A stretch of 32,000 nt of DNA. Origin: an uncultured Actinomycetota bacterium (GTDB lineage Bacteria > Actinomycetota > Actinomycetes > Mycobacteriales > Mycobacteriaceae). Where the stretch lies: NCBI GenBank assembly GCA_963794785.1, contig CAWCFA010000012.1:609285-641284 (forward strand), read 5' to 3'. The position numbers were made by a program, and so were the translations under genes. The notes beneath the pieces were generated by a model. That model saw nothing but the letters and a program-made list of their open reading frames with translations, searched no databases and was not told the DNA's origin. Positions 1 through 32,000 of this stretch are shown piece by piece (positions within the stretch are counted from its first letter, which is position 1; each line of letters opens with the position of its first letter).

Positions 1-730
1 TCGGGCCCCTGGAAGTGTTGATCAGGTAGGCGTGTGGCTTCATCAGGGCCAGCTCGGGTTCAGCGACCAGACCTCGCGTGCGCTCCGAGAGCACCAGGTG
101 GATCGACACCACGTCGGACTGTCCGAAGAGCGTCGCTTTGTCGACCCTGCGAGCGCCGACCGCCGCCGCGGCTTCCTCGGTGAGATTTTGGCTCCACGCA
201 ATAACTTGCATGCCAAACGCTTTCGCGTATTCGGTCATGCGTACGCCGATCCGTCCCAGCCCCAAAAGCCCGAGCGTTTTGCCGGACAACGTCATGCCCG
301 TCGTGGTCTGCCACGCTCCCTCACGCATGCGCCGGTGTTCTTCGGCCAAATTGCGTACCGTCGCGATCATCAACCCCCAGGCGAGTTCCGGAGTGGCATC
401 GCGGACCATGCTGTATCTCGGACTGGCGAAATTCGAGTGGGCCACCAGGACGCCGCGCTCGCTGGCCGCGGCCATGTCCAAATTTGGCAGGCTCCTGCCG
501 ACGATGGTGATCAGTTTCAGGTTCGGCAGTTGCTCGATGAGCGTCCGCGGAAACGCCATCCGTTCTCTTACGGTGCACACCACATCGAACGGCCGTAGTG
601 CGTCGACTGCTTCTGCCTCGGAGAGGTGCCGGTCGAAAACCGTTACCTCGGAACGGCTCTGAACCGGCGTCCAGTCGGCGAGGTCGAGTGCCATCCCGGC
701 GTAGTCGTCGAGTATCGCCACCCGGTGCAT
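1..730 (-). CDS. D-isomer-specific 2-hydroxyacid dehydrogenase family protein (NAD-binding); C-terminus lies beyond window start
   Basis: Own minus-strand translation from ATG at 730-728: MHRVAILDDYAGMALDLADW...GKTLGLLGLGRIGVRMTEYAKAFGMQVIAW...SIHLVLSERTRGLV...LINTSRGP. It has a Rossmann GxGxxG motif (GLLGLGRIG) and family blocks. It is absent from the ORF track because it runs off the edge. Confidence 0.8.
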   Translation of the reverse strand, partial: MHRVAILDDYAGMALDLADWTPVQSRSEVTVFDRHLSEAEAVDALRPFDVVCTVRERMAFPRTLIEQLPNLKLITIVGRSLPNLDMAAASERGVLVAHSNFASPRYSMVRDATPELAWGLMIATVRNLAEEHRRMREGAWQTTTGMTLSGKTLGLLGLGRIGVRMTEYAKAFGMQVIAWSQNLTEEAAAAVGARRVDKATLFGQSDVVSIHLVLSERTRGLVAEPELALMKPHAYLINTSRGP

Positions 731-734
731 CCGG

Positions 735-1355
735 CTACATACCCTTTGGCGCGTCGCGAACGGCTGCTACCGCCGCCGCGTCGCCGTCGAACTCGACCCG
801 GGCCGTTCGTCCCGAGGAGAACAGCAGTAGCTCCTCGGGTGCTCCGGTGACGGTGACGGCGGGACCGCGGCCAGCGGTCACTATCGTCTTGCCATCTGTG
901 CTGCGCAACGCCACTCTGCAGGGCATCTTCGACAGGGTCAGCCGGCCCATCAGCGACAGACTCCGTCGCAGCGAGCCGGCCAGGGCGGATTCGAGCACAC
1001 GCGGCTCCCAGTCCGGCTGCGCGCGACGGACGTCCTCATGGTGGATGAACATCTCAGCGACATTGGCCACCGGGTCGAGCAGCTTGAGTGGTGAGTAGAG
1101 CGGCGGACCGGACGCGACCTTGCGAAGCAATTCGTCCCATTCGGTGTTCTGTGCGACCTCGTTTTGCACCTTTTCGGTGTGGCCGGCGAAGTAGGGGATA
1201 AGGATGCCCGGCGAGGCATCGGGGCGGTACTCCCGGATCATCAAATGGGCCGCCAAGTCGCGGACGTTCCACCCGTCGCACAGGGTGGGCGCCTCGGGCC
1301 CCACGACGCGCATGGTGTCGACCAGGGCTGCACGTTCGCGTTGAGCAATGGACAC
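735..1355 (-). CDS. DinB/MDMPI-like metal-binding protein (TIGR03085-like, mycothiol maleylpyruvate isomerase N-terminal domain family)
   Basis: Track ORF 735..1391. I prefer the GTG at 1355 (VSIAQRERAALVDT...) because GGAAGGAAG lies just upstream. Blocks APTLCDGWNVRDLAAHL and FIHHEDVRRA are typical of this actinobacterial family. The gene sits 4 nt upstream of the dehydrogenase start, so an operon is likely. Confidence 0.6.
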   Translation of the reverse strand: MSIAQRERAALVDTMRVVGPEAPTLCDGWNVRDLAAHLMIREYRPDASPGILIPYFAGHTEKVQNEVAQNTEWDELLRKVASGPPLYSPLKLLDPVANVAEMFIHHEDVRRAQPDWEPRVLESALAGSLRRSLSLMGRLTLSKMPCRVALRSTDGKTIVTAGRGPAVTVTGAPEELLLFSSGRTARVEFDGDAAAVAAVRDAPKGM

Positions 1356-1458
1356 CTGACTTCCTTCCCCTCGAGGACGCCAGAACCGCAACCGGCGCTG
1401 ACCCGATCAGCGTAGCGATCGCGCCTCGGCGCTCCACGATCGTCCGACAATCGACTAC

Positions 1459-1488
1459 AACGGATGGGGGATTAACGGATGGGGGATT
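1459..1488 (+). repeat. Perfect 15-bp tandem duplication (AACGGATGGGGGATT x2) immediately upstream of the arr start codon, duplicating a Shine-Dalgarno-like GGGGGA
   Basis: Read directly: aacggatgggggatt aacggatgggggatt gtt GTG. The second copy places GGGGGA 5 nt before the GTG at 1492. Confidence 0.9.
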
Positions 1489-1491
1489 GTT

Positions 1492-1920
1492 GTGACGAGC
1501 ACGCCGAAACCGTTTGAATTGCATGAGTCGGGTGCGTTCCTGCATGGCACCAAGGCCGACCTTTCGGTGGGTGACCTGCTGGTGCCCCGGCGCCGATCGA
1601 ACTACGACGTAAATCGCCTCTCGAACCACGTCTACGTCACGCAGACGTTAGATGCCGCCGCGTGGGGAGCCGAGCTGGCCGTAGGGGAGGGGCGGTGTCG
1701 TATCTACATCGTGAAACCGGAAGGCGCAGTGGAGGACGACCCCAACGTGACGGATAAAAAGTTTCCCGGAAATCCGACCCGCTCCTACCGCACCCGGGAG
1801 CCGGTGAGGGTGGTTGGCGAGATCACGGACTGGGTGGGGCATTCACCCCAACAGCTTCAGGCCATGCGGAGCCGCTTGGCGGACCTCCAGCGCCGGGGAC
1901 TTGCCGTCATCTACGACTAG
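1492..1920 (+). CDS. arr: Rifampin ADP-ribosyltransferase (Arr family)
   Basis: The 142-aa ORF matches remembered Arr blocks: HGTKADLSVGDLL, AAWGAELA, IYIVKPEGAVEDDPNVTDKKFPGNPTRSYRTREPVRVVGE and RRGLAVIYD at the C-terminus. Its size matches Arr (~140 aa). Confidence 0.9.
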   Translation: MTSTPKPFELHESGAFLHGTKADLSVGDLLVPRRRSNYDVNRLSNHVYVTQTLDAAAWGAELAVGEGRCRIYIVKPEGAVEDDPNVTDKKFPGNPTRSYRTREPVRVVGEITDWVGHSPQQLQAMRSRLADLQRRGLAVIYD

Positions 1921-1922
1921 AT

Positions 1923-2948
1923 TCAGCGACTCAGCAGGTCGTCCGGATCGAACCAGGCCGGAGCGTGTCCGGCCTTCGCGCAGGCAATCAAGGCGTCAGT
2001 GAATGACGTGAACAACGCAGCCAGCTCGCGGTCCACACCGGACGCCGACGAACCGTTCGCGATGTCGGCGAAACGCTGGGCGAGCCGGTCAGCGTCGCGA
2101 ACCACCTTTGTCAGCGGCACCCGTAGGCCAGGACTGGCCGCGTTGATCGCGGCAGACCCATCCGTCTGACCCGGTGGCGCCCCGAGCGTCGCCAAGGCTC
2201 GAAGCTGGTTGCTGAGCCGTTTTGCGTTGATGACGGACTGCCGGTCGGTGTCGGTCAGATTTCGATAGCTCTGGTAGAAATCTTCACCTCTGTTCTGTAA
2301 TCCGTTGGCCCCCGTGCATATGTGGGAATCGGCCTCGGCCGAGCCGGGGTGGCCATACGGCGCTGACGACGACATTTCGCTACGGGTGTCAAACGCAAGC
2401 TGCCTCAATCGCCGTCGGTCAACCAGCTCGCAGTCGTGCGCTACCGCGAGTTGTTGAGCCGCTCGGGTGAACAGATTGTTGGTCACAACCATGGTCGCGC
2501 TGCAGTCGTGCATCGGTGCCCCGGCCACAACCTGTTGGACGGCCGCGGCTCCCACCGCGCCGCCCTGTTTTCGCTTGCACTGGACGGCCGTTCGGGTGCC
2601 GTCCCTCGTCGCGACCAGGTCGACGCCAAAATCGCCGGTGGTCTTGGTCGTCGCCACTTCATAACCGAGGCCCCTGAGGACCGCTGCGAAGTATTCCTCG
2701 AACTCGATACCGGTCATCGTGTCAATTTGACCGAATCCCGATGCTCGCAACGCTTCCTCACGTTCTCGTTCCCGAGCGCGGTCACTCAGACGTCCGTACC
2801 ACCAGCAGACGCTGACGACGAAAACGCCGACGAAAACATATGCACCCCGTGGATGGTGGTTGATCGCCATCCACAAGAAAACGATGCCCCACAGCGCAAC
2901 CCAAACCAGGCCACGCCGCGCCACTCCGTCCAGCCGCATGACCCGCAC
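1923..2948 (-). CDS. Membrane-anchored Mrr-type (Mrr_cat, PD-(D/E)xK-like) restriction endonuclease domain protein with an uncharacterised ~170-aa C-terminal domain
   Basis: Two N-terminal hydrophobic helices (GLVWVALWGIVFLWMAI, AYVFVGVFVVSVCWWY). They are followed by GIEFEEYFAAVLRGLGYEV...GDFGVDLVA...TAVQCKRKQGGAVGAAAVQQV, a Mrr_cat-like D...QxK core. I do not recognise the C-terminal region. The gene is convergent with arr, with stops 2 nt apart. Confidence 0.7.
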   Translation of the reverse strand: MRVMRLDGVARRGLVWVALWGIVFLWMAINHHPRGAYVFVGVFVVSVCWWYGRLSDRAREREREEALRASGFGQIDTMTGIEFEEYFAAVLRGLGYEVATTKTTGDFGVDLVATRDGTRTAVQCKRKQGGAVGAAAVQQVVAGAPMHDCSATMVVTNNLFTRAAQQLAVAHDCELVDRRRLRQLAFDTRSEMSSSAPYGHPGSAEADSHICTGANGLQNRGEDFYQSYRNLTDTDRQSVINAKRLSNQLRALATLGAPPGQTDGSAAINAASPGLRVPLTKVVRDADRLAQRFADIANGSSASGVDRELAALFTSFTDALIACAKAGHAPAWFDPDDLLSR

Positions 2949-2983
2949 CTTAGCGGCGACGTATGACAGCGGCCGCGGTTAGC

Positions 2984-3877
2984 TCAACCAGCAGTCGAAG
3001 CGTTATAGATGGATTGGATCGCGCGGTCGAGTGTCGCGTTGAATTCCGTGTCGGATTGCCCGGCCGATAAGCCCTCGGTGAGCGCGCGGCTGAAGCTGGC
3101 GATCAACCCGGTGTTCTGCGCCAGCAACGCGTCGGCCTCGGCGCGTGAGTAACCACCAGACAGCGCCACGACGCGCATCACCCGGGGATGCTCGATCAGC
3201 GGCCGGTAAAAATTGGTGACCGTCGGCAGCGAAAGCTTGAGCATCACCTGCGTGCCGGCCGGGATGTCGTCGAGGTGCGCGGTGATGACATCACGCAGGA
3301 TGGCCTCCGCCTGCGCCTTATCCGGTATCGAAATGGTGACCTCGGGTTCCAGGATCGGGATCAACCCGTGCGAGAGCACCTGGTCCGCCAACTCGAACTG
3401 CTGGTCGACGATGGCTTTGACGCCACCGGGGCTCGCGGCGCCGATCACCGAGCGCTCTTTGGTGCCGAAAATCCCGTGCTGCACGGCCCGGGGCAGTAGC
3501 TCGTCGAGACCCGGGATCGGTTTCATCAGCTGAACGCCGTCGGAGACCTCGGTCAGACCCTTGTCGATTTTCAGGATCGGCACGACACTCTTGCGTTCCC
3601 ACAGGAAGCGCGCCGACGGCTCACCATCGATTTCGCGGTCCATGGTCTGTTCGAACAGGATCGCGGCGAGTATCCGGTCGCCATTGAACGCCGGCGATGT
3701 GATGATGCGTGCACGCATCTGGTGGATGAGGTCAAACATCTGCTGCTCGGAGGAATATGCACTTTCCTCGATGCCGTATTGGAGCAACGCCTTGGGCGTC
3801 GAGCCACCACTTTGATCGAGCGCGGCAATAAAGCCCTTGCCCGACCTCATCTTGTCGGCCTGCTGTTGGTTCACCAT
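2984..3877 (-). CDS. Class I (Schiff-base) fructose-bisphosphate aldolase
   Basis: 297 aa. GKGFIAALDQSGGSTPKAL, ILFEQTMD, PILKIDKGL and LEPEV are typical of bacterial class I FBA (~296 aa). GGAGG lies upstream of the ATG at 3877. Confidence 0.85.
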   Translation of the reverse strand: MVNQQQADKMRSGKGFIAALDQSGGSTPKALLQYGIEESAYSSEQQMFDLIHQMRARIITSPAFNGDRILAAILFEQTMDREIDGEPSARFLWERKSVVPILKIDKGLTEVSDGVQLMKPIPGLDELLPRAVQHGIFGTKERSVIGAASPGGVKAIVDQQFELADQVLSHGLIPILEPEVTISIPDKAQAEAILRDVITAHLDDIPAGTQVMLKLSLPTVTNFYRPLIEHPRVMRVVALSGGYSRAEADALLAQNTGLIASFSRALTEGLSAGQSDTEFNATLDRAIQSIYNASTAG

Positions 3878-3987
3878 TCCTGCCTCCGTCCGTCCGCGCA
3901 GTGAGGATATCTGGTTGACGCAGCCCGGCGGCCCACTTAGGAAGCCGGACTACTGTGGCGGCCGTGACCGATCGGCAAGAGCGGGCG

Positions 3988-4734
3988 ATGTCCTTCGGAT
4001 CGATCGCCGAGAACTATAACGAGTTGCGACCACAGCCCCCGCGCAGCGCGGTGGACTGGCTGGTCCCGCCCGGATGCGAGGTGGCCGTCGATGTCGGCGC
4101 GGGCACCGGACTTTTCACCCGCGCACTGCTGGGCAGAGTGCGTCAGGTCATCGCCGTCGAGCCCGATGCCCGCATGCGGGAGGTGCTGTCGGCGCGTTCC
4201 CCGGGGGTCCGCGTTGTCGAGGGCCACGGCGAATCGATCCCACTACCGGATGCCGCCGCGAACGCGTTGTTCGTCTCGTCGGCGTGGCACTGGATGGATC
4301 CGACACTGGCAGTTCCGGAGATCGGGCGCGTTCTGCGGGACGGCGGTCGGTTCGGGCTGATCTGGACGAGCCGGGATCGCGAAGTGGACTGGGTGCGCGA
4401 GCTGGACCACGGACTGCGCAGCCGAGATACGTCTGAGGCGGCATCGGCGGATCGATTCCGGCGGCACCTGGACTTCGAACTCCCGGAACCCCAGATTTTC
4501 CACAACATTGCGCGGGAGACGTTCCAATTCTCACGCACCATGACGGTCGACAACGTCGTCGCCATGCTGGGCACCTACAGCAGGGCCATCATCGCGTCTC
4601 CGGATGACCGGGCGCAGGCACAAGCTGCGGCCCGGGTTGCGTTGGAGGCGCGTTTTCCCGGGGCCCACTCGATTGACATCCCCATGCGGGCGTCGTGTTG
4701 GCGCGCCGACCGGATCGCCCGCCGCGACCATTAG
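3988..4734 (+). CDS. Class I SAM-dependent methyltransferase
   Basis: Track ORF 3955..4734. I prefer the ATG at 3988 (MSFGSIAENYNELRP). Motif I VAVDVGAGTGLFT, then DAAANALFVSSAWHWMD and LRDGGRFGLIW, fit the Methyltransf_11/25 pattern. Confidence 0.75.
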   Translation: MSFGSIAENYNELRPQPPRSAVDWLVPPGCEVAVDVGAGTGLFTRALLGRVRQVIAVEPDARMREVLSARSPGVRVVEGHGESIPLPDAAANALFVSSAWHWMDPTLAVPEIGRVLRDGGRFGLIWTSRDREVDWVRELDHGLRSRDTSEAASADRFRRHLDFELPEPQIFHNIARETFQFSRTMTVDNVVAMLGTYSRAIIASPDDRAQAQAAARVALEARFPGAHSIDIPMRASCWRADRIARRDH

Positions 4735-4796
4735 GGCCGCCGTCACCGATCAGCCAGTCGGGACCAGCCCCAGCGACTCGACGAGATCGATCATTT

Positions 4797-6020
4797 TCAT
4801 TCGCCGAACCCACCCGGGCGTCCGGCCCGGGCTGCTGCCTCTACAAGATCGGTTGCGCTGGAAACACTTTGGGCAGCGTTGGTCATCTGCCCGGCCACCT
4901 CGCGGGCACGGTCAACCCGCTCCGGTGTGAGGATGGAGCGTAGGTCGGCCACCAGCGAATCCAGCGTGCTGGCGAAAAAGGACCGCCCTGAGCCGATTTC
5001 CAGTCGTGTCACACCATCTGCCCACATCGGCTGATCGAGCCAGAACCACAGGATCAATGTCGGGATTCCAGCCCGCATGCCTGCGGCGGTCGCGCCGGCG
5101 CCCCCGTGGTGGACCGCGGCGCGGCAGGCGGGCAGGATGGCCGCGTGGTTGACCTCGGCCGCCACCTTCACATGTTCGGAAGGCGGGACATCGGTGAAAT
5201 CATTCGGGCCGCTGCAAATCAATGCGCGCACGCCCAACTTCGCACAGGCCGCGCTGATCACGGCCACAGTCTCAGCGGGAGAATTGATCGGCGTGCTTCC
5301 GAAGCCGAAGTAGATAGGCGGCGTTCCCTCAGAGATCCACGACAACACCTCGTCGTCGGCATCGGTCGGTAACTCGAGCGTCAGCGCGCCAACGAAAGGC
5401 CCGCAACAGTTTGCTGGCCCGTCTGGCCCGTCCGATTCCACCCATTCTGCGGCGGGACCGGGCAAACAAAGCTCGTCGTAGGCCTGGATTTCCAGCGTTG
5501 TCCAGGGGCGGCCGGTGGCGCCGGGCAAACCTAGCGCATCGCGTTGCGCGTGATCCGTATCCTTCGCGACGCTCAGAGCCAGCTTCCCGTCCGTCCAGAT
5601 CCGCGAGGGGAAGGGGTGCAACGCAACCAGCGGGATGTCGTAATACTCGGCAACGTTGGCCGCCACCCCCTGCTCATTGAAGCCAACCACTAACAGGTCG
5701 GCCCCACTCGCCAATTCGGTCAGCGTTGCGCTCTTCTCCGCCTTGACCTTGTTCACGCGCTCAACAACGTCCGTTAACAAGCCGGCCGGATTCCGCATCT
5801 TCGCCTGCATATCGAGGATCACATCCGTGGCCGAGTTCATCTGCTCACGCGTGTCCGGGCCGTAGGCGACGGCTGAAAGCCCAGCCGCCTCAACGAAGGC
5901 AAGCATGTTGGGCGGCGCCGCCATGCTCACGTCGTGACCGCGACGGACGAGCTCCCGACCGACGACGGCGCAGGGCTCGAGATCGCCGCGACTTCCGTAC
6001 CCGACCACCACAACTTTCAT
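4797..6020 (-). CDS. GT1-family (MGT/UDP-glycosyltransferase-like) glycosyltransferase, paralogue 2
   Basis: 407 aa. Contains MKVVVVGYGSRGDLEPCAVVGRELVRRGHDV and C-terminal VHHGGAGATAAGMRAGIPTLILWFWLDQPMWA, the GT1 nucleotide-sugar motif. It resembles mycobacterial Rv1524/Rv1526c and Gtf-type enzymes. Its ATG overlaps the upstream gene's stop (ATGA at 6018-6022). Confidence 0.85.
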   Translation of the reverse strand: MKVVVVGYGSRGDLEPCAVVGRELVRRGHDVSMAAPPNMLAFVEAAGLSAVAYGPDTREQMNSATDVILDMQAKMRNPAGLLTDVVERVNKVKAEKSATLTELASGADLLVVGFNEQGVAANVAEYYDIPLVALHPFPSRIWTDGKLALSVAKDTDHAQRDALGLPGATGRPWTTLEIQAYDELCLPGPAAEWVESDGPDGPANCCGPFVGALTLELPTDADDEVLSWISEGTPPIYFGFGSTPINSPAETVAVISAACAKLGVRALICSGPNDFTDVPPSEHVKVAAEVNHAAILPACRAAVHHGGAGATAAGMRAGIPTLILWFWLDQPMWADGVTRLEIGSGRSFFASTLDSLVADLRSILTPERVDRAREVAGQMTNAAQSVSSATDLVEAAARAGRPGGFGE

Positions 6021-7231
6021 CAGCCAACCCCATTCGCAAAAGTGTTGCCCCTCAAGCGGGCCGCCTCTTCCAAGAGATCAGCACAGCGCGCAACGCTCTC
6101 GGCGGGCGGGGTCATCCGAGCCGCTATCTCGCGGGCCCGAGTGACATACTCGGGGGCGAGGATGAGGCGCAGGTCCGCGACCAGAGAGTCCAGGGTACTG
6201 GCCGAAAATGCGCGCCCAAAACCGACTTTCAGTTCGGTAGCGGCAGCCCCCCAGATCGGCTGGTCGTCGACCCGGTGCCAGAGGATCAATGTCGGGACGG
6301 CGGCCCGCATGGCCGCGGCCGTGGTGCCGCAGCCGCCATGGTGGACAACCGCGCGGCAGGCGGGAAAGACGGCCGAGTGGTTCACCGCGCGAGCGACCCT
6401 CACGTTGTCGAAATGCGGGACGTGGCTGAAGTCATTCGGGCCGCTGCATATCAAACCCCGCTCGCCCAGCTGCGCGCAGGCCGCGCTGATCACAGCCACC
6501 GTCTCCGCGGGAGATGGGATCGGCATGCTGCCAAAGCCGAAGTAGACGGGCGGCGCCCCCGCGGCAATCCACGACAAGACCTCGTCGTCGGCATCGCCCG
6601 GCAATTCCAGCGTCAGCGCGCCGACGAAGGGCCTGAAACGTGGCACCACGGCGTGCTGCGACCATTTGGCCGCCAGTCCGGGAAAACACACCTCGTCATA
6701 AGCCTGGATCTCCAGCGTGGGTTGCGTCGACGGTCCGGTGCGCTGCGGTAGGCCCAGCGCTCGACGTTGGTCGTCTTGAGCCTCCTGCGCGACGTGCCCA
6801 ATCAAGCCGCCCAGGGGCGAATCGCCTTCCGGGAAGTACTGCAGCGTGGCCAACGGAATGCCGTAGTGCTCGGCGACGTTGGCGGCCAGCCCGTGCTCGA
6901 CTTTGCCCGTCACTAGCAGGTGCGCGCCGTCTGCCAACGCCGTCAGCGCCGTGCCCCACTCCGCCCAGGCCCGGGTGACATGCCCCACGACTTCGGCCAC
7001 CAGGTCCGTCGGATTCTTGATCGCGTTGCTGGGTGCGAAGTCCTCACCGCCCAGCTGCGGCGGCGCCGACCCGAAGGCGACGGCGGTGAGGCCCGCCGAC
7101 TCCACGAAACCAAACATGTTGGGCGGGAAAGCCATGCGCACGTCGTGACCCCGGCGCAGCAGCTCCCGACCCATGGCAGCCAACGGCTCGACATCGCCGC
7201 GGCTGCCGTAGCCCGCCAGCGCAACTTTCAT
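6020..7231 (-). CDS. GT1-family glycosyltransferase, paralogue 1
   Basis: 403 aa and collinear with the downstream paralogue: MKVALAGYGSRGDVEPLAAMGRELLRRGHDV ... VHHGGCGTTAAAMRAAVPTLILW. Confidence 0.85.
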   Translation of the reverse strand: MKVALAGYGSRGDVEPLAAMGRELLRRGHDVRMAFPPNMFGFVESAGLTAVAFGSAPPQLGGEDFAPSNAIKNPTDLVAEVVGHVTRAWAEWGTALTALADGAHLLVTGKVEHGLAANVAEHYGIPLATLQYFPEGDSPLGGLIGHVAQEAQDDQRRALGLPQRTGPSTQPTLEIQAYDEVCFPGLAAKWSQHAVVPRFRPFVGALTLELPGDADDEVLSWIAAGAPPVYFGFGSMPIPSPAETVAVISAACAQLGERGLICSGPNDFSHVPHFDNVRVARAVNHSAVFPACRAVVHHGGCGTTAAAMRAAVPTLILWHRVDDQPIWGAAATELKVGFGRAFSASTLDSLVADLRLILAPEYVTRAREIAARMTPPAESVARCADLLEEAARLRGNTFANGVG

Positions 7232-7261
7232 CGGCGCAAACCTAACTCGGGTGAGCGCGGC

Positions 7262-7810
7262 TCAACGCCATTTGATGCCGCACCCGATCGACGGCCGCTG
7301 GTCGCTGTTGACCGGTCGCCCGGCGAGCACGGCATCAACTGCCGCACGGACATCAGCAGCCGTCACCGGCCGATCGTTCTTGGGTCGGGAATCGTCGAGC
7401 TGGCCGCGGTAGACGAGTCGACGGTCACCGTCGAAGACGAACGTGTCGGGTGTGCAGGCCGCGGAGTAGGCGCGGGCAACGTCCTGGGTCTCGTCGTAGA
7501 GGTAGGGAAACGTCCAGCCGTGGCCCCGGGCCTCGACGACCATCTCCTCGGGTCCGTCCTGCGGGTAGGTGACGACGTCGTTGCTGGAGATGGCGACCAT
7601 CGCGACGCCCTGCTGAGCCAGGTCCCGGCCGAGCGCGGCGAGCCCCGCGGCGACGTGCTTTACATACGGGCAGTGGTTACAGATAAACGCGACGACAAGC
7701 GCTGGGCCCACCAGCTCGTCGAGGCTGACGGTGCCACCGGTCGCCGGTTCGGGCAGCGTGAACGGCGGGGCGGGCGTGCCGAGGGCGAGCATGGTGGACT
7801 CGATAGCCAT
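7262..7810 (-). CDS. Thioredoxin-fold thiol-disulfide oxidoreductase (redoxin/AhpC-TSA-like), CxxC = CNHCP
   Basis: Track ORF 7262..7894. I prefer the ATG at 7810 (MAIESTMLALGTPAPPFTLP). Blocks ALVVAFICNHCPYVKH, TYPQDGPEEM and TPDTFVFD support the call. Confidence 0.75.
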   Translation of the reverse strand: MAIESTMLALGTPAPPFTLPEPATGGTVSLDELVGPALVVAFICNHCPYVKHVAAGLAALGRDLAQQGVAMVAISSNDVVTYPQDGPEEMVVEARGHGWTFPYLYDETQDVARAYSAACTPDTFVFDGDRRLVYRGQLDDSRPKNDRPVTAADVRAAVDAVLAGRPVNSDQRPSIGCGIKWR

Positions 7811-7918
7811 GACGGCTAGCCTAGCTCGGCGCCGAACGTCGAGTTGTTCGGACGATTGGGCCTTTGCAGCGCGACGACTCGACGCTCGTCGCACACTGGG
7901 CGCACGAGGCGCTCGGCC

Positions 7919-8572
7919 TTACTGGAACTTGGAACCGAGCCCGGCGATCAGATTGATCGTGACGGCCAGGACAACCGCGCCGAGAAGGTACGACAGCATC
8001 GCGTGGCGCAGCACCGTCGCCCTGATGGACCTCAATCCGATCTCGGTGTCCGACACCTGATAGGTCATCCCGACGGTGTAGGCGACATACGCGAAGTCCC
8101 GAAAACAGGGCGGCTCCGGGTCGTGGAAGTTGATCCCACCCGGTTGATCCGAGTAGTAGAGCCGCGCGTAGTGCACCGTGTACAGCGTGTGCACGGCGAA
8201 CCAGGACGCCCCGACGCTCAGGATGCCCAGAATGGCGGATCGCAAGGACTCAGGACCCGAGCCCGATCCGGCGACCACCACGTAACCGACCCCGCCCAGG
8301 CTCGCGATGCTCGCCGAGACGATCACCACGTCGGCGACCCAACGGGTGGGGTCCTCTCGGGTCGCATATCTGCACGTTTGCTCGGCGTCCATCCCGCCCA
8401 GGATGAGGCGCGTCCACCCCACATTCACGCCAGCGCCGACAACCCAGCCGGCCAGCGCGTATCGCCAGCCAACCGTGTTGCCCACGACGAGAGCCACGGC
8501 AATCCCGAGCACGGTGGCTACCACAATTCGAGCCGCAACAGTGTCGCGAAACAACTCCGCTAGGGGTTTCAC
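7919..8572 (-). CDS. DUF1345-family integral membrane protein
   Basis: 217 aa with several hydrophobic helices. [19 protein letters not shown] resembles the DUF1345 signature as I remember it. GTG start. Confidence 0.6.
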
Positions 8573-8611
8573 AGTCCCGACTTAAGCACCTGCCCGCATC
8601 GTGCGCAGCCG

Positions 8612-9235
8612 CTAAGCGCTAGGACCCTGACCGCCGAGCCTGTTGACCGCGAATGTCGCGGCCTGATTTGTCATCCCGTCTTCAATGTATGAAACATGCG
8701 CGATGATGTTGCCGCCGCCGGAGCAGATTGGGTCGTCAGGAGCACACAAGCTCAAGACTTTGCCGCTGTAGAGCGGATTGATTGTCGGCAGCGGCTGGCC
8801 GCCGTACAACGTGCTGGAGAACCCGCTGGTCGGCTCGCCGAAAAAGGCGACCGCGGCGACATGGTTGGCCACCGGGGGAGGCATGGCGTTGGTGGCCAGG
8901 TCGATCACGGTCGCGCCCTGGGAATACCCACCCAGCACAATCTTGGTGTTCGGGCAGCTGGCGACGGTGCCCTGGATGTGCGCCGCCGCATCGGCGGAAC
9001 CGGCTGACGAGCTGCCGTGGTAATCGTCGTTCGCTGGGTAGTTCACCGCGTAGACGTCGACGGACCGTCCGCCAAGCTGCGAGGTCAGCGAGTCGACGAA
9101 CGCCTGGCCGATATTGCCGAGACCAGGCTCCTGATGGGTACCGCGGGCGAAGACCACCGCAACGTCAGAGCAGGGGTCGGCGGAAGCCGCGGGAAGGGCG
9201 AGGGGCGCGCTGAACAGCGCCCACATCGCCCACAT
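8612..9235 (-). CDS. Secreted cutinase (Culp/Cut family serine esterase)
   Basis: Contains CSDVAVVFARGTHQEPGLG, the catalytic GYSQG, and CAPDDPICSGG...HVSY. I prefer the ATG at 9235 (MWAMWALFSAPLALPAASA signal-like). The track ORF extends to 9379, so the start is uncertain. Confidence 0.85.
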   Translation of the reverse strand: MWAMWALFSAPLALPAASADPCSDVAVVFARGTHQEPGLGNIGQAFVDSLTSQLGGRSVDVYAVNYPANDDYHGSSSAGSADAAAHIQGTVASCPNTKIVLGGYSQGATVIDLATNAMPPPVANHVAAVAFFGEPTSGFSSTLYGGQPLPTINPLYSGKVLSLCAPDDPICSGGGNIIAHVSYIEDGMTNQAATFAVNRLGGQGPSA

Positions 9236-9450
9236 CCCATCGCCCCAAAAAATACGCCAACGGTGCGGACCATGCTGCGTGGAATCATCCTCAAATGCTG
9301 ACACACTGCCCGCGACGACGGCGCGGGGCACCCTCTGGCAGCTGCGGTGATCTGATGAGATCGACCAGTAAGTTGCCAAACTGAGCCGCGGAGAAGGGGG
9401 TCACGTTAAGCTGTGCGCACAGAATCGGTGACTGACCCGAAGGGGGCGGC

Positions 9451-10798
9451 GTGTCATTTCTGGTCGTGGCTCCCGAATGGGTGGAGTCGGCCACAGCGGA
9501 TCTAGCAAACATCCGTTCGGCACTGGATACCGCGCATCTCGCGGCTGCCGCTCCGACCACCGGGATTGCGGCTGCCGGCGCTGACGAGGTATCGGCGGCG
9601 GTGGCAGCTCTATTCGGCGGCTTCGGTCAGGAATTTCAGGCGCTCAGCGCACAGGCCAGCAGGTTTCACGCCCAGTTTGTGCAGGCACTGAGTACCGCGG
9701 GCGGCTCGTATCTGGCCGCAGAGGCGGCGAACGCGTCGCCATTGCAGACCATCGAGCAGAGCCTCTTGGGCGCCATCAGTACGCCTGCCGCGGCGGCCGG
9801 CTCGCCGTTGCAATCCATCGAGCAGTTCGTCATCGGCGTCATCAACGAGCCCACCATGATCCTGTTCGGGCGTCAGCTGATCAGCACCGGGACGGTGTCC
9901 CTCGGCGGCACGATTACCGGCACTGGGTCAGCAGCGACAGGAAAAACTCCGATCTCGATGTACGCGGGCACCGAGGCGCGGGTGAACGCCTCGGTTGGCA
10001 GCGGTACCCCGGTGCGCCTGCTGGTCGACACCGGATCCACGGGTCTTGTTATCCCGTACCAAAACGTCGGCGGGCTATTCGGAGTACTCCAGCTCGGCTT
10101 ACCCCTCAATATTGGTCTTGGCGGCTACAGCGGGGGAATCGACTATCTTTACGCCACGTATAACGCGCCGGTGAATTTCGGGGGCGGACTCGTCACCTCG
10201 TCCACCCCCGTGAACGTTGAGTTTTTCGCATTCCCGACATCCATCGGGTCCGCGATCAACAACGGCTTCACGTTCCAGTCGTATTTCGCGACCGACGGGG
10301 TAACTGGCGTTCTGGGCGTTGGGCCAAATGCGGGAGGCCCGGGCCCAAGCATTCCGACCCAGGCCTTGGCGTCCCCCTTCAATAAGGGCCTGCTGATCAA
10401 CGAAACCGGGGCTTCGCCCTATCTGCAGTTCAGTGGCACGCCAGCAGCAACAGAAGTGGGCAACCCCATCGCCACGCTTACCGGCGCGCCGATCACCAAC
10501 CTGAACGTGACTGTCACCACAGCGGCGGGACCCAGACTAGCTATACCGACGTTTCCTCGATGCTGGATTCCGGTGGCGTCCAGGGGACCATCCCGTTCAA
10601 CGCGCCGACGGGATCCAGGTTATTGTCACGACCCCAGCAACGGTAACGTCGCTGCTGTACTCGTACATCATGGGCCAGACGTATTCCCCAGCGGTATCAG
10701 CCGGTGTGATGAATACCGGGGCGCTGCTTTTCCACGATCACCCGGTGTATATCAGTTATAGCCCCGGCGGTGTGGGGACGACGATCATCTACCAGTAA
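9451..10798 (+). pseudogene. PE-family protein with C-terminal PecA-type aspartic protease domain, interrupted by two -1 frame changes (or two base-call errors)
   Basis: The N-terminus MSFLVVAPEW...ADEVSAAVAALFGGFGQEFQALSAQASRFHAQFVQAL is a PE domain. The first catalytic motif is LLVDTGSTGLVIP. After ~10525 the sensible reading moves to frame 3 (TQTSYTDVSSMLDSGGVQGTIPFNAP, the second D[ST]G motif). After ~10605 it moves to frame 2 (GIQVIVTTPATVTSLLYSYIMGQTYSP...PVYISYSPGGVGTTIIYQ*), with the stop at 10796-10798. The track ORF tail after 10530 (PRLAIPTFPRCWIPVASRG...) looks out of frame. Confidence 0.75.
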
Positions 10799-10899
10799 TA
10801 CGCCCCAAATACGCCGACTGATTAATCGGTGCGGCCGAGGTATCGCCGCTGCCAACTTTCGCAGAGTGGCCTGTCTGACCGGCGATACACTCTGATGGT

Positions 10900-11136
10900 A
10901 TGGAGTCGGTGACGGTGCGCGAATGGCGCAACAGCGGGGGAGAAGTCTTGCGTCGTGTCGAACGCGGCGAGCGAGTCGTCGTCACCCGCAATGGCATCCC
11001 GGTGGCCGAATTACACCCTGTGCCGCGTCCCAGCGTCGGACCGGCCGAACTCATTCGCCGTCGCAAACACCTCCCTCGGGTTGATACCGCCACATTGCGT
11101 TGCGATATTGACAACCTGATTGACCCATCGCTGTAA
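10900..11136 (+). CDS. Phd/YefM-type (VapB-like) type II antitoxin with no adjacent toxin gene
   Basis: 78 aa. MESVTVREWRNSGGEVLRRVERGERVVVTRNGIPVAELHPV plus the tail LRCDIDNLIDPSL is typical of mycobacterial VapB antitoxins. Only 50 bp separate it from the convergent zwf stop. Confidence 0.7.
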   Translation: MESVTVREWRNSGGEVLRRVERGERVVVTRNGIPVAELHPVPRPSVGPAELIRRRKHLPRVDTATLRCDIDNLIDPSL

Positions 11137-11186
11137 CAGCCGACAGTCCAAGGGATCCCGCGGTTGGAGCTACACCCGGTCGCCCA

Positions 11187-12686
11187 CTAGCTTTTCTTTT
11201 CGCGCCACCCACGCTCGAACGGCAACCGCCACGCGTTCGGCGCGATCAGTTGATGAATGGCGTTAGGGCCCCAGGTGCCGGCTGGGTAGTTCTTGACCGG
11301 CGGCGGGTCGTTCAGCAGTTCCTCCGAACGCTCCCACAACGATTCGATGCCCTCAGCGGTGGTGAACAACGTGTGATCGCCACGCATCGCATCGAGAATG
11401 AGCCGTTCGTAGGCCTCCAGCGCATCAGCAACGGTGTCGATCTCCTGCGAGGAGAACTGCATCGACAATTTGTCGAGCTTCATCCCGGGACCGGGCCGCT
11501 TGCCGTAGAACGACAGCGAAACCTTCGACCTGTCAGCGAGGTCGAACGTGAGGTGATCAGGACCTTGGGCCCCTACCCCCGATCCCGACGGGAACATCGT
11601 TCGGGGAGCCTCTTTGAACGCAATCGAAATGATGCGGATGCCCTCTGCCATCTGCTTGCCGGTGCGAAGGTAGATCGGCACGCCGGCCCAACGCCAGTTG
11701 TCGATACCAACCTTGAGCGCGATGAACGTCTCGGTGTCGGAGTCCTTTGCCACTCCCGGCGTTCCGCGGTACCCGCCGTACTGGCCACGCACCACATCCG
11801 AGCACTTGATCGGCAGCATCGACCGGAACACCTTATTCTTCTCTTCGCTGATGGCCCGCGGCTCGAGTGCCGTCGGCGGTTCCATCACCACGAACGCCAT
11901 CACCTGGAAGAGGTGGGTCACCACCATATCCTTGTAGGCGCCGGTGCTCTCGTAGAAATTCGCCCGCTGATCCAGACCCAGGGTTTCGGGAATATCGATC
12001 TGGATGTGGTCGATGAAGTTGCGGTTCCAGATCGGCTCGAACAGACCGTTGGCGAAACGGAACGCCAGGATGTTTTGGGCCGCCTCCTTGCCCAAGAAAT
12101 GGTCGATCCGAAAGACCTGGGATTCCTCAAACGTTTCGTGGACGTAGTCGTTGAGCGCTATGGCGCTGGCCAAGTCGGTGCCGAACGGCTTCTCCATGAT
12201 GATCCGCGAGCGGTCGACGAGACCAGCCTCGCGCAGCATGGTGATGACGTCGCGCGCCGCTCTCGGAGGGACCGACAGGTAGTGCAGCCGCCGCACGTCC
12301 GGCCCCAGGCCGATTTCGGCTTCGGCCACCGCGGAGGCAAGTACCGCCGGTCCGGCGCCCTGCGGAACGTACCTGAGAACCTTTGCGAAGCTGTCCCATT
12401 GTTCGGGCGTGAGCTTGTGGACACCGAAGGAGTCGATTGCGCTCTTGGCGATTTCCCGGAACTCGTCGTCGGTGTGGTCTTCCAACGACGTCGCGATGAT
12501 TTGGATATCGGGCGCAAGGGAGGACTGCACCAAATAGGCCAGGCCGGGGATCAGCTTGCGTTTGGCCAGATCGCCCGTTGCGCCGAACAGGACGATGACG
12601 TGGGGGTTGACCAACTCCTGGTCGTAGTGACGCGGGCGCGCGTCTGCCGCCGGATACGAGATCGTCTGCGCTTTCTTAGTGGCCAC
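11187..12686 (-). CDS. zwf: Glucose-6-phosphate 1-dehydrogenase
   Basis: Contains VLFGATGDLAKRKLIPGL (NADP site), IDHFLGKE and RIDHFLGKEAAQNILAFRFAN (catalytic block), and DPPPVKNYPAGTWGP at the C-terminus. I prefer the GTG at 12686 (VATKKAQ) preceded by GGAAGGA. The track ORF extends to 12767. Confidence 0.9.
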   Translation of the reverse strand: MATKKAQTISYPAADARPRHYDQELVNPHVIVLFGATGDLAKRKLIPGLAYLVQSSLAPDIQIIATSLEDHTDDEFREIAKSAIDSFGVHKLTPEQWDSFAKVLRYVPQGAGPAVLASAVAEAEIGLGPDVRRLHYLSVPPRAARDVITMLREAGLVDRSRIIMEKPFGTDLASAIALNDYVHETFEESQVFRIDHFLGKEAAQNILAFRFANGLFEPIWNRNFIDHIQIDIPETLGLDQRANFYESTGAYKDMVVTHLFQVMAFVVMEPPTALEPRAISEEKNKVFRSMLPIKCSDVVRGQYGGYRGTPGVAKDSDTETFIALKVGIDNWRWAGVPIYLRTGKQMAEGIRIISIAFKEAPRTMFPSGSGVGAQGPDHLTFDLADRSKVSLSFYGKRPGPGMKLDKLSMQFSSQEIDTVADALEAYERLILDAMRGDHTLFTTAEGIESLWERSEELLNDPPPVKNYPAGTWGPNAIHQLIAPNAWRLPFERGWREKKS

Positions 12687-12878
12687 GCCCGCGATCCTTC
12701 CACCGCCGCGCCCCGTCCGCAGCACAAAGTTGCACTCGTATCGGGACGGCCATCGACAGATGGCCAACTAAGGGCATCCGAAGGTTGCCAAACCAGGGGG
12801 GATTCGCCAGCACATCACCGGCAATTCATCCGCATTACGCCCGCGCCGGGGGTTCCAGGGCGCTGCTACCGTGGCACC

Positions 12879-13181
12879 GTGATCCGTAACGTGGTGCTCG
12901 TAAAGCTGAAGCCGGGCCAGGACCCCGCCGAGGTTGCCGACATTCAGGACGACTTCCGCCGACTCAACTGTCCCGGCACGCTCAACTACACCATCGGCAG
13001 CGATCTTGCTCTGCGCGAGGGGAATTGGAGCTTCGCGATCGTCGCTGACTTCGCCGACGTCGCCGCCTACCGCGCATACGATCTCGACTCCGCACACAAC
13101 CGGGCCCGCGCCAGGCTGGCGCCCCTCGTGGAACAGATCGCTCGGGCCCAGTTCGAGGTTCCGCGGGATCCGTTCCTGTGA
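12879..13181 (+). CDS. Dabb (stress-responsive dimeric alpha/beta-barrel) family protein
   Basis: Own start call at GTG 12879 inside the long shadow ORF 11250..13181: VIRNVVLVKLKPGQDPAEVADIQDDFRRLNCPGTLNYTIGSDL...FAIVADFADVAAYRAYDLDSAH. Its stop overlaps the citE start (GTGA). Confidence 0.75.
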   Translation: MIRNVVLVKLKPGQDPAEVADIQDDFRRLNCPGTLNYTIGSDLALREGNWSFAIVADFADVAAYRAYDLDSAHNRARARLAPLVEQIARAQFEVPRDPFL

Positions 13182-14071
13182 ACGATGCCCCGCCTCCGAC
13201 GCTGCGCCCGCGCCGGTCTGCCCTCTATTTGCCCGGCAACAAGGCCAGGGCGCTGGAGAAGGCGAAAACACTCACGGCGGACATGTTGATTTTCGATCTC
13301 GAGGATGCCGTCGGCCCCGACGCCAAAGCCGAATCAAGGGCGAACGTGTGCGAGGCCATCTCGTCCGGGGGCTACCACCCCCGCGAGATCGTGGTGCGCG
13401 TCAACGGCATGGGCACCGACTGGCACAACGACGATCTTGCCGCCGTGGCGGGCTCGACCGCCGACGGAGTGCTGGTACCGAAGGTCGAGAGTGCCGAACA
13501 GGTTCAATCGCTGGCCACCGTGCTCGACACGCTCGACGCGGCGCCGTCTTTGCGGCTGTGGGTGATGATCGAGACGCCCAGAGCCATTTTGAGAGTTGAG
13601 GAGATCGCCTCGGCCAGCGATCGTTTGGCTGGGCTAGTGGTCGGCACCAACGACCTTGTCAACGATCTACACGGTCTGCATGTGCCCGGACGGGCGCCGG
13701 TGCTGCCCGCGTTGGCACTGGCCATGTTGGGGGCGAGGGCGGCCGGAAAGGCCATCTTGGATGGCGTGTTCAACAACATCACTGACGAAGCCGGCTTTCG
13801 GGCCGAGGCCCGGCAGGGCCGCGAGATGGGTTTCGACGGAAAGACCCTGATCCATCCGTCCCAACTCGCCCCGGCCAACGACGTGTTCGGCCCGTCGGAC
13901 GAGGAGCTAACCGACGCCCGCAAAATCGTCGCGGCTTACGCGCAGGCTCAAATAACAGGGGAGAGCGTCATAACGGTCGACGGTCGCATGATCGAAAGCC
14001 TGCACGTGCGCGACGCCCAGCGGATGCTTGCCCTTGCGGAGCTCATCTCCGAAATGGAATCCGTGTCGTAG
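13178..14071 (+). CDS. citE: HpcH/HpaI aldolase / citrate lyase beta-subunit-like (citryl/malyl-CoA lyase) protein
   Basis: 297 aa. RRSALYLPGNKARALEKAKTLTADMLIFDLEDAV, VVRVN, GVLVPKVESAEQV, MIETPRA and GFDGKTLIHPSQ are CitE-family blocks. Confidence 0.85.
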   Translation: MNDAPPPTLRPRRSALYLPGNKARALEKAKTLTADMLIFDLEDAVGPDAKAESRANVCEAISSGGYHPREIVVRVNGMGTDWHNDDLAAVAGSTADGVLVPKVESAEQVQSLATVLDTLDAAPSLRLWVMIETPRAILRVEEIASASDRLAGLVVGTNDLVNDLHGLHVPGRAPVLPALALAMLGARAAGKAILDGVFNNITDEAGFRAEARQGREMGFDGKTLIHPSQLAPANDVFGPSDEELTDARKIVAAYAQAQITGESVITVDGRMIESLHVRDAQRMLALAELISEMESVS

Positions 14072-14174
14072 CGGCCCAAAGGCGTTGTGCGAGTGTCGGG
14101 GCGGGGATCGATGATTCGAACAGTCCCAGAATGGGTATTGCTCCGACATCGTAGCCGGCGAAGGGACAGCGATC

Positions 14175-14345
14175 ATGCTTATAGAGAGCGGACGTACGCG
14201 GTGCCCCCGGTGTATGGCGTTTAGCGAATACCGATTTGTCGACCGCGGCGACAACACGCTCGAGTACGAGGTTCGATGCGCGTCCTGCGGCAACGTCCAC
14301 TCCGAGGTCACGGCGATTCCGACTCCCGTCACGACGGCTGCCTAG
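14175..14345 (+). CDS. Small (56 aa) zinc-ribbon protein, CxxC...CxxC
   Basis: Below the track threshold, so this is my own translation: MLIESGRTRCPRCMAFSEYRFVDRGDNTLEYEVRCASCGNVHSEVTAIPTPVTTAA*. GAAGGGA lies 7 nt upstream of the ATG and third-position GC bias is reasonable. Confidence 0.45.
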   Translation: MLIESGRTRCPRCMAFSEYRFVDRGDNTLEYEVRCASCGNVHSEVTAIPTPVTTAA

Positions 14346-14453
14346 CCGGACGGGCCTCTCGGGCCGGGCCCAGTGCAGATGCCGGCCTCCCTTTGAACTG
14401 ATGTAGTGAGAACCTGTGGCGCGAAGGCTCGACGAACAGACAGGAATTGCAAC

Positions 14454-14717
14454 ATGACCGAAACTCAGGAACAGCCCAGCCTTCTCCCTTGGGCGCAGTT
14501 CCGTGAAGAGATGCTGACGGCACGCGAAGTCCGACGCAAGGCGGCGATCGACGCGGTGCGGCGATTCGTGGATCACAATCCGATGATCAACCGGCGGCCG
14601 CGGCGCAAGGCCATCATCGAGGCCCGGCTGCAACTCCGCGAGGACCTGGTTTCCGCGCGCTTCCATTTCCGCCGCGCGGTTGTGCGCAACCTGAGCCAAT
14701 TGGTAACCAGTCTGTAG
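14454..14717 (+). CDS. Hypothetical helical protein (87 aa)
   Basis: Track ORF 14406..14717. I prefer the ATG at 14454 (MTETQEQPSLLPWAQFREEML...). Codon bias looks coding. No family recognised. Confidence 0.4.
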   Translation: MTETQEQPSLLPWAQFREEMLTAREVRRKAAIDAVRRFVDHNPMINRRPRRKAIIEARLQLREDLVSARFHFRRAVVRNLSQLVTSL

Positions 14718-14801
14718 GTTTCGGGTAAACCCAGTGGCGGCTGCGGCGGTCACGAATGATTTGCGTGTTGGTATGCAGTTGTTTACGCGGAGTTTGGCCT
14801 T

Positions 14802-14821
14802 AATCGGGCAATTCCCCGATT
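14802..14821. promoter_or_regulatory. Perfect 7-bp inverted repeat AATCGGG-N6-CCCGATT about 100 nt upstream of the DUF732 gene
   Basis: Read directly from the sequence. Its function is unknown. Confidence 0.3.
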
Positions 14822-14919
14822 CACCAATTATCTGAAAGATCATCCTTGGTAGCACGTTTCGCGGCGGGGTAACATCGGACTCCCAAAACAAGTCGGCACG
14901 CAGACAAGGGAGCTGAACA

Positions 14920-15267
14920 ATGGCCGCACATAGGCGTTATGGCCTATTTATGGGCACAGCGCTATTAGGTGGCCCGCTACTGGTCGCCGGTGTCGTCTGC
15001 GCCAGCCCGGCGCAGGCTGACGAGGCCAGCTATCTCAAGGATCTGCACAACTCGGGCATCCAGGACTTCAACGGCGGTGACGCGGCGCTGCTGCAGGTGG
15101 GCTACAAACTGTGCCAACAAATGTCTTACGGCGCTTCGCCCGAGCAGCTAGTGGCCCTCGCGCTGCAACGCTCCAACGGCCAAGAGGGACCCAATGGGCT
15201 CACCCCGGACCAGGCCAACAACCTGATTGCCTACACCGCACAGGATTTGTGCCCGCCAACGCCTTAG
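14920..15267 (+). CDS. DUF732-family secreted protein
   Basis: The signal peptide ends ASPAQA. DEASYLKDLHNSGI...GYKLCQQM...AQDLCP is the typical mycobacterial DUF732 pattern with two Cys. AAGGGAG lies upstream of the ATG. Confidence 0.8.
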   Translation: MAAHRRYGLFMGTALLGGPLLVAGVVCASPAQADEASYLKDLHNSGIQDFNGGDAALLQVGYKLCQQMSYGASPEQLVALALQRSNGQEGPNGLTPDQANNLIAYTAQDLCPPTP

Positions 15268-15275
15268 CCGCCGGC

Positions 15276-15638
15276 TCAATCTTTCGGGACTAGATATGTT
15301 CCGTGACCTTCGATCACCACATTCTCATCCGTGAACCGGAGCACTTCGTTGACTAGGCCACCCGCCTGGTTGCGGTAGTTGATGACGATGGTGTTGATGC
15401 CCCGATAGACGCTCTCGACGGTGAACTCAAGGTCGGGAATGCGCGTGAGTGCGGCGCTCCAATACGCGCGAAGCGCGGCCTTACCGCGAACCACGCCGTC
15501 GTTCTCCGGGAGCACCTCGAGCGCAACCGGGGACGTGAACACGACCTGGTCGTCGAAGTGAACAAGCACAGCTTCCACGTCGTGGGCGTTCCACGCCTTG
15601 ACCCATTCGTGGCTGAATTTGATTGCGTCGAGTTGCAC
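15276..15638 (-). CDS. SnoaL-like / NTF2-fold protein
   Basis: Track ORF 15276..15701. The core FSHEWVKAWNAHDVEAVLVHFDDQVVFTSP...RGKAALRAYW resembles SnoaL-like proteins. The start is uncertain: GTG at 15638 or GTG at 15701 abutting the FKBP stop. Confidence 0.6.
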   Translation of the reverse strand: MQLDAIKFSHEWVKAWNAHDVEAVLVHFDDQVVFTSPVALEVLPENDGVVRGKAALRAYWSAALTRIPDLEFTVESVYRGINTIVINYRNQAGGLVNEVLRFTDENVVIEGHGTYLVPKD

Positions 15639-15701
15639 GACGGCCAGGGTAGGTAACCGATGTGGCGGCAGTCCACGGATTTCCCGCGGGTGCTCCCGCA
15701 C

Positions 15702-16268
15702 TCAGCTCGAAGCGCTGAGGATCTTGATCGCGAAGATGAGCGAGTCGCCGGGCCGGATTCCGGCGCTGGGCTGACCTTCGGGGTAGCCATCCGCGGAGGT
15801 CATTGCGACGGCGACCGTGGACCCGACCGTTTGTCCGGCGATGGCCTTCTGGAAGCCGGTCACGACTCCGGTAAGCGGGAAGTCGACCGCCTCGCCCCGT
15901 TGGTAGCTGCTGTCGAAAACGGACCCGTCACGTCCATTGACGCCCATGTAGCACACCGAAACTTTCGCGATGCTCGACACCACCGGGCCGCTTCCGGCCC
16001 GCAGCGTGTGCACCTGGGTCTGGGTCACACTGAACGGTGTCGTCACGGTCACGCTGGGGGCTGTCGTATCGGTGGATCCGGTGACCGCGACGCTGCCGGT
16101 GGTGCCGGCCAGCGTCCACTCGGGCGTTCCACCATTCTGCGGTGCCGCGGTTGGGCACGAGCCGGCCGCTGTTGCCGTGCCCGATACAGCGAGCGTCGGG
16201 ACGATCGCCGCGACACAGACCGCAAGCGCTACGGCGGAATACACTCGGGAGAACTTCACGGCCGTCAC
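15702..16268 (-). CDS. Secreted (possibly lipoprotein) FKBP-type peptidyl-prolyl cis-trans isomerase
   Basis: N-terminal signal followed by TAAGSC. The C-terminal FDSSYQRGEAVDFPLTGVVTGFQKAIAGQTVGSTVAVAM...GIRPGDSLIFAIKIL matches the FKBP_C pattern. Confidence 0.75.
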   Translation of the reverse strand: MTAVKFSRVYSAVALAVCVAAIVPTLAVSGTATAAGSCPTAAPQNGGTPEWTLAGTTGSVAVTGSTDTTAPSVTVTTPFSVTQTQVHTLRAGSGPVVSSIAKVSVCYMGVNGRDGSVFDSSYQRGEAVDFPLTGVVTGFQKAIAGQTVGSTVAVAMTSADGYPEGQPSAGIRPGDSLIFAIKILSASS

Positions 16269-16471
16269 GCTACAGCCACGTGTTGCGCCCTTTAGCTGGC
16301 AGCCCTGCTCCGGGCGTCAAATCGCGCGATGTCCCGGGGGAGTCGCGTCCTCGTCGAGGCTCACCCGCCAGCTGTGGCCGTCTCGCATGACTTCCTTCAT
16401 GGCTACGGCATGAACCTTGACCTCTGCGACCGGACCCGATTCGATGGGCACACACCACAAGGAGGCCCGTA

Positions 16472-16792
16472 GTGAGGACATTCGTTCGCCATCTTGTCGC
16501 CGTCGTCATGATGGTGTTGGCCTCAATGGGAGCCGTAACGATCGCGACACCGGCGGTGAGCATGGCCGACTGCGCGGGCGGCGAGTGGTGGGACCCGACG
16601 GGCAAGGTCTGCCGGCCGCTCAACGTCGGCCCACAGCCGCTGGCATGTCAGCCGGGCCAGTGGTGGGACCCGACGGCTAACGTATGCCGGCCACTCGGTG
16701 TCGGGCCGCAACCGCTGGCATGCGACAACGGCTGGTGGTGGGACCCGGCCGCCAACGTATGCCGTCCACCACTGGTGCCCCCGGCCGGCTGA
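16472..16792 (+). CDS. Small secreted Cys/Trp-rich protein made of three tandem ~25-aa repeats (C-x4-WWDP-x4-CRP)
   Basis: AAGGAGG lies 6 nt upstream of the GTG. The signal peptide MRTFVRHLVAVVMMVLASMGAVTIATPAVSMA is followed by CAGGEWWDPTGKVCRPLNVGPQPLA / CQPGQWWDPTANVCRPLGVGPQPLA / CDNGWWWDPAANVCRPPLVPPAG. Confidence 0.7.
   Translation: MRTFVRHLVAVVMMVLASMGAVTIATPAVSMADCAGGEWWDPTGKVCRPLNVGPQPLACQPGQWWDPTANVCRPLGVGPQPLACDNGWWWDPAANVCRPPLVPPAG
16571..16789 (+). repeat. In-frame 75-nt tandem repeat, 3 copies (third shortened), encoding the WWDP/CRP units
   Basis: Repeat units are 16571-16645, 16646-16720 and 16721-16789, read directly. Confidence 0.85.
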
Positions 16793-16824
16793 TCCTGCTC
16801 GCCACCAGTTGAGCCAACGGGCAC

Positions 16825-17403
16825 CTAACCCGGCCAGCGCCGGAATAGCTCCCCGGACGCCCACGCCGGCCACGTCGGCGCGCCACTGATCGTGCCCGCA
16901 GTCAGTTGCGCGACAATTCGGGGCCCGTCGAGGCGTGAATTGTCGTAGATCGTTGCGGTGTCGGCGATGTCGATCGCATCAGCAACGAATTGCCATAATC
17001 GGCGGTGCCGTTCGCGGATCTTGACCTCGGGAACGTCGTGGCCACCGTGGAGGACGCGCCGCTGCACGCGCTCGACGGCCAGACCCTCGGGGATCAGCAT
17101 CGCGTGCAGAGCGATGACGTAGCCCACGTCGTGGGCAGAGCGGATCAAGTCCAGCTTTGACGGATGGGAGAAGACGGTCTCGGCGATGAACGACATGCCA
17201 GCCTCGATCAGCCTGGCACGGGTATCTGCTGCGATCCGCGCTGCATCGTAGGCATGCGCGGTTGGATCATCGGGCCAACGCTGCCTTGCGATCTCGTCGG
17301 CGTTGACGAATACGCTGCGCGGCAGTAGCGGCGCCAGCGTGAACGCGATGAATGTCGACTTACCAGCACCGTTCGGGCCGACGACGAGGTCGAGCCGCTT
17401 CAC
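16825..17403 (-). CDS. Zeta-toxin-like P-loop kinase (AAA/zeta toxin family), putative TA toxin
   Basis: 192 aa with Walker A VVGPNGAGKSTF near the N-terminus. Size and layout resemble mycobacterial Rv0366c-type non-canonical PezT/zeta proteins. A small upstream partner gene is present. Confidence 0.7.
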   Translation of the reverse strand: MKRLDLVVGPNGAGKSTFIAFTLAPLLPRSVFVNADEIARQRWPDDPTAHAYDAARIAADTRARLIEAGMSFIAETVFSHPSKLDLIRSAHDVGYVIALHAMLIPEGLAVERVQRRVLHGGHDVPEVKIRERHRRLWQFVADAIDIADTATIYDNSRLDGPRIVAQLTAGTISGAPTWPAWASGELFRRWPG

Positions 17404-17425
17404 CGGCGCCCCGCGCCGTCATCAC

Positions 17426-17815
17426 TCATCCATCGACGTCGACCACCGAGGTCGTGCCGTCGGGCCGGTACTCGACGATCTCGCCGTCCTCGTTGAGCGC
17501 CACCGTCGTGATGCCACGCGCTGCCAGCGCGTCACCGTAATGGGCCGCGGCCAGGGACTCCTCGATAGCGGCCGAGATCTCCGCATTGAAGACGAGCCCC
17601 TCATCCTCGGACAGCTGGTTCGTGTCCAGATTGCCGGCCAGCGCGGCCTCGACACGGCGGCGCGACGCCGTCTGATGGCTCGACACCGCCCGGCCCACCC
17701 GGGCCCAATGATCGAGTTGCTGCTTGGCCGATCGGCTCTGGCGGGCACCCTCGGCGGCGGCGCTGTCTACCAGGTCAGCGGCGACCCTGGTGACGCGGTC
17801 GGCGACGTTCGTCAT
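17426..17815 (-). CDS. Putative cognate antitoxin of the zeta-like toxin (Rv0367c-like / ParD-like N-terminal region)
   Basis: 129 aa. It lies 22 nt upstream of the toxin on the same strand. AKQQLDHWARVGRAV resembles antitoxin-like helical proteins. Confidence 0.55.
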   Translation of the reverse strand: MTNVADRVTRVAADLVDSAAAEGARQSRSAKQQLDHWARVGRAVSSHQTASRRRVEAALAGNLDTNQLSEDEGLVFNAEISAAIEESLAAAHYGDALAARGITTVALNEDGEIVEYRPDGTTSVVDVDG

Positions 17816-17836
17816 GTCCGCACCTCCTGTAGCAGG

Positions 17837-17865
17837 ATGCTACACCGTGTAACACAATGCTACAC
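17837..17865. promoter_or_regulatory. Direct 9-bp repeats ATGCTACAC (17837-17845, 17857-17865) spaced 20 bp apart in the zeta-operon leader; candidate operator
   Basis: Read directly. They lie 22-50 nt upstream of the antitoxin ATG at 17815. Confidence 0.4.
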
Positions 17866-17928
17866 GACGGTAGGCGATCTTGAATGGGATCGCAGGGGAG
17901 CAGGTTGACCGCGGACACACGCCAGAAC

Positions 17929-17950
17929 AATGTAGATCATGATCTACATT
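17929..17950. promoter_or_regulatory. Perfect 22-bp palindrome AATGTAGATCATGATCTACATT, candidate VapB operator overlapping the vapBC promoter
   Basis: Read directly. TTGACC (17905-17910) lies upstream and the palindrome ends 19 nt before the vapB ATG. Confidence 0.6.
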
Positions 17951-17968
17951 TCGGCGTACTCTGGATTT

Positions 17969-18217
17969 ATGACAGACGTCGGGATGCGAGAACTGCGACA
18001 GAATCCCGCCCCCGTTTTGCGTGAGGTTGAGGGGGGCGCCGAGGTGACGGTGGTGGTCAATGGCCGCGCCGTAGCCCGGATCGTGCCACTGGAGACGCCA
18101 GCCTGGGTGGCTGGGGATCTGGCCGGGCGGATTTACGGCACGGCCGTGGACCCCGGGTGGGAAGGCGAACTGCGGGCCGCACGCGAGGAAGACATCGTTG
18201 GCGACCCCTGGGAGTAG
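17969..18217 (+). CDS. vapB: VapB (Phd/YefM-fold) antitoxin
   Basis: MTDVGMRELRQNPAPVLREVEGGAEVTVVVNGRAVARIVP. The track ORF starts at 17939 inside the palindrome. The ATG at 17969 or 17984 is more plausible. Confidence 0.8.
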   Translation: MTDVGMRELRQNPAPVLREVEGGAEVTVVVNGRAVARIVPLETPAWVAGDLAGRIYGTAVDPGWEGELRAAREEDIVGDPWE

Positions 18218-18593
18218 ACGAGCCATCCTCGACACCAGCGTGCTGGTAGCGTCCGATGCCGACCTGTCGGGGCTGGTCTGCCAGATCAGCTCGGTGAGCT
18301 ATGCCGAGCTTCATTTCGGTGTTCAGGCCGCACAGGATGACAGCGCCCGGCTAAGTCGTCAGCACCGGTTGACACTGATCCAGTCCATCTACGGTCACGG
18401 CATCGCCTTCACTGACGACACCGCCCACCACTACGGCCTGCTGTGCGGACGCCTGCGAGCCCAAGGCCGCAGTCCGGGCGGTCGTGCCATGGATGTCATG
18501 ATTGCTGCCACCGCTTTGACCCTCGGAGTTCCCCTGGTCACCAGGAACACCGACGACGTCGACCGGCTCGGCATCGAACTATTGCAGCGTTGA
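18198..18593 (+). CDS. vapC: VapC PIN-domain ribonuclease toxin
   Basis: RAILDTSVLV (first acidic residue), ...AELHFGV..., DVMIAATALTLGVPLVTRNTDDV. The start is a TTG that overlaps the vapB end. Confidence 0.85.
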   Translation: MATPGSRRAILDTSVLVASDADLSGLVCQISSVSYAELHFGVQAAQDDSARLSRQHRLTLIQSIYGHGIAFTDDTAHHYGLLCGRLRAQGRSPGGRAMDVMIAATALTLGVPLVTRNTDDVDRLGIELLQR

Positions 18594-18773
18594 CCACCTG
18601 CCTGGACTCGATGCGCTGCCGGCTCGGCGCTTATTCCTCATTCGTCGCTGTGCGAATATTGGTCCAAGGCATCGGTGTTCGACGTGGTTGTCAATGCTCG
18701 GGTGGCGCGGTATCGGCGTGCACGATCGACGGAATGCGGCAGGACCTTCGCGGGCAAACGTCCGTCCACTGGA

Positions 18774-19604
18774 CTACCGCACATCGCCATTCGGGTGACT
18801 CCCCTGATGGAGGTTCCACTGACCGCAATCGGGGGCCAGGACATCGTTGACGTCGACTTCGAGTCCGCCGACCAGCGGGCCGGGATTGGACGCGGTGCTC
18901 ACGACGCGCTGGTAGAGAACGGCGGCGGGGTAAACCTGATTGCCGGACCAGGCTTTAGTTTGCCAGGCCCACCGGCGCCCAGTTGTGCTCGAAGACCCGA
19001 TGGCGCCATCGGCCGCGGCCCACTGGCATACATTGATGCCTCCGTAAACCCCGGTGCGTTGAACTCCAAGAATCGAGTTGATTCCGCGAAACCACTGCAG
19101 CGCGACGCGATTCCAGGTGTCGCGGTTGATGTCCTCGTCGATGGTGAAGAAAACCGGCGCACTCTGGCCGCCGCCTGCCTCGGTGTGCAGCTGCCAGGCG
19201 GTGCGCGCGTCCGCGATCCCGCCGGCGTAGCCCCGCGTAAAGTCCGACGGTGCCGTCCCACCCGGTTTGCCGTATTGGTAGTTGCTGACGATCACCAAGC
19301 CCGCGGCTTTCAGTGAGTCGGCGTAGGGCCGAGTGATCGGCTTGGCGCCAAACGATGAGCCAGGACGCGACTGCGACACGTAGTTGACCACCCCGCTATA
19401 GCCGGCAGCTCGAATCTGTTGCGCCGGAATCTGGCGCGCGGCGAAGTCGATCAGTTGAGGAGGAGCGGCGGCGGCCGCCGTGGGCGTGCCGCAGGCTATT
19501 GATGCGGCACCCAGACCGGCCAACGCAGTGGCGTAGCGCAGCGCATCGCGCCGGGAAACCGTTCGCAGTCGCACATCGCTGGCCGGCGGGGGCAAACTGT
19601 GCAT
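18774..19604 (-). CDS. Tat-secreted DUF1906 (glycoside-hydrolase-like, Rv2525c-like) protein
   Basis: Twin-arginine signal VSRRDALRYATALAGLGAAS. The body GYSGVVNYVS...VIVSNYQYGKP...PVFFTIDEDI...GVYGG resembles Rv2525c. Confidence 0.8.
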   Translation of the reverse strand: MHSLPPPASDVRLRTVSRRDALRYATALAGLGAASIACGTPTAAAAAPPQLIDFAARQIPAQQIRAAGYSGVVNYVSQSRPGSSFGAKPITRPYADSLKAAGLVIVSNYQYGKPGGTAPSDFTRGYAGGIADARTAWQLHTEAGGGQSAPVFFTIDEDINRDTWNRVALQWFRGINSILGVQRTGVYGGINVCQWAAADGAIGSSSTTGRRWAWQTKAWSGNQVYPAAVLYQRVVSTASNPGPLVGGLEVDVNDVLAPDCGQWNLHQGSHPNGDVR

Positions 19605-19838
19605 CGCGCGACTTTAACGATGTGACTGTCGGTACCGATAGACCTGCGCTAGCCGAAACGCGGTTGCGTTCCCAAATGGATACCGAGCGGTGACCGTTCG
19701 GCTATGACCTCGAAAGCCGCGTGCGAAACGACTCGGCGTGTGGTTGGAGTTTGGCGCGCGCGCGGTCGCGCGACTCGGGGGAGCGGCTTAGGCGTCGCCG
19801 CCCCCGCGCAAGCCAATTGATGTCTTGGTGTTAACCAG

Positions 19839-21533
19839 CTATCCCAGAATCGCCCGCGCCGCGCGCTCTGCGATGAGCATGACCGGCGCGTTGGTGTTGC
19901 CGGAAATGATGGTGGGCATAGCCGACGCATCGACCACTCGAAGGCCGGCGACGCGATAAACACGGCAGTCGGTGTCGAGCACCGTCGCGGTCGACCTCGG
20001 CCGCCCGCGGGGGTCGAAGCTTCCCATGGCGCAGGTGCCCACCGGGTGGAAAATAGTCGTACCGAGTTCACCGGCCGCCTTCTGCAGCTCTTCGTCGCTC
20101 ACGAGTTTCGGGCCGGGAAGCAACTCTTGCGGGCCGTAGCGGGCCAGAGCTGGCGCGGCCATGATCTGCCGAGTCATCCGGAGGCCCCGCACGGCGATTT
20201 GACGATCGACATCAGTCGACAGGTAATTGCAGAAAATCTTCGGGTTGGTCAGTGGATCTGCACTGGCCATCCGCACATGGCCACGCGAGCTGGGTCGCAA
20301 GTTACAGACCGAGGGAGTGATCGCTCCGAAGGGGTGCAGCGGTTCGCCGAACTTCGGCAGAGACAAGGGCTGCACGTGCCACTCCAGATCGGGGCTTTCC
20401 AGCGCCCGGTCGCTCTTGGCGAAAGCCCCTAGCGTCGAAGGCGGCATAGTCATGGGCCCCGATCGCAACAGCAGATATTGAAGTCCCATGCCCGCACGGC
20501 TGATCCAGTTCCGGTACAGCGTATTGACGGTCGCGGCGCCCTGCACCCGGTAGACCGTTCGAAGCTGCAGATGATCCTGGAGGTTCTCGCCCACCCCTGG
20601 CAGATCGACGACTACCGGCACTTGATGCCGGGTAAGCAGCCCAGCTGGGCCTAGACCCGAGACTTGCATCAGATGCGGCGAGCCAATAGCTCCGGCACTC
20701 AGGATCACCTCCCGGCGGGCTCGGACGTCGACGATTTGGCCATCCCTGAGCAGCCGCAGGCCGGTGACGCGTTGCTGCGCCGTGGTCCAGGCACCGCGAC
20801 GCTGATCCTCGTGGACCTGGTCGTCCATCAGCAGCCGCAACGCCTGGGTCTGGGTGTAGACGGTGAGATTCGGCCGGTGGGCGACCGGATGCAGGAAGGC
20901 ATCGGCCATCGACCATCGACGGCCACGCCGTTGGTTCACGTGAAAGTACGCGGAGCCGGCGTTGTAGCCCCGGTTGAATTCATCGATAGGGAAGATGCCC
21001 ACCTCGGCGGCGGCGGCCTGCCAGGCATCCAAGATCTTCCAGCGCACACGTGGCCGCTCTACAGCGATCTCACCACCGGCGCCGTGGCAGTCGTCAGCTC
21101 CGCCGAAGTAGTCCTCTAGCTGTTTGTAGATCGTCAGCGTCTCACCGGGATTGTCCCGGCCACCCCAACGCCAGCGCTCGTCACCGGTGGCCTGCGCCCA
21201 CAGGTCGTAATCGCTAGCCTGACCGCGCATGTGGATCATGGCGTTGATCGAAGAGCTGCCGCCGATCACACGGCCGCGCGCGTAGTGAATGCTGCGGCCG
21301 GCCAGCCCCGGGTCGGGCTCGGTCGTGAAGCACCAGTCGGTGCGGGGGTTGGCGATTGTGTACAGATAGCCCACCGGCACCTTGATCCAGAACCAGTCAT
21401 CTTTGCCGCCGGCCTCGATCAGGAGCACACGGCGATCAGGGTTGGCGCTGAGCCGATTGGCGAGCAGGCAGCCCGCGCTGCCTGCTCCCACGATGATGAA
21501 GTCGAATTCGGCGACGCGGCTCATTTCCAGCAT
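19839..21533 (-). CDS. GMC-family FAD oxidoreductase (choline dehydrogenase-like)
   Basis: 564 aa. Contains FDFIIVGAGSAGCLLANRLSANPDRRVLLIEAGG, GGSSSINAM and C-terminal HPVGTCAMG...VVDASAMPTIISGNTNAP. Confidence 0.9.
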   Translation of the reverse strand: MLEMSRVAEFDFIIVGAGSAGCLLANRLSANPDRRVLLIEAGGKDDWFWIKVPVGYLYTIANPRTDWCFTTEPDPGLAGRSIHYARGRVIGGSSSINAMIHMRGQASDYDLWAQATGDERWRWGGRDNPGETLTIYKQLEDYFGGADDCHGAGGEIAVERPRVRWKILDAWQAAAAEVGIFPIDEFNRGYNAGSAYFHVNQRRGRRWSMADAFLHPVAHRPNLTVYTQTQALRLLMDDQVHEDQRRGAWTTAQQRVTGLRLLRDGQIVDVRARREVILSAGAIGSPHLMQVSGLGPAGLLTRHQVPVVVDLPGVGENLQDHLQLRTVYRVQGAATVNTLYRNWISRAGMGLQYLLLRSGPMTMPPSTLGAFAKSDRALESPDLEWHVQPLSLPKFGEPLHPFGAITPSVCNLRPSSRGHVRMASADPLTNPKIFCNYLSTDVDRQIAVRGLRMTRQIMAAPALARYGPQELLPGPKLVSDEELQKAAGELGTTIFHPVGTCAMGSFDPRGRPRSTATVLDTDCRVYRVAGLRVVDASAMPTIISGNTNAPVMLIAERAARAILG

Positions 21534-22214
21534 CGTTCCACCCTGGCGTCGGATACGTGTCCTAGTGTGCGATGGCCGCCCGGCACGCGCACGCTCCAGT
21601 GTGTGCTGTGGCCGCCCACGGTGTCGTCTTCGTCGGGAGAGACTAAAACCTCATGGCCTGTAGTTGTCGCGAAGCTGGACGCGAGAGCAGCTGTTTCGCC
21701 GCGTGGTGGCTTACCGGTATCCCGCCATATTCCGGTTGGTCGTGTTCCACCAGTGCAGCGCTCCGGTGTCGAGGGGCGCGACTGCGCTCGCGGGCTTCCG
21801 GGTTGCGGAGTTGTGGTTGCAGCCGTTCTGTTGGTGCGAGATCGGTCGCGCCGCTGTGGAGGTTTGCTGATGCCAGTTAGGGGAGTGGTCGAATTGCTCG
21901 TGCGGTGTGACCGATTCAGGCGAACAGAAGCATAGGTATTGCCCACACGGCTACTGGATCTTGAAGTGACAGTGGACCGCTGAGTCCCCGCGTGCCAACG
22001 GCATCACCGCTTACGGTCCCGTCGCAGAGGAGTCTGAACAGCGCTGCGCCTAACGGGGCTTCCGCGGTGCCGGGGATCCGCGACTACATCGCTGGACCGC
22101 CCGATCTGCCGATCGGGCATCGCGACAAGGTGGTGATCGCCAGGCCGCCAACGGCTGGAAAGCGAGAACATTGACGCATGACGGGGCTAGGCGGAAACCG
22201 CTCTAGCCCGCATT

Positions 22215-22244
22215 TTGCATAACTCGTAAGGTATATTCTTAGTT
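22215..22244 (+). promoter_or_regulatory. Candidate leaderless promoter of the MNT gene: TTGCATAACTCGTAAGG (half-site-like) followed by TATATT 7 nt before the ATG
   Basis: TATATT at 22232-22237 with the A of the ATG at 22245. This spacing fits mycobacterial leaderless transcripts. AACTCG resembles the AACTCGCA half-site repeated downstream. Confidence 0.4.
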
Positions 22245-22829
22245 ATGAGAACTTCGGCATTGTTGCCGATCCTGCGGTCGCAGCTGCAGGGTGGGCTTCT
22301 TGCGCAGTTGTATCTGCACCCGGATGCCGAATACAGCCTCACCGAGGTGGCCAAGTACCTCGGGGCGAGCGTCACCGCGGTGCACCACGAGGTTGAGCGC
22401 TTGGTTGCCGCCGGACTCGTCGACGAGCGGCGGTACGGCAATATGCGACTGATCAGGGCCGCGCAAAGCCGGCTGGCGCGGCCGTTGACCGAGCTGCTCG
22501 CCTTGACTTACGGGCCAATTGCGGTGCTCCCAGACGAACTCGCCGCAGTCCCAGGGATCCGCCAGGCGTACCTATTTGGTTCCTGGGCGCGGCGCTACGG
22601 CGGTGAGCCGGGACCGCCGCCTGGCGACGTCGACGTCCTCGTCGTTGGAAGCACGGACCTCGACGACCTGGATGAGGCGGCCCGTCGCGTGGAGAAGATC
22701 CTGCAGCTTCCCGTGCACATCGTCCGGATCCTGCCTGAGCGGTGGGACAGCCAGGCACACGATGACGCGTTCCTCGCCGATGTGCGCAGCAAACCGCGCG
22801 TGCTTATTGCATTGCGGGACAACGAATGA
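22245..22829 (+). CDS. Winged-helix DNA-binding + minimal nucleotidyltransferase (MNT) domain protein, first gene of an MNT/HEPN-type two-gene module
   Basis: N-terminal wHTH-like SLTEVAKYLGASVTAVHHEVERLVAAGLVDERRYGN. NTase motif LFGSWARRYGG...GDVDVLVVG. ATGA overlap with the next ORF. Confidence 0.75.
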   Translation: MRTSALLPILRSQLQGGLLAQLYLHPDAEYSLTEVAKYLGASVTAVHHEVERLVAAGLVDERRYGNMRLIRAAQSRLARPLTELLALTYGPIAVLPDELAAVPGIRQAYLFGSWARRYGGEPGPPPGDVDVLVVGSTDLDDLDEAARRVEKILQLPVHIVRILPERWDSQAHDDAFLADVRSKPRVLIALRDNE

Positions 22830-23053
22830 GGTGGAATCAGGGACGCGAGAGGGTCGACTCATTGATCGCCGATACCGAAATCGAACTGGTGCACCCGGAT
22901 CGGACCGCTGCCGATCGGCTGCTCAATGAAGCCCGCGCGCACCTGAAATCGGCGGCGCAGATCGCAGACTCCGATGCGGCTGGTGCGTACACGTTGGTGT
23001 ATGACGCCGCGCGGAAGGCGTTGGCAGCGAACGGCGACGTTTACTTGACATAA
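22826..23053 (+). pseudogene. HEPN-like partner of the MNT gene, apparently 3'-truncated (75 aa; relatives as I remember them are ~130 aa)
   Basis: MRWNQGRERVDSLIADTEIELVHPDRTAADRLLNEARAHLKSAAQIADSDAAGAYTLVYDAARKALAA, then NGDVYLT*. The expected C-terminal R-x4-6-H/RN..EY region is missing. The ORF ends 25 nt before repeat unit A. Confidence 0.5.
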
Positions 23054-23077
23054 TGTCGCTTATCGGCACAAATCTAA

Positions 23078-23325
23078 TGCGAGTTGCATTAGATGCAAGG
23101 ACTCGCACCTCTGAGCGACGGCGACGTTGGCGCAGCTGACAAGCTTGGTCACCCCCTGTTCCATCCACCGGCGCCATGCCGTTCATTGACCGTCGCCGCA
23201 GTTTGAATGATTGTTGTTAGGCGACGAGGCGCTGATGCTGGTTTGCTCAGGCCCGACTGCCAAGTCCGCGGCAGCCTATACTCCGTCCGTCTGCAGCCTC
23301 CAAAAACGTCACAGTGACGAATTGT
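23078..23325 (+). repeat. Repeat unit A (~248 bp): 5' hairpin TGCGAGTTGCAT-TAG-ATGCAAGGACTCGCA, diverged interior, 3' palindrome-containing block CGTCACAGTGACGAATTGT
   Basis: The hairpin (23078-23107) has a 12-bp stem with a 3-nt bulge. The 19-mer at 23307-23325 is identical to 24762-24780. The interior aligns loosely with unit C and with the first ~65 codons of the MNT gene (e.g. GCGCAGCTGACAAGCTTGGTC vs TCGCAGCTGCAGGGTGGGCTTCTT). Confidence 0.8.
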
Positions 23326-23696
23326 TATGCCCCGCTGGGTCATTGACCGCTCCTGCGCATTCAGGAACGCGCACCGCTGCTATTCATCCGTTTCGCGACC
23401 ATCGTCGCCCAACCAGGCCTGAGCATCGCAGCCAGCACGGATGAACAGAGGCGCCTGCTTGCGGGGGCGGAATCCTACGTCAGGGCGGTGACCAAGGGAA
23501 CTTTTGGCGTCTACTGCTCCACCTGACCGATTCGGACAGTCCCGTCACCGCAACCCGCGGCTGGCGCGGATGAACCGCACGTATGGTCGACGTTTACTGG
23601 CTCTTGCCTGCGATCTGGACTGGGCGGGCTACGGCCTGGATGCACGACACCAATAAGATGATTGCCTCCGTCAGCCCGCCTCGCCGCGGGCGCAGT

Positions 23697-23745
23697 AACT
23701 CGCACCTCTCAAGCGCGCACCGATACCAGTAAACTAATGCGAGTT
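23697..23745 (+). repeat. 33-nt repeat copy B (AACTCGCACCTCTCAAGCGCGCACCGATACCAG) plus downstream complementary TGCGAGTT
   Basis: 30/33 identical to copy D. AACTCGCA (23697-23704) is the exact reverse complement of TGCGAGTT (23738-23745). Confidence 0.85.
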
Positions 23746-23777
23746 ATACTGCTTTACAATGCATTTCGTTACACCAT

Positions 23778-23806
23778 CAGCTGTTCGGCCTTTCGGGCCC
23801 AGGCTG
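23778..23806 (-). terminator. Imperfect GC-rich hairpin immediately downstream of the relE stop (no U-tract)
   Basis: CAGCTGTTCGGCCTTTCGGGCCCAGGCTG has outer CAGC/GCTG and inner GGCC/GGCC pairing. This is structural inference only. Confidence 0.3.
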
Positions 23807-23809
23807 CGG

Positions 23810-24073
23810 TCAACGCCTGTAAACGTCCGCGCGATGATCGAAACGCTGAATCAACACCAGTGAGTGATCCTCATCGATCCGGTACAACAGGCGGTACGGG
23901 CCGCGCCGGGCGCTATACAGCCCGGTCAGTTCACGCCGCAGCGGCTTGCCGACGCGGCGCGGGTCGTGCGCCAGCTCGCCGAACGCGAACTCAATCACGG
24001 CCGAGAGCACCCGCGGTGGCACCTTGTGCAGGTCACGCCGAGCGGTGCCGGTGAACCGAACCGTATAACCCAC
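23810..24073 (-). CDS. relE: RelE/ParE-superfamily mRNA interferase toxin
   Basis: Own start call at GTG 24073 inside track ORF 23810..24316: VGYTVRFTGTARRDLHKVPPRVLSAVIEFAFGELAHDPRRVGKPLRRELTGLYSARRGPYRLLYRIDEDHSLVLIQRFDHRADVYRR. It resembles M. tuberculosis RelE (Rv1246c) as remembered. Confidence 0.85.
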   Translation of the reverse strand: MGYTVRFTGTARRDLHKVPPRVLSAVIEFAFGELAHDPRRVGKPLRRELTGLYSARRGPYRLLYRIDEDHSLVLIQRFDHRADVYRR

Positions 24074-24080
24074 GGCTGCG

Positions 24081-24362
24081 TTAGTCGGCGCGCCGAGGCA
24101 CACCGAACTCGGCGCGAATTTCGTCCTCGCCGTACGTGCGCCCAGCGCCAATGTCGGCGTCGGCCTCGGCGATCGATTCCTTGATCCCGGGCTGGGAAAG
24201 CCAGTACAGCGTCTCCTGTAGCGATTCCCACTCCTCGGCGCCAACGAGCACCGCCGCCGGCGCGCCGTTCTTGGTGATCGTGATCTGATCCTGCGTTTGG
24301 GCGACCGCATCGACATACTCGTTGAGCTTGTCTTTCATCTTCGAAATCGGCATTATCCGCAT
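24081..24362 (-). CDS. relB: RelB-type (Phd/YefM-fold) antitoxin
   Basis: MPISKMKDKLNEYVDAVAQTQDQITITKNGAPAAVLVGAEEWESLQETLYWL...DEIRAEF resembles M. tuberculosis RelB/RelF. The stop lies 7 nt before the relE GTG. Confidence 0.85.
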   Translation of the reverse strand: MRIMPISKMKDKLNEYVDAVAQTQDQITITKNGAPAAVLVGAEEWESLQETLYWLSQPGIKESIAEADADIGAGRTYGEDEIRAEFGVPRRAD

Positions 24363-24373
24363 GTCACCATGTT

Positions 24374-24418
24374 AGGTCTAAATATAAGCCGGCCATAGGT
24401 CGAAATTAAGGCCTATAG
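24374..24418 (-). promoter_or_regulatory. relBE promoter/operator candidate: minus-strand TATATT plus repeated GGCCATAGG / GGCCTATAG elements (ATAGG-N13-CCTAT inverted repeat)
   Basis: Read directly in the AT-rich tract upstream of relB. Confidence 0.45.
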
Positions 24419-24488
24419 TCCTCGCGCCACTGGCCCCGAGCCATCTCGCGACGATGTGGAAACCCGGCCGCATCCGCTCCCCTGCACC

Positions 24489-24559
24489 AACTCGCACCTG
24501 TCGAGCACGCGCAGTTACCAGTTACCGCTTGCGAGTTGCATCTAGTGAAAGTGCTCGCA
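24489..24559 (+). repeat. 33-nt repeat copy C (AACTCGCACCTGTCGAGCACGCGCAGTTACCAG), then TGCGAGTTGCAT...CTCGCA hairpin (start of unit C)
   Basis: 29/33 identical to copy D. The half-sites are AACTCGCA 24489-24496, TGCGAGTT 24530-24537 and CTCGCA 24554-24559. Confidence 0.85.
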
Positions 24560-24780
24560 CCACATGATGACTGATCGATCGACGCTGCTCAGCGCGTCGT
24601 TTGGCGGTCCAGACGCCCCGGCCGAGTGGCGCATCTGTTGCCAGTACGCCGAGGTCGTCGTAGCGTTGGCAATCCCGTCGCCGGCCGCTGGCAGCGCGAC
24701 GGCGACGATGTGTTCGACCGTTGCCGCCCCTACGTCCCTCCGGCCCAGTCCGCCAATGATTCGTCACAGTGACGAATTGT
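24530..24780 (+). repeat. Repeat unit C (~251 bp): hairpin, decayed wHTH-gene head (MMTDRSTLLSASFGG...), 3' perfect palindrome TCGTCACAGTGACGA + ATTGT
   Basis: The distance from hairpin to palindrome is 232 nt, against 229 nt in unit A. ATGATGACTGATCGATCGACGCTGCTC can be compared with the MNT start ATGAGAACTTCGGCATTGTTG (S-T-L-L vs S-A-L-L with synonymous Leu codon changes). Confidence 0.8.
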
Positions 24781-24948
24781 ATTATGGCACTTAGCGATCC
24801 GCGTTTGGGTATCCTGGTCGAAACCCTGGGCTATAGCCCCCAGAGGCTGGAAGCTCACGCCCGAGCATCCGCATCCACCTACGCGCGATACGTCGCAACT
24901 CGACTTGAGTGAGGGGGTGGCTGGTTAACCAGTCGCTGGCTGGCTACG

Positions 24949-27315
24949 TCACTCGCTTTGACCCCAGAGGCGTCGCTTCTCGCCGATGACGGACCCCTGT
25001 ACCCACCAGACGACCTCGATGAGCGCAGCCGCCATCACGCCGATCAGCAGCGCCGTCGTGGTCTGCGGGACGTTGGACGGGTCGAGCACGAGTTGGTCGC
25101 GGACCAGCGGGATCGAGAAGATCGCCACGTACGCGATCGCGGAGCTCACCACCAGTCCGATGCGCCACCACTCGTACGGTCGGGCCACGACGGCGAGCAC
25201 CCACAGCGCGCCGACCAGCAACGTGATCAACGCGGACGTGGAGGCTTGAGTCTGCTGGATGATCGTCGAGGCGCGGCCCTCGTAGGCGAGCAGATACGAC
25301 GTGAACGCGGCCAGGCCAACGACCAGTCCGCTCGGCAGCGCCGAGGTCATCACACGGCGGACGAAGCCGGAATGGGCGCGTTCCCGGTTGGGTGCCAGCG
25401 ATAGGACGAACGCTGGGATGCCAATCGTGAACCAGGCGGCAATCGTGACGTGGATGGGCTGGAAAGGGAATGGGAGTGGATCGGTACCGAAAAGCTTGGC
25501 CGCCAGGCCCGCTAGGCCGACCAGCACCGCGAGCAGTACCGAGTACACCGTCTTGGTGAGGAAGAGGTTCGAGACCCGTTCGATGTTGCCGATCACCCGC
25601 CTGCCCTCGTCCACGACGTAGGGCAGCGTCGCGAACCTGTTGTCCAACAATACGATCTGCGCGACCGCGCGGGATGCCGAGCTGCCCGACCCCATGGCGA
25701 CCCCGATGTCGGCGTCCTTGAGGGCCAGCACGTCGTTGACTCCATCGCCCGTCATCGCCACGGTGTGACCTCGGGACTGCAGCGCAAGCACCATCGCCCG
25801 CTTCTGGTCGGGACGCACCCGGCCGAACGTCGTGTACTTTTCGAGCGTGTCCGCCAGGTGCTCGGGCTCGTCGGGCAGTTGGCGCGCATCGATGGTCTCG
25901 CCGTGCAGGCCGAGGGTGGCCGCCACCGCGCCGACCGAGAGAGCGTTGTCGCCCGACATCACCTTCACCGTCACGTTCTGGGCGGCGAAGTAGTCGAGCG
26001 TCTCCCTGGCGTCGGGACGGACGCGCTGCTCGAGGACGACGAGCGCCACCGGTGTGACGGTGCCTGGCGCTCCTGGGGCGTCCACGGACTCGTCGGAGGA
26101 GCCCAGCAGCAGGACGCGCATTCCCTGCGCGCCAATCCGCTCGGCCTCCTCGGCGTCCGACGACGTGGGGTCGAGCAGTACGTCTGGTGCGCCGATCACC
26201 CAGTTTCCGTTGTCGCCGTATGACATTCCGCTCCACTTGGTCGCCGACTTGAACGGCGCGCTCGCGGTCGACGTCCATCCGGGTGGCTCCCCGTACGCCT
26301 CGCGGATGGCGCGCATGCTGGCGTTCGGGCGGTCGTCGTCGGCGGCGAGGGAGGCCAGGGCGTTCGCGGCGTCGGCGTCGGTCAGCGCCTTGAGCTCGCT
26401 GAGCCGCATGCCGTTCTCGGTCAGTGTCCCGGTCTTGTCGGCGCACACCACGTCGACCCTGGCGAGCCCTTCGATGGCGGCTAGGTCCTGTACCAGGCAC
26501 TGACGCTTGCCGAGGCGGACCACCCCGACGGCGAACGCGAGCGACGTCATCAGCACCAGGCCCTCGGGCACCATCGGCACCAGTGCGCCGACCATGCGCA
26601 GCACCGACTCCCGCCACCCGACGTCGGTGGTGAACAGCTGCGTATAGATGGTGAGCAGGCCTGCGGGGATCAGGAGATAGGTGATGACCCGCAGAATGGT
26701 GTTGATGCCGTTGCGCAGTTCGGACTTCGCTAGCGTGAACTTGCTCGCCTCTGCGGCGAGTTGGGCGGCGTAGGCCTCGCGGCCCACCCTGGTCGCGCGG
26801 TAGGCCCCGCTGCCCGCGACGACGAAGCTGCCCGACCTCACCTCGTCACCCGCGTCCTTGGCCATCGGGTCGGCCTCGCCGGTGAGGAGTGACTCGTCGA
26901 CCTCGAGGTTGTTCCCCTCGACGACGTCGCCGTCGACGACGATCTGGTCACCGGGCCCCAGCTCGATGACGTCGCCGAGCACGACCTCGCTGGGTGGCCG
27001 CGCCCCGGTCCCGGACTGTCTGCGCACCACGGGTTTCGCTTGCCCCACGATGGCGAGCTTGTCCAGCGTTTGCTTGGCGCGCAGTTCTTGGATGATGCCG
27101 ATCGCACTGTTGGCGACGATGAGAATGCCGAAGAGCCCGTTGATGATCGATCCGGTGGAGAGCACGATGACCAGGAGGATGCCGAGTATTGCGTTGATTC
27201 TGGTGAAGACATTGGCGCGAACGATGTCCTCCACGCTGCGCGCGGCACTGCTGGGCACGTCATTGGTCTTGCCCTCGGCGATGCGTTGCGCGACGTCGGC
27301 GTCGGACAGGCCCAT
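24949..27315 (-). CDS. ctpE: P2-type cation-transporting P-type ATPase, CtpE-like (calcium transporter family in mycobacteria)
   Basis: I prefer the ATG at 27315 ([21 protein letters not shown]...), giving 788 aa. Contains [60 protein letters not shown]. It closely resembles remembered M. tuberculosis CtpE (Rv0908). The track ORF's 60-aa N-terminal extension overlaps the USP gene. Confidence 0.85.
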
Positions 27316-27403
27316 CGCGGCCGCGTACGTCACCGACTTAGCGCTACAGCGCCTCGTCGACCGATGCACAGGCCATCGCCGGCGAGTTTGGTGGCCGTGC
27401 GGC

Positions 27404-28288
27404 TCACGACGGACGGGCGATGACGACGGGGGTCCGCGCTGACTGCAGCACCGCCGAACTGACCGAGCCAAGCAACATTCCGGTGAACCCACCAAAGCCG
27501 TGACTACCCACGACGACGAGTTGGGCGCGCTTGGACTCCTCGACTAGGTGTGCGGCCGCCTGATCGAAGACCACCACCCGGCGCACGGTGACGTCGGGGT
27601 AACGCTCCTGCCAACCGGCAAGCCGCTCGGCAAGCACTTCGGCCCCACCGGCCTCCAGGGCGGCGCGATCCGAGACGATGAATTCGTCACCGTTCCAGTC
27701 CATGCAGGCGAGAAGGGCAACGACGTGAACGCCTCTACGGGATGCCTCATCGAACGCGATGGCGATGGCCAGTTCTGATACCGGCGAACCGTCGATGCCA
27801 ACCACTACAGGCGCGAACGTGCCCGCGGACATTTGCGGATCTTGGTCGTCGACGACCACGATCGGACCGTGCGCATGGTGACTGACACCGGACCCGACCG
27901 ACCCGAGCAGGTGCCGGAGGCGTCCGCGCCCGTGACGTCCGACGACGACCTTGCGGGCCTCGCGCGACAGATCGGCCAGAGTCTCGATCGGGTTGCCGGC
28001 GATCATCGTGCGCTCGATGGTGACCTCGTGCGGACTTGCGGCCTTCTCGGCGATGGCGGCGGCCTCGTCGAGCAGGATGCGACCGGCGGATTCCTGCCAG
28101 TGCTGAAAACCGGCGGGCAGCGGTACTTTCGGCAGCATCACCGTTACCGGTGGCATCAGGACGTGGACCAATGTCAGCGGTTCGTCGTGCAGCACCGCGT
28201 CCCTGGCCGCCCAGTCGACGGCCGCATTCGACGACGACGAACCGTCGACGCCGACCACCAATCCGCGGCGCCCGGTGGCTTCTGCCAT
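27404..28288 (-). CDS. Universal stress protein with tandem USP domains
   Basis: I prefer the ATG at 28288 ([28 protein letters not shown]...) with GAGGGG upstream. The second domain is [15 protein letters not shown]...[19 protein letters not shown] (ATP-binding G-x2-G-x9-G-S). Confidence 0.85.
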
Positions 28289-28482
28289 GAGATACCCCTC
28301 AGTGAATGGCCCACGCGGAAACACCTTCCGTGCAGGGTGTGTGATTGACGGTAGGGCCTGGGCGCGGGCCGATCGCGGGCCATTGGTCACTTATCGGAAG
28401 GTCTTGCGACATCGATTCCGTGCTATTTCATGACGCGACGGGTTAGCGGCCGGCTGCCAGTTGCATCAAGCCGATGGCGTCG

Positions 28483-30870
28483 TCAACGCGGTGTCGTGCC
28501 CGGCAGCGCGCTCGGCCTGCCGTGATTGTCCGCGGCCTCGGGCAGGTCGGTATCGGCGAGGGTGAAGTAGCCCTCCTCTTCCTGCAGGAAGTGCAGATGC
28601 AGCAACGCGTACAGACCGTAGAGGCAGGCCCGCAGATCGTCGACCTGGCCCGGCTGAATGCCGTAGGCACTCTGCGCCAGTGCCAGGTGGTTGCCGATGC
28701 GGTCGGTCAGTCGGTGGATCTCGGCGTGGGTCCTGCTCATCGTGGCGGTCGCTTCGGCGCTCCCCAGCGGCCTCGCCAACGCCGGGTACAGCTCGGCCTG
28801 TTCGGCGTCCTCGTGCGGCAACAGACGCTCGGTGAGGAAGCTCTGAGCCCGGGACACTGCCTCCATCGCCGATGTGCCGGGCCCGGAGCCAATGCGGTCG
28901 GCGGCATCACGCAGCAGGCTCAGTGCATCGCGTAGGTCGTCGTGTTCCCCGGAGAAGCGACGCAGCATCTCCTCGGTGCGTGCCGACAACTCGATTCCGG
29001 CGGCGGGGTTGCCCCGCAGGGCGCGCAACGCGTTGAGGATCACCGCGACGTCGATGCCCTCCTGCAGCAACGCCCCCGCCGCGGGCGGCAGCAGTCCGAC
29101 CGCAGCAACACCCATGGCCAACAGAGACAACACCATTCCGGCGACCGCGCTTTGCACCGCAATGCGCCGCGACCAGCGTGCGACGTCCATCGCATCGGCG
29201 AGGCGGTCCAGCCGGTCGGTCGTCAACACGATGTCGGCAGCCTCCGAGGACGCCGTCGCCCCGCGGGCACCCATCGCAACGCCGACCGTGGCCGCAGCCA
29301 GAGCGGGAGCGTCGTTGACGCCGTCGCCGACCATCACCGTTACGGCGTGTTCCCGTTCGGCCCGCACGGCAGCCACCTTGTCCGCGGGACTCTGGTCGGT
29401 GTACACCTCGTCAAGGCCCAGCACGGTGGCAACCTCCCGCGCGGGCGCCGCGCGGTCGCCGGTGAGCATGACCAATCGGTTGAATCCGGCGGCGCGCAGT
29501 CGTCGCATCGTGCGGGGGGCGTTGCGGCGCAGCGGATCTCGCAACAACACCGCGCCGATGACCTCATCGTCGACGCTGACCCACGCGATCGCCGCGCTGT
29601 CGAGGCCGGCCCGGTTCACGGCCGCCCCGGCCCATCCCGCCTCGGATGCATCTGCGGCGAGCTTGCCGACTGCGATCCTGCGGCCGTCCACCGAGGCGGT
29701 CACGCCCCGGCCGGGTTGCTCGATCACCTCGGCCGGCATCGACAACGACAGGTTGCGTGCGAGGGCTTCGGTGACGATCGCCGCGGCCAGCACATGGGGT
29801 GACATCTGGTCCACCGACGCGGCCAAGCGCAGGATGTCGGTGCCGTCGCGACCAGGTGCGGCCAGGACGTCCACGACGACGGGATGACCAGCGGTGAGAG
29901 TCCCGGTCTTGTCCATCACCAGCGTCGTCGCGTGCCCGAGGTTCTCCAAGGCGCCGCCGCTGCGAATCACCACCCCCAGTCGGGAGGCCCGGGACAAGCC
30001 GGAGACGATCGCGACCGGCGCGGCGAGCAGCAGCGGGCACGGTGTCGCCACCACCAGCACCGCCACCGCTCGCACCGCCGACCCGCTGGCCAGCCACGCG
30101 GCACCAGCAACGACGAGCGCCACCGGTAGGAACCACGCCGCGTAGCGATCAGCCAGCCGGATGACCGGCGCACTGTCGGCGCCCGCGTCCCGGGCCAACC
30201 GCACGATCCCGGCGTAGGTGCTCTCCTCGGCGCTGGCGGTGGCACGAATCTCGAAGGCGGTCGCGGCGTTGACCACACCGCTGCGCACCGGCTCACCCGC
30301 CGCACGTTCGACTTGCAACGGCTCACCGGTGAGCGCCGACTCATCCAGGACCGCCATCGTGCCTTCGATCCGGCCGTCCACGGGGACCACTTCACCGGGG
30401 CCGACCACCAGCAGGTCACCGGCTACGACCTCGCCCAACGGCACCACCGCTATCGCGTCACCGATCCGGCGCCGCGCGGAATGGGGTGCACGCTCCAGCA
30501 GGGCCCGCAAGTCGTGCGAGGCGCGCCGTTGCGCGGCCGCATCCAGGGCGCGCCCGGTAGCGAGCATCACCGCGATCAGCGCACCGGCCACGTACTCGCC
30601 CACCCACAGCGTCCCCACCAGCGACAACACCGCCAGCACATCCACCCCGGCCCGACCCCGGCGCAGCGCCACCACCACCCACACCACCGCCGGCACCACC
30701 GCGGCCAGCGTTCCCGCCACCCAACACCCTTCGGCCACCGCACGCCACCCGCTAAGCCACGCAATGCCACCCAGCAGCAGCGCGGCAACCGTCACCACCA
30801 CCAAAGCCGGCTCAAGCAGGGACCGAAGCCGCTGCAGCGACGTTCGGGGCGTCGTCGGTGCGGCGGTCAC
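28483..30870 (-). CDS. P1B-5-type heavy-metal P-type ATPase (TPCP transmembrane motif, no N-terminal HMA domain) fused to a C-terminal hemerythrin-like domain
   Basis: Contains VATPCPLLLAAPVAIVSG, DKTGTLT, GDGVNDAPALAAATVGVAMG. The last ~175 aa (approx 28486-29010) carry spaced His/Glu residues: SGEHDDL, LLPHEDAEQAELYP, MSRTHAEIHRL, LLHLHFLQEEEGYF. GTG start. Confidence 0.85.
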   Translation of the reverse strand: MTAAPTTPRTSLQRLRSLLEPALVVVTVAALLLGGIAWLSGWRAVAEGCWVAGTLAAVVPAVVWVVVALRRGRAGVDVLAVLSLVGTLWVGEYVAGALIAVMLATGRALDAAAQRRASHDLRALLERAPHSARRRIGDAIAVVPLGEVVAGDLLVVGPGEVVPVDGRIEGTMAVLDESALTGEPLQVERAAGEPVRSGVVNAATAFEIRATASAEESTYAGIVRLARDAGADSAPVIRLADRYAAWFLPVALVVAGAAWLASGSAVRAVAVLVVATPCPLLLAAPVAIVSGLSRASRLGVVIRSGGALENLGHATTLVMDKTGTLTAGHPVVVDVLAAPGRDGTDILRLAASVDQMSPHVLAAAIVTEALARNLSLSMPAEVIEQPGRGVTASVDGRRIAVGKLAADASEAGWAGAAVNRAGLDSAAIAWVSVDDEVIGAVLLRDPLRRNAPRTMRRLRAAGFNRLVMLTGDRAAPAREVATVLGLDEVYTDQSPADKVAAVRAEREHAVTVMVGDGVNDAPALAAATVGVAMGARGATASSEAADIVLTTDRLDRLADAMDVARWSRRIAVQSAVAGMVLSLLAMGVAAVGLLPPAAGALLQEGIDVAVILNALRALRGNPAAGIELSARTEEMLRRFSGEHDDLRDALSLLRDAADRIGSGPGTSAMEAVSRAQSFLTERLLPHEDAEQAELYPALARPLGSAEATATMSRTHAEIHRLTDRIGNHLALAQSAYGIQPGQVDDLRACLYGLYALLHLHFLQEEEGYFTLADTDLPEAADNHGRPSALPGTTPR

Positions 30871-31204
30871 CGCGCACTCCGGCCGTCGACGCCAGTCCCG
30901 ACGATGTTGTGATCAATTCTGCCCGCCTGCAACGGTGTCGCACCCGGGCCACCACACCGCAACTCTCGAGAACGGCGACTCCCGACACCGACAGTCGCAG
31001 AAGGATTGGAGGTAGCACTGGGCATGTTGGCCCTCTCTGGCACCATTCCATCGAGCGACATCGGCCGAGGGGCGCATTGGCGACGGTATACCGAAGTTCG
31101 AATGAGCGCTGGCGCTGACTTTAGAATCCGCGTACCGGTGGTTCGAGAGTCTTTGGTCATCGACCTCAAGGCCTTACGCCTTCGATTTATGCGCAACCCA
31201 AAGT

Positions 31205-31218
31205 GGTCTCGCGAGACC
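31205..31218. promoter_or_regulatory. Perfect 14-bp palindrome GGTCTCGCGAGACC in the 490-bp region upstream of the P1B-5 ATPase
   Basis: Read directly. Function unknown. Confidence 0.3.
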
Positions 31219-31274
31219 GATCAGATGCAGGCTGTTCAACTCCCCCGCCTGCCGCAAGCTTCAAAGGGCCGGTC

Positions 31275-31307
31275 AACTCGCACCTCTCGAGCACGCACCG
31301 CTACCAG
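31275..31307 (+). repeat. 33-nt repeat copy D (AACTCGCACCTCTCGAGCACGCACCGCTACCAG)
   Basis: Same orientation as copies B and C. It lies between the methyltransferase stop (31364) and the ATPase start (30870). Confidence 0.85.
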
Positions 31308-31363
31308 CTTTTTCATCGAGGTCATCACTCCCTGGCAAGGGGGCGCGCCGTATGTCGCATGAC

Positions 31364-32000
31364 TTAGAACGCGAAGCGGTTCAGCACGTCGTAGTTGCGG
31401 GCCGGTGTGGCGTAAATCAGCCGCCACAGCAGTCGCACCGGCGCCGAGGGGATGCGTTCGTAGAGTGCACCCGCGGAGGTCTGCTTGAGGAAGCGCAGCC
31501 GCGGGTTCCATTGCTCGATTTCGCGGGCGTCACCGATGCCCCACTTGGTGATGCCCTTGGTGAGCACTTTCGATAGCCGCGGCCCCATCGGCGACACCGT
31601 GTCGAAGACGAGCTCGCCGCCACCGAACCGATCCGTGAGGCTCTGCAGCAGCGTACGCACCTCGGCTCGGTGAGATACATGACGAGTCCCTCTGCGATCA
31701 TCAGCAGCGGACGATCGGTGGGTATCTCCTGCAGCCACGCCTCATCGGTGACCGACGAGCCGATCATCCGGTAGCCGGCGCGGTCGTCGTAGAGCTTGCG
31801 CCGCAACGCGATCACATTCGGTTGATCGACGTCGAACCACTGCACCGTTTCGGGCGGATGCAGCCGGAACGCCCGGGTGTCCATGCCGCACCCGAGGTGC
31901 AGCACGACGGCGTTTGGATGGCGGCGGAGGAAGGCGGTGCTCCAGCCGTCGAGCTGCTTGGCGCGCATGGTGACCAGATATTGGTTGGACCCGGGGTGCA
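31364..32000 (-). pseudogene. TcmP/LCM-type class I SAM-dependent O-methyltransferase, 5' end beyond the window, with one frame change near 31661-31668
   Basis: Frame A: ...HPGSNQYLVTMRAKQLDGWSTAFLRRHPNAVVLHLGCGMDTRAFRL...LLMIAEGLVMYLTEP. The sensible reading then continues in another frame: AEVRTLLQSLTDRFGGGELVFDTVSPMGPRLSKVL...WGIGDAREIEQWNP...NRFAF*. The junction GAGCCGAGGTG is consistent with loss of one base. Confidence 0.7.

Follow-up and report, generated by a model that had tools for sequence, protein, structure and literature searches.

Adjacent to a predicted chromosomal dif site, on its XerC side, the 32,000-nucleotide stretch of actinobacterial DNA analysed here (the window) carries conserved modules, repeated 48-nt junction elements and a toxin–antitoxin gene pair (Table 1). 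From sequence comparison, we see about an even chance that these form an integron-like, one-sided cassette array, which would arise by oriented site-specific insertion beside the XerC arm of dif. We found no account of such an array in the searchable literature or in Rfam, and it is apparently undescribed.

Chromosome dimers are resolved by XerC and XerD at dif. The predicted chromosomal dif is the only dif-like site in the window, and its 28-bp 11-6-11 layout fits the clade consensus. The XerD arm is identical to that of Frankia alni (11/11), and 24 of the 28 positions are shared with the dif of M. avium. The reverse complement, TGTGCCGATAAGCGACATTATGTCAAGT, matches the predicted M. bovis dif, TAAGCCGATAAGCGACATTATGTCAAGT, at 26 of 28 positions (supplement to Kono et al., 2011; PMC3025954). 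Cumulative GC skew reaches a local maximum at ~23 kb, on a curve that is noisy in so short a window.

Table 1. Features of the dif region, with coordinates counted from the first nucleotide of the window.
Feature	Position	Strand	Remarks
XerD-side insertion compared with Mycobacterium sp. RTGN6 (L003)	21687–23032	+	Carries MNT and truncated HEPN genes
wHTH-nucleotidyltransferase (MNT-type) gene	22245–22829	+	194 aa; Pfam, NCBIfam
Truncated HEPN-like partner ORF	22826–23053	+	75 aa; TAA of the dif XerD arm serves as stop codon
Chromosomal dif site (predicted)	23043–23070	+	XerD arm ACTTGACATAA, central TGTCGC, XerC arm TTATCGGCACA
Unit A, degenerate DAU copy	23078–23325	+	Aligns with DAU copies of 10–19 other loci
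H of unit A, hairpin/palindrome	23078–23109	+	Starts 7 nt after XerC arm
PAL_A	23301–23325	+	Palindromic core CGTCAC-A-GTGACG plus conserved extension AATTGT; 19-mer at 23307–23325
X2, 48-nt junction element	23698–23745	+	ACTCGCACCT-N30-TGCGAGTT; 54-nt repeat family D1; 76% identical to X3
ParE/RelE-family toxin gene, cassette cargo	23810–24076	-	Pfam ParE_toxin, E = 3e-11
Phd/YefM-family antitoxin gene, cassette cargo	24081–24362	-	Pfam PhdYeFM_antitox, E = 2e-22; TIGR01552, E = 9e-20
X3, 48-nt junction element	24490–24537	+	Final 8 nt double as the start of the unit C hairpin
Unit C, second DAU copy	24530–24780	+	H3 at 24530–24561; preceded by X, not dif
PAL_C	24756–24780	+	End of unit C
Truncated fourth X	31275–31310	+	AACTCGCACCTCTCGAGCACGCACCGCTACCAGC; only the left-hand 34 nt present; XerC side, co-oriented, 8.2 kb from dif

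Units A and C are two copies of one conserved and apparently non-coding module, the dif-associated unit (DAU), which comprises a hairpin (H), several conserved blocks and an oriented palindrome (PAL) over ~300 nt. In many Mycobacteriales a DAU stands straight after the XerC arm of dif, as unit A does here, 7 nt beyond it; at roughly half of the dif loci (group II), another sequence takes the place of H beside dif. Unit A contains the common block GAATGATT..GTTAGGCGA and is 79% identical to locus L008 across 23114–23348, while unit C shows homology with the units beside dif in L021 (76%, 24527–24662) and L013. The window's copies are the most degenerate of the set and are linked to each other only via intermediates elsewhere (L021, L013, L023, L008). 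The loose direct alignment of their interiors described in the first-pass annotation proved marginal (z = 2.6) and came from a non-collinear 15-mer. The repeated ends that it described are real: the 19-mer CGTCACAGTGACGAATTGT occurs twice exactly (at 23307 and 24762; 0 in 100 shuffles), the hairpin TGCGAGTTGCAT..CTCGCACC occurs twice at 78% identity, and the two are spaced 229 and 232 nt apart, start to start. These ends look functional and not due to chance, and a recombination site was among the options that the annotation had offered for them. It was also right that they belong to no described mycobacterial repeat family, as sequence searches of the literature and Rfam gave no match to the repeat modules. 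Rfam 15 yielded nothing across the whole window at gathering thresholds and, for 22900–24950 at E ≤ 5, chance-level matches only, none of them on H, X or PAL.

The same annotation read the region as three tandem copies, all in one orientation, of an operator hairpin and the 5′ part of the wHTH-MNT gene, the second and third decayed, with their ends kept by operator function or gene conversion. Units A and C stand as copies, and both hold short ORFs led by ATG between a well-conserved hairpin and 19-mer, but the supposed copy at 22215 fell away: TTGCATAACTCGTAAGG, proposed there as the hairpin, is more than three mismatches from the hairpin 12-mer on either strand, loose matches to that 12-mer are at chance level (20 seen vs 28 expected), and nothing hairpin-like lies upstream of the MNT gene. 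Nor do the units look like decayed wHTH gene heads: aligned with the MNT head (~220 nt), their interiors scored lower than shuffled sequence did on average (z = −0.8 and −0.25), and alignment no better than shuffled controls was the outcome that the annotation had itself named as counting against its reading. Units also occur in many genomes that have no such MNT gene, with no common neighbour gene. We consider this origin highly improbable.

Conserved blocks along the full unit would also suit a gene, either a ~300-nt non-coding RNA running from H to PAL or, from the reverse strand, a small basic protein ending in the linker before dif or X that could modulate Xer like XafT of TLC-phi. A 14-bp hairpin is predicted and conserved in the block TCAATCACTTAATG..GTTAGGTGA..TTGA, on the reverse strand most copies have ..NxQGVRALSS(N/D)(A/V)TR.. 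in the frame that crosses H, our codon-by-codon reading suggested some synonymous differences, and the group II units of L003 and L005 have a common 38–42-aa basic ORF (tblastn E = 6e-13). However, the 410 alignment columns give a weak consensus RNA structure (−26.6 kcal/mol), in which the covariation term is unfavourable (+0.97), and Rfam gives no match; stops and indels break the frames in several copies, start codons are inconsistent, and the most degenerate copies are the window's own. A gene of either kind seems to us a poor prospect.

Outward from dif, the window reads: dif, unit A with ~370 nt, X2, relBE, X3, unit C and a backbone ATPase gene. The relBE genes, bracketed by X2 and X3, lie on the minus strand with 4 nt between them and fit a type II RelE/ParE–Phd/YefM module. 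X3 stands to the H of unit C as dif stands to the H of unit A, and DAUs are preceded by dif or X at equal distance, making the two interchangeable. The 48-nt X was found in at least 73 non-redundant metagenome loci and, among the matches listed, is exactly 48 nt long in 79 of 130 copies. It has 8-bp terminal inverted repeats (AACTCGCA/TGCGAGTT, with AAC..GTT ends) around a 32-nt interior that is conserved in sequence and mostly unpaired. Where the two can be set side by side, L115 against the X consensus, the sequences of dif and X diverge where the XerC arm ends on its outer side (TTATCGG/CAGTTAA.. at dif vs ..GTTAC/CAGTTAA.. in X, the slash marking that point). Neither X (P = 0.83) nor PAL (P = 0.32) is significantly similar to dif, and unit borders, examined in the window and at 23 genome loci, showed no second dif or half-dif; the junctions are therefore not accounted for by canonical Xer crossover in the central region. 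The first-pass annotation contains neither dif nor any of the three X copies. Adjacency to dif and conservation of the module across Mycobacteriales and actinobacterial plasmids gave the decisive context, which is invisible without tools.

One-sidedness was counted at 27 non-redundant dif loci, drawn from Mycobacterium and Nocardia as well as from soil metagenomes. In 118 kb on the XerC side there are 54 PAL cores and 26 X 9-mers, 21 of these co-oriented, compared with 5 PAL cores and a single X 9-mer in 103 kb on the XerD side. The loci had been picked by PAL or X patterns, so that the copy numbers are biased but the side relative to dif is not. Among the matches listed, the non-redundant X loci average 4 kb, and a true dif is also present in 7 of the 73; X is co-oriented with it in 7/7 and on its XerC side in 6/7. 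The distance from dif to one shared backbone gene is 0.95 kb in L002, 2.6 kb in L023 and 3.9 kb in L014. Segments between PAL and X sites are mostly single genes, and some X-to-PAL stretches are long ordinary operons (MmpL plus desaturase in L178, for example). In the arrays examined, most genes beside X point toward the anchor.

Those long operons suit dispersed intergenic repeats as well as a cassette array. X, H and PAL might then be REP- or MITE-like sequences, selfish or structural (terminators, insulators, mRNA stabilisers), that accumulated in a gene-poor, recombination-tolerant terminus with no link to Xer. X does lie amid ordinary metabolic genes, mostly on short contigs lacking dif, within a conserved core of ~90 nt, and intergenic gaps near gene ends hold both PAL and X. 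This would leave unexplained the fixed placement of H 7–11 nt past the XerC arm, the nearly constant interval between dif and the first PAL, the strictly one-sided and co-oriented layout, and the like arrangement on plasmids of another order; moreover, among the matches listed, dif is present in ~10% of 4-kb X loci, against ~0.07% expected at random for an estimated ~6-Mb genome. We judge such repeats an improbable explanation. Also counted against the cassette array were two arrays with a homologous SnoaL gene, which have the coding sequence but not the flanks in common, and three PAL-bearing loci (L006, L008, L015) with no dif within 2.9–7.3 kb.

In cer- and psi-type sites, accessory sequences with ArgR, ArcA or PepA sites lie to the XerC side of the core, ~100–200 bp away. 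The dif-adjacent modules share that side, with a few hundred conserved base pairs and palindromic putative protein sites that also occur on plasmids, and H and PAL may be accessory-protein sites which, with ~270 bp on the XerC side, make up a cer/psi-like control region; unit C and X would then be remnants of plasmids or IMEX-like elements that Xer integrated at dif together with their accessory arm and toxin–antitoxin genes. H follows dif in L004, L013, L021, L022 and L023, and at no fewer than eight chromosomal loci and on two plasmids it starts 7–11 nt past the XerC arm, always in one orientation. On those plasmids, pTL2A and Citricoccus unnamed1 (Micrococcales), H comes after a dif-like core, where such sites would serve multimer resolution, and a short linker; it is adjoined by toxin–antitoxin genes (RelE/HigA or RES), and on pTL2A the left part of X follows ~840 nt later. 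The first PAL lies 225–333 nt from dif on the XerC side at 19 of the 27 loci. The 19-mer, its conserved half, occurs exactly at 23 loci, one per genome assembly (Mycobacterium, Mycolicibacterium, Mycolicibacter, Nocardia, Rhodococcus and actinobacterial MAGs), with no flanking gene common to all 23 and with dif 247–357 nt upstream in 13 of 25 copies. PAL has an invariant core, a fixed orientation relative to dif and no covariation beyond ±11, as would suit an oriented protein site. Within H, the inner palindrome TTGCAT-TAG-ATGCAA is reminiscent of the ARG box of Streptomyces, AWTGCATRWWYATGCAWT (PMC4865122), but the likeness is imperfect: at 17 bp it is 1 nt short of the 18-bp consensus, and it is degenerate in most copies and not palindromic in most species. 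An extended Xer site would also have to accommodate the group II loci, PAL and X copies many kilobases from the core, and borders at which Xer integration should have left a hybrid dif, none of which was found. Unlike cer and psi, which are plasmid resolution sites, the region here lies at a chromosomal dif. We think an extended Xer site unlikely, if less so than dispersed repeats.

On the XerD side, the GMC-oxidoreductase backbone extends in Mycobacterium sp. RTGN6 to ~36 nt from dif; in the window, homology to that backbone stops at 21686, and the ~16 nt left of dif are common to both again. The MNT protein has marginal Pfam matches to MarR_2/HTH (residues 15–62) and NTP_transf_2 (residues 105–167) and an NCBIfam match to an ArsR-like HTH. 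Its partner ORF matched nothing in Pfam or NCBIfam. Homologues of the partner are 92–132 aa long, and the longest (P0003, 132 aa) reaches an RRQRHDVEY (Rx4H) motif; the window's 75-aa ORF departs from them at residue 68, ahead of that position, and compared with P0003 it has no Rx4-6H motif. We therefore rejected a complete MntA/HepT-type module, which the first-pass annotation had taken to be intact. The segment may have been gained separately on the XerD side, the toxin gene being cut ~10 nt from dif.

Integrons are, to our knowledge, essentially unreported in Actinomycetota. The likeness to them lies in a one-sided array beside a tyrosine-recombinase site, mostly single-gene segments (toxin–antitoxin genes included), a conserved, co-oriented, fixed-length site between segments (X, with its terminal inverted repeats) and the recurrence of the right part of X at the anchor junction, comparable to an attI–cassette junction. 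Here, however, the anchor is chromosomal dif with no intI gene found nearby, X is conserved in sequence and not in structure, it has neither RYYYAAC/GTTRRRY boxes nor a long bulged attC stem as judged by eye, and most X-adjacent genes face the anchor, not away from it. IS1202-family elements (ISAjo2, ISAba71) insert 5 bp from the XerC arm of dif and pdif sites in a single orientation; they are 1.5 kb long and have a TnsB-like DDE transposase, 24–26-bp TIRs ending TGT/ACA and 5-bp target duplications (PMC10132070). The fixed short distance and orientation at the XerC arm of chromosomal dif and plasmid Xer sites are alike, but we found no transposase ORF, TGT/ACA TIRs or target duplication here, the arrays are tandem with a precise 48-nt junction, and the known IS1202 examples come from Acinetobacter, not Actinomycetota. 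IMEX (CTX-phi, VGJ-phi, TLC-phi, the gonococcal genetic island) and Acinetobacter pdif modules likewise place foreign DNA, often toxin–antitoxin genes, at both plasmid and chromosomal Xer sites; theirs is flanked by two dif-like sites, whereas this region has one dif, and X and PAL, its inner borders, are not dif-like.

In the cassette array that we propose, cassettes would circularise with X as the joined ends and enter, always the same way round, immediately beyond the XerC arm of an Xer site, be it chromosomal dif or a plasmid resolution site, every new insertion pushing older cassettes outward. Toxin–antitoxin modules would be typical cargo and the DAU itself a small non-coding cassette. 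In the window, unit C would have come to lie beside dif first, followed by relBE and last by unit A. In favour of this reading we count the recurrence of the modules beside dif, their one-sidedness, the arrays of variable length before a shared backbone gene, the wide spread of X, its exchange with dif in front of the DAU and the arrangement on the two plasmids, and the IS1202 family offers a precedent for targeting the XerC side; the dissimilarity of X and PAL to dif weighs against it. No empty and occupied pair of sites was recovered, so the case for mobility is one of comparative structure. The candidate enzyme is XerCD or an unlinked recombinase or transposase; no recombinase or transposase appeared in the ten largest ORFs scanned within 8–23 kb of dif in the window, among the island ORFs, or among the cargo ORFs examined at other loci.

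More tentatively, and with less than an even chance in our estimation, Mycobacteriales and some plasmids of other Actinomycetota may own a dif-anchored counterpart of the integron, with capture of small X-bearing circles in one orientation by XerCD or an unlinked recombinase. If so, capture outside the XerC arm would build a terminus-proximal array of accessory and toxin–antitoxin genes, with the DAU (H through PAL) serving as a non-coding leader or as a selfish cassette.

Direct inspection of the window from 21.9 to 25.2 kb bore out the repeated ends that the first-pass annotation had described for units A and C: the 19-mer CGTCACAGTGACGAATTGT occurs there twice exactly (chance expectation: none), the hairpin TGCGAGTTGCAT..CTCGCACC (H) recurs with 78% identity, and the unit spacings are the annotated 229 and 232 nt. 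The hairpin repeat is real, but as described it had also absorbed a separate 54-nt direct repeat, which repeat finding recovered with 76% identity between copies. The suggestion that the units are decayed heads of the MNT gene fails in local alignment against dinucleotide shuffles, where their interiors score below the shuffle mean against the first ~220 nt of that gene (z = −0.8 and −0.25); direct alignment of the A and C interiors is marginal (z = 2.6), owing to a non-collinear 15-mer. The third copy placed at 22215 departs from the hairpin 12-mer by more than three mismatches on both strands, and matches as loose as this occur at chance level. Nor is the MNT/HEPN module intact, as had been supposed: the partner ORF has only 75 aa against 92–132 aa in homologues, the longest of which (P0003, 132 aa) extends to RRQRHDVEY, an Rx4H motif. 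The window ORF departs from these homologues at residue 68, and its stop codon is a TAA that is the end of the XerD arm of dif, the XerC/XerD chromosome-dimer resolution site.

Features on both sides of dif, in window coordinates
Feature	Position	Strand	Remarks
XerD-side variable stretch	21687-23032		1.35 kb; MNT gene and cut HEPN gene
Half-dif-like match	about 21704-21720		GGTGGCTTACCGGTA
MNT gene	22245-22829		marginal wHTH and NTP_transf_2 matches
dif	23043-23070		motif ACTTGACATAATGTNGCTTATCGGCA begins at 23043
H, unit A	23078-23109		
19-mer, unit A	23307		
54-nt direct repeat, first copy	23692-23745		contains X2 (23698-23745)
Inverted repeat	23781-23809		CAGCTGTTCGGCCTTTCGGGCCCAGGCTG; GC-rich
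ParE/RelE toxin gene	23810-24076	minus	island gene
Phd/YefM antitoxin gene	24081-24362	minus	island gene
54-nt direct repeat, second copy	24484-24537		contains X3 (24490-24537)
Reverse-strand frame through H	24522-24767	minus	
H, unit C	24530-24561		
19-mer, unit C	24762		
42-aa ORF	24785-24912		MALSDPRLGILVETLGYSPQRLEAHARASASTYARYVATRLE; no Pfam match
Truncated fourth X	31275-31310		left 34 nt; low-GC intergenic gap

A single scan of 185,579 species genomes found the exact 19-mer at 23 loci from 23 different assemblies, comprising Mycobacterium, Mycolicibacterium, Mycolicibacter, Nocardia, Rhodococcus, actinobacterial MAGs and one Rhizobium match that we take to be chance. A common neighbour gene does not lie behind its conservation, there being no flanking protein family common to the loci. 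A second conserved motif was found 249–357 nt upstream of 13 of 25 copies; its reverse complement in the window, TGTGCCGATAAGCGACATTATGTCAAGT, is on sequence grounds an actinobacterial dif site, identical at 26 of 28 positions to the dif predicted for M. bovis (TAAGCCGATAAGCGACATTATGTCAAGT; M. avium: TCTACCGATAAGCGACATTATGTCAAGT; supplement of Kono et al., 2011, PMC3025954), while that of Frankia alni reads CACGCCGATAATGCACATTATGTCAAGT (Kono et al., 2011, PMC3025954). The window therefore probably covers the replication terminus; cumulative GC skew, noisy over so short a stretch, has a local maximum near 23 kb, and the 32 kb contain no other dif-like site. Mycobacterium sp. 852014-52450_SCH5900713 is a relative of the Mycobacterium that the window comes from, the flanking GMC-oxidoreductase gene being 89–90% identical in the two. 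Additional half-dif sites at cassette borders were sought and rejected: one segment, ~20 nt in from the left edge of the inserted MNT-HEPN stretch, agrees with the central region and XerC arm of dif (TGTGGCTTATCGGCA) at 12 of 15 positions, and may be chance because matches of equal quality occur at background rate in the scanned loci.

A 25-bp palindrome, ACAATTCGTCAC-W-GTGACGAATTGT (PAL), perfect in locus L019, contains the 19-mer as its better-conserved half. Across 40 copies its 13-bp core is invariant, the right extension AATTGT is conserved in sequence, the left extension only weakly so, and no pairing signal appears beyond ±11 in the symmetric register. Because of this invariance, asymmetry and lack of further pairing, PAL resembles a directional site for a protein or for recombination rather than a hairpin; a long covarying hairpin of the attC, REP or terminator kind with PAL at its tip was rejected on the same pairing evidence. 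A phage source was likewise rejected, the 48 viral-contig matches belonging to redundant families that are unrelated and in many cases low in GC, without the AATTGT extension or a nearby dif. An ORF (see table) begins 4 nt past the PAL of unit C, and an ATG or GTG stands 1–5 nt past PAL in several further loci.

The 48-nt core of the direct repeat, ACTCGCACCT-N30-TGCGAGTT, defines a junction element, X, whose copies in the window lie at +0.65, +1.45 and +8.2 kb from dif (the third truncated, in the same orientation and with the usual C-rich block ahead), with no copy in the opposite 23 kb. Searching metagenomes for ACTCGCACCT-N26-34-TGCGAGTT gave at least 120 rows, a raw count that alone is compatible with chance expectation. 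Of 130 copies among the matches listed, 79 have a length of exactly 48 nt (consensus ACTCGCACCTsTtGAaCACGCACCgTTACCAGtTAACTnnTGCGAGTT) and the flanks are conserved too, for ~90 nt in all. A bona fide dif is present in 7 of the 73 non-redundant X loci among these matches (mean 4 kb), where a random position would be expected to give ~0.07% (for an estimated genome size of ~6 Mb), and PAL in 20 of the 73; X is co-oriented in all seven loci with dif and lies on the XerC side in six. Several metagenome contigs carry two or three co-oriented copies 0.6–3.8 kb apart, separated by genes that include SnoaL, SRPBCC, VOC, RibD-like, alpha/beta-hydrolase and P450. An apparent 8/12 match that would make PAL or X a degenerate dif or XerD-arm site is not significant against shuffles. 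X is usually preceded by CCACTCCCCTACGCAGGA (L077, L162 and other metagenome loci), the reverse strand of which, AGGGGAG, resembles a ribosome-binding site, and is followed by either H or GCATTGTGCYACAAnnnnnTTC; it holds a perfect off-centre palindrome, CAGTTAACTG. The inverted repeat between X2 and the ParE/RelE stop codon looks like a terminator for relBE.

The sequence that comes after the XerC arm falls into conserved families, one of which is H, found 7–11 nt past the arm in the window and in L004, L013 and L021–L023. A BLAST comparison of unit A with 72,556 plasmids gave two matches, each spanning dif and H, in Cellulosimicrobium cellulans pTL2A (L073, record positions 40329–41200, ..ATGACATAAgggagaTTATCGGCGctcaactagTGCGAGTTGCATcaggTGCAAgAGCTCGCACC..; neighbours RelE/ParE-HigA) and a Citricoccus sp. 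plasmid (L074, record positions 4667–4860, ..ACTTGACATAAgatagcTTATCGGCGttcaactcaCGGGAGTTGCA..; neighbour a RES toxin–antitoxin), and none in phage records. In pTL2A a second palindrome lies ~170 nt from the core, and ~840 nt from it, past two small ORFs, the left part of X gives way to unrelated plasmid sequence. The combination of dif-like core, H and second palindrome (TTCGTGCATCTGATGCACGAA), adjoining toxin–antitoxin genes in both plasmids, may be a kind of plasmid Xer site not yet described.

Aligned across genomes and metagenomes, the H-to-PAL units form a single conserved element of ~300 nt, the dif-associated unit (DAU), with the blocks H, CCCTTGACGATTGG, GATCTGAGCA.., ..TGCATCnGTTGTGCATAC.., GGTTCAATCACTTAATGAATGATTCGGGTGTTAGGTGAAACCTTGAGC, TCGACCGCCC..CTCTCC, PAL and cTGTGGCGCAGGGCTATTG. 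It is well kept in L103, L115, L169 and L023 and degenerate in units A and C of the window, which do not align directly because each retains different blocks. Upstream of the DAU stands either dif or X, at equal distance, and in this comparison across different species the dif-specific and X-specific sequences part ways at the outer edge of the XerC arm (TTATCGG/CAGTTAAAGGGTGCGAGTT in L115, ..CCGTTAC/CAGTTAACTGCTGCGAGTT in X). That the DAU is an RNA gene or a small-protein gene is weakly supported: its consensus fold is poor, the units have no Rfam match, and reading frames are inconsistent among copies. On the reverse strand, H and the next block read ..N(R/H)Q(G/V)VRALSS(N/D)(A/V)TR.. in most copies, the frame meeting a stop within the linker ahead of dif or X in many. 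A very basic 38–42-aa ORF (..KRRG..AKDPVAV(K/R)RRIGY..) lies in the dif–PAL interval of two Mycobacterium species without H (L003, 4831–4941, and L005, 1929–2054, dif-oriented; tblastn E = 6e-13); conserved in these two only, it was rejected as a general feature.

When 27 non-redundant loci were oriented from the XerD to the XerC arm, PAL cores numbered 5 in 103 kb on the XerD side and 54 in 118 kb on the XerC side, and X 9-mers 1 and 26, of which 21 were co-oriented; retrieval via PAL or X biases these copy counts, but leaves the side relative to dif unbiased. Dispersed REP-like repeats would agree with the ordinary operons of considerable length that separate some sites, but are at odds with this polarity and one-sidedness and with the precise abutment on the XerC arm. 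The first PAL lies 225–333 nt past dif in 19 of the 27 loci; a cer/psi-like accessory region could account for this fixed distance and for the plasmid copies, but leaves the distal copies and the absence of hybrid dif sites unexplained. Relatives with the same right-hand backbone gene differ in the stretch separating it from dif, which spans 0.95 kb with two PAL sites in L002, 2.6 kb with three in L023 and 3.9 kb with four in L014; between sites lie single, functionally unrelated genes, close to the sites. No pair of empty and occupied sites was found among the compared loci. The XerD side is also variable: besides the stretch in the window, the GMC-oxidoreductase backbone reaches to ~36 nt from dif in L003 (Mycobacterium sp. 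RTGN6), and a WYL-type regulator gene ends 10 nt from dif in L019.

As the simplest account, we infer from these sequences that circular cassettes insert beside the XerC arm of dif. X would mark where the end of a circular cassette meets its start, and cassettes would enter in one orientation, just outside the arm. In the window, dif next to the unit C DAU would have received relBE, bounded by X2 and X3, and then the unit A DAU with 370 nt; pTL2A would represent one insertion adjoining a plasmid Xer site. Such an array would behave like that of an integron, with dif standing where attI would, but here there is no intI gene and, judged by eye, there are no attC boxes. IS1202-family elements target the XerC side in fixed orientation (PMC10132070), a preference common to both, whereas here transposase gene and TGT/ACA TIRs are missing; unlike IMEX and dif modules, the array has no second dif-like site. 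These absences place it outside all three families. No recombinase, intI or transposase was found in the ORFs of the larger arrays or in the ten largest window ORFs 8–23 kb from dif, and the searched literature had nothing relevant on PAL or X sequences or on IMEX in Actinobacteria.

If this account is true, the mycobacterial replication terminus would be a structured gene-capture site, beyond a mere variable region, which would account for the clustering of toxin–antitoxin and accessory genes beside dif. It would also extend Xer-site-associated gene mobility from Vibrio IMEX, Acinetobacter dif modules and IS1202 to Actinomycetota, with an architecture that differs in having one dif and non-dif-like boundaries, and would define three DNA modules, H, X and PAL, all of them short and highly conserved. 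They are practical markers for locating the dif region in mycobacterial draft genomes, and are relevant to mycobacterial Xer-cise engineering, which takes as its premise that the minimal 28-bp dif is the entire site.

Follow-up and report, generated by a model that had tools for sequence, protein, structure and literature searches.

The dif site is where a bacterium separates its replicated chromosomes. Elements of the IMEX type (CTXphi, VGJphi, TLCphi and the gonococcal genetic island) integrate with fixed orientation at this chromosome dimer resolution site, accumulate there in tandem and preserve a functional dif; they recombine inside dif by means of the host XerCD and have dif-like sites on their flanks. 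Integrons, including the sedentary chromosomal ones with toxin-antitoxin (TA) cassettes, keep small cassettes at one locus in same-orientation arrays; the recombination site between cassettes is conserved and contains an imperfect inverted repeat, and TA cassettes are interspersed among diverse accessory cargo. Islands, ICEs and IMEs accrete in tandem at one att site (e.g. the 3' ends of tRNA and tmRNA genes) by serial tyrosine-recombinase integration, with direct att repeats between the islands, and decay to integrase-less remnants, possibly mobilised in trans. The Vibrio SEs (2022, PMC9345347) have at one end a core of intA, a small gene and intB, the last encoding a large tyrosine recombinase whose N-terminal region is long. 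Their insertion is site-selective and orientation-specific, their cargo is variable and they have no Xis; imperfect inverted-repeat motifs mark the ends, and a spacer of ~6 bp is carried across the joined ends.

In the window, the whole 32-kb stretch of DNA analysed here, three units are stacked head-to-tail directly outside the XerC arm of a dif site, each closed by a copy of a 33-nt repeat (Table 1). With a probability of roughly 0.78, we take each 33-mer to be the conserved right end of a mobile unit, three of which adjoin the XerC arm of the chromosomal dif on its outer side. The repeats may accordingly be read as junction scars of serial site-specific integration, a reading which the sequences support.

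Table 1. Coordinates of the dif site, its left flank and the three units in the window.
Feature	Start	End	Strand	Remarks
wHTH and nucleotidyltransferase (MNT-like) gene of an MNT/HEPN-type pair	22245	22829	+	Pfam MarR_2/HTH_20 plus NTP_transf_2/Polbeta; left of dif
Truncated partner gene of the MNT/HEPN-type pair	22826	23053	+	cut after codon 68; homology stops at 23029
13-nt remnant AACGGCGACGTTT	23030	23042	.	from a ~30-nt block conserved left of dif in other species
dif site	23043	23070	-	minus strand reads TGTGCCGATAA-GCGACA-TTATGTCAAGT: XerC arm, 6-nt centre, XerD arm
Unit 1, gene-less remnant of a recombinase-bearing element	23071	23729	+	left-end alignment; 7-nt spacer, left-end hairpin TGCGAGTTGCATTAGATGCAAGGACTCGCACC 23078-23109, GTCACAGTGAC box 23308-23318, 33-mer copy 1
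33-mer copy 1	23697	23729	+	right end of unit 1
Unit 2, relBE-type cassette	23730	24521	+	93% identical to unit at L009 ~4059-4875; spacer TAAACTAA, short 'type-2' left end (TGCGAGTT and small hairpin, 23738-23773), TA operon, 33-mer copy 2
ParE/RelE-family toxin, GTG start, 87 aa	23810	24073	-	Pfam ParE_toxin 2.8e-11
Phd/YefM-family antitoxin, 93 aa	24081	24362	-	Pfam PhdYeFM_antitox 2e-22
33-mer copy 2	24489	24521	+	right end of unit 2
Unit 3, integrase-deleted derivative of a recombinase-bearing element	24522	31307	+	left-end alignment, tblastn; spacer, ~260-nt left end (hairpin 24530-24561, GTCACAGTGAC box 24763-24773), intB remnant, cargo, 33-mer copy 3
intB remnant, last 35 codons and stop	24805	24912	+	second tyrosine recombinase; includes look-alike 24897
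CtpE-like P-type ATPase, cargo	24949	27315	-	Pfam E1-E2_ATPase, Hydrolase, Cation_ATPase_C
Tandem-domain universal stress protein, cargo	27404	28288	-	Pfam Usp 3.9e-47, two stretches; likely start 28288
Heavy-metal P1B-type ATPase with C-terminal hemerythrin domain, cargo	28483	30870	-	Pfam E1-E2_ATPase, Hydrolase, Hemerythrin
33-mer copy 3	31275	31307	+	right end of unit 3; last recognisable junction; no TGCGAGTT part beyond

The direct repeat reported in the preliminary description is real. The 33-mer AACTCGCACCTCTCGAGCACGCACCGCTACCAG occurs exactly in copy 3 and with 3 and 4 mismatches in copies 1 and 2, always on the plus strand; 100 shuffles yielded no chance match, and a profile HMM found no further copy in the 32-kb window. 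In copies 1 and 2 the repeat extends to 54 nt (family D3). The inverted 8-mer TGCGAGTT is located 33 nt downstream of copies 1 (at 23738) and 2 (at 24530) and has no counterpart after copy 3. The supposed partial copy within a hairpin (GACTCGCACCTCT, 23100-23112) is present in the sequence, not as a truncated 33-mer but as the 3' arm of the dif-adjoining left-end hairpin. Of the two weak look-alikes noted earlier, neither is a copy of the repeat or a boundary: the one at 24897 falls within the terminal codons (..ATRLE*) of a recombinase-gene remnant, conserved at the protein level across genera, and the one at 30961 has no HMM match. The short segment before 24897 and the ATPase block therefore form one unit, and the four segments originally delimited reduce to three. 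The same 35-codon remnant corrects the statement that no recombinase is visible in the window.

The preliminary description had missed the dif site, which by its sequence is a canonical actinobacterial one: it is identical at 22/28 positions to the predicted dif of Frankia alni (PMC3025954), including 11/11 in the XerD arm. The wHTH/nucleotidyltransferase gene to its left shares 88% nucleotide identity with plasmid p20KCMC460_01. The intact plasmid homolog of the truncated partner gene encodes 153 aa (alignment to L001 3613-4074), and the missing C-terminal half is absent elsewhere in the window. No protein remnants were found in unit 1. Its left-end hairpin folds with z = -3.3 and shows covariation, 7/11 pairs being changed on both sides (0/500 shuffles). 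This dif-proximal unit is the most decayed of the three, a misfit to a simple rule of the newest unit lying next to dif. The intB remnant of unit 3 is 83% identical at the amino acid level to IntB of M. simulans; IntB from M. fortuitum, Gordonia, Sinomonas, M. abscessus and Frondihabitans also matches it, at E-values from 1e-12 to 3e-5. Among the cargo genes of this unit, the CtpE-like ATPase has a likely start at 27315 in a frame open up to 27495, and the P1B-type ATPase gene shares 83-85% nucleotide identity with plasmid genes of Rhodococcus and Mycolicibacterium.

The same gene-collecting hotspot beside dif occurs across actinobacteria, as seen in a comparative set of 24 actinobacterial genomes, 56 metagenome contigs and 2 plasmids; no description of it was found in the searchable literature. 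The common layout is dif, ~7 nt, and then tandem units of left end (TGCGAGTT and hairpin), cargo and 33-mer, which share one orientation and all lie on the XerC-arm side of dif. The repeat is confined to one locus per genome in the 24 assemblies, in same-orientation arrays of up to 5 copies. None of the contrary patterns named in the preliminary description was seen: the repeat is neither the 3' end of a gene nor a dispersed REP-like element. None of the 85 copies in the 56 metagenome loci is inverted. Non-actinobacterial matches number three, all to the 22-nt pattern only, with ~4 expected by chance. The single locus agrees with the earlier proposal of one att site, with the correction that this site adjoins the outer edge of the XerC arm of dif. 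The same dif site neighbours the arrays of 7 genome and 5 metagenome loci. In the window and in 6 of the 7 genome loci dif lies upstream in the same orientation and is followed, after 6-8 nt (15 in one locus), by a left-end part without a 33-mer; the 5 metagenome loci likewise have dif upstream in the same orientation. At L004 the site is dif-like, with 5 mismatches, an altered centre and XerD arm, and no left end after it.

The arrays end in split fashion: beside dif there is only the left-end part, and the distal end has only a 33-mer, which is what tandem complete units predict. Such ends would not be expected if the 33-mer and TGCGAGTT hairpin together formed a non-autonomous MITE- or REP-like repeat of ~80 nt inserting between ordinary chromosomal genes. 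That explanation would account for a short, intergenic, multi-copy element with an internal inverted repeat, but it conflicts with the lack of dispersal beyond a single locus, the one orientation of all copies and the movement of cargo between species along with its own flanking halves, and appears extremely unlikely.

The consensus of 121 copies is >90% conserved in the 33-mer, variable over the 8-nt spacer and conserved again in TGCGAGTT, and the end motifs co-vary by genus: AACTCGCACC and TGCGAGTT in Mycobacterium, AACTCGTCCTA and TAGGACGAGTT in Gordonia. The counterpart of the relBE cassette at L009 belongs to another species and a different array context; the homology runs from GAGTTA.. 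to ..GTTACCAGTT and stops within the spacer between 33-mer and TGCGAGTT. MazEF cassettes (L020, L014) show the same modularity. The repeat might instead be a cis-regulatory element (operator, terminator or sRNA) of paralogous operons, with no role in recombination: each junction region contains the AACTCGCACC motif three times, with covariation across genera, as expected of a site bound by the element's HTH_26 protein, and cargo genes often start or end right at the repeat. We consider this very improbable, given that cargo is unrelated from unit to unit, that no Rfam match was obtained, and that the fixed polarity relative to dif and the split ends would be left unexplained. A regulatory role for part of the repeat is nevertheless compatible with mobile units, without replacing that explanation.

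Intact units, seen in M. simulans, Gordonia, Sinomonas, M. abscessus, Frondihabitans and on plasmids, open with three genes. These encode IntA, a tyrosine recombinase of the Xer-like kind, then an HTH_26 protein, and then IntB, a divergent second recombinase with a tyrosine-recombinase fold and a Cys-rich N-terminal extension. The element of M. simulans (L003) encodes a Phage_integrase protein (6e-20), HTH_26, IntB and MUG113/T5orf172. In Gordonia, Sinomonas (where dif is at ~49% of the chromosome), M. abscessus, Frondihabitans and two plasmids, dif is the immediate neighbour of the trio. In M. fortuitum (L030) the hairpin part of the left end is lost and no dif occurs within 7 kb upstream of the trio; its adjacency to dif is therefore not absolute. 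In Sinomonas, M. abscessus and Frondihabitans, the ~10-13 kb that follow intB revealed no right end. Together with the single locus, the same-orientation arrays, the split ends and the cassette modularity, the two recombinases of intact units support the original suggestion of serial site-specific integration or a cassette-type system.

This recombinase pair also bears on whether the units could be IMEX- or pdif-type modules without a recombinase of their own, moved by host XerC/XerD at dif-like sites, the 33-mer being a degenerate dif half. A bona fide dif adjoins every array, the L004 site could be a hybrid, and IMEXs and Acinetobacter pdif modules are likewise known to pile up and bear TA genes. 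On inspection, however, the internal junctions contain no dif-like sequence: the end of the 33-mer matches either arm at 5-6/11 ungapped positions at best and has no ATAA..TTAT core. Moreover, dif is intact, the junction is placed 6-8 nt beyond its XerC arm and not in the central region, and intact units encode two tyrosine recombinases of their own. We regard host-driven movement as improbable. A further alternative is the strict integron, in which the 33-mer and TGCGAGTT would form an attC that an IntI-type integrase recombines in the form of a folded single strand. Small cassettes including TA modules stand in same-orientation arrays, an imperfect inverted repeat AAC..../....GTT spans each junction, and IntA is weakly similar to integron integrases, yet it scores 62 bits against a model cut-off of 265. 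The bases before AAC are not conserved, the right core reads GTTRYRT and not GTTRRRY, and the folded junction is not unusually stable (z -0.6 to -1.1). The recombinase genes lie within a unit instead of beside an attI/Pc platform, and many units hold several genes. On all these points we regard an integron as very unlikely.

A complete unit consists of the left end (TGCGAGTT, hairpin and ~260 nt of conserved non-coding sequence), intA, the HTH_26 gene, intB, cargo and the right end AACTCGCACCTGTCGAGCACGCACCGTTACCAG, whose first 8-10 nt are an inverted copy of the left-end start. Under the favoured explanation of self-encoded integration beside dif, the element might circularise, joining right end to left end across the variable ~8-nt spacer, and IntA and IntB, presumably the proteins that cut, would recombine the circle junction with the dif-flanking sequence or a resident junction, possibly with some part taken by XerCD/FtsK. 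Each integration would add one unit in fixed orientation and leave dif intact. Short integrase-less cassettes of two ends and 1-2 genes, here relBE, may have been moved in trans, and later deletions would have removed the recombinase genes. As these genes are deleted in all three units, the array in the window is probably frozen. The crossover can be placed no more closely than within ~8-16 nt, flanked by ..ACCAGTT and GAGTT. The right-end terminus and the DNA directly beyond dif agree at 5-6/11 positions at most, which is not a convincing likeness. Excision products, empty sites and presence/absence polymorphism between strains were not directly seen in this analysis.

The array system resembles IMEXs, integrons and Vibrio SEs, but does not qualify as a member of any of them. 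With IMEXs it shares the site, orientation, tandem accumulation and preservation of dif, and it differs in joining outside dif, through internal junctions that are not dif-like, and in the two recombinases of its intact elements. The likeness to integrons extends to the array, the repeat, the diverse accessory cargo and the interspersed TA cassettes; in contrast, IntI, attI and Pc are all lacking here, the junctions do not match the attC core consensus, the recombinases sit inside one unit, units can be multi-gene, and the hosts are actinobacteria, in which integrons are reported as essentially absent. Tandem accretion of islands is similar in its serial integration and decay, whereas the target here is a non-coding dif flank and not the 3' end of a gene, each element has two recombinases, and the repeat, instead of being a duplicated gene end, is asymmetric (a 33-nt right end and an unlike left end). 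The Tn554 family and RIT (recombinase-in-trio) elements are likewise multi-recombinase tyrosine 'transposons' of site- and orientation-specific insertion; Tn554 targets att554, RIT has three recombinases and long terminal inverted repeats, and neither is known to have a link to dif. The Vibrio SEs, which we assume may correspond to the NCBI 'gamma-mobile-trio' families, share the order of the core genes, the end motifs with a transferred spacer, the mode of insertion, the variable cargo and the lack of a Xis. Membership by sequence is not detectable, with IntA scoring 21.6 bits against the GmtY cut-off of 340 and no Vibrio plasmid among the 252 IntB matches; in the present system, moreover, the small gene encodes an HTH_26 protein, the target is the dif flank, and the units form tandem arrays with integrase-less cassette derivatives.

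Three copies of a 33-nt direct repeat (the 33-mer) lie on the forward strand of the window: an exact copy at 31275 and copies with 3 and 4 mismatches at 23697 and 24489, where chance predicts none. The preliminary description was right about these copies, and its reading of serial integration at one att site or by cassette-type recombination is supported in corrected form: the repeats mark where units integrated one after another adjoin, beside dif, a site which that description overlooked. No further 33-mer in the 32 kb is picked up by a profile HMM based on related copies, whose sole additional match, at 23072-23101, is the part formed by TGCGAGTT and a small hairpin alone. The repeat search extends the copies at 23697 and 24489 to 54 nt, because TGCGAGTT comes after both. 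Across 121 copies, conservation sets in abruptly at AAC, continues through the 33-mer, falls in a spacer of ~8 nt and returns at TGCGAGTT and the hairpin; the two end motifs, AACTCGCA and TGCGAGTT, repeat each other in inverted form. The simplest reading of an array is dif followed by n units, each consisting of a left end (TGCGAGTT and hairpin), cargo and a right end (the 33-mer). Two sequences once taken for weak copies fall outside this scheme: the one at 24897 is instead the coding end of an intB remnant, and the one at 30961 finds no support. A search of the window against Rfam found no known RNA family, and viral contigs gave no match.

The single dif copy of the window, TGTGCCGATAAGCGACATTATGTCAAGT, is a 28-bp site in which a 6-nt centre separates the XerC and XerD arms of 11 nt each, in agreement with the phylum consensus. 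It is identical at 22 of 28 positions to CACGCCGATAATGCACATTATGTCAAGT, the predicted dif of Frankia alni (Kono et al. 2011, PMC3025954), including 11 of 11 positions of the XerD arm, and the XerC-arm core GCCGATAA is conserved. GC skew changes sign, weakly, near 22-24 kb, and the homologous dif of Sinomonas flava lies at about 49% of its chromosome. The similarity between the end of the 33-mer and the dif arms is weak (at best 5-6 of 11 positions), and comparison of the sequence outside dif with the right-end terminus revealed no convincing similarity. An apparent half-dif in one comparison locus (L025) is a chance match inside a coding region, judged by eye to be a TetR-like gene.

Coordinates of dif, its left neighbour and the three units in the window, and of dif-like sites on two plasmids (in the coordinates of the fetched plasmid loci)
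Feature	Position	Description	Basis
MNT-like gene (wHTH and nucleotidyltransferase) and truncated partner	22245-23053	left of dif	
dif	23043-23070	reads on minus strand TGTGCCGATAA-GCGACA-TTATGTCAAGT	dif consensus comparison
Unit 1	23071-23729	gene-less remnant; left-end hairpin and GTCACAGTGAC box kept	
Unit 2	23730-24521	relBE cassette	
Unit 3	24522-31307	left end 24522-24785, then intB remnant, then cargo	
intB remnant, last 35 codons	24805-24912		matched by IntB of six genera, E 1e-12 to 3e-5
dif-like site, circular plasmid pASPHE302 (L035)	4329-4356		
dif-like site, circular R. qingshengii plasmid (L036)	4313-4340		

Arrays of the same layout recur in other genomes. When one genome per species was scanned for a degenerate 22-nt pattern, there were 27 matches, 24 of them in Actinomycetota: Mycobacterium (including M. 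leprae, M. simulans and M. sherrisii), Mycolicibacterium, Williamsia and Micromonospora. The other three (two Nitrososphaera, one Pseudomonas) match the pattern only, and ~4 such matches are expected by chance. Copies within a locus all share one orientation (five in L012; three each in L009, L020, L026 and L027), as do metagenomic copies, none of which is inverted among 85 in 56 loci. A dispersed repeat of the REP or MITE type would fit neither this uniformity, nor the lack of copies elsewhere in the window, nor the confinement of the matches to one stretch per genome in the 24 assemblies, a count obtained by demanding an exact match at the 19 specified bases, which degenerate copies elsewhere could escape. 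Third-position variation among the three copies, in a frame reading NSHLSS..YQ, hinted that the 33-mer is the 3' end of a gene; this reading is rejected, as upstream conservation is absent in all of ~25 loci. Many metagenome contigs break at the 33-mer, and a Logan contig from ERR11523675 (L002, 1585 nt), the sole public contig found to match a window protein exactly, stops ~17 nt past the truncated gene, at the boundary of dif and the left end; both observations fit a repeat present in multiple copies within genomes.

Where dif falls within the fetched stretch (the window, seven genome loci and five metagenome loci), it always lies upstream of the array and in the same orientation. Six of the seven genome loci, like the window, have TGCGAGTT and the hairpin, unaccompanied by a 33-mer, within 6-8 nt after dif (15 nt in one locus), and the copies farthest from dif often consist of a 33-mer lacking the hairpin part. 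The remaining genome locus (L004) carries a dif-like site with five mismatches at 464-491, altered in the centre and the XerD arm and with no left end after it; at 1244-1382 of this locus ~70 nt separate a 33-mer from the part made up of TACCAG and TGCGAGTT. At 4688-4747 of another locus (L005) the XerD arm AGTTGACATA is joined to ..TACTGGCAATAACCAATGCGAGTT. These odd junctions could be hybrid sites arising from recombination inside dif. The locus of M. leprae TN (L015) holds a decayed 33-mer followed by a recognisable left-end piece, TTAATGAATAATTCGCGTGTTAGGTGAAAGC, at 29-220. The presence of CACCGATACCAG in an RLEP primer raised the suspicion of a link to the RLEP repeat; the M. leprae locus lacks the primer sequences, and the remnant is a fossil of the dif-adjacent system in a reduced genome, not RLEP.

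Units behave as modules. The relBE unit of the window has a counterpart with 93% identity in the array of another species (L009), where the adjoining units are unrelated; the homology starts at GAGTTA.. inside the left end and stops at ..GTTACCAGTT, the end of the 33-mer. MazEF units of two further loci (L020, with two copies, and L014) have the same left boundary, at ATTGCGAGTT. These homology boundaries bracket the exchange point to the variable spacer. The arrays carry diverse cargo: Phd/ParE, RHH/PemK, an M20 peptidase, adenylate cyclase, hydrolases, HxlR with a metallo-beta-lactamase, F420H2 reductase, hemerythrin and MarR. Cargo genes are mostly oriented toward dif, an orientation that would be co-directional with a replication fork converging on it. 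The third unit of the window carries a CtpE-like ATPase, a USP and a hemerythrin-fused P1B-type ATPase (28483-30870), the last with 83-85% nucleotide identity to plasmid genes of Rhodococcus qingshengii and Mycolicibacterium aubagnense, which indicates that this cargo gene moved horizontally in recent times. With no intact recombinase left in the window, its array probably cannot move unless a recombinase is provided in trans.

Intact units encode their own recombinases. The first unit after dif in M. simulans (L003, 340-7235) begins with a conserved non-coding left end of ~290 nt, followed by a 376-aa Xer-like tyrosine recombinase (IntA), a 120-aa HTH_26 protein, a second, probable and divergent tyrosine recombinase (IntB), cargo, a MUG113/T5orf172 gene and the 33-mer. 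This IntA matches Phage_integrase at 6e-20, and its nearest solved relatives are XerD, XerC-like, IntI4, XerA and XerH proteins. The trio of IntA (~375 aa), HTH_26 (~120 aa) and IntB (~485 aa) directly follows the left end in seven loci. IntB is one of a family of proteins of ~485 aa, numbering no fewer than 352 at E ≤ 1e-5 and labelled 'integrase' or 'Fis family transcriptional regulator' in the source records; no NCBIfam family above cut-off was found for it, and one member scores 34.1 bits with Pfam Phage_integrase, above the threshold of 27.1. Its N-terminus is Cys-rich, and R336, R425, H468 and Y479, whose catalytic roles were assigned by eye, are invariant in an alignment of 31 sequences. 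Every one of the top 50 PDB matches listed by Foldseek is a tyrosine recombinase, and 46 have a probability of at least 0.97, but TM scores are only 0.2-0.4; the AlphaFold model used has a pLDDT of 78, with low values in the C-terminal part.

The trio is also present in M. fortuitum, Gordonia, Sinomonas flava, M. abscessus and Frondihabitans. Four of these five genomes have dif and the hairpin 150-250 nt upstream of intA, the exception being M. fortuitum, where the left end is truncated and no dif lies nearby. Right ends were not found within the fetched loci of Sinomonas, M. abscessus and Frondihabitans. The hairpin covaries across genera, with both sides of the stem changed in 7 of 11 pairs and a score reached in none of 500 shuffles, and the right end of Gordonia, AACTCGTCCTACCTCAACACGACTCGTTACCAG, is altered in step with the left-end arms TAGGACGAGTT and GACTCGTCCTAG. 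IntB homologs occur on 252 actinobacterial plasmids, including 105 of Streptomyces, 57 of Rhodococcus and 26 of Arthrobacter; both plasmids inspected show a dif-like site, then the same hairpin, then the trio.

The XerD side of dif can be occupied too, by a more divergent family: in M. abscessus (FVBG01000002.1, L033, 5133-11509) two trios stand back to back with dif (8313-8340) between them, the second on the XerD side. In mycobacteria, the ~30 nt on the left flank of dif are similar to the left end in inverted form, and look like a remnant of an XerD-side left end of the M. abscessus type; of this block, conserved in other species, 13 nt are left in the window. No conserved chromosomal flank was found beyond about 30 nt, either left of dif or past the last 33-mer. 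The partner of the MNT-like gene ends after codon 68, exactly 13 nt short of dif (a homolog on a mycobacterial plasmid has 153 aa), and intact homologs of the pair are found on plasmid p20KCMC460_01 (88% nucleotide identity) and an M. avium plasmid (76%). One big insertion splitting this gene would have left its missing half beyond the array, where it was sought and not found; the truncation points to a deletion or some illegitimate event on the XerD flank of dif. Further left lie other toxin-antitoxin-like genes, encoding a Zeta-toxin/AAA_33 protein (16825-17403), a ParD-like antitoxin (17426-17815) and a PIN-domain protein (18198-18593). The window also contains a gene for a small secreted-looking protein with three 75-nt tandem repeats (GEWWDPTGKVCRP..) and a weak chitin-binding Peritrophin-A match (16472-16792), a PE-PGRS-type gene (9451-10761), and adjacent paralogous glycosyltransferase genes (EryCIII-like/GT28; 407 and 403 aa) at 4797-7231, a tandem duplication of ~1.2 kb with about 78% nucleotide identity.

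Mobilisation would begin with circularisation, joining the right end to the left end. IntA and IntB would then recombine the joined junction with the dif flank or a resident junction, with exchange in the spacer. Candidates for what is recognised at the target are the XerC arm itself, dif-bound XerC, or an extended palindrome around dif. The joined junction folds with z between -0.6 and -1.1, against -3.3 for the left-end hairpin; the folded junction is not unusually stable, so that an attC-like folded substrate gains no support. Neither an excision product nor strain polymorphism was seen. Slightly short of even odds, at about 45%, is our estimate that these arrays represent an undescribed gene-capture platform at the dimer-resolution site of Actinobacteria (Mycobacteriales and Micrococcales, chromosomes and plasmids), in which a two-recombinase element, with Xer-like IntA and zinc-ribbon IntB, integrates just beyond the XerC arm of dif, mobilises integrase-less cassettes of toxin-antitoxin, stress, metal-resistance and metabolic genes, and builds integron-like arrays; its landing pad may be dif-bound XerC or the extended palindrome. 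The literature searched, with incomplete coverage, holds no description of dif-adjacent arrays in actinobacteria, and an earlier description is possible.

Should this model hold, mycobacteria and their relatives have, next to dif, a dedicated hotspot for genes acquired horizontally. Among them are the clinically relevant M. abscessus and M. avium/intracellulare group, and M. leprae has remnants. The hotspot would explain in part why toxin-antitoxin modules and metal-efflux genes cluster in the genomes of mycobacteria. The arrays would be a functional analogue of integrons, which actinobacteria are not known to have. They would also represent a third way to exploit dif, beside dimer resolution and IMEX integration, by a self-encoded recombinase pair landing adjacent to the site rather than inside it. 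The 33-mer/TGCGAGTT junction with IntA and IntB could serve as a site-specific integration tool for mycobacteria, and the array offers a convenient marker with which to type strains and find the replication terminus.

The system belongs to a known kind, that of site-specific integrative elements and cassette arrays; its target is unusual and general. IMEX and pdif modules are alike in location, but they are bounded by dif-like sites on both sides and rely on host XerCD without a recombinase of their own, whereas each array here has one dif, with 33-mer/TGCGAGTT sequences at its internal and distal junctions, and intact units encode IntA and IntB. A cassette array in a single orientation at one locus is shared with integrons, but IntI, attI and attC cores are absent here. 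IntA falls far below the cut-offs of the integron-integrase models (62 bits against 265 for TIGR02249; 36.5 against 435 for PRK15417), and the junctions depart from the attC cores RYYYAAC...GTTRRRY in that AAC and GTT alone are conserved, the 4 nt before AAC being variable and the right core reading GTTRYRT. RIT elements need three adjacent tyrosine recombinase genes, whereas the middle gene here encodes the HTH_26 protein, which is not a recombinase. The closest architectural analogue is provided by the Vibrio SEs, which carry intA, a small gene and intB at one end, inverted end motifs and a 6-bp spacer (PMC9345347). By sequence the recombinases are not members of GmtY/GmtZ (GmtY 21.6 bits against a cut-off of 340), and Vibrio SEs neither target dif nor form arrays.
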